Assembly: GCA_041690395.1 (NCBI GenBank)
Contig: JAWLHJ010000005.1
Span: forward strand, 96,001-160,000
DNA: 64,000 nucleotides
Direction of reading: 5' to 3'
Origin: Longimicrobiales bacterium
GTDB lineage: Bacteria > Gemmatimonadota > Gemmatimonadetes > Longimicrobiales > Gaopeijiaceae
The position numbers and the translations under genes are program-made. A model generated the notes under the pieces. The model had not been told where the DNA came from and ran no database searches. It worked only from the letters and a program-made list of their open reading frames with translations. Below are positions 1-64,000 of the stretch, piece after piece (positions within the stretch are counted from its first letter, which is position 1; the number at the start of each line of letters is the position of its first letter).

Positions 1-312
1 CGCTTCGGTCTCCCCGGGATCGTCGATGGCCGCGATATCGAACTCCAGACCGTCCTGGTCGGTCTCCAGGAAGGCGAGAACGTCGAATTCGCCCAGACGC
101 CGTAAGACCGGACCGGCCGCCTCGAATACGCTCCGCATCTCGGGTGTCGCCCCGAGGCCGAGCTGGAGCCGCAGACAGACCGAGGCCACCGCATCGAGAG
201 CTCGCTCGAACCACTCGGTGCGAGCTTCGTCTCCGGCGGAGTCTCGCCACCCCATGGGATCGTCGGCCGCGGGGTCCGTCCGCGCGTCGGAGGGCTGCGG
301 TACCGTGATCAT
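1..312 (-). CDS. Partial CDS (N-terminus only, runs off the window edge); probable signalling protein
   Basis: Not in the ORF track. ATG at 312 overlaps the HDOD stop (ATGA). The frame is open to position 1: MITVPQPSDARTDPAADDPMGW...FERALDAVASVCLRLQ...RRLGEFDVLAFLETDQDGLEF. Confidence 0.6.
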   Translation of the reverse strand, partial: MITVPQPSDARTDPAADDPMGWRDSAGDEARTEWFERALDAVASVCLRLQLGLGATPEMRSVFEAAGPVLRRLGEFDVLAFLETDQDGLEFDIAAIDDPGETEA

Positions 313-1178
313 GCCCCGGGGTCGTCTTCGATGAGTTGGACCACCGCCAGCCACTGCTGCTCCGCGTCGTCGAGCATGCGAGGGACGACGGCGGGATCCA
401 CACCGAGGGTGTCCCAGGCGGACGGCAGGAGCACTGGAGCCGTGATGCGGCCGCTCGAGCCCCAGCCGAGAGCCGAGGCCATGAGGTCCGAGACATGGAC
501 CGTGGCGGTCTCGGTCGGGAAGCGATCGGCTCGCCGGGGGTCGTGGTGGTACCGCACGGCCTCCTCCAGCGCTGCCGGGAAGTTCCACTTCGACAGGAGC
601 TTGCCGCCGACGAGTGCGTGGTCGCAGCCGACATGCGTTCGCTCCGACTCGGTGAGGTCGATGCCTGCGCGCCGGGCTTCGCCGAGGGCTTCACGGATTT
701 CCTCGGCGGCGTGCATCATCATGATCAGACGCCCGATGTCGTGCAGCAGCCCCGCCACCAGGAAGCGCTCGGGGTTGTCCTCTCCCCTGTGACGGGCGAG
801 GACGCGGGCGATCACGCCGCATCCGAGGCTGTGGCTCCAGAACGAGGAGGGGCTGACCAGATCTTCCGGGACGTCGTCGAACATGGAGATGATGGAGGTC
901 GCGGTGGCGAGGTCGCGGATCTGGCTGATGCCCACCACGCGGACCGCCTCGGTGACGGTGTCGACCTTCCAGGGGAGGGAGAACAGGGCCGAGTTGACGA
1001 GCTTGAGCACCCGGGCCGTGAGCGCCTGGTCCTCACTGATCACCCGGCCGATGTCCGCGATGCCGGCGCGGGGATCCGCGATGACCTGCATGAGACGCTG
1101 GTACACCAGGGGCGGGGAGGCGACGGTGGAGGCCGCTTCGATCAGCTCATTCGCTCGGGATACGACGTGGGTACTCAT
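309..1178 (-). CDS. HDOD domain protein
   Basis: DQALTARVLKLVNSALF, FWSHSL, AGLLHDIGRL, DHALVG and YHHDP motifs; ATG at 1178 coupled (ATGA) to the upstream gene's stop. Confidence 0.9.
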   Translation of the reverse strand: MSTHVVSRANELIEAASTVASPPLVYQRLMQVIADPRAGIADIGRVISEDQALTARVLKLVNSALFSLPWKVDTVTEAVRVVGISQIRDLATATSIISMFDDVPEDLVSPSSFWSHSLGCGVIARVLARHRGEDNPERFLVAGLLHDIGRLIMMMHAAEEIREALGEARRAGIDLTESERTHVGCDHALVGGKLLSKWNFPAALEEAVRYHHDPRRADRFPTETATVHVSDLMASALGWGSSGRITAPVLLPSAWDTLGVDPAVVPRMLDDAEQQWLAVVQLIEDDPGA

Positions 1179-1519
1179 CGGTGCGCCTCCGTACGCGCAT
1201 GGAGGCGTTCGGCACCACGCCGGACCGCGTGCGCGTGCAGAGCCACGATCAACGGATGCTCCGGATCGTTGGCCCCCATGCGGCGGTCGACCTCCGCCGT
1301 GGCGAGCTCGACGGTCTCCGGATCCAGATCGAGAGGCTCGGCGACTTGACCGTCGGGCCCCTCGATTTCGATATGGTCGATTCCCCATGTACGAAGCGCC
1401 CGCACGTGTCGCTCGGAGATCTCGCACCCCTCCGGGATCAGCAGACGCCCCCGTCGGTCGAGCACCGGGGCCGTGAGGGTCATGCCCGGGCGGGCAGCTT
1501 CAGCCGCGATTTGGGCCAT
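1175..1519 (-). CDS. Small protein resembling the N-terminal module of HD-GYP/HDOD-associated proteins
   Basis: ARPGMTLTAPVLDRRGRLLIPEGCEISERHVRALRTWGIDHIEI pattern; translationally coupled to the HDOD gene. Confidence 0.65.
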   Translation of the reverse strand: MAQIAAEAARPGMTLTAPVLDRRGRLLIPEGCEISERHVRALRTWGIDHIEIEGPDGQVAEPLDLDPETVELATAEVDRRMGANDPEHPLIVALHAHAVRRGAERLHARTEAHR

Positions 1520-1582
1520 GTGTGCGATCTCGTTCGGTAGGGTCTGTGCGTACCTCGGGATCGAGCTCCCGCCGAGGCCTCT

Positions 1583-3145
1583 TCAATCGTGACGGGTGAG
1601 CCTGTCTTCCACCCGCCTCACGAGCTCAGTGACCTCGAAAGGCTTCGCGAGGAGGGCGTCTGGATCCCAGGCCAACCACTCGGAGATCTGGGGGACGTCC
1701 GCGAAGCCGGAGACGAAGAGCACGGAGGTGCCCGGCTGCTCGGATCGTATCCATCGGGCCAGCTCCGCCCCGTCCATGCCGGGCATCATCACGTCGGTGA
1801 TCACGACGTCGAACGGCGGCTGCGACCCACGAAAGATGCTCATGGCCGACGAAGCGCTCGGAGCAGCCACCACATCATAGCCTCGACGTTTCAGGGCGCG
1901 CTCCATCACGCGGCGTACAGGAGCCTCGTCGTCCACGACCAGGATCCGCGGCTCGCTTCCCCCCTTCGGACCGGGCACATGTCGACCGAGCTCCGGCGGA
2001 AGAGGGGTGGAGTCGCTCCGGTGCAGGGGTAGAAGGATCTTGACCAAGGTGCCGTGCGCAGGGGCGCTGATGACGCTCACGTGGCCTCGAGCCCTGAGCA
2101 CGTGGCCGTACACCGTGGTGAGACCCAGCCCCGCCCCTCGACCCAGGGGCTTCGTCGTGAAGAAGGGGTCGAAGACTCTCCTGCGCGTGTCGGCGTTCAT
2201 ACCGATGCCCGTGTCTCCCACGGCGATTGACACGTAGTCGCCGGGAGGGACAGGGGGATCGTAGTCCATGCCATCCGTATCCTCCGGAGCCGAAACGTTG
2301 GCGGTCTCCAGCACGATTCGGCCTCCTCCCGGCATGGCGTTCCGCGCGTTCTCGACCAGGCTCAATAGCACCTGGGTCATGCGTTCCTGATCGATGCGCA
2401 CGAGGCCCGCGTCCCGGTCGAGCCGCAATACGACGTCCACGCCCTGGCCGGCGATCATACGCAGCGTGCCCACGAGATCCGAGATCAGGTCGGTCAGGCT
2501 CAGCGTCTCGTCACACGACAGCTCCGACCTGCTGAAGACGAGGAGCCGCTCCGTGATCTCTCCGGCGCGTCGCGCGGCGTTCAGGATGTGGGATACGCCG
2601 TCCATCGCGTCGGTGTAATCGCCGGCGAGAAGTTCCTGGGCCTCGCCGATGATGGCCGCCAGCAGGTTGTTGTACTCGTGGGCGATCCCTCCCGCGAATC
2701 GGACCACCGCCTCCATCTTGTGGCTCTGGGTCGACCTCTCTCGATCTTCGCGGGCGCTGGTCACGTCGTCGGCGCTGAACACGACGACCGGTTGCTCCGA
2801 CCCCGGCAACGTCCTCAGGCGTCCTCGCACGCTCACGGTGACATCCATGCCGTCGGCTCGAACGATGTCCAGGTCGAGAGGCTCGCCGACTCCGTTCCCG
2901 AGACGCTCACGGATGACGTCCGCGGCGAGCTCCGGGGCCCGGTGGAACGAGGCCAGGGACATCCCTTCCGCGTCCTCCTCCCCGCGAAGTCCGAGGATTC
3001 CGGCGAGAGCTCGGTTCGCGCTGAGGAGCCTCCCATCCAGGCTCGCGACGCCGATCCCCACGGGTGCCTCTTCCAGCACCGTATCGGCACGCGGTGGGGT
3101 CACGTGGGTCAGAGTCGGGCTCATGAGTTCAGGCTGGAGAGGCAT
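1583..3145 (-). CDS. Hybrid sensor histidine kinase PAS-HisKA-HATPase-REC (CckA-type)
   Basis: H-box GGIAHEYNNLL, N-box LVENARNAM, DTGIGM, PFFTTK, GAGLGL; REC ILVVDDE...VITDVMMP...KPF. Start is 3145 or 3124, not the 3406 in the track. Confidence 0.9.
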   Translation of the reverse strand: MPLQPELMSPTLTHVTPPRADTVLEEAPVGIGVASLDGRLLSANRALAGILGLRGEEDAEGMSLASFHRAPELAADVIRERLGNGVGEPLDLDIVRADGMDVTVSVRGRLRTLPGSEQPVVVFSADDVTSAREDRERSTQSHKMEAVVRFAGGIAHEYNNLLAAIIGEAQELLAGDYTDAMDGVSHILNAARRAGEITERLLVFSRSELSCDETLSLTDLISDLVGTLRMIAGQGVDVVLRLDRDAGLVRIDQERMTQVLLSLVENARNAMPGGGRIVLETANVSAPEDTDGMDYDPPVPPGDYVSIAVGDTGIGMNADTRRRVFDPFFTTKPLGRGAGLGLTTVYGHVLRARGHVSVISAPAHGTLVKILLPLHRSDSTPLPPELGRHVPGPKGGSEPRILVVDDEAPVRRVMERALKRRGYDVVAAPSASSAMSIFRGSQPPFDVVITDVMMPGMDGAELARWIRSEQPGTSVLFVSGFADVPQISEWLAWDPDALLAKPFEVTELVRRVEDRLTRHD

Positions 3146-3236
3146 CGGGCGACGTACGTCGTGGAGTATCGGCAGGACCCCCGGGGCGCTGGAGTCACGA
3201 GGTGCGTGATCACGCTCAGGCCACGGGAGGGGGCGC

Positions 3237-3264
3237 TCAATACCTGTCGATAGGACGTCGATAC
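3237..3264 (+). promoter_or_regulatory. Putative sigma28 (FliA) promoter
   Basis: TCAA-N16-GTCGATAC versus consensus TAAA-N15/16-GCCGATAA. Confidence 0.45.
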
Positions 3265-3272
3265 TGGCCCCC

Positions 3273-5126
3273 ATGACGTGGTTGCGAGCGCACTCTCGTC
3301 CCTCGGTTCGTCCGGTGCCATCTTCGTCCAGCACGCCCGTGTACTCATCTGAAGAGCTGTTCCTGGAATCCCCCGTGCCGACCTTGTTCCTCGGACGTGA
3401 CGGCACGATTCAGGACCTCAATCCCGCTGGGCGGCGCCTGCTCGGGACGTCCCGAGAGCGCATCCTCGGGCGCCCGATTCTGGGCTTCGTGGACGAGGAC
3501 GATCGGCCTCGAGTGCGTGAGTTCTTCCTTCGGGCGCTGAAGGGTCAGACCCGCGAGTGGACCACCCGCCTCCGGCGCGGCGACGGTACGGTGCGCGGAC
3601 AGTGGGTAAAGGCCCTCCCCTCCGTGTCGGGTGGCTCGGTCGCCGGGGCTCTCGTCTTCTGTCGGGACCTCACGGAGTCCGGGGTGGGAAGCCCCGACCG
3701 CGACCAACTCGGGAGCCTGCTCGAGAACCTCCCCGGTCAGTTCACGGCGGTGCTGGGGCCGGATGGAAGGATCCGCTATTCGGCGGGTCTGGCGAGGACC
3801 CACTTCCTTCAGGATACGGAGGCCGTGGGTGTCCCCTATGAGGATCTGCTTGGTGTCGACGATCCCGCGGCGTCGGTGGAAGGGATGTTGAGGGCGGTGT
3901 CGGAGAGCGGGCGTTGGAGTGAGATCCAGTGGCACGCTCGCGTCGACGGGAGCCGACTCCCGGTCAGGGTCTTCGCCTGTCCCTACCTCGATCCCGCGGA
4001 CGGACGTCACATCGGCGTTCTGCTCGCCGGACGTGACATCTCCAGTGAGATGAGCTGGAGGGAGCGTGCCGGGAAGGCCGCGTCTCTCGCAACTGTCGGC
4101 GAGATCTCTCAGAAGGCGGCCGAGGAGATTCGTTCGGGACTGACGATGCTGAAGAATGCCGGCTCCACACCGGACGGGTTCGCCGCCGTCATCGAGCGGA
4201 GCTGCGGCATCGCGGAGGCCATCGAGGAGCTCGCGGGCCTCCCCGTGGGCACGGAGGAAGTCGACCTCTACGACGTCGTGTCGGAAGTCGTCACGGCGCT
4301 CCGGGTTCGTGCCCCCGATACGGGGCCTTCCGTCAAGCTTCACGAGCGCTCCGGAGAGGGGCGCCTCGTAGCGCGGGCGAGCAGAGTGGCCGTGGCCCGG
4401 GCGATCGGGGAGCTGCTGTCCAATGCTCTCGAAGCCACCGCGGCGCTGTCGGGCCCCCCACCCGTCGACGTCTCGGTGGAAGTGTCGGCTCGCAAGGTGG
4501 TCGTCCGGGTGGTGAGCGACCTCTCCGACACGGACCGGGAGGAGCTTCATCGTGCGTTCGAGCCGTTCTTCACCACGAGAGCCGGTCACCTGGGCCTGGG
4601 CTTGAATTTCGTCCGAAGCGTGGCGGTCTCCCACGATGGGCGGGCATGGTCCGAGATCGATGAGGCGGGGCGGGCGGTGTTCGCCATCCAGCTCCCGCTC
4701 TTCGGGGACGGCGCCGCCGGTAGGTTCCGACCGGCTCCTATCTCGGTTTCGCGAGACAGGACTGTGCTCATCGTCGACGACGAGGAGTCCGTCCGCGTCG
4801 CGCTACGACGATTCCTCGGGAAGGTCGGCTTCGAGGTACGGGAGGCGTGGAGCGGCCGCAGCGCTCTCGCTCAGATCACGGCGGGCCGTCCGCCGGAGAT
4901 CCTCCTGACGGACATCCAGATGTCGGACGGAGCAGGGGACTGGCTGCTCGACCAGCTGGCGAGGGATTTCCCGGATCTCCTTCGGAAGACGTTGATCATC
5001 ACGGGCGCGCCCGATGCCCCCGCGGTTCTATCCCTCGCGCGTCGGACCGGTTGCACCGTCGTGCCCAAGCCCCTGGATCTGGCGGGTCTCCTGGAGCTGG
5101 TGGACGAGCTGGCGGTCCGGGACTAG
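3273..5126 (+). CDS. PAS-PAS-degenerate histidine kinase-REC (pseudo-kinase hybrid)
   Basis: Two PAS-like regions; H-box position reads QKAAEEIRSGL (no His); N-box LLSNALEA, FEPFFTT, GLGL; intact REC (VDDE, TDIQM, KPL). Confidence 0.8.
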   Translation: MTWLRAHSRPSVRPVPSSSSTPVYSSEELFLESPVPTLFLGRDGTIQDLNPAGRRLLGTSRERILGRPILGFVDEDDRPRVREFFLRALKGQTREWTTRLRRGDGTVRGQWVKALPSVSGGSVAGALVFCRDLTESGVGSPDRDQLGSLLENLPGQFTAVLGPDGRIRYSAGLARTHFLQDTEAVGVPYEDLLGVDDPAASVEGMLRAVSESGRWSEIQWHARVDGSRLPVRVFACPYLDPADGRHIGVLLAGRDISSEMSWRERAGKAASLATVGEISQKAAEEIRSGLTMLKNAGSTPDGFAAVIERSCGIAEAIEELAGLPVGTEEVDLYDVVSEVVTALRVRAPDTGPSVKLHERSGEGRLVARASRVAVARAIGELLSNALEATAALSGPPPVDVSVEVSARKVVVRVVSDLSDTDREELHRAFEPFFTTRAGHLGLGLNFVRSVAVSHDGRAWSEIDEAGRAVFAIQLPLFGDGAAGRFRPAPISVSRDRTVLIVDDEESVRVALRRFLGKVGFEVREAWSGRSALAQITAGRPPEILLTDIQMSDGAGDWLLDQLARDFPDLLRKTLIITGAPDAPAVLSLARRTGCTVVPKPLDLAGLLELVDELAVRD

Positions 5127-5135
5127 GAGCCTTCC

Positions 5136-5162
5136 TCAACTTCCCGGGCGAAGCGCCGAAAC
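5136..5162 (+). promoter_or_regulatory. Putative sigma28 promoter of the che operon
   Basis: TCAA-N15-GCCGAAAC upstream of cheW. Confidence 0.55.
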
Positions 5163-5252
5163 TTGTCCAGGAAGGCGGAGAGAACGGTCGGCACCGGTGG
5201 GTGGCTGGCCGGCTCGATGACCCATTCAACCTGAAGAGTGAGGCTCGTGGGG

Positions 5253-5768
5253 ATGTCTACGGCTCAAGAAGCGAGCGTGGTTGCGCGAAGGGAGCGAGGC
5301 GGCAAGTACCTCAGCTTCTTCCTCGACCGCGAAGAGTACGGGATCGAGATCCTGAGGGTCCGGGAGATCATCGGCCTGATGCCGATCACGTCGGTGCCCC
5401 GAACCCCGGAGTACCTCCGAGGCGTCATCAATCTGCGGGGCAAGGTGATCCCGATCATCGATCTCCGTCTCAAGTTCGACATGCCGGGCGTCGAGCATAC
5501 GGAAGAGACGTGCATCATCGTCGTTCAGAGCGGGGAGGACTCGGTGGGCGCGGTGGTGGACAAGGTCTCGGAAGTCCTGGACATCACCGACGAGAACATC
5601 GTCGACGCGCCCTCGCTCGGGGCCGACGTGAACACCGACTACATCCTCGGGATCGGGAAGTCCGAGAGCGGCGTCAAGCTGCTCCTGGACATCGACAAGG
5701 TCCTGTCGTCGGTCGAGACCATCAGCATGACCAAGGGGTCCACCGTCGCCGAGATGGCTACGGTCTGA
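5253..5768 (+). CDS. cheW: Chemotaxis coupling protein CheW
   Basis: YLSFFLDREEYGIEILRVREII...VPRTPEYLRGVINLRGKVIPIIDLR. Confidence 0.95.
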   Translation: MSTAQEASVVARRERGGKYLSFFLDREEYGIEILRVREIIGLMPITSVPRTPEYLRGVINLRGKVIPIIDLRLKFDMPGVEHTEETCIIVVQSGEDSVGAVVDKVSEVLDITDENIVDAPSLGADVNTDYILGIGKSESGVKLLLDIDKVLSSVETISMTKGSTVAEMATV

Positions 5769-5810
5769 TCCGGACGGTTCACATCCATCGCATCTCAGGA
5801 GAAGCGGAAA

Positions 5811-7859
5811 ATGTCCCAGCAGGGTAACACTGGACACGAGGGCACACAGACGGCCCGCAGGGAGTACCGTCCCGGCCAGATCAGCGTGACCGACCACTCC
5901 GTGCGTCAGCGCATCGAGTTCAACGGACTCACCGAAGACGACCTCGGCGTCGTGCAGGCGTGGGCGGCCGAATGCGAGGCCGCCCTCGACGGGCTCATCG
6001 ATCGGTTCTACCAGCACGTCGGCCGGAACCCCGTGACCAAGGGGGTATTGGACGAGCACACGACGGTCGCTCAGCAGCGTCCCCGGATCACGGCGTACCT
6101 CAAGACGTTCTTCACGGGCCGCATCGACGACCGGTACGTCGACTACCGACGCGTCGTCGGTGCACGGCACGACGACATCGACCTCGACTCGAGTTGGTAC
6201 GTCGCGATGTACGAGGTGATTCGCGACGGGCTGGTGCAGGCCGTAAAGGGCTCCGGCGCCACCCCCGAGGAGCTGTCGCGCTTCGGCGAAGCCCTCGGCA
6301 GACTCATCCAGGTGGACATCGGGTTGGTGGTCACGGCGCTGACGAACTCCCGCATGGCCAAGATGCAGGTTCTCCAGGCGGAGATCGAAGGGCAGCTCCA
6401 GGCCATCGGCCGCTCCCAGGCCGCCATCGAGTTCGACCTCGAAGGGACGATCCTGACCGCGAACGCGAACTTCCTGTCGGTCATGGGCTACTCCCTCGAC
6501 GAGATCCGGGGCCAGCACCACAGCCTGTTCGTGGATCCGTCGCACGCCGCGAGTCCCGCGTATTCCCAGTTCTGGGCCAAGCTGAACCGTGGTGAGTTCG
6601 AATCCGGTGAGTTCAAGCGTCTCGGCAAGAACGGCAAGGAGGTCTGGATCCAGGCTTCCTACAACCCGGTCATGGGTGCCGATGGCAAGCCGGCGAAGGT
6701 GGTCAAGTACGCCACCGACATCACCGCGCGCCGGTACGCGACGGACCAGATTTCGGAGACCATCGCGTCCCTGGCGGACGGAGACCTCTCGGCACGGGTG
6801 CCGGACGACGTGACCGGCGACTTCGAGGTGGTGGCGCGGTCCCTCAACGAAGCGATCCGCAGCCTCGATTCGAGCCTCGCCCAGGTGGCGGCGGCGGCCG
6901 AGCAGGTGTCGTCCGCTTCCGAGGAGATCAGCAGCGGAAGCCAGTCCCTCGCGCAGAGCACGTCGGAGCAGGCCAGCACGCTCGAGCAGGTCTCGAGCAG
7001 CCTGCAGGAGATGTCCTCGATGACGCAACAGAACACCTCCAACTCCCACGAGGCGAAGAGCCTGTCGGATGCCGCGAGGCAGTTCTCCGACAAGGGAATG
7101 GACTCGATGCGGAGGCTGTCCGAGGCGATGGATCGCATCAAGGCGTCGTCCGATCAGACCGCCAAGATCGTCAAGACCATCGACGAGATCGCGTTCCAGA
7201 CCAACCTGTTGGCCCTCAACGCTGCCGTCGAAGCGGCGCGTGCGGGTGATGCGGGCAAGGGGTTCGCGGTCGTCGCGGAGGAGGTCCGAAACCTCGCCAT
7301 GCGGAGCGCGGAGGCCGCGAAGGACACGGCTCAACTCATCGAGGAGTCGGTGGGCAACGCCGAGGGTGGCGTCGCCTTGAACCAGGAAGTGATGGGCAAT
7401 CTCGAGGAGATCAGCGCGCAGGTTGGCAAGGTCAGCGAAGTCATGGCGGAGATCTCCGCCGCGTCTGAGCAGCAGTCCCAGGGCATCGAGCAGATCACGA
7501 CGGCGGTCGAACAGATGAACCAGGTGACTCAGCAGTCCGCGGCGAACGCCGAGGAGTCGTCCAGCGCCGCGGAGGAGCTCTCCGGGCAGTCGGAGGAAAT
7601 GCGCTCACTCGTGGGGCGCTTCCGGATTACCGGACAGCACGACGGGCACCAGCCGGGCTACGGAAACGCCCCGGTGTATGGAAACCAGGGTGGCTGGCAG
7701 GGCGACGGCGCCCGCCCCGGGCCCGGGGGGCGTGGGCAGAACCGGCCGGGATCCGAGCCCCCCGCACGTCGAAACGGCGCCACGAAGGGCCAGCCGGCCG
7801 GGGTCGGCGCGAGCCGTCTCTTGCCGTTCGACGACGACGCGGCCCTGGGAGACTTCTGA
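5811..7859 (+). CDS. Soluble methyl-accepting chemotaxis protein with sensor globin + PAS + HAMP + MA domains
   Basis: HemAT-like globin ([30 protein letters not shown]), PAS ([17 protein letters not shown]...WIQASYNPV), signalling hairpin [20 protein letters not shown]; no TM segment. Confidence 0.9.
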
Positions 7860-7990
7860 AGGCATGGTCGGATCCGGTGCGGTGGCCGTGAGCCATCGCG
7901 CCGGACCCGGCGTCTTTCCCGCGAACCGTTCCGAGGGCCTGTGTGTGGCCCCGGGGTGGTCCACCTAATCACGACATCGGGAGTCGCAGC

Positions 7991-8476
7991 ATGACCACGA
8001 ACGGGATGGGCCAGGGGCGAGTGACGCCGGTCGCAGCGCCGGACAGCTGTCCGCTGCGGGCCCACCGTGGTGGCCCGGGCGATGCGGTCCCCGTCCAGGG
8101 TGTCCGACGCTGGCTCCTCATCGCCGTGGGGTGGGCGGCAGTGGTCCTGGGAACCGTCGGGATGTTCGTGCCGCTGCTTCCCACCACCTGCTTTCTCCTG
8201 ACGGCGGCGTGGTGCTTCGGCAGGACGTCGCCGCGCTTCGACCGTTGGCTGCACGAGAATGGCCTGTTCGGTCGCTACCTGACGTCTTACCGAATCGAGC
8301 GCGCCGTACCGGCTCGCATCAAGCATGGCTCGTTGGTCGTGCTCTGGTCCTCGATGGCGGCTACGGTGGTCCTGCTCACCCCTCCGATCTGGCTCCTGCT
8401 GACCCTGCTGGCCATCGCGGTCGCGGTATCCTGGCATGTCGGAGGCCTGCGCTCGCTTCCGGCTCGGTCGTCATGA
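7991..8476 (+). CDS. YbaN/DUF454 family inner membrane protein
   Basis: LGTVGMFVPLLPTTCFLLTAAWCFGRTSPRFDRWL matches the YbaN signature (P.LPTTPF.L.A..CF...S). Confidence 0.8.
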   Translation: MTTNGMGQGRVTPVAAPDSCPLRAHRGGPGDAVPVQGVRRWLLIAVGWAAVVLGTVGMFVPLLPTTCFLLTAAWCFGRTSPRFDRWLHENGLFGRYLTSYRIERAVPARIKHGSLVVLWSSMAATVVLLTPPIWLLLTLLAIAVAVSWHVGGLRSLPARSS

Positions 8477-9300
8477 AGACCGTGGCAGGGCGGCCCGAGT
8501 CGACCACCGATTCCCTCGAAGGCTGCTTCGAGACCATTCGCGACATCCTGTACGAGACCGCGGGCATCGCTCTCAACGAGGCGAAGCGGGAGCTCGTCCA
8601 CTCCAGGCTCACGAAGCGCATTCGGCAGCTCGGTGGCGGGTCCATCAGGGAGTACGTGCGCTTCGTGCAGACCGAGGACGGTCGTGAGGAGCTCACGGAA
8701 ATGGTCGACCTCCTGACCACGAACAAGACGAGCTTCTTCCGAGAGTCAGCGCACTTCGACCTGCTTCGGCGCATTCTGAAGGACCGAGGCACGTCGGGCC
8801 GGGGAATGACGATCTGGAGCGCGGGATGCTCGAGCGGGGAGGAGCCCTACACCCTGGCCATGGTGCTCGCCGAGTGCGGCCTGGCCGCCGGAAGTCGGAT
8901 CCTCGCCACCGACCTCTCGGAGCGTGTCCTCGAGAAGGCACGGGCTGCGGAGTACGACGAGGAGCAGGTTCGACCCGTGCCGGCGCCGACCCGCCAGCGC
9001 TTCCTCGAGAAGGGATCGACGCCTGGCACGTTCGTGGTCTCGGAAGAGCTCGTGAGCATGGTCCGCTTCGGACGCCTGAACCTGATGGGTCCATGGCCGA
9101 TGAAGGGCCCATTCGACCTCATTTTCTGTCGAAACGTCATGATCTACTTCGACGCGCCGACCCGACAGAAGCTGGTGCAGCGCTTCGAAGCGCTCCTGGC
9201 ACCCGGTGGATTTCTCTTCGTGGGGCACTCGGAGAGCCTGACGTCCCTGGAGCATGGCCTGACCTACGTCCAGCCGGCCGTCTACCGGAGATCGGCATGA
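8473..9300 (+). CDS. cheR: Chemotaxis methyltransferase CheR
   Basis: TTNKTSFFRE, IWSAGCSSGEEPY, FDLIFCRNVMIYFD, GHSES; ATGA overlap with the ybaN-like gene. Confidence 0.95.
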   Translation: MKTVAGRPESTTDSLEGCFETIRDILYETAGIALNEAKRELVHSRLTKRIRQLGGGSIREYVRFVQTEDGREELTEMVDLLTTNKTSFFRESAHFDLLRRILKDRGTSGRGMTIWSAGCSSGEEPYTLAMVLAECGLAAGSRILATDLSERVLEKARAAEYDEEQVRPVPAPTRQRFLEKGSTPGTFVVSEELVSMVRFGRLNLMGPWPMKGPFDLIFCRNVMIYFDAPTRQKLVQRFEALLAPGGFLFVGHSESLTSLEHGLTYVQPAVYRRSA

Positions 9301-9845
9301 CCGGGGTGGCCCCCGAAATCTGCTCCACGTCCGCCGAGCCCAGACTCGTCGTGGGGATCGCCGACCTGAAGGTGTCGTCGATCCCGTCGGAGACGCTCGT
9401 GACCTACGCGCTCGGAAGCTGCCTGGGCGTGTGCATCTACGACCCCGAGGCGCGGGTCGCGGGGATGTTGCACGCCATGCTGCCTTCGGGGAGGACGAAC
9501 CCCGACAAGGCCAGGGAAAACCCCGCCCGCTTCATCGATACCGGCGTTCCCGCCCTCTTCAAGGCCGCCTATGCGTTAGGGGCCGTCAAGGAGCGGATCG
9601 TGGTGAAGGTGGCCGGCGGTGCCAGCATGGGCGGCCCCGAGCGGGAGGACGGCTTTCAGATCGGCAAGAGAAACTTCATCGAGCTCAAGAAGATCCTTTG
9701 GCGAAACGGCGTGCTCCTGACGGACCAGGATATCGGAGGGCACATATCCCGCACGGTCTCGTTCAGCGTCGAGACTGGTGAAGTGCGGGTCAAGGCGGGG
9801 GGGAGCGAATACCTCCTCGGTCGCCATTTCCCCCGCCGCGAATAG
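9297..9845 (+). CDS. cheD: Chemoreceptor glutamine deamidase CheD
   Basis: TYALGSCLGV, GMLHAMLP, KVAGGA, IGKRN, DIGG motifs. Confidence 0.93.
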   Translation: MTGVAPEICSTSAEPRLVVGIADLKVSSIPSETLVTYALGSCLGVCIYDPEARVAGMLHAMLPSGRTNPDKARENPARFIDTGVPALFKAAYALGAVKERIVVKVAGGASMGGPEREDGFQIGKRNFIELKKILWRNGVLLTDQDIGGHISRTVSFSVETGEVRVKAGGSEYLLGRHFPRRE

Positions 9846-9866
9846 ATCCCGATCGGAGTGAATACG

Positions 9867-10295
9867 ATGGCGTTCAATGTCTTGGTCGTGGACGACAGCG
9901 CGGTGATGCGCTCGATGATCGTCCGCACGTTGAAGATGAGCGGTGTGCCGCTCCAGGAGATCCACGAAGCGGCGAACGGGCGCGACGCGTTGTCGGTCCT
10001 GGCCGAACATTGGGTCGATCTGGCCCTGGTGGACATCAACATGCCCGTCATGAACGGGGAGCAGCTCATCGAAGAGGTTCGTAAGGATCCGGTCACCAGG
10101 GATCTGTCCGTCATCGTTGTCTCGACGGAGAGCAGCGAGGCCCGGATCGAGCGGATCCTGAGTTACGGTGCGCGCTTCGTGCACAAGCCGTTCACGGCGG
10201 AGTCGCTCCGCCAGACGATTCTCGGAGTCACAGGAATATCCGATGACCAATCTGCTTCAGTCGCGACTGCGCCAGGCGGCGAGTTCGACTTTTGA
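9867..10295 (+). CDS. cheY: Single-domain response regulator CheY-like (CheY1)
   Basis: VLVVDDS...LVDINMPVMNG...KPF; within the che operon. Confidence 0.85.
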   Translation: MAFNVLVVDDSAVMRSMIVRTLKMSGVPLQEIHEAANGRDALSVLAEHWVDLALVDINMPVMNGEQLIEEVRKDPVTRDLSVIVVSTESSEARIERILSYGARFVHKPFTAESLRQTILGVTGISDDQSASVATAPGGEFDF

Positions 10296-10712
10296 GGACC
10301 TGGGGTTCGTGTTCCCCGAGGAAGATCTCGAAGACCATCAGGCTGCCGCGCCGCTGGCGTGGAGCGCGGTGGTGGCCTTTCGTGGGCCGGTGCACGGCAC
10401 GCTGGAGATCCGGGTGTCGGACGGCGTGGCGGAACAGCTCGCCACGAACATGCTCGGCCTCGCGAGTCCGCCTGAAGGGAGCCTGAAGCGCGACGCCCTG
10501 GGTGAGATGGCGAACGTGGTGTGCGGCAACGTCGTACCGGCCCTGGGTAGCCCGGACGCCGTGTTCGACCTCGCGGCTCCCGATGTCACGGAGATCGCCA
10601 CCGCCGCGGGTGCTCATCCCGTGGAGGGGGTCATCGCCCTGGCGTTCGGGGTCGAGAACGGGCGGGCCGAGGTGCGCTTGACCGTGAGCGAGGCTCCCGC
10701 GGGAGTCGGGTC

Positions 10713-10716
<4 letters not shown>
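10243..10716 (+). CDS. cheX: CheX-family CheY-P phosphatase
   Basis: VAFRGPVHGTL...QLATNMLG...DALGEMANVVCGN (ExxN motif); overlaps cheY by 53 nt. Confidence 0.85.
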
Positions 10717-11792
<1,076 letters not shown>

Positions 11793-11809
11793 ACGAAAGG
11801 AACGGGTTG

Positions 11810-14395
11810 ATGGATATCGACATGGAGCTTCTCCGGCGGATCAGCGATGTGAAGGTCGCGCTGGGAGGCATGGATTCCGCGGACGGTCGCGTGGACATCC
11901 GGACGAAGGTGGAGTCGGCGCTGGATCGAGCTCGCGGGCACGGTCCCGACGCGGAATCCGCCCTCACGGCGGTTTCGGGCGCGCTTCTCGACGAGCCTTC
12001 GGGTTCGTCGTCCGCCGCGGATCTATCGGAGAGATTGGGACCGGTGCTCGACCTCCTCGAGCAGGTGGTCTTCGACCGGTCCGACGAAGGTGCAGCGGAT
12101 CGGCTGCGTGGCTTGGTGGCTGAGCTGTCACGAGCGCCGGGCGACGATCCGGAGGCAACAGCGGCCCCCCGGGGTGAGGAGGGGCCGCTGGAAGGCGACC
12201 TCGACCGTGAGGAAGCTTCGCTCCATTCGGTGGCCGGCTACCTGGTCCAGATGGAGCCTACCCTCATGGACTCCATCGCCACGCTGCGAGAGCACTTTTC
12301 CCATGCCATCGAAGGGTGGGAGGGCTCGTCGGACGTGCATGGGCAGCTTACCGACGCACTCGGCGAGCTGGATGCCGTCCTCGCGAACAAGCGGTCCCGG
12401 AAGGTGAAGCGGGCGGAGGCCGTGGGCGTCGTCAGCGAAGCTCTGGAGGCCGCCATGGAGGAAGAGCAGGACTACATGTTCTGGAGCCCGCCCAGCACCG
12501 AAAGGGATCGCGGCGCCGACGACACGGGCGCCGAACAGGTCGGGGTGGACGACGAGCACCATGAGGAGGAAACCCAGGGCGAGGCCTCCACCCGCCCGGA
12601 TCACTTGCCGGAGGATGTCGTGACAGCCGTATCAGAAGAGCCGGATTCAACGGCGCCGAGTGGGGCGACTGCGAAGCTGACCGCGATGCCCACATCCATC
12701 GAAGCCGATCCCGAATTGGTGATCGACTTCGTGGCGGAAGGCCTCGAGTATCTCGATCAGGCCGAAGAAGCACTCCTTAACCTGGAGTCCGACCCTCGCG
12801 ACCAGGAGTCGATCAACGTCACGTTCCGGGCCTTCCACACCATCAAGGGTGTCTCCGCGTTCCTCGAGCTCTCCCAGATTTCCGGGATGGCCCATGAGGC
12901 GGAGACCCTGCTCGCCCAGGTCCGGGAGGGTAGTGTGCCGTTCACGGAGTGCGCGGCGGATTTGCTGCTCACCGCCGCGGACGTGCTCCGGGGTCTCCTC
13001 GAGGGTGTCCGCAACCTCGTCCATGGTGGCGAGGCGGAACGGCCCGTTCGCCTCGAGGCCGTCGTGGACGCACTCACCGATCCCGAGCTTGCGAACAAAG
13101 TCGCACGGAACGAGTCGTTCGGACTGAAGGCGGACATCCCGGCTGCCGCCGTCGAATCCGACGACGAGCCCGTCCGAAAGGACGTGACCGGCGCGAGCAG
13201 CCAGGACGACTCGGTGCGGATCCGGACCGAGCGACTCGATCGGCTGGTCGATCTGGTCGGTGAGTTGGTCGTGTCGTACTCGATGATCTCCCAGGATCCC
13301 GACTTGCTCGGTACGGGAGGGGGGTTGCAGAAAAAGGTCGGACACTCGAACAAGATCCTACGAGAGCTGCAGGACCTCAGCACATCCCTGCGCATGGTCC
13401 CGTTGAAGCCGGCGTTCCACAAGATCTCCCGCGTGGTGCGGGATGTGAGCAGGAAGAGCGGAAAGGCCGTCGATCTGGTCGCCACGGGCGACGAGACCGA
13501 GCTCGACCGGAGCATGGTCGGGGTCATCGTCGATCCCCTGGTGCATATGGTCAGGAATTCCATCGACCACGGGATCGAGTCCCGCGAGGAGCGCTTGGCG
13601 GCCGGAAAGCCGGAGCGCGGCTCGGTCCGTCTCACGGCTCGTCAGGCCGGAGGGAGCGTCGTCGTCGAGATCGAAGACGATGGGAGGGGTCTCGACCGGG
13701 AGAAGATCCTGGCGAAGGCCCTGGACAGGGGGCTCGTGGACCCCGAGAAGACCCTCACGGACAGCGAAGTCTTCGAGCTCGTGTTTCATCCCGGCTTCTC
13801 CACGGCCGATCAGGTGACGGACATCTCCGGGCGGGGCGTCGGCATGGACGTGGTGAAGAGGGCCGTGGACTCGCTCAGAGGACGCATCGAGATCCAGTCC
13901 ACGCCCGGTGAGGGCACCCGGTTCTCCATCCACCTCCCCCTCACGTTGGCCATCACCGACGGTATGCTGGTGAGGATCGGCGGAGAGCTCTGCATCGTAC
14001 CCACGGTCAAGATCCAGCTCAGCCTGCGGCCCACTTCCCGAGATCTCTGGTCCGTGTCTCAGCGGGGCGAGATGGTCATGCTTCACGGTCAGCTCATCCC
14101 GATTGCGCGGCTGGACCGGGTATTCGGTTTCCAGGGCGGCATTCAAGACCCGGAAGAAGCCCTGCTCGTCGTGGTTGGGGAGGGGAGCCGAAAGACCGCC
14201 CTGATGGTGGATGAGTTGCTCGGTCAGCAGCAGTTCGTGGTCAAACCGCTGACCGGGCCGGTGGCCGGGACGCCGGGCGTGGCGGGCGGCGCCATTCTCG
14301 GCGACGGCAGCGTCGGGCTGATCCTCGATCCCGAGGAGGTCATCGACCTCGCCGCATGCACAAAGAGCGGGGCACGCGCACACGTGGCCGCCTGA
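11810..14395 (+). CDS. cheA: Chemotaxis histidine kinase CheA with long N-terminal extension
   Basis: Hpt FRAFHTIKG; LDRLVDLVGELVV; HMVRNSIDHGIE; DDGRGL; SGRGVGMDVV; C-terminal CheW-like domain. Confidence 0.95.
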   Translation: MDIDMELLRRISDVKVALGGMDSADGRVDIRTKVESALDRARGHGPDAESALTAVSGALLDEPSGSSSAADLSERLGPVLDLLEQVVFDRSDEGAADRLRGLVAELSRAPGDDPEATAAPRGEEGPLEGDLDREEASLHSVAGYLVQMEPTLMDSIATLREHFSHAIEGWEGSSDVHGQLTDALGELDAVLANKRSRKVKRAEAVGVVSEALEAAMEEEQDYMFWSPPSTERDRGADDTGAEQVGVDDEHHEEETQGEASTRPDHLPEDVVTAVSEEPDSTAPSGATAKLTAMPTSIEADPELVIDFVAEGLEYLDQAEEALLNLESDPRDQESINVTFRAFHTIKGVSAFLELSQISGMAHEAETLLAQVREGSVPFTECAADLLLTAADVLRGLLEGVRNLVHGGEAERPVRLEAVVDALTDPELANKVARNESFGLKADIPAAAVESDDEPVRKDVTGASSQDDSVRIRTERLDRLVDLVGELVVSYSMISQDPDLLGTGGGLQKKVGHSNKILRELQDLSTSLRMVPLKPAFHKISRVVRDVSRKSGKAVDLVATGDETELDRSMVGVIVDPLVHMVRNSIDHGIESREERLAAGKPERGSVRLTARQAGGSVVVEIEDDGRGLDREKILAKALDRGLVDPEKTLTDSEVFELVFHPGFSTADQVTDISGRGVGMDVVKRAVDSLRGRIEIQSTPGEGTRFSIHLPLTLAITDGMLVRIGGELCIVPTVKIQLSLRPTSRDLWSVSQRGEMVMLHGQLIPIARLDRVFGFQGGIQDPEEALLVVVGEGSRKTALMVDELLGQQQFVVKPLTGPVAGTPGVAGGAILGDGSVGLILDPEEVIDLAACTKSGARAHVAA

Positions 14396-14423
14396 TCGCG
14401 GCCGGCCCGTCACCGGAGAACAG

Positions 14424-14466
14424 AGAGAGAGCCCCCGGCGTCTTCGATGCCGGGGGCTCTCTCTTT
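14424..14466. terminator. Intrinsic terminator, probably bidirectional, between convergent cheA and fliW
   Basis: Perfect 16-bp inverted repeat AGAGAGAGCCCCCGGC / GCCGGGGGCTCTCTCT followed by TT. Confidence 0.8.
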
Positions 14467-14513
14467 GCCCGTCGTCCGCCCGCCCGGGCCTTGGCATGGC
14501 CCTCCGACGGAGG

Positions 14514-14999
14514 CTATGCCCCGGAGGCCGTGCGACGCTTCAGGTCCAGGGGGTACCGTACACCGTGCGGGGCGTCTGTCACCACCTGTTTGCCTCGCTT
14601 ACGCACCACGTCCAGCGCGATGGGGCCTTGCAGGTTGACCGTCGCCGGCGCATCCGAGCTCCTGGGCAGCGTCACGATGCACACGATGAACAGGTCGTCC
14701 GCGTCCGCGGGGCCAAGCTCGCTCAACTCACTCGCGTCGACGTCGACCACGTAGTCGGGAACGAACCGAAAAGGATCGACCACGAGGTAGGTCAGGTTCC
14801 GGTGCTCCAGAGACTGCAGCCAGAATAAGCCCTCGTTTTCGGCGGGCAGCAGCGCGAACGTCTTGGCTTCCGGGAATCCGTAGATGCCGGAGTCGAAGCC
14901 GTAGCACTGGTCCCCGGGGATGGCGAGTCGTCCCAGGAGGGCGGACTCGACGATACGCTCCTCGTCCATCCGGCTTGCGAGCTCGGTGACTGCCGTCAT
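14514..14999 (-). CDS. fliW: Flagellar assembly factor FliW (CsrA antagonist)
   Basis: GIYGFPEAKTFALL...FWLQSLE...YLVVDPFRFVPDY...TVNLQGPIALD..KRGKQVV; ATG coupled to the flgL stop. Confidence 0.9.
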   Translation of the reverse strand: MTAVTELASRMDEERIVESALLGRLAIPGDQCYGFDSGIYGFPEAKTFALLPAENEGLFWLQSLEHRNLTYLVVDPFRFVPDYVVDVDASELSELGPADADDLFIVCIVTLPRSSDAPATVNLQGPIALDVVRKRGKQVVTDAPHGVRYPLDLKRRTASGA

Positions 15000-15874
15000 C
15001 TCAAGTAGTCCGCGAGAGTGATGTTCATGATCTTGGAATTCACCAGCATGGCGGCCTCGAGAGAGCCCTGCCTGTCGAGGAGTTCGGTGACGGCCTGAGC
15101 CATGTCCGCGTCGGCCAACTCTGAGCGGAACTTGCTCAGCGTCACCTCGAGAGACTCGAGGTTGGAGCCCGTCACATCGAGCTGACTCATACGGGCGCCG
15201 AGATCCCCGATGATGCTTTGTACGTTGTCGAAGGCGGTGTCGAGGTCTTCCGCCGCGGTCTGCACGGCGGTGGCGTCGTTGTCGCCGAGCGCCGTGGACA
15301 GAGCCGAAAGCGCGTCCATCACGCCGGAATCGAGGAAGATTTCCTGGGCTCCATGCGTGGTCTCCACGAACGTCCCGCTGCCGATCTCCAACCGAGCCGA
15401 GCCCGTGGCCGGGCGGGCGGGGTCGGCGACACCGCCATCCAGCGGCGCAGTGTCGGCGTAGTCGCCCCCGAAGAGGTAGCTGCCGGCGAGCCTCGTGTTG
15501 GCGAGGCTCGTGACGAACTCCAACACGCCCTCGACCTCCGCGCGGGCGGTCCTGCGGGTCGCTTCGTCGGCAGGATCGCCCGCCTGAGATACGGCGATCT
15601 CCCGCGCGCGCACGAGCGTGGTCCCGAGTTGGTCGAGCACCGAATCCTCGACGGCGAGTCGAGATTGCGCGGTCGCCAGATTGGACCGGTACTGCTCGAC
15701 CGCACGGAGCGATCCGGAGGACTGCATGATGCTCGCGGCCGACACCGGATCGTCCGACGGACTGTTCAGGCGCTGCCCGCTGGCAGCCCGTTGACGGGCG
15801 TCCGCGAGGTCGCGCATCTGTGCCTGGAAGCCGTGCACCGCTTCCCTGGTGAGAATGCCGTTCGTGATTCTCAA
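14996..15874 (-). CDS. flgL: Hook-filament junction protein FlgL
   Basis: (M)RITN...ASGQRLNSPSDDPVSA...LANTRLAGSYLFGG...DADMAQAV...TLADYLR; TTG start preceded by GGAG. Confidence 0.9.
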   Translation of the reverse strand: MRITNGILTREAVHGFQAQMRDLADARQRAASGQRLNSPSDDPVSAASIMQSSGSLRAVEQYRSNLATAQSRLAVEDSVLDQLGTTLVRAREIAVSQAGDPADEATRRTARAEVEGVLEFVTSLANTRLAGSYLFGGDYADTAPLDGGVADPARPATGSARLEIGSGTFVETTHGAQEIFLDSGVMDALSALSTALGDNDATAVQTAAEDLDTAFDNVQSIIGDLGARMSQLDVTGSNLESLEVTLSKFRSELADADMAQAVTELLDRQGSLEAAMLVNSKIMNITLADYLR

Positions 15875-15993
15875 TGGGGCTCCGTGATCGTGTCGGGGCC
15901 GGGGCTGGTCTCGAGCCCGCCTCGAGCTCGCCGACGCTGCCGTCGCGCCTCCGGTCACGTTGATGGCCCGGGGCGGCGTCGATACGATTACCA

Positions 15994-16021
15994 GTATCGG
16001 GGACGCGGCCCGTGATCTTTA
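15994..16021 (-). promoter_or_regulatory. Putative sigma28 promoter of flgL-fliW
   Basis: Minus strand TAAA-N16-CCCGATAC. Confidence 0.6.
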
Positions 16022-16070
16022 GACGCGCGTCTCTCGTCCTCCCCCCAGAGAAGTGTGGAAAGCGATCGGA

Positions 16071-17453
16071 ATGGCGACCATCCTGTGTGTCGACGATGAG
16101 CCTGCGGCGGCTTCCGTATTGAAGGACGCCCTCGAGCAGTGCGGACACGACGCCGTAGCCGTCCACAACGTGGCCGCCGCCATGAAGGTGCTGTCGAGAT
16201 CCGGGATCGACCTCATCGTGTCCGATTACCGCATGCCGGAGGCGAACGGGTTGGAGTTCCTGGAGGAGCTCCGCAGGGAGGGGCTGGACATCCCGCTGGT
16301 CATGGTCACGGGACACGCTTCCATCGAGCACGCCGTGGCGGCCATCAAGGCCGGAGCGGTGGACTACATCACGAAGCCGATCCGTCCACAGCAGCTCGAG
16401 ATCGCGGTCGACCAAGCTCTGGAGTTCACCCGCCTGAAGCGTGAGAACGCGCAACTCCGGGAGGAGCTGACCCAGATGCGGTCGGCACGGGAGATCATCG
16501 CCGAAAGCGAGTCGTTACGGCGTATTCTCGAGACGATCCGCGTGGTGGCGCCGACACGCGCGACCGTCCTCCTCCAGGGCGAGTCGGGCACGGGTAAGGA
16601 GCTTCTCGCGCGAACCGTCCATAACATGAGCGATCGCTCCGAGGGGCCCTTCATTGCGATCAACTGCGCGGCCATCCCCGAGAACCTGGTGGAGAGCACG
16701 CTGTTCGGCCATGAGAAGGGGGCGTTCACGGGCGCCGTGAAGCAGGTGAAAGGTGCGTTCGAGCGGGCACACCGTGGCACCCTCCTGCTCGACGAAGTGT
16801 CCGAGATGCGGATGGATCTGCAGGCGAAGCTCTTACGCGTGCTCCAGGAACAGGAGTTCGAAAGGGTGGGCGGCACCCAGCCCATCTCCGTCGACGTGCG
16901 CATCGTGGCGACGACGAACCGGGACCTGGCGGAGCACGCCAGGGAAGGAAACTTCAGAGAAGATCTCTATTATCGGCTCAGCGTCGTGCCTCTCCTGGTC
17001 CCGCCATTGCGCGAGCGCCTCGAAGACATTCCGGCGCTCGTGCACCATTTCGCGGCGAGCACGGCCGCCGACGTCGGAAGGACCATCACCGCCGTGTCGC
17101 CCGAGACCATCGATCTGCTGAGCCAGTACGAATGGCCGGGGAACGTGCGCGAGCTCTCGCACGCGGTGGAGCGGGCCGTCATCCTGTCCACGGGCGACAC
17201 CCTCGAACCGAGGGCGTTCGACCCCGCGCGATTCGGTCTGACACCGGGTCGTGGGCAGGGACCGGTCCTCGGTGGCGACACGTCCGCCGGCGGGGGCGCT
17301 GCAGGCGATCTGGATACGCTCAATATCGCGGAGGTCGAGGAGATCCTGATCCAGAGAGCGCTCGAAGCAACCGGGAACAACCGCACGAAGGCCGCCGATC
17401 TCCTCGGGGTTTCCGTGCGCACGCTGCGAAACAAGCTGAACAAGCCTTCCTGA
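16071..17453 (+). CDS. Sigma54-dependent enhancer-binding response regulator (REC-AAA+-Fis HTH), probable flagellar class-II activator
   Basis: REC; GESGTGKE; GAFTGA intact; LLDEV; FREDLYYRL; WPGNVREL; C-terminal HTH; lies directly upstream of flgB. Confidence 0.93.
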   Translation: MATILCVDDEPAAASVLKDALEQCGHDAVAVHNVAAAMKVLSRSGIDLIVSDYRMPEANGLEFLEELRREGLDIPLVMVTGHASIEHAVAAIKAGAVDYITKPIRPQQLEIAVDQALEFTRLKRENAQLREELTQMRSAREIIAESESLRRILETIRVVAPTRATVLLQGESGTGKELLARTVHNMSDRSEGPFIAINCAAIPENLVESTLFGHEKGAFTGAVKQVKGAFERAHRGTLLLDEVSEMRMDLQAKLLRVLQEQEFERVGGTQPISVDVRIVATTNRDLAEHAREGNFREDLYYRLSVVPLLVPPLRERLEDIPALVHHFAASTAADVGRTITAVSPETIDLLSQYEWPGNVRELSHAVERAVILSTGDTLEPRAFDPARFGLTPGRGQGPVLGGDTSAGGGAAGDLDTLNIAEVEEILIQRALEATGNNRTKAADLLGVSVRTLRNKLNKPS

Positions 17454-17561
17454 GCGTGGGCCGGCGTGCCCGACGCGCCGAGCCCGCCCCTGCCGCTCCG
17501 CCATCCCTGTTGGAGCCGGCTCCACGGTCCGGGGGTCCTTCGCACCCTCACCGCTCGATCC

Positions 17562-17598
17562 GGAAGAATCCTCCGGTTTGAACTAGGAAGGACCTTCC
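17562..17598. promoter_or_regulatory. Tandem enhancer (UAS) sites upstream of flgB
   Basis: GGAAGAATCCTCC (17562) and GGAAGGACCTTCC (17586); the same motif recurs upstream of fliL and fliA. Confidence 0.7.
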
Positions 17599-17740
17599 GG
17601 CGCCCTCCTCCGTGACCCCCGATCCTGGCTCATGGCGTCGTGGGATCGAGGCGGCCACCGTGCTCCAGGGGCCGTGTAAGTCATGACGTGGCATGGTGTT
17701 GTGGCCACGGAAGCCCAGGTGTAGGCCGGGCCTCCGTACG

Positions 17741-17756
17741 TGGCCCGCCGCTTGCT
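17741..17756 (+). promoter_or_regulatory. Sigma54 -24/-12 promoter of the flgB operon
   Basis: TGGCCCG-CCGC-TTGCT versus consensus TGGCACG-N4-TTGCW. Confidence 0.8.
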
Positions 17757-17802
17757 TTCCGACTGGGGCGAACCACGGTACGACTCGCTTCCGGAAAGGC
17801 AC

Positions 17803-18102
17803 ATGCTCACCAGACTCATTGGAGAGGGGACCGTGGCCGCCCAGCTCAAGGGCGGCCTGGACGACTCCACGAAGGCGGTCAGAGGCATCGCCCACCGGGT
17901 TGCGAACGCCAGTACCCCCGGCGGGCCGGGCACCCCGGACTTCGCGGCGGCGCTCGAAGCGGCCGTGGATCCCGAGGGACGCCCGTTCGATCTCGAGCGG
18001 GAGATGGTATCCCTCGCGGACGAACAGCTCAGGTACGAGACCGCGACCAATCTGCTGCAGAAGATCTACCAGCAGATCCGTCAGAGCGTGTCGGAGCGCT
18101 GA
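17803..18102 (+). CDS. flgB: Basal-body rod protein FlgB
   Basis: IAHRVANASTP...FDLEREMVSLADEQLRYETATNLL; first gene, before flgC. Confidence 0.85.
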   Translation: MLTRLIGEGTVAAQLKGGLDDSTKAVRGIAHRVANASTPGGPGTPDFAAALEAAVDPEGRPFDLEREMVSLADEQLRYETATNLLQKIYQQIRQSVSER

Positions 18103-18104
18103 CC

Positions 18105-18569
18105 ATGCTCGAGGGAGCCCACGGCATCGGCCTTCGCCATCCCATGAGATCGCTGCGTATCGCGGCGAGTGGGCTGAGCGCCCAGCGGGTTCGCATGGAC
18201 GCGATCGCGTCGAACCTGGCGAACGCCGAAACGACGCGGGGCGTCGACGGTGCCCCCTACCGGCGCAGGGTCGTCCAGCTGGAGGAGGCCGGATTCGAAT
18301 ACACGGATCGGACCGCGCCGCTCGACGCCAGGGTCGTCGAGCGGGAGGGCGGGGTCAGGGTGGTCGGCGTCGGGGAGGATCTCTCCGAAGGGCCCCTCGT
18401 CTACGATCCAGGCCATCCGGATGCGGACGCGAACGGGTACGTGCGGATGCCGAATGTGGATATCACCCAGGAGTTGGTAGCGATGATGGAGACACGCCGT
18501 CTCTTCGAGGCGAACGCCTCGGTCTTCGATGCCGTCAAGTCAATGTTTCGCAGAGCGACCCAGCTCTAG
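18105..18569 (+). CDS. flgC: Basal-body rod protein FlgC
   Basis: ASGLSAQRVRMDAIASNLANAETT...YDPGHPDADANGYVRMPNVD. Confidence 0.95.
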   Translation: MLEGAHGIGLRHPMRSLRIAASGLSAQRVRMDAIASNLANAETTRGVDGAPYRRRVVQLEEAGFEYTDRTAPLDARVVEREGGVRVVGVGEDLSEGPLVYDPGHPDADANGYVRMPNVDITQELVAMMETRRLFEANASVFDAVKSMFRRATQL

Positions 18570-18579
18570 GTAGACGCTC

Positions 18580-18921
18580 ATGACCATTCACGGAATCAAC
18601 CCGGGTCTCGGCATCCTTGGCGTGCCGTCCACGCCGTCCCGCCAGCAGCGGATCGACGACGCCGGCCAGGGTGACCGCGTGCGGGAGCACCCGGGCACGG
18701 TGGGGACACCGGGCTCCTACCCGGCGAACGGTGTTCGCGGATCCTCCCCGGCGGAGGCTCCCAGAGGGACGGATCCGGCGCTGTGGAGTGTCCTGACCTC
18801 CGAGGAGAGGGCCTTCTTCGCCCGGGCCAGGGAGAGTGGCCCGCTCATGTACGGCCGAGGATCGGATGGCGGCGCCCTCGCTGGCGCGCGCGTCGGCGGC
18901 CGCATCGACGTGAAGGTCTGA
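18580..18921 (+). CDS. Hypothetical flagellar-operon protein between flgC and fliE
   Basis: Tightly packed in the operon; LWSVLTSEERAFF core; C-terminal Y...GGRIDVKV. Confidence 0.7.
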   Translation: MTIHGINPGLGILGVPSTPSRQQRIDDAGQGDRVREHPGTVGTPGSYPANGVRGSSPAEAPRGTDPALWSVLTSEERAFFARARESGPLMYGRGSDGGALAGARVGGRIDVKV

Positions 18922-18922
18922 G

Positions 18923-19246
18923 ATGAGCTCCATCCAAGGCATGGGCGCCCTTCAGGGCGCGGGCGTCGCAGGGCCTCTGGCCCCCGGTCGCGTTCCATCG
19001 CTTCCGGGACAGGACGAGGGTGACCAGCCCTCGTTCGCGGACGCGCTGCGGCGAGCGCTCGGCGATGTCTCCGAGCTCCAGGGGCAGGCCCACGACGCCA
19101 TCGGCGGATTTCTGCGTGGTGAGCCCGTGGAGATCCACGAGGTGATGGCGGCGGCGGAGGAGGCCGGCATCGCCCTCGACATGCTGATCGAGATCCGCAA
19201 CAAGCTCACCGAGGCGTATCGCTCGGTCATTCAGATGCAGCAGTGA
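18923..19246 (+). CDS. fliE: Hook-basal body protein FliE
   Basis: SFADALRRAL...IHEVMAAAEEAGIAL...EIRNKLTEAYRSVIQMQ. Confidence 0.93.
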   Translation: MSSIQGMGALQGAGVAGPLAPGRVPSLPGQDEGDQPSFADALRRALGDVSELQGQAHDAIGGFLRGEPVEIHEVMAAAEEAGIALDMLIEIRNKLTEAYRSVIQMQQ

Positions 19247-19250
19247 GCCG

Positions 19251-20756
19251 ATGACTACCGCACTCACACAGGTCGTCGATCGAATCGGTGGTGGCCCTCG
19301 CTTGGGGCTGATCTTCTTCGGTGTCGCGGCGGTCGCCGTCATCTGGGGTTTCGCTCAGTGGGGCATGGAGCCCCGCTACGTCCCGATCGCCACGGGACTC
19401 TCCGTCGAGCGTATCGGAGACGCGACCCAACGCCTCACGGAAGCGGGGATCGAGTACAGGCTCGAGCGTGCAGGCGCCATGCTCACCGTCCCCGACCGCG
19501 ACGCGGCACGTGCTCGTGTGGCGCTCGCTTCGGAAGGGCTGATGGGCGCCGTCGACACACCCGGGTTCGAGCTCTTCGACCAGCCGTCGTGGGGGATGAC
19601 GGACTTCACGCAGCGCGTCAACTACAGACGGGCGCTCGAGGGTGAGTTGGAGCGCACGATGAGCCGGATGAGGGGTGTCGAGCGGGCCCGCGTGCACCTC
19701 GCGCTTCGCGAGCGGTCCTTCCTGCGGGCGTCGGAACAGGCTGCGGAGGCGTCCGTCGTGCTGAGCCTGACCGACGCCTCGTCGGTCCCGGAGTCCGTCG
19801 TACGAGGTGTGCGCTCGCTGGTGGCGAGCTCCGTCGAGAACCTGACGCCCGAGAACGTGACGGTTCTCGACGATCGTGGGCGGCTTCTTTCCGAAGACGA
19901 TCCGGATAGCGGCGTGGGTCTCACCCACGCGCAGCTCAAAGTGCAGTCCCAGATCGAGCAGTACCTGGAGACCAAGGCCCAGGCCGTCGTCGCTCAGATC
20001 GTCGGAGCCGGCGGCTCGACCATCCGGGTCGCTGCGGACCTGAACTTCGACGAGATCGCGAGGACCGTTCAGGCCGTCGATCCGAATCAGTCGGCCCTCG
20101 TGTCCGAAGATCGCGCGGAGATCACGCCTGGAGACGAAGCGCAGGGCGCGGGATCCCTCCAGACATCCTCGGCCTTCGAAACGACCCGTTCGGTGGAGAC
20201 GGTCTCCCGGGGCGGCGCGAGAGTCGAGCGACTGACCGTTGCCGTGGTCGTGGCGGATCGCCGCGCGGAGTCCGCGGACGGCGTGGTGGCCTTCGAGCCC
20301 CGCACCGCGGCCGAGCTGCGCCAGATCGAGCTCCTGGTGGGCAACGCGGTGGGGTTCTCGGCCCCGCGCGGTGACCAGATCTCCGTCATGTCGGCGCCTG
20401 TGGAACAGGCCCAGCCGGAAGTCTTCACCGACGCGGAGCGTGAGGTCGACTACGCGGGCATCGTGATGGCCGCCCAACGCCCGTTCATTGCGTTCGTCGC
20501 CCTCACGGTCGCCTTCCTCATCGCCCTCAGGGTTCTGAAGACCTTGAGGTTGGCTCCCGCGTCACCGAACCCGGGATCCGGCACAGGAGGCTTGAAGCTG
20601 GAGGCATCGGGCGACCGCACCGACGGGCGCTCCCTTCCCCAGGGTGCGCCTGGTCGGGAGGCGGTGGAGACCGCCCCGCCACCCAGGGCGGAGCTCAAGC
20701 TCCAGGACCCGGAGATGACCGCGAAGGTGCTCCGTAGCTGGATGAGGGACAGCTGA
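19251..20756 (+). CDS. fliF: MS-ring protein FliF
   Basis: Two TM segments; GFELFD...GMTDF...NYRRALEGELERT; ARVHLA; ASVVL. Confidence 0.95.
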   Translation: MTTALTQVVDRIGGGPRLGLIFFGVAAVAVIWGFAQWGMEPRYVPIATGLSVERIGDATQRLTEAGIEYRLERAGAMLTVPDRDAARARVALASEGLMGAVDTPGFELFDQPSWGMTDFTQRVNYRRALEGELERTMSRMRGVERARVHLALRERSFLRASEQAAEASVVLSLTDASSVPESVVRGVRSLVASSVENLTPENVTVLDDRGRLLSEDDPDSGVGLTHAQLKVQSQIEQYLETKAQAVVAQIVGAGGSTIRVAADLNFDEIARTVQAVDPNQSALVSEDRAEITPGDEAQGAGSLQTSSAFETTRSVETVSRGGARVERLTVAVVVADRRAESADGVVAFEPRTAAELRQIELLVGNAVGFSAPRGDQISVMSAPVEQAQPEVFTDAEREVDYAGIVMAAQRPFIAFVALTVAFLIALRVLKTLRLAPASPNPGSGTGGLKLEASGDRTDGRSLPQGAPGREAVETAPPPRAELKLQDPEMTAKVLRSWMRDS

Positions 20757-20757
20757 C

Positions 20758-21789
20758 ATGGGCAACGCCGTGACCAGGGTCCCGAAGCCGGAGGATCTGA
20801 CGGGGCGTCAGAAGGTCGCCGTCCTGTTGATGGCCGTGGGAGAAGAGGCTTCCGCGGCCATCACGAAGAACATGTCCGCCGACGAGGTGGAGGCCATCTC
20901 CCTGGAGATCGCCAAGATGGATCGGGTCTCGCCCCAACTCGTGGAGCAAGTGCTCGATGAGTGGCAGCACACCGAGCAGGCGGCTTTCAGCCTGGCGTCC
21001 GGAGGGGTCGACTACGCGCGGCGCGTCCTCGAGAAGGCCTTCGGCAGCGTGAAGGCGTCGGCGGTCCTCAAGCGGATCGAGGCCCAGCTGTTGGACCATG
21101 TGTCCCTCACGCATCTGAGGAAGGCCGACGTCGCCCAGCTGTCGGCCTTCATTCGCAACGAGTATCCGCAGACCATCGCGCTCATCCTCGCCTTCCTCGA
21201 TCCAGGCCAGACCGCCGCCATCCTGCGTGACACCGACCCGGGCGTAGGCAGTGATATCCTCTTGCGCATCGCGAGAATGCAGAAGGTCATGCCGGACGTC
21301 CTGAAGCTCCTCGAGGAGGCCATCGGTACCGACGCCGAACTCTCCAGCTCGGGCAACGGCTCGGCGGCCGGCGGACCCGGCGCGGTCGCCGAGGTGCTCA
21401 ACCTGCTGTCGGCCGGCGCTGAGAAGGACCTGTTGGAGGGTGTGGCCGCGGTGGATGCCGAGCTCTCGGAGCAGATCAAGAACCTCATGTTCGTCTTCGA
21501 GGACATCGTCAAGCTCGACGAGAAGTCGGTGACCCGGCTCCTACGCGACGTGGACACCCGTGAACTCGCGACGGCGCTCAAGCTGGCGAGCGATGAGCTG
21601 AAGGAGCACCTGATGGCATCCATGTCCTCACGCGCGCGGGACGCCCTCGAGGAAGAGATCGAGTTCCTCGGCCCGCTCCGCGTGAGTGACATCGAGGCGG
21701 CCCAGGCCAATATCGTGAAGCTGACGCGGGCGCTCGAGGATGCCGGTGAGATCGTGGTGGGAGGTGGGGATGACGTCGTCGTCGACTGA
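20758..21789 (+). CDS. fliG: Motor switch protein FliG
   Basis: LTGRQKVAVLL; GGVDYARRVL; EYPQTIALILAFL; MFVFEDI; GPLRVSDIEAAQ. Confidence 0.96.
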   Translation: MGNAVTRVPKPEDLTGRQKVAVLLMAVGEEASAAITKNMSADEVEAISLEIAKMDRVSPQLVEQVLDEWQHTEQAAFSLASGGVDYARRVLEKAFGSVKASAVLKRIEAQLLDHVSLTHLRKADVAQLSAFIRNEYPQTIALILAFLDPGQTAAILRDTDPGVGSDILLRIARMQKVMPDVLKLLEEAIGTDAELSSSGNGSAAGGPGAVAEVLNLLSAGAEKDLLEGVAAVDAELSEQIKNLMFVFEDIVKLDEKSVTRLLRDVDTRELATALKLASDELKEHLMASMSSRARDALEEEIEFLGPLRVSDIEAAQANIVKLTRALEDAGEIVVGGGDDVVVD

Positions 21790-22408
21790 CACGTCCGCCC
21801 CCTCCGCCTCGCGGCTCGCGCCGCGCGCCTGGCCCTGGGCCGAGCTGGAGCCCGGTGGGCAGGTGGGCATGGTGGACTCCTCTCGCGAAGAGGCGGTGGA
21901 GGAGCGCCATCGAGAGGAGCTCGAGGAGGCCTACCGCCGCGGCGTCGAAGACGGACGGACATCCGCGCGTGCTCAAGCAAGAAAGGAGCTGGCGTCGGCC
22001 ATGGGCGTCGCCTTGAAGGCCATGGGCGAGATCAAGTCGGGTCGTGCCATGTGGATGTCGACCGTGAAGGAGAATCTCGTGACCCTCGCAGCCGGCATCG
22101 CCCGGCAGATCGTGGACCGGGAGCTGAGTCTCGATCCGACCATCTTCGTCGATACCGCCAAGAAGGCGATCTCCGCCTTTCCATTGGACGAGCCGCTTCG
22201 TGTCCGTGTCCACCCGGAGGATCTCGCGATGCTGGAAGAGGCCGAGGCCCTGTCACCGGACGACCTCAAGGGAGACCGCGCTGTGAGGTGGGTGCTCGAC
22301 GAGGCCATGGTGCGCGGCGGGTGCGTGGTGGAAGGTCCGGATCGCATCGTCGATGGCCGAGTGGACGAAGCTTTGGTTCGCGTCGTCAGGACGCTGACCC
22401 ATGGTTGA
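21770..22408 (+). CDS. fliH: Export apparatus protein FliH
   Basis: AYRRGVEDG; VRVHPEDL; RGGCVVE; located between fliG and fliI. Confidence 0.88.
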   Translation: MTSSSTDTSAPSASRLAPRAWPWAELEPGGQVGMVDSSREEAVEERHREELEEAYRRGVEDGRTSARAQARKELASAMGVALKAMGEIKSGRAMWMSTVKENLVTLAAGIARQIVDRELSLDPTIFVDTAKKAISAFPLDEPLRVRVHPEDLAMLEEAEALSPDDLKGDRAVRWVLDEAMVRGGCVVEGPDRIVDGRVDEALVRVVRTLTHG

Positions 22409-23732
22409 CGGGCTGGTGGCGAAGGTCGAGGCGGTTTCGCGGTTCGCCCAGTACGGGCGAGCCACGCGTGTGGTCGGGCTGGTGGTCGAGGCCGTAGGGG
22501 TCGATGTGGCCATGGGCGAGCTGTGCCGCGTGCGAAGCCTCACCCACGACGCGACCGTGCTCGCGGAAGTGGTGGGGTTTCACGCCGGTGGGGTGTTGCT
22601 CATGCCGCTCGGAGACGTCGACGGCATTCATCCCGGAAGCGCCGTCGAGCCCATGGGGAGATCCTTCGGCCTGCGGGTGGGGCCGGGTTTGTTGGGTCGT
22701 ACGCTGGATGGACTCGGGAACCCCATGGATGGTCTCGGGGACGTGGGGCCGACCGTCCCCGCTCCGCTCCTCGCGGATCCGCCGAATCCTCTCACGCGTC
22801 GCGCGATCGACGAGCCCATGGCCACCGGCGTGCGGGCCATTGACGGACTCCTCACGGTGGGCCGTGGCCAGCGCATTGGGATCTTCGCGGGCAGCGGTGT
22901 CGGGAAGAGCACCCTGCTCGGCATGATCGCCCGGCATGCGCAGGCCGACGTCAACGTGATCGCGTTGCTCGGGGAGCGAGGACGTGAGGTCCAGGAGTTC
23001 ATCCGAAGCTCGCTCGGGCCCGAGGGTCTGTCCCGGTCCGTGCTGGTGGTCGCCACCGGTGATCAGTCGGCTCTCGTCAGGGCGCGGGGCGCCCTCGTGG
23101 CGACCTCCATCGCCGAGTACTTCCGGGACCAGGGCAAGCAGGTCCTCCTCATGGTCGACTCCGTCACCCGGGTGGCGATGGCCTGGCGTGAGATCGGGTT
23201 GGCCGTCGGCGAGCCGCCGACCACCCGTGGGTATCCCCCGTCGGTGTTCGCCCAGCTGCCGCGCCTCCTGGAGCGGGCGGGGAACGCCGAGGTGGGGGGG
23301 ATTACCGGTGTCTATACCGTCCTCGTCGAAGGGGACGACTTCAACGAGCCCGTCGCCGATCATGTCAGGTCGGTCCTGGACGGGCACATCGTGTTGAGCC
23401 GGCGTCTGGCCGGCGCCGGGCACTTTCCGGCCATCGAGGTCACGGAAAGCGCCAGCCGAACCAGGAATCAGGTCGTGGCTCCCGAGCATTGGAACGCGGC
23501 CAACCAGCTCACGTCGCTCGTGGCGGCATACAGGGAGAAGGAGGACTTGATATCCGTGGGCGCGTACCAAGAAGGAACTGACCCGAGGCTCGATGCGGCC
23601 GTGCGGCTGCGGGACGAAACCACGGACTTCCTGTGCCAAGCGCCGGACGAGGTCGCGGACTTCGGAGAGACACATGAGCGCCTGCTCGGCCTGGTGGGCC
23701 GCGTGGAAGCCACGGGACGGACGGGGCGATGA
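22401..23732 (+). CDS. fliI: Flagellar export ATPase FliI
   Basis: GIFAGSGVGKSTL, GERGREV, DSVTR, GYPPSVF, LDGHIVLSR. Confidence 0.97.
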   Translation: MVDGLVAKVEAVSRFAQYGRATRVVGLVVEAVGVDVAMGELCRVRSLTHDATVLAEVVGFHAGGVLLMPLGDVDGIHPGSAVEPMGRSFGLRVGPGLLGRTLDGLGNPMDGLGDVGPTVPAPLLADPPNPLTRRAIDEPMATGVRAIDGLLTVGRGQRIGIFAGSGVGKSTLLGMIARHAQADVNVIALLGERGREVQEFIRSSLGPEGLSRSVLVVATGDQSALVRARGALVATSIAEYFRDQGKQVLLMVDSVTRVAMAWREIGLAVGEPPTTRGYPPSVFAQLPRLLERAGNAEVGGITGVYTVLVEGDDFNEPVADHVRSVLDGHIVLSRRLAGAGHFPAIEVTESASRTRNQVVAPEHWNAANQLTSLVAAYREKEDLISVGAYQEGTDPRLDAAVRLRDETTDFLCQAPDEVADFGETHERLLGLVGRVEATGRTGR

Positions 23733-24202
23733 GTGACCGATTCAAGTTCCGGCTCCAGAGCGTGCTCGAGCTCAAGGAGCAGGGCGAGAAGGACTCGGCG
23801 GTGGGGTTGGCCAGGGCGCGGCGCGATGCCGAGTCCGCGACTCGGGCCAAGGAGATGCTCGAGACGGCTCGAGAGTCCGGGCGCACGGACCTGGCGCGTG
23901 CGCATGGCGCGGGCGGGTCGGTCGGGCACATGCGCAACCTGTCCTACGTCCTGGAGCGGGTGGACGATCAGATCCGGGCCGCCGACGAGGTCTGCAAGGA
24001 GGCGGACGAGGCCGTGGTCGAGAGGCTCGAGCATTACCGTGCGGCTCTGCGTGACCGGAAGACCATCGAAGGGCTGCGGGAGCGGAAGCTCCACCAGTGG
24101 CGGAGCGAGGAAGTACGGTCCGAACAAAAAGCGATGGACGACATCGCCATCACGCGGCACGGGCGTTCCGGATCGGCCGCGAGGTTGGGGGCCGGCGAAT
24201 GA
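23729..24202 (+). CDS. fliJ: Export protein FliJ
   Basis: FKFRLQSVLELK...EQKAMDD; follows fliI. Confidence 0.9.
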   Translation: MSDRFKFRLQSVLELKEQGEKDSAVGLARARRDAESATRAKEMLETARESGRTDLARAHGAGGSVGHMRNLSYVLERVDDQIRAADEVCKEADEAVVERLEHYRAALRDRKTIEGLRERKLHQWRSEEVRSEQKAMDDIAITRHGRSGSAARLGAGE

Positions 24203-24924
24203 GACTCGCCATGATCGGACTCGTATCCCTCATCGTCGGCGTGCTGGGCGGTGCCCTGTTCAGTGGGAACCGCATGAAGAACGCCATCCTGGAGGAGCGG
24301 GCTCAGGTCGCCGCTGACTCCCCCGAGTCTCTCGGCGGGTCGGACGTGGCGAGCGCCGCCCAGGAGAGAGCCGGAGCCGGGTCTCCGAGGGTGGCGCCTT
24401 CGACCGACCGCACGAATCCGGAAGACCGACCGGGCGTCCCGGATCGCGGAGCGGGAGAGGCGTCGACTCCCGGGGCCAGATCCTCGGTGACGACCGCCGC
24501 TCTCGACCCTCCGAGCGGAGAGCGGTCCGGACCTGAGCGCGCGTCGACCGGGACGGGCGCTTCGACCCCCGAGGTCGGCGGCAACGCGGTCTCCGTCGGG
24601 GTGGACGAGGCGGCGACGGGCGCCGCCGGCCCCACGTCGTCGGGTGGTCCCGAAGTCGCGCCCACCGGCACGGAGGTGGCGGCGCCCGCAGGGGTAGTCG
24701 CTGACTCCGCAGCGATCCAGGGCGCCATGCAGCTGGCCCGGATGTTCAGCTCCATGAAGGCCGTCGACGCGGCCGCCGTGCTCCAGGAGCTCACCGACGC
24801 CGAGGTCGATGCGATCCTCCGCCACATGCAGTCACGGCTGGCTGGCCAGATTCTCGGAGAGTTCGAGCCGGCACGTGCGGCGCTGTTGAGCCGCACGGTG
24901 TTGGGAGGCACACCCACGCCATGA
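24199..24924 (+). CDS. MotE/YlxF/FlbB-like protein (N-terminal TM, C-terminal MgtE_N-like domain)
   Basis: LARMFSSMKAVDAAAVLQEL...ILRHMQSRLAGQILGEFEPARAA; in the fliJ-X-fliK position. Confidence 0.75.
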   Translation: MRLAMIGLVSLIVGVLGGALFSGNRMKNAILEERAQVAADSPESLGGSDVASAAQERAGAGSPRVAPSTDRTNPEDRPGVPDRGAGEASTPGARSSVTTAALDPPSGERSGPERASTGTGASTPEVGGNAVSVGVDEAATGAAGPTSSGGPEVAPTGTEVAAPAGVVADSAAIQGAMQLARMFSSMKAVDAAAVLQELTDAEVDAILRHMQSRLAGQILGEFEPARAALLSRTVLGGTPTP

Positions 24925-27092
24925 TCTCCCCCAGTCCGAACGCCGGTGGATTCGGGTTGTCAGGCCCCGGGACCGGCGTGACATCGCGCGGGACCGGTGC
25001 GGGCTTCGTCGCCGAGGCTGGCTTCGAGTCCGGAACCGTACACGAGCGCGAGACCGTGCCGTCCGGAAGCCCGGCGGGTCCGGACTTCGCCGTGGCCTTC
25101 CTGGCCGCCCTCGGTCTCGGAGATCCTGCGGAGCCGGAGGTCGGGACGCCCGGAGAGCTCGAAGAAGGAGCGCGTCCGGCCCTGGAAGATCCGGTGGCCG
25201 GCGGCTACGGGGACGTCGACGTGAGGGTTCGCGTGCGAAAGGCGCTCCTGGCACCCGGGTCCTCCGCGGTGTCCGGCGAGCCCATCAGGGGCCCGGGATC
25301 GCCTGACATCATGGCGAGCCGGGAAGCGCTTCCGAGCGACTCGTCCGTAATCGCGTCGCCGGCTGACACGGCGGGCGGTCGGCCTGCGACCGGCCCCGCC
25401 ATGGGGAGAGAAGGAGCAGCGGCAGACGTCGTGCGCTCTCTACCCCCGGAGCCGGGTGGGGCGGTCGAGCGTGCGTCCGAGGCGAACCCCGTCCCGGTGC
25501 ATACGATGCGCCCCGACGGCGCATCGACCGACGATCGGGCGTCCGCGACACCGGAAGGCGGGTCCCCGCACCTGGCTGGTCCCGATGCGGCGTCACAGAC
25601 CGACTCTGCGGACGCCTCGACGGCGGACGATGGGGATGCGGTGTTGCCCTCTCCCGGACTATCCCAGGGCGACGCCTCGGAGGCTCCGTCGAGCATGTCC
25701 AGCGGGGCGGCTCCGGCCGCGGGAGAAGCGAGCCGGTCCTGGGAGCGATTGGATCCGGTGCTGAAGGGAAAGCTCGAGCGAGTGATCGACCGTATGCGCT
25801 CCGAGCACGGTCATGAGGTGCAGCTGATCGAGGGTTACAGGACCGGCGAGCGCCAGGCTGAGTTGTTCGCTCAGGGGAGAAGCGCTCCCGGGCCGATCGT
25901 GACCTGGACTCGCTCGTCCCGGCATATGGAAGGTCGCGCCGCGGACCTCATGGTGGATGGCAGCTTCGAGCTCGGGACGGGCTACCAGCGACTTCAGGAG
26001 GTGGCCCGTCAGGAGGGCCTCCGCACGCTGGGGCCGCGAGATCCGGGGCATGTCGAGCTGCCCGAAGGGTTGGACGCACCTTCTGCCCGGCGATTCAGGA
26101 CCGACGCGACCTCGGTCGATGCGGTCCCCGGGGCTTCCGTCGAGCGCCAGACGCAGCGTAGGGCGGCGCGTCCCGAGGGAGCGGTCACGACGGTGCCTCG
26201 GACGATGGACAACGCCATGTGGACGTCGAGTCCGGTTGAGCCCGCGGAGGTGGCACGGGTGGCGGAAGTCGCGCGAGTCGCGGAGATCTCTCCTGTGGCG
26301 AAGGTCGCCCGCGTGGCCGATGTCGCTGGATCGGTGTCCCTCTCCGGCGAGGCAGGTCGCCCGCCGGTCTCCAGCGCTGGAACCGAGGTGTCGGCCACGG
26401 CTCCCATGCGTGCCGAGAATCTCGCCAGCGAGCTCCGGGACCCCGCCGTGGATCCCGGATCGTCGCGCCGGCAAGCATCGCGCCCGATCGATCCGCCACC
26501 CGATCCCGACCTCGGGCGAGACGCCGGGCATGGGGTCGCCGACGGGATCCGGACGCCGGACCTCGGGGGTTCGGGAGGGCGCCGTGGTGCCGTGGCTTCC
26601 GTAGCACCTGTCGACGTGCTCGGCCGGGTCGAGCAGGCTCTCGACATGCGCGAGCTCGGCCGCGCCACCCGCCCGGGATTCGTGTCCCTGCGGATCGGTG
26701 ATGGCTTCGGCGGCGGAGACCAGGTGCGGGTCGGGCTCGCCGATCACCGGGTCGATGTGGATCTCGATCTGACGGACCGTCGCGGGTCGGAGGCCATCCG
26801 GGGCCGTGTGGCCGAACTCTCCAGATCACTGGGAGAGCGGGGCTTGAGCCTGGGTGCCCTACGGGTCTCCTCGCCGGACCCGTCCAGCGGGTGGGCCCAG
26901 GGTCTTCGATCGTCGGCCGATGGCGTGGCGGAGTTGATGAACACCTGGCTGTCCCAGCCGAGCCAGGACCGGGGCCGCGACCCCAACGGAGGCGCACGCT
27001 CACACGATGGCCGGACGCCCCAGGACGAGAGCGGCTCGAGCCGCTCACACTCGAACTCGGACAAGGAAGGGCGGCATGCCCACAAGCATTGA
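24921..27092 (+). CDS. fliK: Hook-length control protein FliK with internal M15 peptidase domain
   Basis: Between the ylxF-like gene and flgD; low-complexity Pro/Ala/Ser N-terminus; FliK_C-like C-terminus (VSLRI...VRVGL..RVDVDL...ELSRSLGERGL); internal EGYRT..RQAELFAQGR...SRHMEGRAAD...DPGHVEL. Confidence 0.78.
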   Translation: MISPSPNAGGFGLSGPGTGVTSRGTGAGFVAEAGFESGTVHERETVPSGSPAGPDFAVAFLAALGLGDPAEPEVGTPGELEEGARPALEDPVAGGYGDVDVRVRVRKALLAPGSSAVSGEPIRGPGSPDIMASREALPSDSSVIASPADTAGGRPATGPAMGREGAAADVVRSLPPEPGGAVERASEANPVPVHTMRPDGASTDDRASATPEGGSPHLAGPDAASQTDSADASTADDGDAVLPSPGLSQGDASEAPSSMSSGAAPAAGEASRSWERLDPVLKGKLERVIDRMRSEHGHEVQLIEGYRTGERQAELFAQGRSAPGPIVTWTRSSRHMEGRAADLMVDGSFELGTGYQRLQEVARQEGLRTLGPRDPGHVELPEGLDAPSARRFRTDATSVDAVPGASVERQTQRRAARPEGAVTTVPRTMDNAMWTSSPVEPAEVARVAEVARVAEISPVAKVARVADVAGSVSLSGEAGRPPVSSAGTEVSATAPMRAENLASELRDPAVDPGSSRRQASRPIDPPPDPDLGRDAGHGVADGIRTPDLGGSGGRRGAVASVAPVDVLGRVEQALDMRELGRATRPGFVSLRIGDGFGGGDQVRVGLADHRVDVDLDLTDRRGSEAIRGRVAELSRSLGERGLSLGALRVSSPDPSSGWAQGLRSSADGVAELMNTWLSQPSQDRGRDPNGGARSHDGRTPQDESGSSRSHSNSDKEGRHAHKH

Positions 27093-27756
27093 AGCATCGC
27101 AGCCCCCCGTCCTCCTGCCGTCTCGCATGACGGTGGGGGGAGCGCAGGGGAACCCCACGCTCGGGAAGCAGGAGTTCCTGCAACTCCTGGTAGCCCAGCT
27201 GAAGCATCAGGACCCCATGAATCCCAGCAACCCCGAGGACATGGCGGCTCAGCTCGCTCAGTTCTCGTCGGTCGAACAGCTCATCGGCATCAATGAGCAG
27301 CTGGGTACGCAGGCCTCCTCCGCGGAGGTCATGGCGTCGTCGCTGAACAACAGCACCGCGGTCGGCGTCATCGGAAAGAACGTGCTCACCCCCGGGGACC
27401 AGGTCGCCATCGACGACCCTGACGGCGGAGCAGTGACCGTCGTGGTCGGGGAGGGAGGAGGTCGCGGCGTCCTGACGCTCTTCGATGAGGGGGGAAACCG
27501 GGTCGGTGCCCGTGATCTCGGCACCCTGGACGGTGGTCGGCAGGACATCGACCTCGGGAGTGCCGCCGACGGGCTCCCGCCAGGGGACTACCGATACGAG
27601 GTCAGCGTCCAGGACGCTGACCAGTCTTCGGTCGAAGTCCGCACGCTCATGCGCGCCCACATCGACGGCGTGCGCTACGGCTCGAACGGCCCGCAGCTGC
27701 TTTCCGGGGATCTGGAGATCCCGATGGCCGACGTGATCGAAATCATCCAGCAGTAA
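27076..27756 (+). CDS. flgD: Hook capping protein FlgD
   Basis: LGKQEFLQLLVAQLKHQDPMNP...AQLAQFSSVEQL; C-terminal Ig-like domain. Confidence 0.93.
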   Translation: MPTSIEASQPPVLLPSRMTVGGAQGNPTLGKQEFLQLLVAQLKHQDPMNPSNPEDMAAQLAQFSSVEQLIGINEQLGTQASSAEVMASSLNNSTAVGVIGKNVLTPGDQVAIDDPDGGAVTVVVGEGGGRGVLTLFDEGGNRVGARDLGTLDGGRQDIDLGSAADGLPPGDYRYEVSVQDADQSSVEVRTLMRAHIDGVRYGSNGPQLLSGDLEIPMADVIEIIQQ

Positions 27757-27784
27757 GACTCTTCACAACAGGAGAAGCCACACC

Positions 27785-29032
27785 ATGATGCGCTCACTCT
27801 TCGCCGGTGTGTCCGGCTTGCGGAATCATCAGATCCGCATGGATGTCATCGGGAACAACATCGCCAACGTGAACACCACGGGGTACAAAGCCAGTCGCGT
27901 GACCTTCGAGGAGGCCTTCGCCCAGCAGCTGCAGGGAGCGAGTCGGCCTCCGGGCGACTCCGGAAACGTCTCGGGTGGCGTGAATCCGGTGCAGGTCGGG
28001 TTGGGCATGAACATCGGCTCCATCGACCTGCTGTTCACGCAGGGGAACCTCGAGACGACGGGTGTCACCACGGATCTGGCGATTCAGGGGGATTCCTTCT
28101 TCGTCGCTTCCGATGGCTCTCAGAACTTCTTCACCCGCTCCGGGAATTTCCAGCTGGATGCGAACGGGCGCATGGTGGCTTCCACGAACGGCTTCATCGT
28201 GCAGGGAAAGATCGCGGAAGGCGGCGTGCTGACCGACACGATTCAGGATATCCGGCTTCCGTTCGGGCAGAAGTCGGCCGCTCGGGCGACGGAGACGGTC
28301 TCCTTCGCCGGTAACCTCGACGCGGAGGCCGACATCGGCGCCACGCGCGAGACGACGATCACGGTGTTCGATGCGATGGGCGCTCGTGACGAGATGACCA
28401 TCAGCTTCACGAAGACCAGCGGCACGACGTGGGACTATTCGGTGGCCTCGGGGGATGGTACGACGGTCTCCGGAGACACGGGTACGCTCACCTTCGACAA
28501 TCAGGGCCGGCTGACCGCGCCCGTGCCGACCGACCCCTTCGTCTTCACGCCGGCGTCGGGCGCCGAAGACGTGTCCGTGGACCTGCGCTTCGGAACCGCC
28601 GGCTCCATTGAAGGGCTCTCCCAGTTCGCCGCGCCGAGCACGGCGGTGGTTCGTGACCAGGACGGGTATACGATGGGTGACCTCGAGCGGATTTCCATCG
28701 ACCAGACCGGTACCGTGACCGGCGCGTTCACGAACGGGGTGACCCTGACGTTGGCGCAGATCGTGCTCGCCGACTTCAACAACCCGGCGGGCCTCATCCG
28801 GAGCGGTGACAACATGTACCAGGTGTCCGCCAACTCCGGATCGCCGGTCCTCGGCTTCTCCGGTGAGGGCAGCCAGTCCTCCATCACGTCGGGTGCTCTC
28901 GAGATGTCGAACGTCGATCTCGCGCAGGAGTTCACGGGCATGATCACCGCCCAGCGAGGCTTCCAGTCCAACGCGCGAGTGATCACCACCGCGGACGAGA
29001 TGCTGCAGGAGGTCGTGACGCTGAAGCGATGA
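27785..29032 (+). CDS. flgE: Hook protein FlgE
   Basis: MMRSLFAGVSGL...DVIGNNIANVNTTGYK...LEMSNVDLAQEFTGMITAQRGFQSNARVI. Confidence 0.96.
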   Translation: MMRSLFAGVSGLRNHQIRMDVIGNNIANVNTTGYKASRVTFEEAFAQQLQGASRPPGDSGNVSGGVNPVQVGLGMNIGSIDLLFTQGNLETTGVTTDLAIQGDSFFVASDGSQNFFTRSGNFQLDANGRMVASTNGFIVQGKIAEGGVLTDTIQDIRLPFGQKSAARATETVSFAGNLDAEADIGATRETTITVFDAMGARDEMTISFTKTSGTTWDYSVASGDGTTVSGDTGTLTFDNQGRLTAPVPTDPFVFTPASGAEDVSVDLRFGTAGSIEGLSQFAAPSTAVVRDQDGYTMGDLERISIDQTGTVTGAFTNGVTLTLAQIVLADFNNPAGLIRSGDNMYQVSANSGSPVLGFSGEGSQSSITSGALEMSNVDLAQEFTGMITAQRGFQSNARVITTADEMLQEVVTLKR

Positions 29033-29060
29033 TCCGGGCTGACTGACTCGTGATCGACGA

Positions 29061-29098
29061 GAGCCTCGGGGCCGCGTGATGGCGGCCCCGGGGCTCTT
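29061..29098 (+). terminator. Hairpin/terminator after flgE
   Basis: GAGCCTCGGGGCCGC ... GCGGCCCCGGGGCTC-TT inverted repeat (one G-U pair). Confidence 0.65.
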
Positions 29099-29117
29099 CG
29101 TGCTCCGGGGCCAAGGC

Positions 29118-29154
29118 GGCAATCCTGTCCGCCTCGACCCCGGAAGGATCTTCC
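29118..29154. promoter_or_regulatory. Tandem enhancer (UAS) sites upstream of fliL
   Basis: GGCAATCCTGTCC (29118) and GGAAGGATCTTCC (29142). Confidence 0.65.
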
Positions 29155-29275
29155 GTACTCCCCGCGACGGACCTGTGGACGAGTCTCTTCGCGCCGAGGG
29201 GTGGCGCGCTCGTAAATCGTTGTGTGTCAGTTCTTTGGGCGCACATGGGGTGTGTCCCGCCGTGTGTCTTGGGTG

Positions 29276-29291
29276 TGGTACGACGCGTGCG
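29276..29291 (+). promoter_or_regulatory. Sigma54 promoter of the fliL operon
   Basis: TGGTACG-ACGC-GTGCG (GG-N10-GC). Confidence 0.7.
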
Positions 29292-29344
29292 AATAGGGGG
29301 TGCAGCGGCCCAGGCGGCCGCGTGACTGAACCCAGAGGCGCACG

Positions 29345-29851
29345 ATGTCCGAAGACCGCACCGAACTCGACGACGGCACGCCAGACGATGCGGGGGCACC
29401 GCGGAAGCGGTTGCTCCTGGCATTTCTGTTGGGCGGCGCTTGCCTGGCCGCGGGTGGTGCGGTGGGCGCCACCACGCTCGGTGGCGCGGTGGCTCCGCTG
29501 CTCGCCGACAGGGCCGAGGTCCAGGAAGAGGAATCCACTGCTCCTGCGCCCACCGCCCTCCACCTCATCGACAACCTGGTGGTGAATCCGGCCCGCTCGC
29601 GTGGAACCCGATTCCTGCTGGTCAGCGTCGCCGTCCAGGTTCGCCAGCCGGCTACGACGGACATGGTCTCCGAGCGAGACGTGGAATTGCGCGCGGCCCT
29701 TCTGCTCGTACTCGGCGCACGGTCCGTGGACGAGCTCACGGACATCGAGCAGAGGGCGTCCATCGTCGACGAGGTTCGCGCGACCATCGTGGACGTGCTG
29801 GGTCCCGATGTGGTCCATGACATCTTCATCCCCCAGTTCGTCATCCAGTGA
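29345..29851 (+). CDS. fliL: Basal body-associated protein FliL
   Basis: N-terminal TM; NLVVNPA..RFLLVSV; DIFIPQFVIQ C-terminus. Confidence 0.9.
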   Translation: MSEDRTELDDGTPDDAGAPRKRLLLAFLLGGACLAAGGAVGATTLGGAVAPLLADRAEVQEEESTAPAPTALHLIDNLVVNPARSRGTRFLLVSVAVQVRQPATTDMVSERDVELRAALLLVLGARSVDELTDIEQRASIVDEVRATIVDVLGPDVVHDIFIPQFVIQ

Positions 29852-30876
29852 GTACTTCCGAGAGCCTCTCCCAGAACGAGATCGATCTGCTCTTCAGCGG
29901 TGGCGGAGGTGCCGAGTCCGGTGGCTCCGAGTCCGTCCGCCGCCAGAGTGAGGTGCAGGTCTACGACTTCCGGCGACCGGCCAGGATCTCCAAGGACCGG
30001 ATGCGCTCGCTCAAGGCGATGTACGGGCTCCTGGCCAAGTCATTGGAGTCCTGGATCACGGGCCGTATGCGGGACCAGCTCGAGGTGGAGCTCCAGAGCG
30101 TGGAGCAGCTCAGCTTCGGCGAGTTCCAACTCGCTCTTCCGTCGCCCTGCTCGTCCTACATCCTGGACATCCAGGGTACGGGTCGGCAGGGCGTGATCGA
30201 CTTCGGTCATGAGTTCGCCTACTTCATCGTAGACCGGCTGTTCGGGGGAACCGGTCAGCACACGGTGCCGTCACGCACCCTCTCCGCCATCGAACGGATG
30301 GCGGTCCGGATCGTCGCCGATCGTGTGGCCTTCCATCTCGCCGAGGCGTGGAAGGACTACGTGAGGCTGACCCTCGAGGTGTCCGGCTTCGAATCGATTC
30401 CGGAGATGCTACAGGTCGCCAACCGTGAGGACCCCGTACTCGTGGCGAACCTGAGTGTGGGCATGGGGGACATGCACTCGCTCATGATGCTCTGCCTGCC
30501 TTTCGCCACGGTCGAAAAGTTCTTCACGGGCACCACCGCGCGTAGGCCGGCCCAACCCGAGGGGTCCGAGTCGGAGCGTGCCCGCGAGCGCACGGTCCTC
30601 GAGACGACGGTCCGTGACGCGCACGTGCTCGTTCAGGCCCGCCTGCCACGCTTCAACGTGAGCTTTCGCGATCTCCTGGACCTCGAGCCCGGATCGGTCC
30701 TGAGCACCGGCCTCGAGCCCGACTCGGAGCTGGAAGTCATCATGGCCGGCCAGCGTCGGTTCCGAGGGCTTCCCGGCAAGATGGGGCGAACCCTCGCGGT
30801 CCGAGTCTCGGAGGCCGTGGATCCCGAGCCGGACGATCTCATTCACCCCGAGCGCGGCTCATCCCCGGACCGATGA
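29848..30876 (+). CDS. fliM: Motor switch protein FliM
   Basis: LSQNEIDLL CheY-binding motif; YDFRRPARISK; VDRLFGG. Confidence 0.95.
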   Translation: MSTSESLSQNEIDLLFSGGGGAESGGSESVRRQSEVQVYDFRRPARISKDRMRSLKAMYGLLAKSLESWITGRMRDQLEVELQSVEQLSFGEFQLALPSPCSSYILDIQGTGRQGVIDFGHEFAYFIVDRLFGGTGQHTVPSRTLSAIERMAVRIVADRVAFHLAEAWKDYVRLTLEVSGFESIPEMLQVANREDPVLVANLSVGMGDMHSLMMLCLPFATVEKFFTGTTARRPAQPEGSESERARERTVLETTVRDAHVLVQARLPRFNVSFRDLLDLEPGSVLSTGLEPDSELEVIMAGQRRFRGLPGKMGRTLAVRVSEAVDPEPDDLIHPERGSSPDR

Positions 30877-30930
30877 GCTCGACGCATCCCTTCACATCAG
30901 CCACCTGCAGCGGTAGACGAGGTCACGAGC

Positions 30931-31344
30931 ATGGATGAGCGAAACGAAGAAGCACTGGACGAACGAGCACTCGAGGCCGCCATGGAGGCGGAGCTGAACG
31001 ACGGGGGCGAGGAGAGCCCGGCCGCCGAGTTCGGTGAATTCCGCCGCGATGGGGTGAGCGGGCAGCCCGCGGCGCTGAACATGCTCTATGACCTCCATAT
31101 GCCGGTGGCCATCGAGCTGGGCAGGACCCGTATGTCGGTGCAGGAGATCCTGACTCTCGGTCGGGGATCCGTGATCCAGCTGGACCGCCTCGCCGGAGAG
31201 CCGGTGGACGTGTTCGTGGGTGATCGGCGGTTCGCCGAGGGAGAGGTGGTCGTCGTGGGGGAGCAGTTCGGCGTGCGGATCACCCGGATTCTGAGCACGA
31301 GCGTGGAGAACGCCGCGGAGTCCGCGTCGGAGTCCGCGGCTTGA
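30931..31344 (+). CDS. fliN: Motor switch protein FliN
   Basis: IELGRTRMSVQEILTLGRGSVIQLDRLAGEPVD...GEVVVV..FGVRIT. Confidence 0.95.
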   Translation: MDERNEEALDERALEAAMEAELNDGGEESPAAEFGEFRRDGVSGQPAALNMLYDLHMPVAIELGRTRMSVQEILTLGRGSVIQLDRLAGEPVDVFVGDRRFAEGEVVVVGEQFGVRITRILSTSVENAAESASESAA

Positions 31345-31346
31345 CC

Positions 31347-32534
31347 ATGATGACCTGGGTCACGGTGGTTTCGGCGCTGGCCTTCGTCTTGGGTGTCGTG
31401 GCCGTGGCCGCTCACTGGGCTCGCCGCTTCGGGACACGCTCCGGCGTCACGACCCCTCAGGGCTCCATCGAGGTGGTTTCGCGGGTGGGGCTCGCGCCCA
31501 AGCAGGGCGTGGCGACGGTGAAATTCGGTGGTCGCTTCCTACTCGTCTCCTATGGCGAAGGTGGCGTCCGTGCGCTCGCGGAAATGGATGCCGCGGCGTG
31601 TGATGCGGGCGACGAAATCGACGCTGGTGCGGGGGCGCATGGCCCGGTGAGGAGCGGGTTGGCCACGCTCCCTGGACAGGCCGGTGCCCTGATTTCCCTC
31701 GCGCGGCGCCGGGTCGCGGGCCTGCGGGTGCTCCCGGCCGTCCTGATGATGGGAACTCTCCTGGTCTCGGCGCCCTCGGTGGACGCACAGAGCGCTGCCG
31801 AGGCACCGGTCGCCGCGGTCGGTGAGGTCGCCCGGGTGCCCGCCGGCGACGGATCCGCGGGCCCGCAGATGAGCGTGAGCCTCGGTGGGCAGGAAGAGGA
31901 GGGGCGGTTGGAGCTGAGCGGTCCCGTGGGGACGGTCCTGTTCATCGGGTTCATGACGCTGATCCCGACGCTCCTTCTCCTCATGACGAGCTTCACGCGG
32001 ATCCTCATCGTGCTGCACCTGCTGAAGCAGGCGCTGGGTACACAGACGGCGCCCCCCGCGCACCTTCTCGCGGCGATGGCGTTGCTCCTCACGGGCTTCG
32101 TCATGGCTCCGACCTTCGAGCAGATCCAGGTGTCCGCGGTGGAACCGTGGATGAATGGAGAGACGGACGAGCTCCAGATGCTCGAGACGGCGTCGGGACC
32201 CATGCGTGACTTCATGCTGTCGCATACTCGAGAGCAGGACCTGGCGTCCTTCAGCGAGATGAGCGCCGGTCCGGTGCCGGAAACCATCGACGACGTACCG
32301 CTCGTCGTCGTGACCTCGGCGTTCGTCACGAGCGAGCTCACCAGCGCATTCCAGATGGGCTTTGCGCTTTTCCTTCCGTTCGTCGTGATCGACATCGTCG
32401 TGGCGTCCGTGTTGATGAGCATGGGCATGTTCATGCTCCCTCCGGTGATGGTGTCACTCCCTTTCAAGCTCCTCCTGTTCGTGCTCGTCGATGGATGGTC
32501 GCTGATCATGAACAGCCTGGTGAGGAGCTTCTGA
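31347..32534 (+). CDS. fliP: Fused FliO-FliP export gate protein
   Basis: N-terminal TM + FliO domain (IEVVSRVGLAPKQGVATVKFGGRFLLVSYGEGGVRAL) in frame with FliP (MTSFTRI, LGTQTAPP, FQMGF, GMFMLPP, LPFKLLLFVLVDGW). Confidence 0.9.
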   Translation: MMTWVTVVSALAFVLGVVAVAAHWARRFGTRSGVTTPQGSIEVVSRVGLAPKQGVATVKFGGRFLLVSYGEGGVRALAEMDAAACDAGDEIDAGAGAHGPVRSGLATLPGQAGALISLARRRVAGLRVLPAVLMMGTLLVSAPSVDAQSAAEAPVAAVGEVARVPAGDGSAGPQMSVSLGGQEEEGRLELSGPVGTVLFIGFMTLIPTLLLLMTSFTRILIVLHLLKQALGTQTAPPAHLLAAMALLLTGFVMAPTFEQIQVSAVEPWMNGETDELQMLETASGPMRDFMLSHTREQDLASFSEMSAGPVPETIDDVPLVVVTSAFVTSELTSAFQMGFALFLPFVVIDIVVASVLMSMGMFMLPPVMVSLPFKLLLFVLVDGWSLIMNSLVRSF

Positions 32535-32803
32535 TGCCGCTGGGCCTGGTACTCGACCTCGCGCGTGAGGCGCTCTGGACCTCTCTCCTGCTGGCCGGAC
32601 CGCTGCTCGCCGTCGCCCTCGTGGTCGGCCTGCTGGTGAGCGTCCTCCAGGCCGTGACGTCGATTCAGGAGCAGACCCTCTCCTTCGTGCCGAAACTGTT
32701 CGCCATCGGCGCCGTCTTCATCCTGCTTCTGTCGTGGATGTTGCAGATCATGATGCGGTACACGTCCGAGCTCTTCAGGGCGTTGCCCGGTCTGGTGAGC
32801 TGA
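32534..32803 (+). CDS. fliQ: Export gate protein FliQ
   Basis: VGLLVSVLQAVTSIQEQTLSFVPK. Confidence 0.95.
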   Translation: MPLGLVLDLAREALWTSLLLAGPLLAVALVVGLLVSVLQAVTSIQEQTLSFVPKLFAIGAVFILLLSWMLQIMMRYTSELFRALPGLVS

Positions 32804-32804
32804 G

Positions 32805-33602
32805 ATGGCCGAGGTCACGGGAATGGAGATCTTCCAGCCGGCCGGCGCCTCGGTTGCTGCTTTACTGCTGCTGCGCATGGCCGGCCTCGTGTGGACCGCT
32901 CCTGTGTTCTCCGCTCAGGTCCTGCCTGCTTCCCTGAAGACCGCACTGAGCGTTCTGCTGACGGTGCTCCTCTGGCCCATCGCCATGACACATGGAGCCT
33001 CGGCAGAGCTCGGCGTGGGGACGGTATTGTCCGAGATCCTGATCGGGATGGCCCTCGGCATGGGGGCGGCGGTGTTCGTTGCGGCGGCAGAGTCCGCCGG
33101 TGATATGGTCGCGGTCCAGATGGGCCTGTCCGGTGCGAACGTCCTCGATCCCATGTCCCGAACGCAGCTTCCGGTGCTCGGTCAGCTCCTCGGCCTCTTC
33201 GTCGTATCGCTGATCCTGGCGACCGGTGGCCATCTCGTCATCGTCAAGGCGCTGGCCGTGTCGCTCGAGCTCATGCCGTCCGGAAGTCGCGTGGCGGCTG
33301 CCGAGGGGGCCCGGGAGGTCGTGTACCTCGGTGCCACGCTGCTTTGGCTCGGGCTGCGGTTCGCGGCGCCCGTGGTCGCGGCGATGATGATCGGGAACGT
33401 GGCGCTCGGGGTCATGGCGCGCACCGTTCCCCAGTTGAACGTGCTGGTGGTGGCATTCCCCGTGCAGATCGGAATCGGTCTCTTCGTGCTGGCGGCCACC
33501 CTGCCCATGATGGCCAGCGGATTCCAGTCCTGGGACGTGAGCTACGAGGACGTGGTGGGACGCCTTCTGGAAGCCATGTCGCCCGCGGAGGACGCGCCCT
33601 GA
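32805..33602 (+). CDS. fliR: Export gate protein FliR
   Basis: Hydrophobic; AGDMVAVQMGLS..DP; ARTVPQLNV..FP. Confidence 0.93.
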   Translation: MAEVTGMEIFQPAGASVAALLLLRMAGLVWTAPVFSAQVLPASLKTALSVLLTVLLWPIAMTHGASAELGVGTVLSEILIGMALGMGAAVFVAAAESAGDMVAVQMGLSGANVLDPMSRTQLPVLGQLLGLFVVSLILATGGHLVIVKALAVSLELMPSGSRVAAAEGAREVVYLGATLLWLGLRFAAPVVAAMMIGNVALGVMARTVPQLNVLVVAFPVQIGIGLFVLAATLPMMASGFQSWDVSYEDVVGRLLEAMSPAEDAP

Positions 33603-34687
33603 TGTCCGAGGAGTCGATGCAGGAGAAGACCCAGGCGCCCACCCCGAAGCGGAGACAGGACGCGGCGCGGAAGGGGCAGGTCCCCCGCAGCCCGGAAGTG
33701 ACCACGGCGTTTCTACTCATGGCCGGGGCCGGCGCTGTGGGACTGGTGGGCGGCACTGCCTCGCGTACGGTGGTGGATCTGTTCGGTCGGAGTGTCGTGG
33801 GGGTCACCGCCATGCCGGTGGGCATGGACGGGGCCGTGGAGCATGTCGAAGCGGCTGCCGGTCTGGCCCTCGCCGCGGTTGCGCCCATCGTGCTGATCCT
33901 CTCGGGGACGGCGTTGGCCATCAGCGTTCTGCAGGCTCGTGGCGTGCTGACCCTGACGCCCCTGAAGCCGCAGTGGGAGCGGTTGGATCCCCTCAAGAAG
34001 GCCAAGCAGATCTGGGGGGTGAAAGCCGTGGCGGAGCTGTTGAAGTCTCTGCTCAAGTTGGGGCTCATCGGGGTCGTGGTGTGGATCACGCTTCGAAGCA
34101 TGATCGACGACGTCGGTTCCCTGTCCCAGACTTCGCCCATGGCGCTGTTGGTGCTGCTTCGCCGTTACACGGTTCGTGTTCTGCTCGCCGCCGGCGCGGC
34201 TTATCTGGTGGTGGCCGCCCTGGACTACGCCTACCAGGTGTGGCAGCACGAAAAGCAGCTTCGGATGACCCGCGAGGAGGTGAAGCGCGAGCTCAAGGAG
34301 AGCGAGGGCGATCAGGTCGTGAAGGTCCGGCGCCGGACCATGGCTCGGCAGCTCGCACACCGCCGAATGATGCTGTCCGTGTCCGAGGCGGATGTGGTCG
34401 TCACGAATCCGACCCATGTGGCGGTGGCGCTGAAGTACGATCCCGATGTGGCTCCGGCCCCCATCGTGCTCGCCATGGGTGAGCGGAAGGTGGCTGAGCG
34501 CATCAAGGCGCTGGCCGCGGAAGAGGGCATCCCGACCGTCGAGAACAAGCCTCTTGCCCGTGCTCTCCTGGCCACCGCACGCGTCGGTCAGGCCATTCCC
34601 GTCGAGTTCTTCGTCGCGGTCGCCGAGGTCCTCGCCTTCGTCTACAAGCATCGTAGCGGTGCCGGAACGTATGGGGTCGGCCGATGA
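33602..34687 (+). CDS. flhB: Export switch protein FlhB
   Basis: EKTQAPTPKR; RMTREEVKRELKESEGD; TNPTH autocleavage motif. Confidence 0.96.
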   Translation: MSEESMQEKTQAPTPKRRQDAARKGQVPRSPEVTTAFLLMAGAGAVGLVGGTASRTVVDLFGRSVVGVTAMPVGMDGAVEHVEAAAGLALAAVAPIVLILSGTALAISVLQARGVLTLTPLKPQWERLDPLKKAKQIWGVKAVAELLKSLLKLGLIGVVVWITLRSMIDDVGSLSQTSPMALLVLLRRYTVRVLLAAGAAYLVVAALDYAYQVWQHEKQLRMTREEVKRELKESEGDQVVKVRRRTMARQLAHRRMMLSVSEADVVVTNPTHVAVALKYDPDVAPAPIVLAMGERKVAERIKALAAEEGIPTVENKPLARALLATARVGQAIPVEFFVAVAEVLAFVYKHRSGAGTYGVGR

Positions 34688-36768
34688 ACCCGGAGGCATT
34701 GCTGCCCAAGCCGTTCAGGGACGCCGGCGAGATCTCCGTCGTCGTCGGCATCGTCTTCATCGTGGGGCTGTTGGTGCTGCCGCTGCCGACGGTGTTGTTG
34801 GATCTCTTCCTCGCGCTTTCCATCGCGTCGGCCCTCTTGATCCTGCTCGTGACGCTGAACGCGAATCGGGCGCTCGACTTCTCCGCGTTTCCCGCCGTCC
34901 TCCTCATCCTGACCCTGTATCGGCTGGCTCTGAACGTCAGCTCGACCCGGCTGATCCTGGGACAGGGGGAAGCCGGGAAGGTGATCGAGTCGTTCGGGCA
35001 GTTCGTCATCGGGGGGAACTACGCGGTCGGGGTCGTGATCTTTCTCGTCCTCGTCGGCATCAACTTCATCGTGATCACGAAGGGCGCGGGCAGGGTGGCC
35101 GAGGTGGCGGCGCGGTTCACCCTCGACGCCATGCCGGGTCGCCAGATGAGCATCGACGGGGACCTGTCGGCGGGTCTCATCGACGACAAGGAGGCCAAGC
35201 GCAGGCGTGAGGAGGTCTCACGCGAGGCGGACTTCTACGGAGCCATGGACGGTGCCGCCAAGTTCGTGCGTGGCGACGCAATCGCGGGCCTCCTGATTAC
35301 GGGCATCAACATTCTCGGGGGTCTCTTCGTCGGCGTCGTTCAGCGAGAGATGGATGTCGCGTCGGCACTGTCCACCTACACGATCCTGACCGTGGGCGAC
35401 GGGTTGGTGAGTCAGATTCCGGCGCTGATCATCTCCACCGCGTCGGGCATCATGGTCACCTCGTCCGGTGGGGGCGAGCGTGTCGGCGTCGCCGTGCTCA
35501 ATCAGCTCGGCCGGGACGCGCGGCCCATGTGGATCGCCTCGGGGTTTCTGGGCGCCCTGGGCCTGGTGCCCGGAATGCCGACCGTGCCCTTTCTCGTGCT
35601 GTCGGGCGGCGCCGCCGCGGCCGCACGCTACTCTGCGAAAGAAGCCGAGGAGCTCGCCGAGGTCGGTAGGATCGAGGCCGAGGAGGCTCGGGAGCCGGAG
35701 CCGGCCCCGGACCAGAGCACGATCCACGACCTTCTGCAGACGGATACGGTCGAGCTCGAGGTGGGCTACGGGCTCATCCCGCTCGTCGACGAGAAGCAGG
35801 GAGGTGATCTCCTCAGTCGCATCCGCCTGCTCCGCAAGCAGGCCGCGCTGGAGATCGGCATTCTCGTGCCTCCGATTCGAATCCGCGATGACGTCCGCCT
35901 TCCAGCCGACGTCTACGTCGTGAAGATCCGGGGCTCGGAGGCCGCGCGTGGCGAAGTCAGGCCGCGCCAGCTGCTCGCGCTGGACACCGGCGGCGCCTTC
36001 GGCGCGCTCGAGGGTGAAGACACGTTCGACCCGAGCTTCGGCATGCCGGCCAAGTGGATCCCGATGAAGGCGCGCGTCGATGCGGAGGCCGCTGGATACA
36101 CGGTGGTCGAAGCGTCCACCGTCCTTGCCACGCATCTCATGGAGACCCTCAAGGCGAGCGCGTCGGAGCTGCTGGGCCGCCAGGATGTCAAGGAGATGAT
36201 CGAAGCGCTCAAGGAATCGTACCCCGCGCTGGTCGACGAGGTGGTGCCGAACCGGCTCCCCCTCGGCACGTTGCATCGCGTGCTTCAACGCCTTCTCGCC
36301 GAGCGCGTGCCCATTCGCGACATGGTCACCATCATGGAGACGCTCGCCGACGCCTCGGAGACGACCAAGGATCCGGAGGCGCTCACCGAGCACGCCCGGC
36401 GTGCGCTGTCGAACGTCATCGGAGACCGGTTCACCGGTCCGGACGGCTCGATTCGCGGGATCACTCTGGGCCCCTCCCTCGAGGCGGCGCTGATGGGCCT
36501 GTTCAGCCCCAGAGCGAACCGGGCGTCTACCGACATGATGGACCCCGAGCGGCTCACCATGCTCCTCAACAGGCTCGACGACCTGACGCGAGCGCACGGC
36601 GACGAGGGACGTGCCGTGCCCATCATCACACCTCCTGGCTTGAGGGTCGGCGTTCGCCGGTTGATCGAGCCCGTTCTTCCGAACGTACCTGTCATCTCGC
36701 TGGCGGAGCTGCCCGCTCAGGCCAACTTGCGCAGCGTAGCCACCTGGGACTTGTCCAATGCAGCTTGA
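34684..36768 (+). CDS. flhA: Export gate protein FlhA
   Basis: ITKGAGRVAEVAARFTLDAMPGRQMSID; FYGAMDGAAKFVRGDA. Confidence 0.97.
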   Translation: MNPEALLPKPFRDAGEISVVVGIVFIVGLLVLPLPTVLLDLFLALSIASALLILLVTLNANRALDFSAFPAVLLILTLYRLALNVSSTRLILGQGEAGKVIESFGQFVIGGNYAVGVVIFLVLVGINFIVITKGAGRVAEVAARFTLDAMPGRQMSIDGDLSAGLIDDKEAKRRREEVSREADFYGAMDGAAKFVRGDAIAGLLITGINILGGLFVGVVQREMDVASALSTYTILTVGDGLVSQIPALIISTASGIMVTSSGGGERVGVAVLNQLGRDARPMWIASGFLGALGLVPGMPTVPFLVLSGGAAAAARYSAKEAEELAEVGRIEAEEAREPEPAPDQSTIHDLLQTDTVELEVGYGLIPLVDEKQGGDLLSRIRLLRKQAALEIGILVPPIRIRDDVRLPADVYVVKIRGSEAARGEVRPRQLLALDTGGAFGALEGEDTFDPSFGMPAKWIPMKARVDAEAAGYTVVEASTVLATHLMETLKASASELLGRQDVKEMIEALKESYPALVDEVVPNRLPLGTLHRVLQRLLAERVPIRDMVTIMETLADASETTKDPEALTEHARRALSNVIGDRFTGPDGSIRGITLGPSLEAALMGLFSPRANRASTDMMDPERLTMLLNRLDDLTRAHGDEGRAVPIITPPGLRVGVRRLIEPVLPNVPVISLAELPAQANLRSVATWDLSNAA

Positions 36769-37585
36769 GACTTTTCGAGGCCGGGATCTCCCGTCCGTCA
36801 TGCGGCTCGTCCGTGCCGCGCTCGGGGGCGATGCGCTGATCCTGACGACGCACGCCCTCCACGAACCGGAGGGGCGGGCCTTCGAAGTGGTCGCGGCGAA
36901 GCCCGAGGCCCTGGAGGCGTTTCGCCGTTCCCTCGATGGAGGGTTGGCGGCGGCCCGCCGGGCCAGGACGCGCAGTCGCGTCGGGCCCTACACCGTCGCG
37001 CTCGTCGGCCCTTCGGGTGCGGGTAAGACCACGACGGCGGTCAAGCTCGCGCTTCACCCCAAGGGCCTCGGTGGGCGGAAGATCGGATTCGTGACCCTCG
37101 ATACGTATCGAGTGGGCGCGTTGGAGGAGCTTCAGACCTATGCCGAGATCACGAGTGTGCCCATGGAGGTCGCCTATTCCGAGGAGGATGTCGGACCGGC
37201 CCTGGAGCGTCTCCGTGACCGGGACGTCGTTCTGGTCGATACACCCAGTCGACTCGAGGCGGAGTGCGATTGGCTTTCGATCCTCCGACGCATCGACCCC
37301 GACGAAGTGCACCTGGTGATGCCTGCGGGCCTTCGGCATGACGTGGCGCTTCGCCTCCGGGACCGCTTCGGGGTCGCAGGGGTGACCCACGGTCTGTACA
37401 CGAAGGTCGACGACCTCGAGGACGACGCGGGGCTGGCGCAGACCGCGGAGGCCGTCTCCCTTCCTGTGCGATGGATCGCGGACGGACACGAGGTTCCGGG
37501 GGCCCTCGCCGCAGCGCTTCCCCGGATTCTCGGTGCACTGGGGCGTCGTTGGAGCGACGCCGACGCACGACGGATGGCCGGCTGA
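36758..37585 (+). CDS. flhF: Short FlhF-like SRP GTPase
   Basis: GPSGAGKTTT, DTYRVGA, TKVD; G3 reads DTPS; follows flhA. Confidence 0.85.
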   Translation: MQLETFRGRDLPSVMRLVRAALGGDALILTTHALHEPEGRAFEVVAAKPEALEAFRRSLDGGLAAARRARTRSRVGPYTVALVGPSGAGKTTTAVKLALHPKGLGGRKIGFVTLDTYRVGALEELQTYAEITSVPMEVAYSEEDVGPALERLRDRDVVLVDTPSRLEAECDWLSILRRIDPDEVHLVMPAGLRHDVALRLRDRFGVAGVTHGLYTKVDDLEDDAGLAQTAEAVSLPVRWIADGHEVPGALAAALPRILGALGRRWSDADARRMAG

Positions 37586-37603
37586 CGCCGCGCCGATCTC
37601 ACG

Positions 37604-38467
37604 ATGTCTGGCGTTCGCCGCTCCCTCGATTCCCTCAAGGCCTTCATGGCCGGATCCGGAGGGAGCGCTCCTTTCGAGCCCCGCCCGGGCGTGTTCGTCG
37701 TGGGTTCCGGAAAGGGAGGGGTGGGTACCTCGGTGGTGGCGGCGCTCCTCGCCGTCGAGGCCGCGAGGCGGCACGGTCGCGTTCTCCTGGTGGACGCGGA
37801 CGAGACCGTCGGATCGCTACACCTCATGTTCGGCCAGGACGACGGGGGGCCGGGCCTCGGCGCTCTGCGAAAGCCGGGGGTGGTCGCTGAAGACCTGTTG
37901 CGGCAAGTCGCGCCGGGAGTCTCGCTCCTCTCCGGAGGCGGAGGAGGTGTCGATGCCACGCTGAGCTCCGCTCTGGGTGAGCGTCGGAGCCTTCTGCGCC
38001 GTGTATCCGGACTCTACGACGACTTCACCACGGTGGTCGTGGATGGCGGCTCCCGACTGGAGTCCGTGATGGCCGCGTGCTCCGCGGGGGCCGCCCGACT
38101 CCTCTGTGTGACCACCGGTGATCGGATCTCGCTGGCGGCGAGCTACGCACTGTTCAAGGTCGCGCGGGCGCGCTTCCGCGGGCTGCCGGTGGACCTTCTG
38201 GTCAATCGGGCGGACGCAGCCGAAGCGTCGGATCTGCACGCGGTGGTCGGGCGCGCGGCCAGGAGCTTCCTGGCCACCGACATCGGATTCGGTGGGTCCA
38301 TTCCCACTTCGCCCGAGGTCGTCTGGAGCCTCCAGGCGGGGGTGTCGTTGTTCGGCGTGGAGGCGCGCTCGGGCGCGGGCACGGCGATGACCGCTCTCGG
38401 CGACCGGCTTTTCGGTAGCCGCGCCTCCGGAGCCGCGGACGACCAGATCGTCCACCTGATTCGGTAG
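37604..38467 (+). CDS. flhG: FlhG/FleN (MinD-like) protein with altered P-loop
   Basis: SGKGGVGTS, VLLVDAD, SYALFK, LVNRA; follows flhF. Confidence 0.8.
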   Translation: MSGVRRSLDSLKAFMAGSGGSAPFEPRPGVFVVGSGKGGVGTSVVAALLAVEAARRHGRVLLVDADETVGSLHLMFGQDDGGPGLGALRKPGVVAEDLLRQVAPGVSLLSGGGGGVDATLSSALGERRSLLRRVSGLYDDFTTVVVDGGSRLESVMAACSAGAARLLCVTTGDRISLAASYALFKVARARFRGLPVDLLVNRADAAEASDLHAVVGRAARSFLATDIGFGGSIPTSPEVVWSLQAGVSLFGVEARSGAGTAMTALGDRLFGSRASGAADDQIVHLIR

Positions 38468-38560
38468 CGTCCCGCTTCGGCCGGTGGCGCATGGTAAGCG
38501 CGATCGGTGCTACGGGCTACCGAGGCCTTCCCCGGCGCCTCGACCTCCCCGCGGCCAACC

Positions 38561-38596
38561 GGAAGATCCGACCGGTTCGGACAGGAAGCACCTTCC
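38561..38596. promoter_or_regulatory. Tandem enhancer (UAS) sites upstream of fliA
   Basis: GGAAGATCCGACC (38561) and GGAAGCACCTTCC (38584). Confidence 0.65.
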
Positions 38597-38717
38597 GGGT
38601 CACTCCTCCCGAGCCTGGCACCCGAATCGAAGCGGGCCCGTGTCCGTGAGGCTCTAAAGTGTTGCAGGACAACGTAATGTACGTATGTGACGGGCGCTCG
38701 GCCAAAGTCCTGGCACG

Positions 38718-38733
38718 TGGTACGGTGCGTGCC
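38718..38733 (+). promoter_or_regulatory. Sigma54 promoter of the fliA-flgFGAHIJNK operon
   Basis: TGGTACG-GTGC-GTGCC (GG-N10-GC). Confidence 0.7.
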
Positions 38734-38776
38734 CTTAAGGGGTGCAGCCAACGCTGGGAACTCTGGAGAGAGCGAC

Positions 38777-39535
38777 ATGGAACACACGACTACCGGGTGG
38801 GACGCGGCTCAGAGCGGGACGGACGTCGCTGCGCGTGACGATCTGATCTCACGGCACATGAGGCTGGTGCATCACGTCGCGCGGCAGGTGATGCGATCCA
38901 CAAGCGCGGACGTCGACCTGGACGAGCTCGTCAGCGCTGGAGCCGTTGGGCTCATGAAGGCCATTGAGAACTTCGATCCTTCGCGGGGCCTCGCGTTCAG
39001 CACGTATGCCGCGCCCAGAATTCGGGGCTCGGTGCTCGACGATCTGCGAAGGAGAGATCACGCACCCCGATCGATCCGGAAGAAGCAGCGCGACATCTCG
39101 CGCGCCACGGAGAAGCTGCAGGCGGAGCTGGGGCGCGCTCCGTCGCCGGACGAAGTGGCGAACGAGCTCGGAATCGACGTGACCAAGCTGTGGAAGTGGG
39201 AGCGAGAAACTGAGTATGCGGGGCGGGTGTCCATCGATGCCACCGTCGACTCCGGGTATGGTCGCGCCATGGCCCCGAAGGACGTGCTCGCCGGTGACGA
39301 CGAAGTGAGCGTCGAGGAGGAGATCACTCGGAAAGAAGAAGTGGCGTTCCTGCGTGACGAGATCCTCAACCTGAAGGAACAGGAGCGCCTCGTGCTCTCC
39401 CTGTACTACTTCGAGGAGCTCAAGCTCCATGAGATCGCTTCCATTCTCGGCGTCACCGAATCGCGGATCTCACAGATCAGGTCGCAGGCGGTCGCGAACC
39501 TGCGTGGGCGCCTGGGTCATCTTCGGGAGGACTGA
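38777..39535 (+). CDS. fliA: RNA polymerase sigma-28 factor FliA
   Basis: DELVSAGAVGL..FDPSRG..FSTYA.PRIRGSVLDDLR; LYYFEELKLHEIASILGVTESRISQI. Confidence 0.95.
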   Translation: MEHTTTGWDAAQSGTDVAARDDLISRHMRLVHHVARQVMRSTSADVDLDELVSAGAVGLMKAIENFDPSRGLAFSTYAAPRIRGSVLDDLRRRDHAPRSIRKKQRDISRATEKLQAELGRAPSPDEVANELGIDVTKLWKWERETEYAGRVSIDATVDSGYGRAMAPKDVLAGDDEVSVEEEITRKEEVAFLRDEILNLKEQERLVLSLYYFEELKLHEIASILGVTESRISQIRSQAVANLRGRLGHLRED

Positions 39536-39538
39536 GCC

Positions 39539-40108
39539 ATGAGCCTCCGCCCGACGGTGTTCCTGATGCGGCCCTTCGCCGAGGGTGTCGCGAATGAGCA
39601 GGCCCGTGCCCTCGCTCTCGAGTCGGTACCCGTGGCGCCCACGGAGTTACAGCCCTCTCAGTATGTGGCGGCCCAGGTGCGACGGATCCTGAGAGGAGAA
39701 GGCGACGCGTCGGTCTGGGCCCGCTTGCACGAGGCGCTGGCCGAAGTCGGGAGTGGCTCGGCTTCGTTGTCGCTCCCGTCTGCCGTTCCCACGACCGGTG
39801 CGTCGCCTGCGCCCGGCGATTGGGTCGCGTTCGCTGGGAGGTGGATGGAGTCGTCCCTGAGCTCGGCCTACGCACCCTATGCGCTCGCCCTCGCGGCCGC
39901 GTGCGTTCTCGTCCTCGCTTTCGCCTTCATCACCAGACGTCGGCAAGGCCGAATGTCGCCGCCGGAGGCTGTGGCCTCCGGGAATCTCGACCGTAGAGGC
40001 CAGGTCCGCGCCCTGGCGGCCACCGGCGTTCCCGTCGCCGATATCGCCCGCCGAATGGGCTTGTCCCGGGAAGCCGTCGTCGTCCTGACGCGGGTGCGCA
40101 CGTCGTGA
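39539..40108 (+). CDS. Membrane protein with C-terminal HTH-like motif (SwrB/YlxL-like by architecture and position)
   Basis: TM ALALAAACVLVLAFAFI; C-terminal VRALAATGVPVADIARRMGLSREAV; directly after fliA. Confidence 0.6.
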   Translation: MSLRPTVFLMRPFAEGVANEQARALALESVPVAPTELQPSQYVAAQVRRILRGEGDASVWARLHEALAEVGSGSASLSLPSAVPTTGASPAPGDWVAFAGRWMESSLSSAYAPYALALAAACVLVLAFAFITRRRQGRMSPPEAVASGNLDRRGQVRALAATGVPVADIARRMGLSREAVVVLTRVRTS

Positions 40109-40794
40109 GGGTCGGGGAGGTGAGCGCTCGGGCGCTCCGGTACTGGGAGCAACGCCAGGCCGCCATGTCCAACAATCTGGCCAATGTGGAGACGGCCGGA
40201 TTCAAGGCTGAGCGCGTCTTCGCTCGGCTGCTTGCCGACGGCGACCTCGTGGCCGTGAGCCAGGCCGACCACGCCGAAGGCTCCCTCACCCCTACGGGAC
40301 GGGAGTTGGACATCGCCCTCGGCGGTCGCGGATTTCTCGTCGTCGAAACCCCTGAAGGGGAGGAACGGTGGATTCGAGGTGGCGCTTTGTCCCTGAGCCC
40401 CGATGGCATGCTCGTGGACATGGGCGGACGCGCCGTGCTGGGTGAAGCGGGGCCGATCGTCGTGCCGCCGGGGCAGATCGAGATCACCGCCGCCGGTGAG
40501 CTGCGGGTGGACGGGGAGCCGTTCGACCGATTGAGGCTGGAGAGGCCCGGCGACGCGGAGGTCGTCGAGCGCCGTGGGGCGAATCTCTGGCTTCCGACCG
40601 GACTCAAGACCCCCCTCGGTCCGGACGAGATTCAAGTACGCCAGGGCCACCTCGAAGAGAGCAACGTGGATCCGGTAGGCTCGCTCGTCGAGATGATCGA
40701 GATCCAGCGCGCATATACCGCGATCCAACGTTCGATGCAGACCGAGGACGCGATGATGCAGTCCATAGCGAGCGAGATCGGCCGCATCGGCTGA
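40105..40794 (+). CDS. flgF: Rod protein FlgF
   Basis: SNNLANVETAGFK; TGRELDIAL.GRGF; LEESNVDPV. Confidence 0.9.
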   Translation: MRVGEVSARALRYWEQRQAAMSNNLANVETAGFKAERVFARLLADGDLVAVSQADHAEGSLTPTGRELDIALGGRGFLVVETPEGEERWIRGGALSLSPDGMLVDMGGRAVLGEAGPIVVPPGQIEITAAGELRVDGEPFDRLRLERPGDAEVVERRGANLWLPTGLKTPLGPDEIQVRQGHLEESNVDPVGSLVEMIEIQRAYTAIQRSMQTEDAMMQSIASEIGRIG

Positions 40795-40825
40795 TCCGAA
40801 CGAATCTCAAGACGGAAGAAATCCC

Positions 40826-41614
40826 ATGGATCCAGCACTTCGCGCCGCTGCCACAGGCATGCAGGCACAGCAAACGAGAGTCGAAGTCATCTCCAACAAC
40901 CTGGCGAACGTGAACACCACCGGGTTCAAGCGGAGCCGAGCGCACTTCGAAGACCTGCTCTACCAGACGCGGCAAGGTGCACAGGCCATCGACGGTGCCG
41001 ACAGCGAAACGACCGGGGCCGTCCAGATCGGTCGGGGCACTCGCCTGTCGGCGGTTCAGCGCGTGCACAATCAGGGAGGTGTCGAGCAGACCGGGCGGGC
41101 TCTGGATCTGGCCATCGAAGGAGAGGGGTTCTTCCAGGTGGAGCTTCCGGACGGCACCATCGGCTACACGCGTGACGGCTCGCTGGAGATCTCCGATCAG
41201 GGGACCCTCGTCACGAGCGGTGGCTACACCATCGTACCTGGGATCGCGATTCCGACCGATTCGGCCGAGCTCACCGTGTCGCGCACCGGTGTCGTCTCGG
41301 TGAGCACGGTGGGGGACGCCAGACCTCTGGAGGTCGGCCGGCTGGAGATGGCCCGCTTCACGAACCCATCGGGACTGCGAGCGATGGGTGAGAATCTGTA
41401 TACCGCGACGGGGGCGTCCGGGGAGCCGCTCCTCGGGTTCGCGCAGGAAGGCGGCTTCGGTCGCGTGCTGCAGGGCTCCCTCGAGGGCAGCAACGTCGAG
41501 ATCGTGCAAGAGATGGTCGACATGATCACGGCCATGCGCGCCTACGAGATCAACTCCAAGGCCGTGCAGTCCGCCGAGGAGTTGTCCGAGATCGCCAACA
41601 GCCTGGTCCGATGA
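40826..41614 (+). CDS. flgG: Distal rod protein FlgG
   Basis: AATGMQAQQ..VISNNLANVNTTGFKRSRAHFEDLLYQ; LEGSNVEIVQEMV. Confidence 0.96.
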   Translation: MDPALRAAATGMQAQQTRVEVISNNLANVNTTGFKRSRAHFEDLLYQTRQGAQAIDGADSETTGAVQIGRGTRLSAVQRVHNQGGVEQTGRALDLAIEGEGFFQVELPDGTIGYTRDGSLEISDQGTLVTSGGYTIVPGIAIPTDSAELTVSRTGVVSVSTVGDARPLEVGRLEMARFTNPSGLRAMGENLYTATGASGEPLLGFAQEGGFGRVLQGSLEGSNVEIVQEMVDMITAMRAYEINSKAVQSAEELSEIANSLVR

Positions 41615-42327
41615 CGATGTCCCGGGTCGATCTCTTCCTCGCCATTGCGCTCGCCGCGGTCACGTCGCTTCCGGAGCTCGTCTCGGCGCAGGCCGCTCCC
41701 TGGCCGACCGAAGTGGTCGAAGACGTCGTCCGGCTCGTCTCGGACCAACTCGATGCTCCCGCCGACGAGATCGTGCTCGAGTGGGGGCCCTACCGTGGCG
41801 AACCGGTTCGTCGGGATGCCCCGGTGGAGTTGAAGGGGAGTGGCGCGGGCGGGTACTGGATCGTGCGTACGGAGCAGGTGGATGGTGGAAGCGCCAGCGT
41901 CCGCGTGCGAGCCGGCCGACGCTTGGTCACAGCCGTCGCGGCGCGGAGCGTGGCCCGCGGTGCGGCGCTCACCGCTGAGGACATCACCACGGAGCCTCGT
42001 CTGGCTTGGGGACGGGTGGAGGCGGATTCGTCGTCGGTCCGATCCGGTTGGGTCGCACAGCGTCCCTTGAGGCCGGGCGACGAGCTCGTCACTCCGGCCG
42101 TGCGCCCTCCGTTGGCGGTGCTGTCGGGGCGTCCTGTGGAGATCCGATGGGATCGGGGGTCGGTACGGGTCATCGTGGCGGGAATCGCCTCCGGCTCGGC
42201 GTCCGTGGGAGAGCGCGTGACCGTCCGCACCTCGTCCGGCCGACGGCTGGTGGGCGTGGTCGAGGGATCGGGCATCGTGGACGTGAGCGCTCGAGGAACC
42301 CCCTTATCCGGAGGTGGCGCACGATGA
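41611..42327 (+). CDS. flgA: P-ring chaperone FlgA
   Basis: Signal peptide; SAF-like VAARSVARGAALTAEDI; C-terminal VGERVTVRTSSGRRL; after flgG. Confidence 0.8.
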   Translation: MTMSRVDLFLAIALAAVTSLPELVSAQAAPWPTEVVEDVVRLVSDQLDAPADEIVLEWGPYRGEPVRRDAPVELKGSGAGGYWIVRTEQVDGGSASVRVRAGRRLVTAVAARSVARGAALTAEDITTEPRLAWGRVEADSSSVRSGWVAQRPLRPGDELVTPAVRPPLAVLSGRPVEIRWDRGSVRVIVAGIASGSASVGERVTVRTSSGRRLVGVVEGSGIVDVSARGTPLSGGGAR

Positions 42328-42908
42328 GAACCTCGATGGGCATGCCGGTGGCGGTGTGCGTGGCTGCCTTACTCTTCGGCGCCGCAGCCGCCTCGTCCCA
42401 GGAAGTCGCGCCGGTGAGGAGCTCCTGGACATCGGACGCCTTTCCGGTGCGTGCCGGGGATATCGTGACGATCCTCATCGACGAGTTCACCGTGGCCAGC
42501 GCCGACAGGGACGAAACGAACGCGCGTGAGCGAGATCGCGACGTCGGAGTTCGGGCGAACCCGTCCGGCACGTCGCTCGGCGGCGGGCTCCGTACGCAGA
42601 ACGACGCGTCCAACCGCACGCGAGGGTCTTCGTCTCGAAGGGAACGGTTCACGGCGGAGCTCAGCGCTCGCGTGGTGGAGCTTCTACCCAACGGTGTCGC
42701 TCGGGTCGAGGGGACCAAGCGGGTCCAGATCGACAAACACGAGCAGGAAGTGCTCGTGCGCGGCTTCGTGAGGATCCAGGACATCACCGCGGACAACACG
42801 GTGCCTTCCTGGAAGATCGCGAACGCCGAGCTCGTCTATGACTCCAACGAGGAGCTCGGCAAGGCCGGTGGTATCTGGTCGAAGCTCCTGGACCTGATCG
42901 TGCCATGA
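42324..42908 (+). CDS. flgH: L-ring protein FlgH (no evident lipobox)
   Basis: GDIVTILIDE; RVVELLPNG..VEGTK; GFVRIQDITADNTVPSWKIANA. Confidence 0.88.
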   Translation: MRTSMGMPVAVCVAALLFGAAAASSQEVAPVRSSWTSDAFPVRAGDIVTILIDEFTVASADRDETNARERDRDVGVRANPSGTSLGGGLRTQNDASNRTRGSSSRRERFTAELSARVVELLPNGVARVEGTKRVQIDKHEQEVLVRGFVRIQDITADNTVPSWKIANAELVYDSNEELGKAGGIWSKLLDLIVP

Positions 42909-44026
42909 TACGCTGGACGGGGGAAACCGCAGCGGGTGTCGAGGAAGCGCCCCTGAGCAACGCGACGCTGCGACGGATGGAGGCCTGGATGCATGTGGTG
43001 GCTGCCATCGTGACGCTCGCTCTTCTGGTCACGGCGGTAGCCGTGGGCGCGCAGGAGACGCGCATCAGCGATCTGACCGTGGGCGGGGGCGAGGTTCCCG
43101 TCCGACTCGTCGGATACGGCCTGGTCGTCGGGCTCGACGGCACGGGTGACCGGGTGGTCGGGGGGTTCTCCTCGGGCCATACCGTGCGCTCCGTCGCCAA
43201 CTTGCTCAGGCGGTTCGACGTCGAGGTTCCGGAGAACATGCTCCGGACCCGGAACGTCGCGGCAGTGCTGGTGACGGCGGAGGTATCGCCGTACCTGCGT
43301 CCTGGAGGGCGCTTCGACATCCATGTCTCCTCCTTGGGAGATGCCCAATCCCTTCGGGGCGGGGTCCTGTGGATCACGCCGCTGCAGAGCGGACCTTCGA
43401 TCGATCCCGTCGCGTCGGCGCAGGGACCGCTGTTGATCAGCGAAGGTTCGGCGAGCAGCAATCGATACGCCGTCGAGACCACGGCGGCCCTGCCGGGAGG
43501 TGGGATCCTGGAGCAGCCCCTCCCCCGACTGGAGTTCGGCGTCGCCCCGGTGCTGCACCTCCGGCGTCCCGATCTCGTCACGGCGTCACGCATCGCGGAG
43601 GCGATCAACCTGAGCGTGGCCCCGGGTGTCGCGGTGGTCGAAGATCCGGGCTCCATATCCCTCACGCTGGCGGATGGCATGGAGCCGTGGGATGCGGCGC
43701 GCCTTGCCGAGATCGGCAATCTCCCGGTCCAGCCGGGCCGCTCCGCGCGCGTCGTGATCGACAGTCGGTCGGGGACCGTCATCGCCGGGGGCGACATCAC
43801 CATCGGTGAGGCGGTGGTCAGCTACGGGGAGCTGACGCTCGCCATTGGCGCATCGGCGCCCGCGGATCCTCTGGTCTTCGGAGACCTTCGCATGAATCCC
43901 GGCGCTTCGGTGCAGGACATCGCCGCCGCCCTCCACGGCGTCGCAGCGCGGCCGGAAGCCATCGCGGCGGTGTTCGAGTCGCTGCGCCAGGTCGGCGCGC
44001 TCACGGCGGAGGTGACCCTCCGATGA
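42905..44026 (+). CDS. flgI: P-ring protein FlgI
   Basis: LVGYGLVVGLDGTGD; RNVAAVLVTA; VSSLGDAQSLRGG; true start may be downstream. Confidence 0.94.
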   Translation: MIRWTGETAAGVEEAPLSNATLRRMEAWMHVVAAIVTLALLVTAVAVGAQETRISDLTVGGGEVPVRLVGYGLVVGLDGTGDRVVGGFSSGHTVRSVANLLRRFDVEVPENMLRTRNVAAVLVTAEVSPYLRPGGRFDIHVSSLGDAQSLRGGVLWITPLQSGPSIDPVASAQGPLLISEGSASSNRYAVETTAALPGGGILEQPLPRLEFGVAPVLHLRRPDLVTASRIAEAINLSVAPGVAVVEDPGSISLTLADGMEPWDAARLAEIGNLPVQPGRSARVVIDSRSGTVIAGGDITIGEAVVSYGELTLAIGASAPADPLVFGDLRMNPGASVQDIAAALHGVAARPEAIAAVFESLRQVGALTAEVTLR

Positions 44027-44406
44027 CCGGTGCGATCGGCGGGAGCGGCGGACGCGCCGCCATCGGCCCTACCGCACCGGGACCCGGTGGAGATGGGCTG
44101 CAGGCGCTGAAGGATGGTCGGGTGGAGGGAGACGCCCAGCGGCTTCGAACGGCCACCCAACTCCTCGAGGGCACCTTCTATCAGGAGGTCTTCAAGGCCA
44201 TGCGCGCCACGGTGCCAGAGGGGGGGATGGTGTCCGGCGGATCCGGTGAGGAGATCTTCACGGGGATGCTGGATCAGACCGTCGCCGACGCGGCCGCGGC
44301 TCGAAACGATGGTGGTCTCGGGAGCGCTCTGTACCGGTACCTGACACAACGCATCCATGGCGGTGCTTCACCGACCCCGGGGCCGCACGGAGAAGGCGCC
44401 CCGTGA
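44023..44406 (+). CDS. flgJ: Rod-capping FlgJ, rod-binding domain only
   Basis: LRTATQLLEGTFYQEVFKAMRATVP.GG...EEIFTGMLD; 127 aa, no muramidase domain. Confidence 0.88.
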   Translation: MTGAIGGSGGRAAIGPTAPGPGGDGLQALKDGRVEGDAQRLRTATQLLEGTFYQEVFKAMRATVPEGGMVSGGSGEEIFTGMLDQTVADAAAARNDGGLGSALYRYLTQRIHGGASPTPGPHGEGAP

Positions 44407-44936
44407 TCGCCCAGACGGTGGGTGCCGAGGAGCCTTCGGTCAGTGTGAGCAGCCGTCGCGACCGCTGGCCGGAGCTGGGTGAGGCGTTCGATACGGAGCG
44501 TCGCCTCCTCGGCGAGCTGATACGTATCCTCTTGCATCAGCGGGAGGGCTTGTCAGGGAATGACGTGGAGATCCTCGACGACTCCGTCTACTCGGCGCAG
44601 CGCGTGCTCCTGACCCTCCACGAGGCCCGACGACGGAGACAGAGCCTGCTCAAGCTCCTCCTTCCGGGGGAAGCGGTGAATCTGTCCTCCCTGCGTGACG
44701 AGCTCGTCGGAGCACCGGCCGCGACGCTGGAGGCACTCGACCGGCTCCTGGACGCGGCACAGGCGCTGCGCCGCGAGCTCGGCATCAATCGCACCGCGAT
44801 TCAGGGCGCCGCCAGCATCGGAGACGGACTGATCCGGGCGCTCACGCGTTCGGCCGGCCGGGCGACCTCGTACGCCAGACACACCGACGGAAGCCCGGCC
44901 GCTCCTTCCGGTGTGCTGCTGGACCGCCAAGGTTAG
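44403..44936 (+). CDS. flgN: Export chaperone FlgN
   Basis: Helical; directly before flgK; C-terminal TSY...GVLLDRQG. Confidence 0.75.
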   Translation: MIAQTVGAEEPSVSVSSRRDRWPELGEAFDTERRLLGELIRILLHQREGLSGNDVEILDDSVYSAQRVLLTLHEARRRRQSLLKLLLPGEAVNLSSLRDELVGAPAATLEALDRLLDAAQALRRELGINRTAIQGAASIGDGLIRALTRSAGRATSYARHTDGSPAAPSGVLLDRQG

Positions 44937-44945
44937 GAGGCGTCG

Positions 44946-46319
44946 ATGCCCTCTCTCGGAAGCATTCTCCAGATCGCGACCAGCGGCCTTCGGACCCAGC
45001 AGCAGGCTCTGAACGTCACCGCGCACAACATCGCGAACGCGTCGACGGAGGGGTATTCGCGACAGCGCGCGGTGCTCACCGCCACGCCGGGGGTGCACCT
45101 GGCCGACGGGGTCTTTGGCAGCGGTGCCGGCGTCTCCGACATCCAGAGCGTACGCGATGGGCTCCTGGACGCGGCGTATTTTCGTGAGGTGTCCGCCTCC
45201 AGCGAGTTCGATGGCCGCGCGGCGATGCTGGGGCGTGTCGAAGGGCTCTTCGAGGAGCCGTCGGAGCTCGGCCTGGCCGCCGCCCTCGACCGCTTCCATT
45301 CAGCTTGGAGCGAGCTGTCGGCCAACCCGTCCAGCAGCCCGGTCCGCACCGTGCTGCGACAGACCGCGTCGGTGCTGACCCGGCAATTCCACGAGCTGGC
45401 GGCGGGTCTCGACACCATCCGCCAGGAAGCCGAGGCCCGGCTCCAACAGGGCGTGGATTCGGCCAACTCGCTCATGTCCCGGATCGGAGACCTGAATCGC
45501 CAGATCGTGTCCACCGAATCAGACGGCACGACCGCCGGGGATCTGCGGGACGCTCGAGGCCGTGCCCTCGCCGAGCTCGCGGATCTGCTGCCGATTCAGG
45601 CCGTGGAGCGCGACAATGGAAGTATGGGTGTCATCATATCCGGCGTCACGGTGGTCGACGGAGCGGAGTCGTTGAGTCTCGAGGCTCGGGCCTCCGGGGG
45701 GGGCTGGGAGATCGGCGTCGTCGGGCGCACGGGGGCGCTGGGCGACGGTGGACGACTGGGTGGCCTCATGGATGTGGTCAACTCGGACTTGCCGGAGGTG
45801 AGACAAGGCCTCGACGATCTCGCCGCGGCTCTCGTGGAGGAGACGAATCTTCTCCATCGGACGGGGACCAATCCCGACGGCGGGACCGGAATCGACTTCT
45901 TCGACCCGGCCGGCCTGACGGCCTCTTCCATCGGACTGTCCGCGGAGGTGCGGGCCGACGCGGGAGCGATCGCCGCGGGTACACCGGACGGAAGTGGTGA
46001 CTACCGTGCCGGTGCGAACGATGTCGCTCTGGGACTGGCCGCACTCCGGGACGCGACACTCGGGTCCTTGGGCGTGTCGGGCGCCGAGCACTACCGGGGG
46101 CTGGTGTCCTCGGTCGGTGTTGCCGTACGTTCGATGGATCAAGCCGCTGAATCCCACCGGATTCTCGCGGACCAGGCCGACATTCGACGGATGCGGGTCA
46201 GTGGGGTCTCCGTGGACGAGGAGCTCGTCAAGATGATCGAGTTCCAGCGCGCGTATCAGGCCTCCGCCCGGGTCATCAGCGCGGCCGACGAGATGCTCCA
46301 GTCCTTGCTGGCGGTGTGA
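44946..46319 (+). CDS. flgK: Hook-associated protein FlgK
   Basis: LNVTAHNIANASTEGYSRQ; SGVSVDEELVKMIEFQRAYQASARVI. Confidence 0.95.
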   Translation: MPSLGSILQIATSGLRTQQQALNVTAHNIANASTEGYSRQRAVLTATPGVHLADGVFGSGAGVSDIQSVRDGLLDAAYFREVSASSEFDGRAAMLGRVEGLFEEPSELGLAAALDRFHSAWSELSANPSSSPVRTVLRQTASVLTRQFHELAAGLDTIRQEAEARLQQGVDSANSLMSRIGDLNRQIVSTESDGTTAGDLRDARGRALAELADLLPIQAVERDNGSMGVIISGVTVVDGAESLSLEARASGGGWEIGVVGRTGALGDGGRLGGLMDVVNSDLPEVRQGLDDLAAALVEETNLLHRTGTNPDGGTGIDFFDPAGLTASSIGLSAEVRADAGAIAAGTPDGSGDYRAGANDVALGLAALRDATLGSLGVSGAEHYRGLVSSVGVAVRSMDQAAESHRILADQADIRRMRVSGVSVDEELVKMIEFQRAYQASARVISAADEMLQSLLAV

Positions 46320-46373
46320 TCCGATTCGATCGGCCCGCCTTCGAGGGCGGCTCCTTCAACTCGAGTTGGGTTC

Positions 46374-46646
46374 ATGCTGATCCTGAGTCGCAAGCCTGGC
46401 GACGCCGTGCTGATCGACGGTGGCATTCGCATTGTCGTCCTGTCGACGGACGGAGGAGGCGTGCGCCTGGGTATCGAGGCGCCGGCGTCCGTCGGCATCG
46501 TGCGGGAAGAGATCGCTCGGGATATCGCCGAAGAGAACGTACGGGCCGGAGCAACGCCCGAGACGCGCGCATGGCTCGAGGCGTTGGGCTCGGACCCCGC
46601 TGAACCGGCGGAGGTCACGGACGCGGACTCCGCCGACGAAGTGTGA
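46374..46646 (+). CDS. csrA: Translational regulator CsrA
   Basis: MLILSRKPGDAVLIDGGIRIVVL...VRLGIEAP...REEI..EN, with C-terminal extension typical of FliW-regulated CsrA. Confidence 0.92.
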   Translation: MLILSRKPGDAVLIDGGIRIVVLSTDGGGVRLGIEAPASVGIVREEIARDIAEENVRAGATPETRAWLEALGSDPAEPAEVTDADSADEV

Positions 46647-46731
46647 CCGAAGCTTCGCATCGCCACGTGGTGGAGGAGCAACGTCACGGGACATCGGCCA
46701 CTCGACCCCGGCCTGGACGGGGGCGCCGAGG

Positions 46732-47370
46732 TTACTTCGAGGCGCGGGACACCTCGAGGGACGGGAAGGAGACCGTCGCGCCGTCTGCCGTCACCGAACA
46801 CGAGCCCGCATCCATGGCGAAGACCGCCGACAGGGCGGCGGTCCATGGGCCCGGGGGCACGGGCGCCACGGAGGGGATGTCGATGTGGGCCGCCTTCGCG
46901 TCACCGCGGACCACCACGGGCCTGTCCAGTCGGTCCCAGTCGCCTCCCAGACGATCGATGAGGAGCGCCATGGCCCGGACGGTCCTGCCTGCTCCCACCA
47001 GGACTGCCGGCGTCCCGTCCGCGACCGAAACGCGAGGCGGACGGACATAACCCTTGTCGCGCGCCTTCGCGTGCATGCTGAGCGCCTCGGCCACGAGGTC
47101 CTGAGGTAGCCGGGCTTCCGCACCGGCCTCCGGATTCGCGGGAATGAGCTGAAGCAATCGGGCGAGTTGCTCCAGCTTCGCGGTCTCGTCCTGGAATGCC
47201 TCCGGTACGGGCTCCCCGAGCTGCATGAGCTGTGTCACCGCCATGAGCGAGCTGACGCGGCTGTTCAGATCGTGACACACGCCCCGGATGATCCTGTCGA
47301 CGAGCGCGCTCCAGCCGGCGCTTTCCAGGAGCGAGCCTGCGGTCGTGGGAGGATAGTCGTCCGTTGTCAC
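46732..47370 (-). CDS. ChpT-like histidine phosphotransferase (DHp with His + degenerate CA domain)
   Basis: 212 aa from a GTG start with GGAG upstream; IRGVCHDLNSRVSSL H-box; C-terminal half lacks N/G1/G2 boxes. Confidence 0.65.
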   Translation of the reverse strand: MTTDDYPPTTAGSLLESAGWSALVDRIIRGVCHDLNSRVSSLMAVTQLMQLGEPVPEAFQDETAKLEQLARLLQLIPANPEAGAEARLPQDLVAEALSMHAKARDKGYVRPPRVSVADGTPAVLVGAGRTVRAMALLIDRLGGDWDRLDRPVVVRGDAKAAHIDIPSVAPVPPGPWTAALSAVFAMDAGSCSVTADGATVSFPSLEVSRASK

Positions 47371-47377
47371 TCGTCGC

Positions 47378-47404
47378 TCCAGTTCACACGCGGGCTGTCG
47401 ATAC
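47378..47404 (+). promoter_or_regulatory. Putative sigma28 promoter of motAB
   Basis: TCCA(GTT)-N15-GTCGATAC. Confidence 0.5.
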
Positions 47405-47495
47405 TGGTACGTGCGGGAAGGATCCCGCGCCAGGGCATCGAGTCGGTGGGCGCGTCGCGTCGGCCGCAAGGCAAGGAAGCCACAGGGGGCCCTCA

Positions 47496-48356
47496 GTGTC
47501 TGTGTTCATTGGTCTCGGGGTCGTCTTCGGGAGCATCATCGTCGGATATACGATGCACCATGGCGAGCTCGCGATTCTCATACAGGTCAGCGAGTTCATC
47601 ATCATCGGCGGCGCCGCGTTCGGTGCCGTGATCGTGGGTAATCCACCCTCGACGGTGAAAGCGATGTTCGCGGAGACGATCGGTCTCCTCAAGCCCGATC
47701 CGTACGGCAAGGCGACGTTCCGGGACCTACTCCAGGTCCTGTACGACATCTTCTACCAGGCCCGAAGGGACGGGCTCGTCGGCGTCGAAGCGCATGTGGA
47801 GAAGCCCTTCGAGAGCGAGCTCTTCAAGCAATATCCGAGCTTTCGGGACAACCACCACGCCGTGTCTTTCCTCGCCGACACCATGAAGGTGTTGCTCACC
47901 GGTGCCGTCGAGGACCATCACCTGTCGGAGATCCTCGATCTGGATCTCGAGCAGCACCACCACGAGGCGATGGTCGTGCCCACGCGGTTGCAGGCCGTCG
48001 CCGACGCCATGCCCGGCTTCGGTATCGTCGCCGCGGTGCTCGGGGTGATCATCACCATGGGTAAGATCGGTGGATCACCGGAGGTGATCGGGAAGAGCGT
48101 CGCCGCCGCGTTGGTCGGGACCTTCCTCGGCATCCTTCTGGCGTACGGTGTGGTCGGCCCCATCGCCCAGGCCGTCGAGAACCGGGTGGTGGCACAGGAG
48201 CGCTATCTCGGCTGCATTCGTACGGCCTTGCTGTCCTTCGCGCGCGGGGACCCCCCGATCACCTCGGTGGAGTTCGCCCGCCGGAACATCGAGCCGGCGG
48301 ATCGCCCCTCGTTCGAGGAGCTCGAAGAGATGACGCGTAAGCGAGGGAAGGGGTAG
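47496..48356 (+). CDS. motA: Stator protein MotA
   Basis: EFIIIGGAA; ARRDGLVGVE; MPGFGIVAAVLG; ALVGTFLGILLAYG. Confidence 0.95.
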   Translation: MSVFIGLGVVFGSIIVGYTMHHGELAILIQVSEFIIIGGAAFGAVIVGNPPSTVKAMFAETIGLLKPDPYGKATFRDLLQVLYDIFYQARRDGLVGVEAHVEKPFESELFKQYPSFRDNHHAVSFLADTMKVLLTGAVEDHHLSEILDLDLEQHHHEAMVVPTRLQAVADAMPGFGIVAAVLGVIITMGKIGGSPEVIGKSVAAALVGTFLGILLAYGVVGPIAQAVENRVVAQERYLGCIRTALLSFARGDPPITSVEFARRNIEPADRPSFEELEEMTRKRGKG

Positions 48357-48359
48357 AGC

Positions 48360-49208
48360 GTGGCCGACAAGAAAATCGTCTTCGTGAAGAAGAAGATTAA
48401 GGCGAAACACGGGCACCATGGCGGATCCTGGAAGGTGGCCTACGCCGATTTCGTGACCGCGATGATGGCGTTCTTCCTCGTGATGTGGATCATGAACATG
48501 GATCAGGGCGTGCGGGACCTGGTGCAGGGCTACTTCGAGAATCCGGTGGGCTTCAAGCGCAGCTACTCGGGTGGGCGAAACATCCTGTCCCAGGGGAATT
48601 CCATCATGAACATGGAGGTACGGCGGCAGCTCATCCTGAAGCGTCGTGAAGCGGAGGAAGGCAGGTTCCGGGAAGTCGCGGCGGAGATCGAGCGGCGCCT
48701 CGTGGGAAGCGAGTCCGGCACGCCAGAGGAGCTCGGGGTCGAAGTCGTCGTCGCGGACGATGGTCTGCGTATCGAAATGATGGAACCCAACCAGGGGGCC
48801 TCGTTCTTCGATGTCGCATCATCCAATCCTACCAGAGAGCTCGAGCAGGTTCTCCGCGTCGTGGCTGCGGAGCTCGCGGACCTGGACAATGGCGTCGTGG
48901 TCGAGGGTCACACCGACGCGACACCGTTCGGCAGCGCTGGGTATTCGAACTGGGAGCTCTCGGTGGATCGGGCGAACGCGGCGCGCCGGGTGCTGCTGTC
49001 CGGTGGGCTGTCCCCGGAGCGTCTGGTCGAGGTCCGCGGCTATGCCGATCGGCGGCTCAAGTTCGTCGATTCACCTTCGGATCGCCGAAATCGTCGCGTC
49101 ACGGTGCTGATTCCGTTCGATACCCCCGGTATGGGGGATTTCGAGGGGTGGGAGTGGTCGGAGTCGGGGGACGGGGCCGAGATCGACTCGGGGAGTGCCG
49201 ACTCGTGA
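48360..49208 (+). CDS. motB: Stator protein MotB
   Basis: HGGSWKVAYADFVTAMMAFFLVMW; OmpA-like GHTDA..NWELS..RA; NRRV. Confidence 0.96.
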   Translation: MADKKIVFVKKKIKAKHGHHGGSWKVAYADFVTAMMAFFLVMWIMNMDQGVRDLVQGYFENPVGFKRSYSGGRNILSQGNSIMNMEVRRQLILKRREAEEGRFREVAAEIERRLVGSESGTPEELGVEVVVADDGLRIEMMEPNQGASFFDVASSNPTRELEQVLRVVAAELADLDNGVVVEGHTDATPFGSAGYSNWELSVDRANAARRVLLSGGLSPERLVEVRGYADRRLKFVDSPSDRRNRRVTVLIPFDTPGMGDFEGWEWSESGDGAEIDSGSADS

Positions 49209-51037
49209 GCCCGGGAGGAACGCGTTTCGACTTCCGGTGGCTCGTCCGCGTGTTCGCGGATAAGCTGGCCGAGCTCTCCGGGTCGGACAGCGTATCGGCG
49301 GCCGTGCGGCGCGCCCAGGGGGCACGCCCTGACATCCTGCTGGCGCGCGGCCCCGTCTTTCAGCGGACCGAAGTCGTGGAGGAGACGTTTTCCTTCCTGA
49401 CCCACGACCTCCTACGGTCGGTAGGGCCGCTTCGCGTGCCGGGCGACCGGCTGCCCAGGAGCCTGATGACGTTGAGGGCGGCGCTCGCCCGGTCGGGAGT
49501 GCCCGACCTCGCGGCCTTTCCCATCAGGGGTGAGGGGGAGCTGGCCGGTTGTGTCATGGCGCCGTGTGAAGGTGGATCGGCCGTGTTGGAAGATTCCGGG
49601 CCGTGGGCGGCATGCGAGTCGGCGGTATGGACGGTCAGGCTGGGCGCGGCGACGGCTGCCCTCGACGCGTTGGCCGGACGACCGGCGAGGGGCGGGGTGA
49701 TCGCCGACGTCGATGGTGTCATGACCCTCGACACGAGTGGGCGCATCCTGATGGCGCGTGGACTCTGCAGGGACATTCTGACAAGAGCCGCGGCCCCGCC
49801 GCTCGGCGCTCGTATGGAGGATCTTCTCGGCGGCGAGTCGGCGTCGACCATGTTGGCCTCCGAGGAGGCCGAGGTCGTGTGGAGCGAACACCTGTTGCCG
49901 GCCTCGGCGAGCGGGGGGCTCGCCGTCGCCATGGTCCCCGATTCGAGGGGGAGCGCTCATCGGCTCGGTCACCGTGTGGTCTGCGTGCGGGATCTGCGCA
50001 CCGACCCCGGACGGCGAGGGATCGGCCTGCGCTTCGAGCTTGTCGCCGAGGTCGCCTGGGCGCTCGACGCGTTGGGTGCGGTAGACTCGCCCGGCCAAGC
50101 CCCGCTTGCCGACCTGGTGACCGAGGCCTCTCGGCTCCTGGAAGCGGCGGCCCCGTCCGTCTCGCACCCGGGCGTCACGAGCGGTGACGAGTTGAACGAC
50201 ATCGTCCGAGCGTGCTTGCATGCCGTGGACCGGGCGCTCGCCGCGGAACGGATCCGCGTGTTCAGCTTGCTGCAGCCCGAGCTTCCGCCCGCAGCTATCG
50301 ATTCGGTCTCGCTCTACAGGGCACTGCGCCGACTCATCGACCGCGCTCGGGCCTCGCTAGGGGGAAGAGGGGGGTCTCTGACGCTCAAGACGGGTAAGGT
50401 GGACGACCAGCCTTACGTTACGGTCTCGGATGACGGCGCGGGCCGGCTCGCGAACGACGGCGGAGACAACATCGGCCTGCCGCTCTTCCGGCTCGCCGAG
50501 CCGAGCTCGGAGACCGACACCATCGAGGTGCGTGCCTTTCTCGAGCGGATCGGAGCGAAGCTGCTGTTGGAGAGCCGGCCGGGTCTGTGGACCCGATCCA
50601 CCGTGCTGCTTCGGGCCGTGCCCGCTCGGACACTTCCCGAAGAGAGGCCGAGAGGGGGCACGCCGGATGCGGGGGGACCCACTGTTCTGTCCGTGCTCGT
50701 CGTGGACGACAACCCTGCGCTGAGGAGCGTGCTTCGCCGCTACCTGGAGCGTCGGGGGCACGAGGTGACCGAGGCGTCCGACGGAAACGAAGGACTGACT
50801 GCCGTGGCCCAGAAGGACTTCGATCGACTGATCGTGGATGTCCACATGCCCGGGAAGGGAGGCCCGGAGTTCTACGAGGGGTTGGGCGTGTCCGCGCCCC
50901 AGCTGCGGCCGCGTACGATCTTCATGACCGGCGGATACGTGGAGAGCGCCATCGAGCGCTTCATCGTCGAGTCCGGGCGGCCTGCCCTCTCGAAGCCCTT
51001 CGACCTCGAAGAGCTCGCCCGGGCCGTCGAGGCCTGA
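49205..51037 (+). CDS. Degenerate sensor kinase-like protein with C-terminal REC (pseudo-kinase hybrid)
   Basis: GTGA overlap with motB; PAS-like DGVMTLDTSGRIL; H-box position VAEVAWAL; residual DDGAG; intact REC VLVVDDN..VDVHMP..MTG..KPF. Confidence 0.75.
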   Translation: MSPGGTRFDFRWLVRVFADKLAELSGSDSVSAAVRRAQGARPDILLARGPVFQRTEVVEETFSFLTHDLLRSVGPLRVPGDRLPRSLMTLRAALARSGVPDLAAFPIRGEGELAGCVMAPCEGGSAVLEDSGPWAACESAVWTVRLGAATAALDALAGRPARGGVIADVDGVMTLDTSGRILMARGLCRDILTRAAAPPLGARMEDLLGGESASTMLASEEAEVVWSEHLLPASASGGLAVAMVPDSRGSAHRLGHRVVCVRDLRTDPGRRGIGLRFELVAEVAWALDALGAVDSPGQAPLADLVTEASRLLEAAAPSVSHPGVTSGDELNDIVRACLHAVDRALAAERIRVFSLLQPELPPAAIDSVSLYRALRRLIDRARASLGGRGGSLTLKTGKVDDQPYVTVSDDGAGRLANDGGDNIGLPLFRLAEPSSETDTIEVRAFLERIGAKLLLESRPGLWTRSTVLLRAVPARTLPEERPRGGTPDAGGPTVLSVLVVDDNPALRSVLRRYLERRGHEVTEASDGNEGLTAVAQKDFDRLIVDVHMPGKGGPEFYEGLGVSAPQLRPRTIFMTGGYVESAIERFIVESGRPALSKPFDLEELARAVEA

Positions 51038-51064
51038 CGCGAAGCTCGGGTGAGTCCGGACCCT

Positions 51065-52312
51065 TCAGGCCGCCGCATCCTGGTGGCTCCGCATCCGGTC
51101 CGCGGCCCAACCCAGGGCTTCGAGGTAGGTATCCGAAAGGATCTCTCCTGATCCTCCCAGCGTCTGAAGATCCCTGATCGCCCGGTCCCAGTCGGCCTCG
51201 GCGTAGGCCTCGACCGCCTTGAGGATGATGCCTCCGGGACCCGCTCGCTCGAGCAGGGCTCCCCGCACCTCGGAAGACACGTCCACCTCCTCGAGGAGCT
51301 GTCCCAGGGTCGTGTTCAGCAGCTGATCCGCCTGTGAGAAGAGGCCGACCAGGAAGAGGGCCCCGCCCGCCGGGACGTCTCTCGTTCTGGCCGTGCGAAT
51401 CTGGTCTCCGAGCACTTCGCACATCCGAGCGCGAAGGAGGGCGTCCTTGATGAGCTCCATCCGCATGCCGTCGCCATCCTCGGACGTCATCAGCAGGAGC
51501 GTCAGCCAGCGGTAGAGGGGCTCTCGACCGAGGAGACGCATCGCGTGACCGATGGAGTCGACGCCTCGCCCACCCAGGGACGCCGAGTTGACGATACGTA
51601 GCAGCTTGTACGTCAGCGCCGGATCGACCCTGAACGCCTCCTCGAGCTGGCGGTCTCCCGCGTTCGGGTCCTGCACCAGGTTCATGAGGCGGATGATCGC
51701 CACCGACTGGGCCTTGAGGTCACTCCGGGAGAGCGTCTCAGGAGCCACGTAGTGGAACCCCTGGAAGAGCTCGAATCCGAGAGATACGCAGGTCTCGTGC
51801 ATGTCCTGGTTCTCGACCTTCTCTGCCAGCATCCGGATGCCGCGTGAGCGGAGCTGTTCGGCGACCGTGGCGAGTGAAAGGCCGGCTCGCTGGACGTCGA
51901 CCTTGACGATGCTCGCGACGTCGACCATCGGCTCCAGCTCCGTGCGGTGGACGAAGTCGTCCAGGGCGATGGTGTAACCCGCCGCCGCGAGGGACCGGAG
52001 CTTGTCGACCACGGCGGGACTGGGCTCGACATCCTCCAGCACTTCGATCACCACTCGACCCGGATCCAGAAGCTCCGGAGCTCCGCCGAGCAACATGTCC
52101 GTCGAGAAGTTGATGAAGGCCTTCTGACCTTCGGTCAGTAGGTCCAGGCCCAACCCGAGCACCGCGTCGACGATGACGGTGGATGACATGGTCGACGCGG
52201 AAGCGTTGCCCGCGGTACCGACGTCGAGATTTGCACGATAGAGCAGCTCGTGACCGACGACGCTATTGTCGGCGTCGAAGATCGGCTGCCTCGCCACGAA
52301 GACGTCCCTCAC
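51065..52312 (-). CDS. EAL-HDOD protein (YuxH/PdeH-like putative c-di-GMP phosphodiesterase)
   Basis: FVARQPIF..HELLYR; AFINF; IEVLE; ALDDF; LAEKVE; FQGF; HDOD DPALTYKLLRIVNSA. Confidence 0.9.
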   Translation of the reverse strand: MRDVFVARQPIFDADNSVVGHELLYRANLDVGTAGNASASTMSSTVIVDAVLGLGLDLLTEGQKAFINFSTDMLLGGAPELLDPGRVVIEVLEDVEPSPAVVDKLRSLAAAGYTIALDDFVHRTELEPMVDVASIVKVDVQRAGLSLATVAEQLRSRGIRMLAEKVENQDMHETCVSLGFELFQGFHYVAPETLSRSDLKAQSVAIIRLMNLVQDPNAGDRQLEEAFRVDPALTYKLLRIVNSASLGGRGVDSIGHAMRLLGREPLYRWLTLLLMTSEDGDGMRMELIKDALLRARMCEVLGDQIRTARTRDVPAGGALFLVGLFSQADQLLNTTLGQLLEEVDVSSEVRGALLERAGPGGIILKAVEAYAEADWDRAIRDLQTLGGSGEILSDTYLEALGWAADRMRSHQDAAA

Positions 52313-52724
52313 TGTGCTCCCTCCTCTGGGTGGAGGGGCCCGCCATGGCCTCGGTCCGCTCCCCCTCCACAAGGGGGATTACGTCCGGGTACTCGAACGG
52401 CTTCTGCAGGCGAAGCACGCTGGGCCCCATCTGTGGCCCAGTATCGGTCGCCAGACCTCCGGTCATGAGGACGACCGGTCCATGGAAGTCGGCGTCCTGA
52501 ACGAGGTGCTGAGCGACGCGGAGTCCCCCTCCCGGCATGCCGATGTCGAGCACGGCGGCGTCGATCGCGTATTTGTCGAGCACCTCGAGTGCCTCGAACG
52601 CGTTCGTCGTGGGGAAGACCTGATGTCCCCTCACTTCGAGGACTCTCGCCAAAGCGAGCACGATGAGCGGCTCATCGTCAGCCAGGAGGATCCGAAGTCG
52701 GTCGGTGGCCTGTGCTTCGTTCAT
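52263..52724 (-). CDS. Single-domain response regulator
   Basis: ILLADDE...VLDIGMP...LMTG...QKPF. Confidence 0.82.
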   Translation of the reverse strand: MNEAQATDRLRILLADDEPLIVLALARVLEVRGHQVFPTTNAFEALEVLDKYAIDAAVLDIGMPGGGLRVAQHLVQDADFHGPVVLMTGGLATDTGPQMGPSVLRLQKPFEYPDVIPLVEGERTEAMAGPSTQRREHSEGRLRGEAADLRRRQ

Positions 52725-52879
52725 TTGTGGACCAAGATGGCTCGAGCCTTTCACGTCGGAAGGGGACGGCCGTAACCGGAGGGTCACATCCACGCCCCGT
52801 CGGATACGAGAACGAGGCGCACCATCTATAAGGGTGCCCGCGAGGAGAGCACAAGTCTCCGCTCCCGACAACGCGCCAC

Positions 52880-52906
52880 TAAACCTTCGACGTGGACGGG
52901 CGATAC
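52880..52906 (+). promoter_or_regulatory. Sigma28 promoter of flagellin
   Basis: TAAA-N15-GGCGATAC about 105 nt upstream of the fliC ATG. Confidence 0.75.
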
Positions 52907-52963
52907 TCTGAACCGACGGCCGAGCAGGGGTCGGTCGCGAGATGCGGGGCGAGGGCCCCGAGA

Positions 52964-53006
52964 GGAGCAAGGACGCTCCGAACACACTTTCCAAGGAAGG
53001 AAGGAG
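52964..53006 (+). promoter_or_regulatory. Putative CsrA-binding sites in the flagellin 5' leader
   Basis: Two hairpins with GGA in the loop: GGAGC-AAGGAC-GCTCC and TTCC-AAGGAA-GGAA, the second abutting the GGAG Shine-Dalgarno. Confidence 0.65.
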
Positions 53007-53012
53007 AACCCC

Positions 53013-54476
53013 ATGCGCATCAACACCAACGTTCCGGCGATGAACACGCTCCGCCAGCTCGGGCAGAGCAGCAAGATGTTCTCGCAGTCGGTGGGCCGGC
53101 TCTCGTCCGGCTTCCGGATCAACCGTGCGGCCGACGACGCCGCCGGTCTGGGTATCGCCAACACTCTTCGGTCGAACATCCGTGCGACCAGCCAGGCAGC
53201 CCGCAACACGGAGCAGGGCAACTCCGTGCTCCAGGTCATGGAAGGCGGCGCTCAGCAGGTCAGCGGCATTCTCGACCGGATGAAGGAGCTCGCCGCCCAG
53301 GCCGCGTCGGACTCCGTGGATTCCCAGGCCCGCTCCCAGCTGAACAGCGAGTTCGACCAGCTCTCGGCGGAGGTCGACCGGATCGTGACCACCACCAAGT
53401 TCCAGGGTCAGGCGCTCCTCAACGGCAGCTACGGCTCGGCCAGCACTACGGCCAACTCGTTCGACAGCACTGTCACCAACAACCTGGACGACGTGGCCGG
53501 GCTGACGGTGGGCATCAGCAGCGAGTCGACCTTCAACGGACTGACCGCCGGCAACATCACGGCGACCGTCACGCAGATCGACGGCACCATCTCGGCCGAG
53601 TCCGTCGGCACCCAGGCCGGTCTGTCCGGCACGGTGTCGATCTCCGGTCAGCCCGGGTTCAACGCGCTCGAGGAAGGTGTCTACACCGTCACCAAGAGCG
53701 GATCGGACATCCAGCTCGTCGACGGCAACAGCACGGTCATCGAGACCGTCGCGGCAGGCGCGCTGACGAGCGGTGAGGACATCGTCTTCGCCACGTCCGG
53801 CATCACCCTGGCCGGTGACGGGGCCGGCGACATCAACAGCCTGGCCGACGGCTCCCTCGGTACGATCACGGTCGACCAGTCCTTCAGCCTGCAGCTCGCC
53901 GGAGGAGGCGCCACCAGCCAGACGCTGACGCTCGACGCGAGCGGCACGACGCAGACCCTGGACTTCACCAACTTCGGCATCCGGGTCCGGGTCGACGCCG
54001 CCCAGAACGACGTGGCTTTCGACATCGGCGCCAACAACACGCTCGCCGTACAGGGCGACACCGTGAGCCAGGCGCAGTTCCTGGTGAGCGCGTCGGGTGA
54101 CTACACGAGCAACGACCTCGTGCTTCTGGACTCCGTGAACCTCACCGCTTCGACGCTGGGCGTGGACACGGGTTCCATCGACCTGACCACCGCGGTCGGC
54201 GCCCAGTCCGCGTTGACGAGCATCGACGACGCGATCGACACGCTGTCCGACACGTTCTCCGCCATCGGTGCGGCTCAGAACCGATTCGAGTTCGCGTTCG
54301 CGAACGCGCAGTCCATGGTCGAGAACCTTTCGGCCGCGGAGTCGGTCATCCGCGACGTGGACATGGCTGCCGAGGTCGCGCAGATGACGAAGTTCCAGAT
54401 CCTGCAGCAGGCCGGTACCGCGATGCTGGCCCAGGCCAACTCGGCCCCGCAGGGCGTGTTGTCCCTTCTGAGGTAA
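53013..54476 (+). CDS. fliC: Flagellin
   Basis: MRINTN...RLSSGFRINRAADDAAGL; GAAQNRF; AESVIRDVDMA..ILQQAG.AMLAQAN.PQ.VLSLL. Confidence 0.97.
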   Translation: MRINTNVPAMNTLRQLGQSSKMFSQSVGRLSSGFRINRAADDAAGLGIANTLRSNIRATSQAARNTEQGNSVLQVMEGGAQQVSGILDRMKELAAQAASDSVDSQARSQLNSEFDQLSAEVDRIVTTTKFQGQALLNGSYGSASTTANSFDSTVTNNLDDVAGLTVGISSESTFNGLTAGNITATVTQIDGTISAESVGTQAGLSGTVSISGQPGFNALEEGVYTVTKSGSDIQLVDGNSTVIETVAAGALTSGEDIVFATSGITLAGDGAGDINSLADGSLGTITVDQSFSLQLAGGGATSQTLTLDASGTTQTLDFTNFGIRVRVDAAQNDVAFDIGANNTLAVQGDTVSQAQFLVSASGDYTSNDLVLLDSVNLTASTLGVDTGSIDLTTAVGAQSALTSIDDAIDTLSDTFSAIGAAQNRFEFAFANAQSMVENLSAAESVIRDVDMAAEVAQMTKFQILQQAGTAMLAQANSAPQGVLSLLR

Positions 54477-54503
54477 TCGACTCGGGAGGCCAGCGGATCA
54501 GGA

Positions 54504-54535
54504 CTCCCGGGGGTCGTTCGACCCCCGGGAGCTTT
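54504..54535 (+). terminator. Intrinsic terminator after fliC
   Basis: CTCCCGGGGGTCG-TT-CGACCCCCGGGAG followed by CTTT. Confidence 0.8.
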
Positions 54536-54659
54536 CGTCGACATGGGTGGGGAGCCTTCGTCGGACTCGAGCTGGCGGAGGGTCGGCCGGGACTCCACCG
54601 ATGAGGCGTCCGTCCCACCGGGTGCGGGGCGGGAACAGCAAGCAAGGAGGGGGACACAT

Positions 54660-57600
54660 ATGGAGGCCATCGCTTCGGTTCAGGGGCTTGCGACCGGAAT
54701 CGATTTTCGGGATCTCGTCGACCAGATCGTGGCTGCGGAGTCCCGGCCCGTCCAGGTGATGGAGAGCCGAAAGCTGACGCTCGACGCGAGAGAGGCCGCC
54801 TGGACGGACTTCCAGCGGCGCATCCGCACCTTGGACGACCGCGCCGACGCCCTCGGTCGCGGCACCGTATTCGATGCCTTCCGCACGAGCGTGGCCGGCG
54901 GTTCCGAAGCGCTCTCCGCGTCGGCCCGGTCCGGTGCGTCACCCGGCACGTACAACGTGGACGTTCTGCAGGTCGCCACGAGGGAGAAGGTCGGGAGTGA
55001 CGTGTTCGGCTCTCTCGACGAGGCCCTCGGCTTTTCCGGAACTTTCGTCGTCGGTGGACGAGGGGTGGAGATCTCGGCGGAAGATACCCTGCGGGATGTC
55101 GCCGGCGCGATCAACGCGGTCAACGCCGGGGCCTCCGCTTCGCGCGTGACGGCGTCACTCGTGGGGTCGGCGGACGCCGGTTACCGCATCGTGCTCACGG
55201 CGGACGCATCGGGAGAGACGGGGGTACGGCTCGCGGACGGTTCGTCCGGGGTGCTGCGGTCCCTGGGCTATCTCGACGGCGGCATGTCCATACGGCATCA
55301 GACGTCCGACGGCGCGACCAGCGACGCGTTCGCTTCGTCCACGGCCGCTGTCGGGAGCCAGATCGGCCTGGCTTCGCCGCCGGCCGGCACGGTGGGGGTT
55401 GGTTCCCTGAGCGTGGCCCTCGACCTGGCCAGCAACGGCCTGGAAGACATCGCCGATGCCATCAACGCTGCTGCGGCGAGCGCGGGAAGTCCCATCGAGG
55501 CCCGGATCGTCTCGGAGACGGGGCTCGACGGGAGGACCGGCCGGCGTCTGGATGTAAGTGGCACCACATCCTTCACGGATGCGAACGGGGTTCTGGAGAC
55601 CCTGGGAATTCTGGAGTCCGGCCGGTCGGCGGTGGCCCAGCAGCTCAGCGGTGCCACCTTCACCGACGGAGACGGGGTGACTCCGGCGACGGCAGGCACC
55701 TTGATCACCGACTTGTGGCAGGACGGCGCCAGCGCCGGCGTCCAGGTCGGGGATACGCTGTCGATCAGTGGGATGCGCGGCGACGGTACGACGTTCGCGC
55801 TCTCCTTCGAGGTAGGCGCCACCAGCACCTATCAGGATCTGGTCGACGCGCTCAACTCCGAGACCGACGCGCTCGGCGTGGGCCCGCGCACCGCGACTGC
55901 GGCCCTGGCCGACGGCGCCATCGTCGTCACCGACGACGTTGGTGGGTACAGTCGACTCGCATTGACGGTCGTTTCCAACAACGAAGGTGGCGGCAGACTC
56001 GATTTCGGAGCCTTCGCCGTCACGACGACGGGGCGAGCCCGTGAGATCACCGCCGGCCGGGACGCCCAGGTGCAGGTCGACGGTGTCTTCCACAGCCGAT
56101 CGTCCAACACAGTCGACGACGTCATTCCCGGAGTGACCCTCTCGCTGACCCAGACCTCGGAGAGCTCGACCGTGGTGAGCGTAGAGCGGGACGTGGATGC
56201 CATCGTGTCCGAGATCGAGGCACTGTTCGAAGCCATGGACGGCATCTCCGAGTTCGTGTCGAGACAGTTTTCGGGTGCGGGAGCGACGGAGGGGGGGACG
56301 CGTCCGCCGCTATCCGGCGAGAACCTCATCCGGTCCATGCGCGGGCGGCTGAGGGGCGCCCTGGAATCCGCGTTCGCCGCGACACAGACGCAGTTCCGTA
56401 CGCTCTCGGAGCTCGGCATCGAGATCAACCGGCGGGGTACGTACGACATCGACACGTCGGCGTTGCGAGACGCCGTGGAATCCGATCCCGCCGGCGTGCA
56501 GAGGATCTTCTCCTCGCACGGCGCGGGCAGCGTGTCTTCCCTGCGATACGTGTCGGCCTCGGCCGCCACCGTCCCCGGCACCTACGATGTCGTCATCACG
56601 AATCCGGCAACGCGGGCCGAGGCCACCGGGGCGGGCTTCGCTGGGGCTTACGTGGACGACGGCGTGCCGGACCAGGTGACGATCACGGACACGGGGACGG
56701 GATCGTCCTACTCCGCCGTCCTGGCCGATGGCATGAGCCTCGCGGACATCGTCCAGGCGCTGAACGACGAGCTCGGGACGGCTACGCGCAGGGAACTCCA
56801 CGCCACGTCGATCCTACGGGCGGACGGGGCCGGGACGGAGGCCGCCGAACCCACGGCGCTCGCGGACCTTCACGACGAAGCCGGTACGAACCTCGGCGTC
56901 GCGGACGGTGACGTGCTGACCATCGCGGGCACGCGCACGGACGGGACCAGCTTCTTCCGCGAGTGGACGGTCTCGAGCGCGGCGACGCAGACGCTCGGGG
57001 ATCTTCGTGCCCAGATCTCCGCGGCCGTCGGCTCCGACGTCGAGATCGACATCGCGGATGGCATGCTGACGGCCATGGCAGCCGAACCGGGACGGAGTGC
57101 TTTCACGCTCTCCGTCTCCTCGGACAATGCCGGCGGAGGAACCCTTGCGCTCGGGGCGTTCGACGTAGCGGTCGAGGGGCGCGGCGCGTCGACGATCGTC
57201 GCGGCGGACGTGGACGGTCAGCTGTCCTTGCGTCACGAAGACTACGGTGCCTCGGAGGGCTTCGACATCACGTACACGCCCGGTGGAACGGATGGTACCG
57301 GGGCGCTCGGGCTCGCCGCCGGAGCGTATGCCGGGAGCGACGTCTCGGGGACCATCGGTGGTCAAGCGGCCACGGGAGTGGGCCAAGTCCTGACGGGGGG
57401 TGAAGGCTCTCCGGCGGAAGGGCTGGCGGTGACGTTCCGTGGGTCCGGAGACGGGGCCGTGGGATCGGTCTCGTACTCTCGAGGCATCGCATCGTCACTG
57501 GAGGGCGTGACCGGCGGCCTCCTCAGCGGCGAGAGCGGGTCGATTCAAGCCATCGTCGAAGGGCTCGATACTCAGAAGCGCCGCATCGACGATCGCATCG

Positions 57601-57746
57601 AGGCGTTCGAGTCACGGCTCGACCTGAGAGCCCAGAATCTGATGAAGCGGTTCAGCGCGCTGGAGGAAGCGATGGCGCAGGCACAGCAACAGGCGGCTTG
57701 GCTACAGGCCCAGCTGGGATCTCTGCTCGGATCACCGAGCGCTTGA
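54660..57746 (+). CDS. fliD: Filament cap protein FliD, very large (about 1028 aa)
   Basis: GLATGIDF..VDQIVAAE; SSNTVDDVIPGVTL; LSELGI; C-terminal RFSALEEAMAQ coiled coil. Confidence 0.93.
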   Translation: MEAIASVQGLATGIDFRDLVDQIVAAESRPVQVMESRKLTLDAREAAWTDFQRRIRTLDDRADALGRGTVFDAFRTSVAGGSEALSASARSGASPGTYNVDVLQVATREKVGSDVFGSLDEALGFSGTFVVGGRGVEISAEDTLRDVAGAINAVNAGASASRVTASLVGSADAGYRIVLTADASGETGVRLADGSSGVLRSLGYLDGGMSIRHQTSDGATSDAFASSTAAVGSQIGLASPPAGTVGVGSLSVALDLASNGLEDIADAINAAAASAGSPIEARIVSETGLDGRTGRRLDVSGTTSFTDANGVLETLGILESGRSAVAQQLSGATFTDGDGVTPATAGTLITDLWQDGASAGVQVGDTLSISGMRGDGTTFALSFEVGATSTYQDLVDALNSETDALGVGPRTATAALADGAIVVTDDVGGYSRLALTVVSNNEGGGRLDFGAFAVTTTGRAREITAGRDAQVQVDGVFHSRSSNTVDDVIPGVTLSLTQTSESSTVVSVERDVDAIVSEIEALFEAMDGISEFVSRQFSGAGATEGGTRPPLSGENLIRSMRGRLRGALESAFAATQTQFRTLSELGIEINRRGTYDIDTSALRDAVESDPAGVQRIFSSHGAGSVSSLRYVSASAATVPGTYDVVITNPATRAEATGAGFAGAYVDDGVPDQVTITDTGTGSSYSAVLADGMSLADIVQALNDELGTATRRELHATSILRADGAGTEAAEPTALADLHDEAGTNLGVADGDVLTIAGTRTDGTSFFREWTVSSAATQTLGDLRAQISAAVGSDVEIDIADGMLTAMAAEPGRSAFTLSVSSDNAGGGTLALGAFDVAVEGRGASTIVAADVDGQLSLRHEDYGASEGFDITYTPGGTDGTGALGLAAGAYAGSDVSGTIGGQAATGVGQVLTGGEGSPAEGLAVTFRGSGDGAVGSVSYSRGIASSLEGVTGGLLSGESGSIQAIVEGLDTQKRRIDDRIEAFESRLDLRAQNLMKRFSALEEAMAQAQQQAAWLQAQLGSLLGSPSA

Positions 57747-57759
57747 GGACGGACGACCA

Positions 57760-58191
57760 ATGAACGGGGCGAACATGCACGGCTACGGCACCACGATGGC
57801 TTACCGACAGACGCAGATCCTGAGTTCCTCTCGGGAACGCCTCGTGCCGACCCTGTACGAGCATCTTCTGGTTCGCCTGAAGCGGGGAGCGTTACAGATC
57901 CGGGAGCGGGACATCGAGGGCAAGTTCGCGACCTTGACCCAGGCACAGGACATTCTGACCGAGCTGCTGTCGTCGCTGGACTTCGACGCCGGTGGAGAGC
58001 TCGCGAGCAGGCTGGCCTCGCTCTATGCCTACTGGATGAAGGAAGTGCTCCAGGCGGGTCGCGATCTCGACGCGCCTCGCCTGGAGCAAGTGGCGCGGAT
58101 GGTGGAATCCCTCCATGAGGCTTGGGACGAAGCGACACGCTCGCTGGAGGGTCCAGGCGCCTCGCCTGGCCCGACGCGCGAGGACGCATGA
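57760..58191 (+). CDS. fliS: Flagellin chaperone FliS
   Basis: AYRQTQILSSSRERLV.LYE; ILTELLSSLDFDAGGELA..LASLY; SLHEAW. Confidence 0.92.
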   Translation: MNGANMHGYGTTMAYRQTQILSSSRERLVPTLYEHLLVRLKRGALQIRERDIEGKFATLTQAQDILTELLSSLDFDAGGELASRLASLYAYWMKEVLQAGRDLDAPRLEQVARMVESLHEAWDEATRSLEGPGASPGPTREDA

Positions 58192-58613
58192 CGGCCCGTG
58201 AAGCTCGCGGGCGCGCTCCTCCCGGGGTCGCCGTCTCGCACGAGCGCTTGAGCCAGTACCGTCGGTACGCCGAGCTGGTATCCGCTCAGGAGTCCGCCCT
58301 CGATCATGGAGACCTCGAGCAGGTCCGGAAGCTCGCGGACGAGCTCTCCGCCCTCGAGGGCCGGATCGGCTCGCCCATCCCTGGAGAGCGCGCCATCGCC
58401 GAGGGCGGCGAGGACGCTGAGCATGCGGCGGAGCTTCTACGGGACGCCCTCGACAGGACAAGGGAGATGGCATCTCGCCTGCGAGCCATGAAGGAAGCCG
58501 AAGGCGCCGAGGTCCGGCGCACGCTGACGAGGCGACCCCAGGCGAGGGCGTACGTCACCCGGGACGCCGAGATCGAGCCGGCGCGTTCGTCACGCCTGGA
58601 CGTGAAATCGTAG
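58188..58613 (+). CDS. FliT-like export chaperone
   Basis: Helical; after fliS; ATGA coupling; C-terminal ARAY...RLDVKS. Confidence 0.6.
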   Translation: MTAREARGRAPPGVAVSHERLSQYRRYAELVSAQESALDHGDLEQVRKLADELSALEGRIGSPIPGERAIAEGGEDAEHAAELLRDALDRTREMASRLRAMKEAEGAEVRRTLTRRPQARAYVTRDAEIEPARSSRLDVKS

Positions 58614-58641
58614 CCCGCACGGATGCGGATGGCCCCCTGGC

Positions 58642-58668
58642 TAAAGTTATTCGGCGTTCGGCCGAAGC
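58642..58668 (+). promoter_or_regulatory. Sigma28 promoter of flgM-cheY-cheZ
   Basis: TAAA(GTT)-N15-GCCGAAGC. Confidence 0.7.
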
Positions 58669-58691
58669 TGTGCATAAGGGAGGAATGACTC

Positions 58692-58991
58692 ATGTCGATA
58701 CATAAGATCGGTTCAGACCTCGTACGGCCTCTCGCTCCGCGAGCGGTCGGCGGGGAGGAGCGGAGCAAGGCGCGCCAGGGAGATTCCGGCGACGCGCGTT
58801 CCGCACGCTCGGACGAGGTACAGATATCCGCCGAAGGGCGGGAGCTCGCGGCGCAGGCATCTGCATCCGAGCCATCGCTCTCGCAGGCGCGGATAGACGA
58901 GATCCAGGAGCGGATCTCTCTCGGGCACTACGATGAGCCTGCGGTCGCGGAAACGGTGGCGCGACGTATGCTCGAAGGCGGGGACCTCTAG
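58692..58991 (+). CDS. flgM: Anti-sigma28 factor FlgM
   Basis: DEVQISAEGREL...RIDEIQERISLGHY..VARRML. Confidence 0.85.
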   Translation: MSIHKIGSDLVRPLAPRAVGGEERSKARQGDSGDARSARSDEVQISAEGRELAAQASASEPSLSQARIDEIQERISLGHYDEPAVAETVARRMLEGGDL

Positions 58992-59041
58992 CTCGGTCCG
59001 ACGGGGCGAGCTGGCTCATTCCGATTTCGGAGGAAGGTGAG

Positions 59042-59419
59042 ATGAAGTTTCTGGTCGTCGACGACTCCGCCACCATGCGCAGGATCGTCGTGAACTCCTT
59101 GAAACGCATCGGCTACGACGAATGCGTCGAGGCCGACGACGGCTCTGCCGGGCTCGCGGCGTTCGATACCTCGGTGGATTTCGTCATCACCGACTGGAAC
59201 ATGCCGAACATGAGCGGACTGGACTTCGTCAAGGCGATTCGCGCTAGGGATGACGGGAAGGCCGTGCCCATCCTGATGGTCACAACGCGAAGCGTGAAGG
59301 AAGACATCGTTCTCGCCGCACAGGCGGGCGTGAACAACTACGTCGTCAAGCCGTTCACGCCCCAGGTGTTGAAGGAAAAGATCGACCAGGCCCTAGGGGC
59401 CGTCGCGGGGAGCGCCTGA
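59042..59419 (+). CDS. cheY: Chemotaxis response regulator CheY (CheY2)
   Basis: MKFLVVDDSATMRRIV...ITDWNMPNMSG...LMVT...GVNNYVVKPFT (enteric-like CheY). Confidence 0.92.
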   Translation: MKFLVVDDSATMRRIVVNSLKRIGYDECVEADDGSAGLAAFDTSVDFVITDWNMPNMSGLDFVKAIRARDDGKAVPILMVTTRSVKEDIVLAAQAGVNNYVVKPFTPQVLKEKIDQALGAVAGSA

Positions 59420-60159
59420 TGTCGGCACCCGCCGATCGGCCCGGGTTGGCGCTCCACGATTCGGAGGCCACGCTGCGTCAGGTGGAGTCCGCCCTGGACG
59501 AGTTCAGCGGGACCGACGGCCGTCTGAGCTTCGAAGAGATCGTGACGGATCCGGACGGTCCCCCGGCGGGGCTCCACGACCTGGTCAAGCTGCTCATCGG
59601 GACCTACACGGAGATCATGGCCGTCATCGAGAGCCTGCGGCAGAGTCGTGGCCTCCTCGAACAGGCGGCGATGGATCGACTGAAGAGCACCCACGAGAAG
59701 CTCGCCGAGGTATCGTCCGCCACGGAGCTGGCGGCCGCCGGCATCTTGGACGGCCTCGACCGTGCGCTCGGCCTCGTGGACGAGCTCTCGTCGGACGAGG
59801 CCGGCGGCTCGGCCTCGTCCGATGGCTCGGACCCCGGCGCACGGCGCAGCGAGACCGCAGACACGCTGCGCGACGAGCTGCATCAGATCATGAATCTGCT
59901 TCAGTTCCAGGATATCACGTCCCAGCAGCTCGGTTATGCCTCCGGGGTCCTCATGGACATCGAAGAGCGCATGATGAGGCTGGTACGCGTCTTCGACCTC
60001 CAGAAGATGGGGATGGACGAGCTTCGGGGGGTCCTGGAGGAACGAGGTCCGGTGGCGGGACCCCGGACCCAGGATCCGGAGACGTGCGATCCCGACGCGT
60101 CGACACTGGGGGCCGATGAGCGGCAGGCGCTCGCCGACGAGGTCTTCACCTCGTCGTGA
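59419..60159 (+). CDS. cheZ: CheZ-like CheY-P phosphatase
   Basis: ATELAAAGILD...IMNLLQFQDITSQQL (DxxxQ motif); C-terminal QALADEVF; coupled to cheY. Confidence 0.78.
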   Translation: MSAPADRPGLALHDSEATLRQVESALDEFSGTDGRLSFEEIVTDPDGPPAGLHDLVKLLIGTYTEIMAVIESLRQSRGLLEQAAMDRLKSTHEKLAEVSSATELAAAGILDGLDRALGLVDELSSDEAGGSASSDGSDPGARRSETADTLRDELHQIMNLLQFQDITSQQLGYASGVLMDIEERMMRLVRVFDLQKMGMDELRGVLEERGPVAGPRTQDPETCDPDASTLGADERQALADEVFTSS

Positions 60160-61684
60160 ACGGGCGGGCCGAGCCCCTCCGGGTGGTGAGGGCTCCGGAC
60201 AGGTCGTGGGCGGCGAGCAGGGCCTCCAGAGCTGTCGCCTCGTCGGCAGTCCCGAAGGCGCCGGCGTACACCCGGAAGCGCGGACCTGCGTCCGGAGTGG
60301 AGTCCCAGAGCACGTAGCCGTCGATGCCCGACGCGCTCAGCCGGTCCACATGGCCCGCCGCGTCAGCCGGGGTATCCCAGACGCCCATCTCATAGGCCAG
60401 TTGGGATCGGCGCACCAGCCAGGCGTCGGCAGCTTCCCCTGACCATCGTTCGAGATCCGCCTTGGCCGCTTCGGCTCGAATCGAGTCTCCATAGCTGCCG
60501 GCGAGCACACGGTGGAACGTGTTCCCACCGACGTCGACGGGTGTCACGACCACCAGGACGGTGTCCCCTCGAGCCATGACCCGTTCCGCGTGCCGGCGCG
60601 CGGTGCCGCGATCCCGATACGACGCCAGGGCGATGGAGAAGGTCGGCGTCCCGTCGAACGTTCCCCGCGCGTCGGGCTCGATGGGGCGCGCGTCGGCGGC
60701 GTCCACGGCCTCGGTAGGTTCGACCATGCTGTCCCGTGCAGGTGCGGTGGCATCCGGGACGTGGGGTAGACCCGAGCCGTCTGCGTCCCCGGAGGGACCG
60801 CTCCACCACCCCGTCCAGGCCAGGACACCCACCACCACGGCTGCGAGGGCGGCGGCATGCACCAGCGACCGCCCGAAGTCTTGGGAGCCTGAGACGCGGA
60901 GGCGCTTCCACCAGGGCTTCGGCGGCGTCCCGGTCCATCCGGCGCCGTCCGGACGATCCGAGTCGCCGAAAGCCGCGCTGCCCTCGGTGGACACGGCACC
61001 CCACGTCTCGCGCGGGGGCGACGGCCGGGCGAACGGATCCATCGCCAGCGGGTCCAGCAGGTCTCCCTCGTGTGTGTGGGTGACAGCGTCGTCGGAGGAC
61101 CCGGGCCCGGCTTCGGGCGGTGCCACGATCGCGCGTAACTTGTCCGCAGGAACGACGTCGCGAGGAAGCGTGTCTTCCGGGGACGCGATGCCAATGACGT
61201 CGTCGGCGCGGGTCGCTACGAGCGACGCCCATGCAGCGTCGGCTGGCGTGAACACGACGAGCGTGACCCCAGCCTGAACGAACGTTTCGCAGAGCCGATG
61301 CCAGCGCTCCGACTTCAAGAGGAGGCTGGGGTCGCTCAGCGCGCGTCCCGGCGGGATGAGGGAGAAGCGCTCCCCGCCGACATCCTGAACAGCCTCCTGG
61401 ACCGTGGACGCACCCTCGAGGGTTTCGGCCAGCCCTGGCCCTTCGTGGGTGCCCAGCCAGAGACCCAAGCCCGGAGCCCGGAAAGAGGCATCGACGAGCA
61501 CCACACTCGTGCGGGTGCCACTCCAGGCGCGGGCCAAGGCGGTGGCAATGCTCGTGCCCCACCCCTCGCTCCACCCGCGCGCCGAGACGGACAACATCAC
61601 GATCCTGCCGGGACCCCCATCCGGACCTGCCAGTCGCGGAGGGTCCGAAGGGTCGAAAGGTCCCGTGCCGTCGCGGGGGATCAT
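60146..61684 (-). CDS. Degenerate CpsD/MinD-like P-loop domain + TM + periplasmic SPOR-like domains
   Basis: IVMLSVS..GWGTSIATALARAW..VVLVDASFRAPGL; TM AAALAAVVVGVLAW; FSIALASYRD..FHRVLAGSY and FRVYAGAFGTADEA. Confidence 0.65.
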   Translation of the reverse strand: MIPRDGTGPFDPSDPPRLAGPDGGPGRIVMLSVSARGWSEGWGTSIATALARAWSGTRTSVVLVDASFRAPGLGLWLGTHEGPGLAETLEGASTVQEAVQDVGGERFSLIPPGRALSDPSLLLKSERWHRLCETFVQAGVTLVVFTPADAAWASLVATRADDVIGIASPEDTLPRDVVPADKLRAIVAPPEAGPGSSDDAVTHTHEGDLLDPLAMDPFARPSPPRETWGAVSTEGSAAFGDSDRPDGAGWTGTPPKPWWKRLRVSGSQDFGRSLVHAAALAAVVVGVLAWTGWWSGPSGDADGSGLPHVPDATAPARDSMVEPTEAVDAADARPIEPDARGTFDGTPTFSIALASYRDRGTARRHAERVMARGDTVLVVVTPVDVGGNTFHRVLAGSYGDSIRAEAAKADLERWSGEAADAWLVRRSQLAYEMGVWDTPADAAGHVDRLSASGIDGYVLWDSTPDAGPRFRVYAGAFGTADEATALEALLAAHDLSGALTTRRGSARPFTTR

Positions 61685-61863
61685 TCTTCCAGGGCTCCTC
61701 TACGCCGAGGAGCGGTCGCCCCGGTCCGCGTCGCGGACCCTGCATGATGGAACGGCGGCACGGAGTTCGATTCGGTGGCGTATTCGGGGAGAGGTCCGCT
61801 GCTGCGACGGGTTCACAAGTGTCCGGTGAAGGGTGCCCACAAGACCGGGCGCTCGCAATCCTC

Positions 61864-63777
61864 TCAGGCCCGTGTCGTGGTCTCCAAGGTGCGGGGTAGC
61901 AGGATCTCCACGGTCGTGCCTCTGCCGGGCTCGCTGTCGATTCGCATGGACCCTCCGCTCTGCGTAAGGATGCCGTAGACGCTCGAGAGCCCCAGTCCGA
62001 CGCCGGCACCGACGCCCTTTGTGGTGAAGAACGGCTCGAAACATCGTCGATGTGTTTCCGGGTCCATGCCCGCACCCGTGTCGCGTACCACGAGCTGGAC
62101 GTATGCGCGGCTTTCCGCTTCGTCGAGGGAGGGCGCGGTCCCCTCTCCCCCGGCCACGGACACGTTCCGCGTGGACACCACGATGTCTCCGCCCGCCTCG
62201 GTGGCATCCCGAGCGTTGGTGAGAAGGTTGTAGACGACCTGCTCGAGCTGGCTCGGATCCATGAAGGTCTTTGGATCGCTGTCCGACAGTTCGGTGTGAA
62301 CGGTCACCGGTGCCCCTTCGCTTCGTGTCAGTAGCTTGAGCGCTTCTTCGACCGCGGCGTTCACGCGCACTGTACGCGGAGCGAGGATCTGACGGCGAGA
62401 GAACGCCAGCAGCTGACGCGTCAGCGCGGACGCGCGCTCGGCCGCGTGCTTGATCTCCTGAAGATCCATCCGCGCGTCTTCCGGGAGGGTGGCGCCCTCC
62501 TGCACGAGATCGGTGTGACCGATGATGGCCGTGAGAAGATTGTTGAAGTCGTGCGCGACACCTCCCGCGAGTTGGCCGATGGCTTCCAGCGTCTGGGCAT
62601 GCCGCAATCTTCGCTCGAGCTGCACCCGTTCGGAGATGTCGAGTGTCGTTCCCACCAGGTGAGGTGCTTCTTCGTCGAGGTCGTGAACAGGCTCGCCCTT
62701 CAGGCGGATCCACGCTGGCTCGTCGTCGCCGCGTCGTATTCGTAGCTCTAGATCGAAGGACTCGCCGAGCGCCCTCGAGCGCTCGAGGGCGCTGTGGACA
62801 GCGCGGCGATCGTCGGGGTGCACCCGGCGCCAGAGGGCCCCGGGCAAGTGTCGGTCATCGCCATCCGGAACACCGAGGGTCTCGAACACCTGCTCCGAGA
62901 CCCACCATCTTCCCTCTGTTGGATACCACTCCCAATAGCCCAGCCTCGCCACCGACTGGCCACGTCGGAGTCGTCGCTCTGCTTCTCCCAGAGCCCGGTA
63001 CGCCAGAACGTTCTCGGTCGTGTCGTGGATCGCGTAGAAGCAGCATAGGAGCTGGCCCTGATCGTCGTGCACGGCGCTCAGTCGGACGTCGAGATGGCTC
63101 CTCCCCTCCTGCACGGTCGCCCATTCGGCGGTGCCGGACCACGACGTGGCGCCCTCCCAGAGCGACGGCTCGTGAAACCGAATGAAGTCACCGATATGCC
63201 TTCCAGTCGGGTCGGCTCCCGCCGCATGGCGGCACTGTTCCCTGAAGGCCCGGTTGACGGCGGTGACGTGGCCCGAGGTATCGGTGAAGACCATGGGGTC
63301 GGTGGAGCATTCGATGGCCCATTCGTGGATACGCCGCTCACGATCGAGTTGGCGCTGACGACTGGCGTCCCGGACCGAGGCGACCGTGAACACGCCGGCA
63401 GGTGTGGACATTCGCGTGAGGCTGATGTCCACCGGCACGCTCGTGCCGTCCTTTCGCCTCGCCGACAGATCCAGCCCGAGTCCCATAGGCCTGACGGACG
63501 TGCTCGACTCGGCATACGCACGCCGGAGGGCCACGTGCCGAGACCGGAAGCCTTCGGGGACCATGACCTCCATGGTCTGGCCGGTCAGCTCACCGGTGTC
63601 GTAGCCCAGCAGGTTCTCGAGGCGCCGGTTCACCATGGAGATCCGGCCCTCGGAGTCCACGACGAGGAGGCCGTCGGGCGTGGCTTCGATCAGGGAATGG
63701 ATGAACGACGGCGCAGGCCCGTCGATGACGTCGCTGGCCGGGTCGACGGCGTGTTCAGGGGGGGTGTCTACGTTCAT
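61864..63777 (-). CDS. Multi-PAS sensor histidine kinase (CckA-type H-box, no REC)
   Basis: Three PAS regions; [40 protein letters not shown]. Confidence 0.92.
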
Positions 63778-64000
63778 GACCCGTCTGTGTTCTGGTACGC
63801 CTGTGCGCGTGCGAGTGTCTCAAGGCTCGGGGGCCGCGGACCGAAACTTTAGCGAATCCCCGAAATGCGGGGGCTCCTGGGCAGTGGCGGCTCGTCACTT
63901 CACACCGGCTCGCCGGACGGTCGACCCGTGGTCACCGCAGGCCCCCATCCGGCGCATGCGCGTTGACTGGCCGTGGGGCACTGAAGATCTTTTCAGGTTG

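Follow-up and report, generated by a model that had tools for sequence, protein, structure and literature searches.

How a flagellar rod crosses the peptidoglycan when FlgJ carries no hydrolase is an unsettled question (PMC13584718). A flagellar gene cluster of a Longimicrobiales bacterium, contained in the 64,000-nucleotide stretch of DNA analysed here in full (the window), raises this question because the gene in the place of the hook-length ruler, fliK, contains what resembles an intact peptidoglycan endopeptidase. The first-pass annotation of the window suggested that the secreted ruler may double as the wall-opening enzyme, delivered by the flagellar export system. Whether this holds depends on the identity of the ruler, the integrity of the enzyme, and the company that the fusion keeps in related genomes.

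Identity of the Ruler

The 723-aa open reading frame translates as originally quoted and occupies the canonical fliK position, after fliJ and a ylxF/MotE-like gene and before flgD and flgE (Table 1). Its start overlaps the stop codon of the ylxF/MotE-like gene (ATGA), a gene that occupies the same slot in relatives. Flagellar neighbours are found on at least one side in all 80 related loci. A promoter scan gave results at chance level, and no RNA run containing the sequence was listed among the sequencing runs.

The C-terminus had been described as FliK_C-like, with a structural comparison proposed as the check. In the AlphaFold2 model, this domain (pLDDT 86–96) has a fold like that of Salmonella FliK_C, which is the first-ranked Foldseek match (2RRL, E 1.7e-4), with PscP (5CUK) at rank 4. 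The cut-out domain scores 15.1 bits against Flg_hook (PF02120; E 0.021), where the curated cut-off is 29.8; homologues P0034 and P0068 exceed the cut-off at 33.9 bits, and none of 10 further relatives passes it (best 29.6). Within the genome, a FliK_C profile matches this gene and no other (E 4.7e-21; next best 0.06), and the gene is also the best PF02120 match. A genome-wide search turned up neither another fliK nor another flagellar cluster. The single profile match disposes of the earlier concern that a separate true fliK might lie elsewhere: the gene is the only FliK of the genome.

The N-terminal segment likely carries the flagellar export signal, by analogy with Salmonella FliK (10.1101/2020.03.25.007062). 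No Sec-type hydrophobic stretch is found there, the highest mean hydropathy of any 12-residue segment starting in the first 30 aa being 0.78. The flagellar channel is therefore the sole evident route of the protein to the wall.

Table 1. Coordinates, strand and supporting evidence for the features discussed (positions within the window).
Feature	Position	Strand	Evidence or remark
fliJ	23729..24202	+	PF02050
ylxF/MotE-like gene, own start codon uncertain	24097..24924	+	MgtE_N-like E 0.0013, below cut-off
fliK, 723 aa, M15 peptidase module inserted in hook-length ruler	24921..27092	+	ORF
Low-complexity N-terminal ruler segment, aa 1-272	24921..25736	+	export signal likely, by analogy with Salmonella FliK
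M15 (LAS-type) zinc peptidase domain, aa 273-381	25737..26063	+	profile, Foldseek, PHROG, invariant residues
R307 codon	25839	+	M15 domain
H335 codon	25923	+	M15 domain
D342 codon	25944	+	M15 domain
D374 codon	26040	+	M15 domain
H377 codon	26049	+	M15 domain
Val-Ala-x repeat, about aa 440-472	26238..26336	+	travels with intact peptidase
FliK_C / T3S4 export-switch domain, aa 564-651	26610..26873	+	Foldseek; homologues pass PF02120 cut-off
flgD, hook cap, true start likely near 27079	27007..27756	+	PF03963, PF13861
flgE, hook subunit	27785..29032	+	PF07559, PF06429, PF00460
flgJ, single-domain rod cap, 127 aa	44023..44406	+	PF10135 only; 16 residues follow domain

The M15 Peptidase Domain

The M15 signature noted at first reading, an Arg with SxHxxGxAxD and DxxH and all zinc ligands, is present as R307, S333, H335, D342, D374, and H377. 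Not one of these residues varies in the 121 homologues, and the strict motif recurs in 79 of 80 genome loci, 146 of 150 cluster representatives, and all 20 intact copies of an unbiased sample. The only M15 structures matched by the family profile are Ply500 (2VO9, E 4.7e-12) and LysB4 (6AKV, E 2.7e-11). Foldseek searches with the domain retrieve the RB49 peptidase (23RI, E 9.1e-4) and VanX (1R44, E 1.2e-3), and PHROG endolysin families match it at E 9e-15. Both folded domains, M15 and FliK_C, have pLDDT values mostly above 90 in the AlphaFold2 model; folding the M15 domain from its sequence alone reached a pLDDT of just 57, too poor for use.

By sequence, the nearest relatives of the domain are Ply500 and LysB4, both L-Ala-D-Glu endolysins, and predicted cleavage of the L-Ala-D-Glu bond is assigned to it purely through them. 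LysB4 requires R50 and D129 for activity and binds zinc through H80, D87, and H132 (PMC6354061). All five active-site residues have equivalents here, namely the zinc ligands H335, D342, and H377, the general acid/base D374, and the oxyanion residue R307; D374 and H377 are assigned by motif and fold, as the HMMER alignment to Ply500 and LysB4 stops short of them.

Matches to Peptidase_M15_4 or VanY together with Flg_hook had been expected from Pfam, and this expectation was borne out in part. The whole protein has no Pfam match at E<=0.001. When cut out, the domains match VanY (E 3.4e-4) and Flg_hook, both below the curated cut-offs, and Peptidase_M15_4 (PF13539), which stand-alone relatives do match, gives no match to the cut-out domain at E<=1. 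Because the Pfam scores fall below these cut-offs, the identity of the domain rests on the profile and fold searches, and routine annotation will largely miss the fusion. Within the PF13539 region, the loop before DxxH is shorter in the FliK form than in the stand-alone relatives, so the specificity of the FliK domain may differ.

Selection, Repeat and Linker

Uncorrected pN/pS values in clades of 13 and 9 genes are 0.25 and 0.20 for the M15 domain, 0.19 and 0.35 for FliK_C, and 0.52–0.77 for the flanks. The M15 domain is under purifying selection comparable to that on FliK_C. Homologues carrying the fusion form 281 clusters at 50% identity (E<=1e-30), across which the active site is invariant and the flanks are saturated.

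Downstream of the domain is a Val-Ala-x repeat, seen in all 20 FliKs with an intact M15 domain, in none of 29 others, and in 122 of 150 cluster representatives. Domain and repeat are gained and lost together. The repeat is unstructured in the AlphaFold2 model (pLDDT <50), which gives no support to the idea that it serves as a pseudo-substrate.

The linker between the M15 and FliK_C domains is never shorter than 113 aa in the 74 loci and reaches that length in 129 of 131 representatives. Fully extended, it would measure 42 nm, against a rod of 35 nm (PMC6972891), a reach that fits weakly with work at the rod tip. At 0.2 nm per residue (10.1101/2020.03.25.007062), the smallest of these linkers would cover no more than about 23 nm, which speaks against such work. 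The overall length of the ruler is no guide to the presence of M15: the median ORF is 618 aa with it and 598 aa without (starts uncertain).

FlgJ and Wall Hydrolases

The description of FlgJ as rod-binding only is accurate: PF10135 is its single Pfam match, and no hydrolase domain is present. This 127-aa protein is the only PF10135 match of the genome and is a separate chain from the M15 peptidase. The window was also said to hold no lytic transglycosylase, and all four SLT matches of the genome indeed lie on other contigs; glucosaminidase (PF01832) has no match, and M23 peptidase and amidase matches are likewise absent from the window. The genome encodes 4 SLT and 10 M23 genes, with the M23 and amidase matches on the same contig more than 300 kb away. 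One of the SLT proteins (363 aa, contig C2) was considered as a flagellum-specific enzyme and rejected, since its relatives occur in 181 of 201 genomes, the majority of which are non-flagellated.

Distribution Across Gemmatimonadota

Conservation of the fusion in relatives, on which the first-pass annotation had made its proposal depend, is found in 121 homologues, 80 loci, and 20 flagellated genomes of Gemmatimonadota. Among the 201 genomes searched, 53 are flagellated; the intact fusion occurs in 20 of these, all with a short FlgJ. A long FlgJ of the FlgJ-SLT type (family f10; SLT confirmed by Pfam in 3 of 3 scanned) occurs in nine of the 53, never with M15, and this 0 of 9 represents a single clade and not independent evidence. 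In ESM Atlas, scores of 0.77 to Gemmatimonadota clusters were also obtained, as a lead only.

The anticipated pairing of FliK-M15 with a FlgJ lacking a muramidase thus stands in one direction, as the fusion is never found with a hydrolase FlgJ, and fails in the other, as 24 of the 44 short-FlgJ genomes have no intact M15 domain. These comprise 22 genomes of one family (f4), one genome with a loss (G085), and one with a decayed copy (G136), in which the metal ligands and the Val-Ala-x repeat are both gone; G085 and G136 make up 2 of the 22 genomes sampled from the M15 lineage. Family f4 lacks both a FlgJ hydrolase and M15, and its genes for rod, ring, hook, and filament are complete. A substitute SLT was sought near the cluster in its 22 genomes, and none was found among the 150 matches listed out of 170; M23, Amidase_3, and glucosaminidase substitutes were absent from inside the cluster in the 15 of 22 genomes checked. 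With 24 of 44 lacking M15 and no other cluster hydrolase where checked, the link between M15 and short FlgJ is not one-to-one, and a short FlgJ therefore does not demand the M15 enzyme. Three natural states of one gene cluster thus exist in Gemmatimonadota: FlgJ-SLT, FliK-M15, and neither.

Proposed Role

The preferred reading, with a probability of about 0.58, is that the M15 peptidase rides the flagellar channel and cuts stem peptides near the rod as a helper, being neither an essential pore-maker nor a replacement for the FlgJ hydrolase. Of the original proposal, a true FliK with an intact active site remains; "the" wall-opening enzyme becomes an optional helper, given the short-FlgJ genomes that do without it.

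As judged from Salmonella, FliK would be among the early substrates of export, would pass out with its N-terminus leading, and could carry the enzyme into the periplasm. When beta-lactamase is fused to FliK in Salmonella rod and ring mutants, the fusion reaches the periplasm and confers resistance (10.1101/2024.03.11.584431). At the short-rod stage, the M15 domain would emerge under the FlgJ cap, fold, and take up zinc; its cuts at the L-Ala-D-Glu bond would then open up the mesh to admit the rod and rings. Once the hook grows, the same FliK chain would pass unfolded as the ruler, and FliK_C would switch FlhB. An M15 L-Ala-D-Glu endopeptidase that serves passage through its own wall has a precedent in ChiX (PMC5778951). 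Counted against a helper of this kind are PleA, SltF, and BB0259, unlinked transglycosylases that serve short-FlgJ flagella elsewhere, along with the 4 SLT and 10 M23 genes that the genome itself encodes.

A more specific version, offered tentatively, makes wall drilling the second job of FliK: the tethered module of M15 domain and repeat would leave the rod tip with FliK_C still at the export gate. The cut would then fall exactly at the tip, the protein would later act as a plain tape, and the Val-Ala-x repeat might be a pause or safety catch.

Alternative Functions

The enzyme may instead act on its own wall in another job, such as making room for the P-ring or stators, anchoring the basal body or setting it free, or reshaping the pole that bears the flagellum. 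This is unlikely, although the same conservation data (invariant residues, purifying selection) apply to it, the flagellar genes of family f4 are complete without either enzyme, and Salmonella rods get through the wall even when FlgJ activity is lacking (PMC13584718). FliK exits at the rod tip, so the enzyme would come out at the place and moment of contact between rod and wall, and no co-varying ring or stator gene was noticed in an unsystematic comparison of M15 and f4 clusters.

It is improbable that FliK is released through the hook as an extracellular lysin that cuts foreign peptidoglycan or loose muropeptides. Phage endolysins are the nearest relatives of the domain, and protease-bearing flagellins, with an inserted metallopeptidase, are reportedly known. 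However, only a few copies of FliK are secreted per flagellum, and no cell-wall-binding domain, immunity-like neighbour, or rapid divergence is seen, the domain being strongly conserved. FliK is secreted while the hook grows (10.1101/2020.03.25.007062, PMC6972891), but only intermittently (10.1101/2020.03.25.007062); such sparse, interrupted output fits cutting close by and not a weapon that diffuses away.

Equally improbable is a device for mechanics or timing, in which folding at the tip or a grip on the wall sets the speed of FliK export and prevents early switching, with cutting incidental. The repeat is present exactly with the intact domain, and switching in Salmonella is governed by the FliK export rate (10.1101/2024.03.11.584431, 10.1101/2020.03.25.007062). 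Yet the invariant D374 (general base) and R307 (oxyanion) have catalytic rather than folding roles, and the decayed copy lacks metal ligands and repeat alike. That the domain came in with an old insertion of a phage lysin and has stayed as a neutral passenger, in a ruler region accepting any sequence, is very improbable and largely refuted by the selection data and by an active site kept invariant between saturated flanks, even if FliK tolerates insertions (10.1101/2020.03.25.007062, PMC6972891) and the domain is occasionally lost.

Comparison with Known Systems

The first-pass annotation knew of no described FliK-M15 arrangement, and none was found in the largely open-access literature searched. 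If wall drilling is a second job of the ruler, this would add a fourth route of wall penetration to hydrolase-FlgJ, stand-alone transglycosylases, and pore-finding. FliK would then reach the wall and work there before hook growth, and a length ruler would deliver catalytic cargo to a precise spot.

The protein resembles Salmonella FliK (PF02120, 2RRL) and YscP/PscP (5CUK) in its slot between fliJ and flgD, its low-complexity N-terminus, its T3S4 fold, and its single copy. In contrast to Salmonella FliK, which is described without an enzyme domain, the ruler region here includes a folded zinc peptidase of 109 aa and the Val-Ala-x repeat. With Ply500 (2VO9), LysB4 (6AKV), the RB49 peptidase (23RI), and ChiX it shares the Arg, SxHxxGxAxD, DxxH, a QGRT-PG-VT segment, and the fold; CwlK is another M15 L-alanyl-D-glutamate endopeptidase. 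Unlike these endopeptidases, the FliK form resides within a flagellar export substrate and has no signal peptide, holin, or wall-binding domain. It is further set apart from stand-alone M15 proteins by an invariant VTWT, the shorter loop before DxxH, and scores below all Pfam M15 cut-offs.

Flagellinolysin, found among proteolytic flagellins, is said to have a metallopeptidase inserted in the variable middle of a flagellar export substrate. It is a many-copy filament subunit outside the cell, whereas FliK-M15 is exported early and in few copies, and its peptidase is of the peptidoglycan type. Wall cutting with a short FlgJ is common to SltF, PleA, and BB0259, but those are separate glycan-cutting proteins, and here the enzyme is part of FliK. 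Like the dual-domain FlgJ proteins (the Salmonella glucosaminidase, peptidase, and f10 FlgJ-SLT types), the fusion joins a wall hydrolase to a rod-stage export substrate; unlike them, its carrier is a transient ruler and not a resident rod cap, and its predicted cut lies in the stem peptide and not in the glycan.

Identity of the fliK gene

The 723-residue reading frame lies in a flagellar cluster that is complete and runs fliF-G-H-I-J, a ylxF-like gene, fliK-M15, flgD and flgE (Pfam scan of 62 window proteins, with 12 further in a later scan). Its translation contains the M15 stretch quoted in the first-pass annotation, and the Pfam scan agrees with that annotation that FlgJ holds a rod-binding domain only. 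The Pfam matches to VanY/M15 and Flg_hook that had been expected appeared in part: the whole protein has no match at E ≤ 0.001, but its excised domains give sub-threshold matches, the middle to VanY, M15_2 and M15_3 and the end to Flg_hook. An AlphaFold2 model of residues 265–665, based on an alignment of 121 sequences, shows two confidently predicted domains with an unstructured chain between them. The top Foldseek match to this model is Salmonella FliK_C (2RRL, E 1.7e-4), with the PscP switch domain in fourth place. When the genome, 98% complete, was searched with a profile of the C-terminal domain, only the fliK-M15 gene matched (E 4.7e-21, against 0.06 for the runner-up), and no second flagellar cluster was found. 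The earlier assignment as FliK is upheld by the FliK_C fold and by this sole match, and neither a missing fold nor a separate true fliK, the cases named against it, was encountered. The gene is FliK. A signal-peptide-like stretch was looked for in the protein and none was found.

Coordinates of features in the window and in surveyed Gemmatimonadota loci (L-numbers)
Feature	Position	Strand	Description
fliK	24921-27092	+	ORF of 723 aa
flgJ	44023-44406	+	127 aa, rod-binding only
f10 FlgJ	L115:1148-2029		rod-binding domain + soluble lytic transglycosylase (Pfam)
f10 FlgJ	L118:934-1812		as L115
f10 FlgJ	L136:1321-2208		as L115
G085 FliK	L165:14420-16357		M15 domain and Val-Ala-x repeat lost
G136 FliK	L167:4830-6551		M15 copy decayed, ligands lost; Val-Ala-x repeat lost
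FliO + FliP	31341-32534	+	single ORF; Pfam FliO aa 28-95, FliP aa 203-393
113-aa ORF	18580-18921	+	between flgC and fliE; no Pfam match
kinase region	60146-61684	-	edge of flagellar cluster; Wzc/CpsD-like P-loop kinase region + SPOR peptidoglycan-binding domains
chemoreceptor	5811-7859	+	protoglobin, PAS, HAMP, MCP domains
FliD filament cap	54543-57746	+	1067 aa, unusually long; two FliD_C stretches

The FliO–FliP slot is filled in related clusters by ORFs of similar length (about 365–430 aa). The 113-residue ORF, which recurs in its slot in many related clusters, is possibly an unnamed flagellar component. The chemoreceptor is likely an oxygen sensor.

The M15 peptidase domain

The RB49 L-Ala-D-Glu peptidase and VanX take the second and third Foldseek ranks. 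The sole M15 structures that match the family profile are those of Ply500 (E 4.7e-12) and LysB4 (E 2.7e-11), and PHROG endolysin families match the domain at up to E 9e-15. LysB4 is described as holding zinc through H80, D87 and H132 and requiring R50 and D129 for activity (PMC6354061). These residues correspond to H335, D342, H377, R307 and D374 of FliK-M15, where H335, D342 and R307 are assigned by direct alignment and H377 and D374 from the motif and the fold. None of the five varies among 121 homologues; this set, made up of the query plus the 120 best of 315 matches, is biased towards the domain. The M15 signature first called intact is borne out, and the insert is an M15 peptidase with an intact active site. 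The FliK form carries an invariant VTWT and a loop before DxxH that is shorter than in stand-alone relatives; L-Ala-D-Glu specificity is therefore likely but not certain. Flagellated and non-flagellated Gemmatimonadota alike have several kinds of stand-alone M15 peptidase, some of them probably bearing signal peptides (L189–L196).

Conservation and selection

A genome scan confirmed 195 loci. Among the best 80 of these, the M15 ORF adjoins flagellar genes in all 80, so the fusion is conserved in relatives, as had been asked of it. Record titles name Gemmatimonadota in 74 and no taxon in 6. The strict M15 motif is present in 79 of the 80 and FliK_C in 74, the remainder being five at contig ends and one ORF with an early stop. 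A full-library search (E ≤ 1e-30) gave 281 clusters at 50% identity, the best 150 of which include 131 with FliK_C and 146 with the motif. Uncorrected pN/pS, calculated in two clades (13 and 9 genes), came to 0.25 and 0.20 in the M15 domain, to 0.19 and 0.35 in FliK_C, and to 0.52–0.77 in the flanks. The M15 domain of FliK is conserved and selected. One homologue, P0064, is labelled Nannocystis sp., reflecting either a binning error or transfer outside the phylum.

Distribution of FlgJ and M15 in Gemmatimonadota

Across 201 genomes at least 90% complete (G153 enters these totals only), FlgD and FlgJ both occur in the same 53, which fall into three states. Twenty combine an intact M15 domain in FliK with short FlgJ: the source genome, one more of its family, one from a second family in the same order, and 17 from family f5. 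In nine genomes, all of family f10, FlgJ is longer by about 180 residues, with an SLT domain in each of the 3 scanned, and M15 is absent (full FliK read in 6 of 9). In the remaining 24, comprising 22 of family f4 together with G085 and G136, FlgJ is short and an intact M15 is lacking; 19 of the 22 f4 FliKs were read through to FliK_C, two lie at contig ends and one was not seen. Near the f4 clusters no SLT gene appeared in the 22 genomes, among 150 of 170 matches listed, and 15 of 22 have no M23, amidase or glucosaminidase gene inside the cluster. The intact fusion therefore never occurs together with a hydrolase FlgJ, yet most short-FlgJ genomes manage without it. The pairing of fusion and muramidase-less FlgJ suggested earlier thus holds in one direction (20 of 20 fusions) and fails in the other (24 genomes).

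The partner fused to f10 FlgJ is neither a glucosaminidase nor a peptidase, and f10 FlgE and FliK are each about 1000 aa. Both G. phototrophica and G. groenlandica are reported to bear flagella, in an excerpt of PMC10581226 that does not mention FliK.

Evolutionary history

In flagellar-protein trees rooted on f10, f4 is the sister group of one lineage with M15 (support 99), and G085 and G136 nest within that lineage as separate losses; one of these trees has 81 rows, loci with too few of four genes being left out. An RpoB tree of 26 genomes joins f4 to f5 instead (support 99), and a constraint to this grouping is rejected by the flagellar data (p-AU 0.005, LG+G4; the row sets of the two trees are not identical). 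The cluster has apparently been transferred sideways between Gemmatimonadota orders; on the simplest reading, the M15 domain was gained once and the whole cluster then made one such move. The family of the source genome is flagellated in only 2 of 25 sampled genomes.

Proposed role at the rod and cell wall

Salmonella FliK is reported to be an early export substrate, and in rod and ring mutants a FliK–beta-lactamase fusion is exported to the periplasm and is functional there (10.1101/2024.03.11.584431). ChiX, an M15 L-Ala-D-Glu endopeptidase, is described as opening the cell's own wall for secretion (PMC5778951). The M15 domain of FliK would leave at the rod tip, fold after exit and loosen the peptidoglycan mesh locally. 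The M15-to-FliK_C linker measures 183 aa in this protein; 74 of 74 loci and 129 of 131 representatives have a linker of 113 aa or more. Fully extended it clears a rod of 35 nm (PMC6972891); at 0.2 nm per residue (10.1101/2020.03.25.007062) it is marginal.

FlgJ hydrolysis in Salmonella is reported to improve assembly yet not to be required, and B. subtilis apparently uses existing pores (PMC13584718), so an optional helper fits better than an essential drill. The absence of a transglycosylase from the window, remarked on in the first-pass annotation, proves little because unlinked ones can serve short FlgJ (PMC8517470). Predicted wall cutting at the rod stage, as a helper and not a required step, is the most likely role (probability about 0.58).

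A Val-Ala-x repeat, unstructured in the model, follows the M15 domain in all 20 intact fusions and is absent from all 29 other FliKs, both independent losses included. Because its pattern was derived from the M15 group, the two losses (G085 and G136) are the informative cases. As a guess, the repeat could signal a pause, or serve as a safety catch that keeps wall precursors in the cytoplasm from being cut.

Closest parallels

A literature search found no description of a FliK–peptidase fusion, and the main text of a 2026 flagellar-gene survey makes no mention of Gemmatimonad- or peptidase (PMC13277936). The FliK-M15 fusion is real and conserved, and apparently undescribed in print. Among its closest parallels are the dual-domain FlgJ and the proteolytic flagellins, the latter reportedly described in PMC5595980.

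Follow-up and report, generated by a model that had tools for sequence, protein, structure and literature searches.

The 64,000-nucleotide stretch of a Longimicrobiales genome analysed here (the window) carries in its flagellar cluster a stand-alone pseudo-histidine kinase, called X in the following, which keeps an invariant histidine and has lost the motifs for binding ATP. In the best reading, to which I give an even chance, X is a phosphotransferase that feeds the flagellar sigma-54 activator; if this is combined with the reading of X as a phosphatase or sink, a His-dependent partnership of X with that activator is probable. The wider proposal is tentative and stands slightly on the doubtful side, namely that a ChpT-like phosphotransferase arose separately in Gemmatimonadota out of the sensorless kinase cognate to the flagellar sigma-54 activator, that a sister family still has the ATP-competent form in this gene slot, and that the activator-FliA-X module outlives the flagellum with another output. 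X and its surroundings comprise the following features:

46732..47370, minus strand: gene X, a stand-alone pseudo-histidine kinase of 212 aa with a DHp and an ATP-dead CA-like domain (from the ORF, profiles and model)
47377..47380, minus strand: GGAG ribosome-binding site, 6 nt 5' of the X GTG
47272..47274, minus strand: codon of His33, the invariant predicted phospho-acceptor, with a nearly invariant Arg at H+5
47146..47313, minus strand: DHp helical hairpin of X, residues 20-75 (from model secondary structure and alignment to kinase cores)
46738..47118, minus strand: CA-like (Bergerat) domain of X without N-box Asn, G1, F and G2, and with the ATP lid deleted
46374..46646, plus strand: csrA (Pfam CsrA), convergent with X, which marks the conserved gene slot
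47502..49208, plus strand: motA and motB, divergent from X
47378..47404, plus strand: sigma-28-like motAB promoter, overlapping the X ribosome-binding site on the opposite strand

The start codon of X is GTG and its GC content by codon position (0.72/0.52/0.83) follows a normal coding pattern; IIRGVCHDLNSRVSSL, the H-box stretch that holds His33, starts at residue 27. The locus reads flgK-csrA-X(reverse)-motA-motB within a full flagellar and chemotaxis cluster, in which the names of structural genes without a Pfam call are presumed. The motAB promoter is one that I take to be sigma-28, and a -10-like motif ahead of motA was found in 57 of 76 MotA-picked loci against 1.6 expected. The first-pass annotation had described a 212-aa ORF with an H-box, without a sensor domain, N-box Asn or glycine boxes, convergent with csrA and divergent from motAB, and this description holds throughout: the frame is real, His33 could be placed in it, the model consists of two DHp helices and an alpha/beta domain solely, no N-box Asn, G1, F or G2 remains, and both orientations were borne out. 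Elsewhere in the region, a CheZ-like protein at 59419-60159 (Pfam CheZ 29.7 bits, cut-off 30.7) adjoins a CheY-like receiver, and just past the window (G000:C5:165390-167103) the cluster is followed by another motA/motB-like pair, of a different type.

X is a real gene and no chance ORF, since a full-library profile search with X returned 231 cluster representatives at E<=0.001; the 152 representatives examined were 96-338 aa long, with a median of about 221 aa. His33 was the sole invariant column of a 130-row alignment, in which Trp20, Arg38, Glu62 and Pro203 each exceeded 90%. Poor conservation of the His among homologues had been named at the outset as a result that would speak against the annotation, but it was kept in 106/106 distinct genome-derived copies and in 149/152 representatives, the remaining 3 being gaps, a count that is partly circular in that both sets were found by a profile containing the His. 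Among 287 aligned entries (the 152 representatives and 135 genome-derived entries, some of them duplicated), no N-box column had more than 7 Asn, a G2-like string was found in 0/287, and a DxGxG string lay somewhere beyond residue 100, regardless of alignment position, in 20/287. The lid region was deleted relative to kinases in profile and alignment comparisons.

Around the histidine, position H+1 was mostly non-acidic in the 106 genome-derived copies (Ala 36, Asp 20, Gln 13, Thr 12), and H+5 was Arg in 95 and Pro in none of them. Position H+4 was Asn in 82/106 genome-derived copies and 51/152 representatives, Gly in 82/152 representatives, and Ser in window X, within whose clade it was Ser or Gly. 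X therefore lacks what marks an active HisKA kinase (N, G1, F and G2 boxes, acidic H+1), and its sequence and model show three traits of a DHp-type pseudo-kinase phosphotransferase: a DHp with a CA-like fold, a conserved His and absent ATP motifs. Overall identity among homologues was low (25-35%), with long branches in the tree. Their source annotations read "hypothetical protein" or gave no name, and the nearest Atlas clusters of two homologues had no common Pfam family. The Atlas matches of homologue P0012 were look-alike unnamed clusters, in which the phylum label found most often is Myxococcota or Acidobacteriota; the range of the family may exceed Gemmatimonadota. Single-sequence Pfam, NCBIfam and PDB searches with window X gave nothing meaningful, and a word-index homologue search gave just 4 proteins; a scan of 7998 scored candidates for longer fused forms found none at E<=1e-10, though the evidence from this is weak.

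The AlphaFold model of X (pLDDT 95.6) combines a DHp hairpin (helices 20-50 and 57-75) with a Bergerat-type alpha/beta domain, and matches whole kinase cores with Z 13.3 and an rmsd of 3.6 over 180 residues. In the Foldseek comparison with ChpT that the first-pass annotation had proposed, ChpT (4fpp) was matched at E 6.6e-5, at rank 21, after ordinary kinases. ChpT was absent among the 50 entries listed in a VIA fold comparison, which is no argument against fold kinship.

Whether X belongs to the ChpT family itself was addressed with models, profiles and trees. The annotation's "ChpT analogue or homologue" is upheld for its former half, as X is supported as an analogue in kind by size, architecture, invariant His, absent ATP motifs and stand-alone state; the latter, in the sense of family membership, is not supported. 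A search with ChpT family models, of the kind proposed in that annotation, did not place X in the family: window X had no match to PF10090, NF046018 or NF046025, 1/130 family members matched PF10090 (E 0.022) and 4/130 weakly matched NF046025 (best E 3e-4), whereas control ChpTs scored 110-130 bits on PF10090. Across 101 genomes of the phylum, PF10090 gave weak partial matches alone, in long open frames. For comparison, 67 ChpT-type proteins were gathered from metagenomes, and of 3 that were scanned 2 lay above the NCBIfam ChpT cut-off and 1 at 229 of 240. HHalign gave X a probability of 5.3% against ChpT and of 99.3%, over the full length, against the kinases that occupy the X slot in the sister family f4. 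A ChpT profile gave X at most 3.6 bits versus 28 for ordinary kinases, the X profile gave ChpT at most 13.8 bits versus 93.8 for f4 kinases, and in a further comparison the X profile gave ZraS 67 bits (9jfj, E 2e-17) and ChpT 17.9 bits; the AtoS model was matched by 38/130 family members. Judged by these sequence comparisons, X is not a ChpT family member.

The trees were less uniform. A quick all-column tree (110 rows) joined X and ChpT with SH-aLRT 95, plausibly via long branches and the shared loss of ATP motifs, while without the ATP-motif columns X grouped with the f4 kinases (87/83) and ChpT with CckA-like kinases (95/82); the 45-row tree comprised 14/35 X, 6/10 f4, 5/10 ChpT and 20/55 kinase rows, with six long-branch kinases omitted. 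Separate origins of X and ChpT are favoured by the sequence evidence, with an X+ChpT clade not rejected by the AU test (p=0.315). It is highly improbable that X is a true, very divergent ChpT that shares one kinase-to-transferase origin with the alphaproteobacterial family. Besides the all-column tree, the AU test and the weak NF046025 matches, a similar size and H-box look relative to the ChpT consensus would fit such descent; the HHalign and ChpT-profile results, the opposite placements once ATP-motif columns are removed, and the H+5 Pro, present in 10/10 ChpT rows and 0/106 X copies, where Arg takes its place, speak against it.

A different ancestry is suggested by family f4. Here, the csrA-adjacent gene encodes a sensorless kinase core of 220-263 aa that adjoins a REC-HD protein and was detected in 15/18 f4 stretches, f4 being the one family surveyed for such slot kinases. 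In 10/10 aligned sequences N-box Asn, DxG, Phe and GxG were invariant, the His was present in 8/10, the best family was AtoS, and none of the f4 genomes had an X-profile match above 95 bits. In three non-flagellated f4 genomes the intact slot kinase directly adjoins the activator, and two of these have no FliA match. The same slot in complementary states, intact in f4 and devoid of ATP motifs in X, suggests that X is an ATP-dead descendant of a sensorless AtoS/ZraS-type (FlgS/FlrB-like flagellar) kinase. Two f4 slot kinases, L087:4567-5238 and L101:6114-6902, retain all ATP motifs but no longer possess the His, which is the reverse of the state seen in X. The receiver of the REC-HD neighbour seems degenerate in some genomes.

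Comparative genomics points to the sigma-54 activator as the likely acceptor of phosphate from X, a role for which the first-pass annotation had put forward no particular protein. The features relevant here are:

16071..17453, plus strand: sigma-54 activator (REC-AAA-HTH) with intact Asp52, predicted to regulate the flagellar genes and proposed as the partner of X
17741..17755, plus strand: sigma-54 -24/-12-like site, 62 nt 5' of a flgB-like ORF
38777..39535, plus strand: FliA-like sigma factor, which non-flagellated genomes retain alongside X and the activator

X was divergent from motA in 59 of 71 Gemmatimonadota loci, which were picked by MotA and not by X and had at least 900 nt upstream. 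For 13 MotA-picked loci without X in this position (two of them duplicates of phylum-sample genomes), 10 genomes bear X elsewhere. Among 129 genomes of the families f1, f2, f3 and f5, 49 have X and 40 have FliG, and one set of 53 has both the activator orthologue and FliA; a score of roughly 78 bits was the threshold for calling X, with G145 added as confirmed by its locus, a degenerate copy in G336 uncounted, and eleven calls made by score alone. As many as 48/49 X genomes have the activator orthologue, and among the 89 genomes without FliG, X occurred in 11/13 with the activator versus 1/76 without it. Twelve X genomes are without FliG, and 11 of these retain both activator and FliA; leaving out G210, an unpublished genome, the counts become 47/48 X genomes with the activator and 11 instead of 12 without FliG. 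The 129 genomes are mutually related, and co-occurrence is given as counts with no significance claimed. Because the distributions of activator and FliA are identical over the 129 genomes, co-occurrence cannot tell the two apart as partners of X. The pattern has exceptions: G343 (L043 / L381) holds an intact-looking X next to an unrelated receiver-containing frame, with no match for an activator orthologue, FliA or FliG, and five genomes have the activator and no clear X. In the flagellated family f10, X is not clearly present and there is only a more distant activator.

Gene order adds to this picture. In the window about 21 kb separate the activator from fliA and about 7 kb separate fliA from X, whereas the three are usually neighbours in non-flagellated genomes. 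A compact activator-fliA-X cassette without structural flagellar genes was seen in L044-L052, L056 and L320 (non-flagellated, or a second copy in G070); such cassettes often include flgM and sometimes csrA or fliS. All 8 relocated X copies examined adjoin a fliA, with the activator in the same stretch for only 1 of the 8. Among 11 X remnants, none had a sigma-54 site before fliA and 1 had a CheY-like gene in its stretch. The small ORF that follows fliA in the window (39539-40108) shows near its C terminus a weak helix-turn-helix signal that stays under the Pfam cut-offs.

The activator itself kept Asp52 in 41/42 copies from X-positive genomes. Both genomes of genus g80, G107 (L351) and G285 (L353), the former or the latter of which has lost X while the other has it, show Glu in place of Asp52, a possible constitutive form. 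The match of the activator's docking surface to the X-positive consensus fell from a median of 0.84 (42 copies) to 0.445 in X-negative genomes (6 copies from 5 genomes, phylogenetically non-independent), compared with 0.84 and 0.805 for the AAA domain; the rest of REC also fell, from 0.82 to 0.645, and several X-positive copies scored as low (0.32-0.53) on the docking surface. A complex prediction of an X dimer with the activator REC scored 0.53 versus 0.00 for the best control, with runs agreeing in at least 94% of contacts and a partner pLDDT of at least 79. In the benchmark of this score, the mark was reached by 116/157 solved and 2/215 mismatched pairs, and at 0.60 or below by just 18 solved pairs and both mismatches; the predicted complex thus lends slight support, and its score may show likeness to solved kinase-receiver complexes only. 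As to the output, the genome encodes sigma-54, and the promoter before flgB is presumably of the sigma-54 type: the pattern is at chance level in the window alone (2 found, 2.3 expected), and an exact TGGC-N7-TTGC lies 51-64 nt ahead of flgB in 9/30 flagellated relatives versus 0.33 expected.

Two hybrid kinases of the window were considered as sources of phosphate:

49148..51037, plus strand: pseudo hybrid kinase-REC without H-box His or N-box Asn, with an intact REC in which the Asp and a FATGUY-like motif are kept; start uncertain
1583..3145, minus strand: intact PAS-HisKA-HATPase-REC hybrid kinase, one of many candidate donors

The hybrid at 49148-51037, in which Trp replaces the H-box His, has orthologues in five related loci of one clade, 3' of motB, all of them without H-box His and N-box Asn. 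Lacking both residues, it cannot start a relay by autophosphorylation, and the first-pass proposal that a hybrid kinase of the window is the relay source is not sustained for it. FATGUY is described as a mark of intermediate receivers in the part of PMC9981736 drawn on here, and by its sequence this protein may be a relay station (intermediate receiver) but is no primary kinase. No conserved donor kinase was found near X loci: the hybrids there fall into several unrelated groups and none of these hybrids has the 1583-3145 kinase as its best match, and in most X loci no hybrid lies nearby. Only 3 Hpt domains are encoded in the genome, compared with 17 high-scoring kinases that end in a REC. The donor is probably one or more CckA-like hybrid kinases, and this is the weakest step of the proposal. 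A third kinase-like protein in an odd state lies in the cluster at 3339-5126, a PAS-rich hybrid kinase-REC whose H-box region is degenerate but which has an N-box and a G2-like motif.

In the proposed mechanism, X would be a histidine phosphotransferase that acts as a dimer, with His33 taking phosphate from a donor kinase's receiver domain and handing it to Asp52 of the activator, which is predicted to switch on the flagellar genes. When the ancestor of X lost its ATP site, a phosphorelay would have replaced the two-component pair. The phosphotransferase reading is favoured because the His was kept while the H+1 acid drifted and the ATP motifs disappeared, because the model matches whole kinase cores, and because Hpt domains are so few beside kinases with a C-terminal REC. 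For the activator as partner speak its co-occurrence with X, above all without FliG, the shrinkage of non-flagellated clusters to activator-fliA-X, and the less conserved docking surface where X is missing; descent from a kinase partner is argued by the ATP-competent f4 slot kinases and their position beside the activator. The reading is weakened by the lack of a donor that travels with X and by the dead neighbouring hybrid, by relocated copies that keep fliA and mostly not the activator, by the frequent H+4 Asn, and by G343 and the five activator genomes without a clear X. Both the activator as acceptor and the direction from donor to activator are what I infer from this evidence.

The main rival accepts the same partner: X would be a negative regulator of the activator, as a dedicated phosphatase, phosphate sink or sequestering partner, and another kinase or a small-molecule donor would phosphorylate the activator. 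According to the section of PMC3510030 relied on here, HisKA proteins need the H+1 acid for autokinase activity and use Thr or Asn at H+4 as phosphatase residue, and the pattern in X, with H+1 drifted and H+4 often Asn, is that of a phosphatase-biased HisKA protein. No donor co-travels with X, all partner evidence is compatible with either direction, and phosphorelay steps are often reversible (in an excerpt of PMC5231405); moreover, PhyT was first termed a phosphatase and later shown to be a His-dependent transferase and inhibitor, being both phosphotransferase and negative regulator (as summarised in a portion of PMC5898713). Against such a role, the H+4 motif is not universal, with Ser in window X and Gly in over half of the representatives, while the His is invariant, and X is the sole slot protein, no other cognate kinase having been seen beside the activator. 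I consider this rival unlikely, albeit a serious contender. It is quite unlikely that X is instead one part of a split kinase, in which a CA domain of another kinase phosphorylates the His in trans, or that its DHp forms heterodimers that tune another kinase, in either case with no Asp-to-His relay. The DHp of X is intact with its His, and the hybrid at 49148-51037 and 2/10 f4 slot kinases show the mirror loss of the His with CA elements kept, but this hybrid is also without the N-box Asn, and its orthologues occur in just 5 other loci of one clade, X being far more widespread.

The identical distributions of FliA and activator, and the relocated copies that adjoin fliA, often with flgM, would suit an X that targets the FliA/FlgM arm, the CsrA arm or CheY, for instance by binding, its His being vestigial. 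Such a target is very unlikely: FliA, FlgM and CsrA have no receiver domain, yet the His of X is invariant; the adjacency of X and fliA results from deletion of the intervening genes from the ancestral order; the two f4 remnants without a FliA match hold activator and slot kinase; and a CheY-like gene is as rare in X remnants as noted above. Low identity and long branches might finally indicate a kinase remnant that is decaying or has no function, or else an atypical kinase in which ATP use persists. This is barely credible given open frames, the invariant His, the class-wide conservation of Trp20, Arg38, Glu62 and Pro203, the retention of X after flagellum loss and relocation, and the absence of nucleotide-binding residues and a lid.

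Described families of DHp-type phosphotransferases are few (ChpT, Spo0B, PhyT), each bound to one lineage, and the kind of mechanism, DHp-type phosphotransfer, is already known. If the proposal is true, X adds an unnamed phosphotransferase family that spans a class and is the first with a link to the sigma-54 flagellar checkpoint, which elsewhere is run by ATP-driven kinases such as FlgS. The f4 kinase and X, in the same slot and with the same activator, would then form a living before-and-after series from two-component pair to phosphorelay, and since an ATP-competent relative occupies this slot beside the same activator, direct comparison could probe how a kinase became a phosphotransferase. 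The model of X and activator would also be the first regulatory model for motility in Gemmatimonadota, a widespread and little-studied phylum that includes cultured flagellated members (per a passage of PMC10581226). A search of open-access text, supplements aside, found no description of the X family and no text pairing a Gemmatimonad with ChpT.

Among known systems, X resembles ChpT of Caulobacter (4FPP/4FMT) and Brucella, likewise a stand-alone protein of about 210 aa with DHp and CA-like domains, a conserved His and no ATP site (from the part of PMC3433190 consulted). The two differ in that extra helical turns fill the ATP pocket of ChpT whereas the lid is deleted in X, in their partners (CtrA/CpdR for ChpT, which receives the phosphate from CckA, and by prediction the sigma-54 activator for X) and phylum, in H+5 (Pro in ChpT, Arg in X), and in the lack of a ChpT family-model match for X. 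Spo0B of Bacillus and PhyT of Sphingomonas are also DHp-type proteins that relay between receivers in a His-dependent manner, and ChpT, Spo0B and PhyT all arose from degenerate histidine kinases (again in the portion of PMC5898713 cited). X had no sequence match to Spo0B or PhyT in PDB or family searches; unlike X, PhyT is membrane-anchored, has an HRxxN motif and serves the general stress response, and Spo0B acts in sporulation. The best sequence relatives of X are the AtoS/ZraS/NtrB-type HisKA kinases, ZraS foremost, from which X differs by lacking the sensor, the N, G1, F and G2 boxes, the H+5 Pro and a conserved H+1 acid. The f4 slot kinase and activator resemble FlgS-FlgR of Helicobacter and Campylobacter, a soluble kinase with an NtrC-type activator of sigma-54 flagellar genes (in the excerpt used of PMC3930126), and FlrB-FlrC of Vibrio and FleS-FleR of Pseudomonas are described as similar pairs for sigma-54 flagellar genes. 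FlgS, FlrB and FleS autophosphorylate with ATP, for which X has no motifs, and they are likened to X by role.
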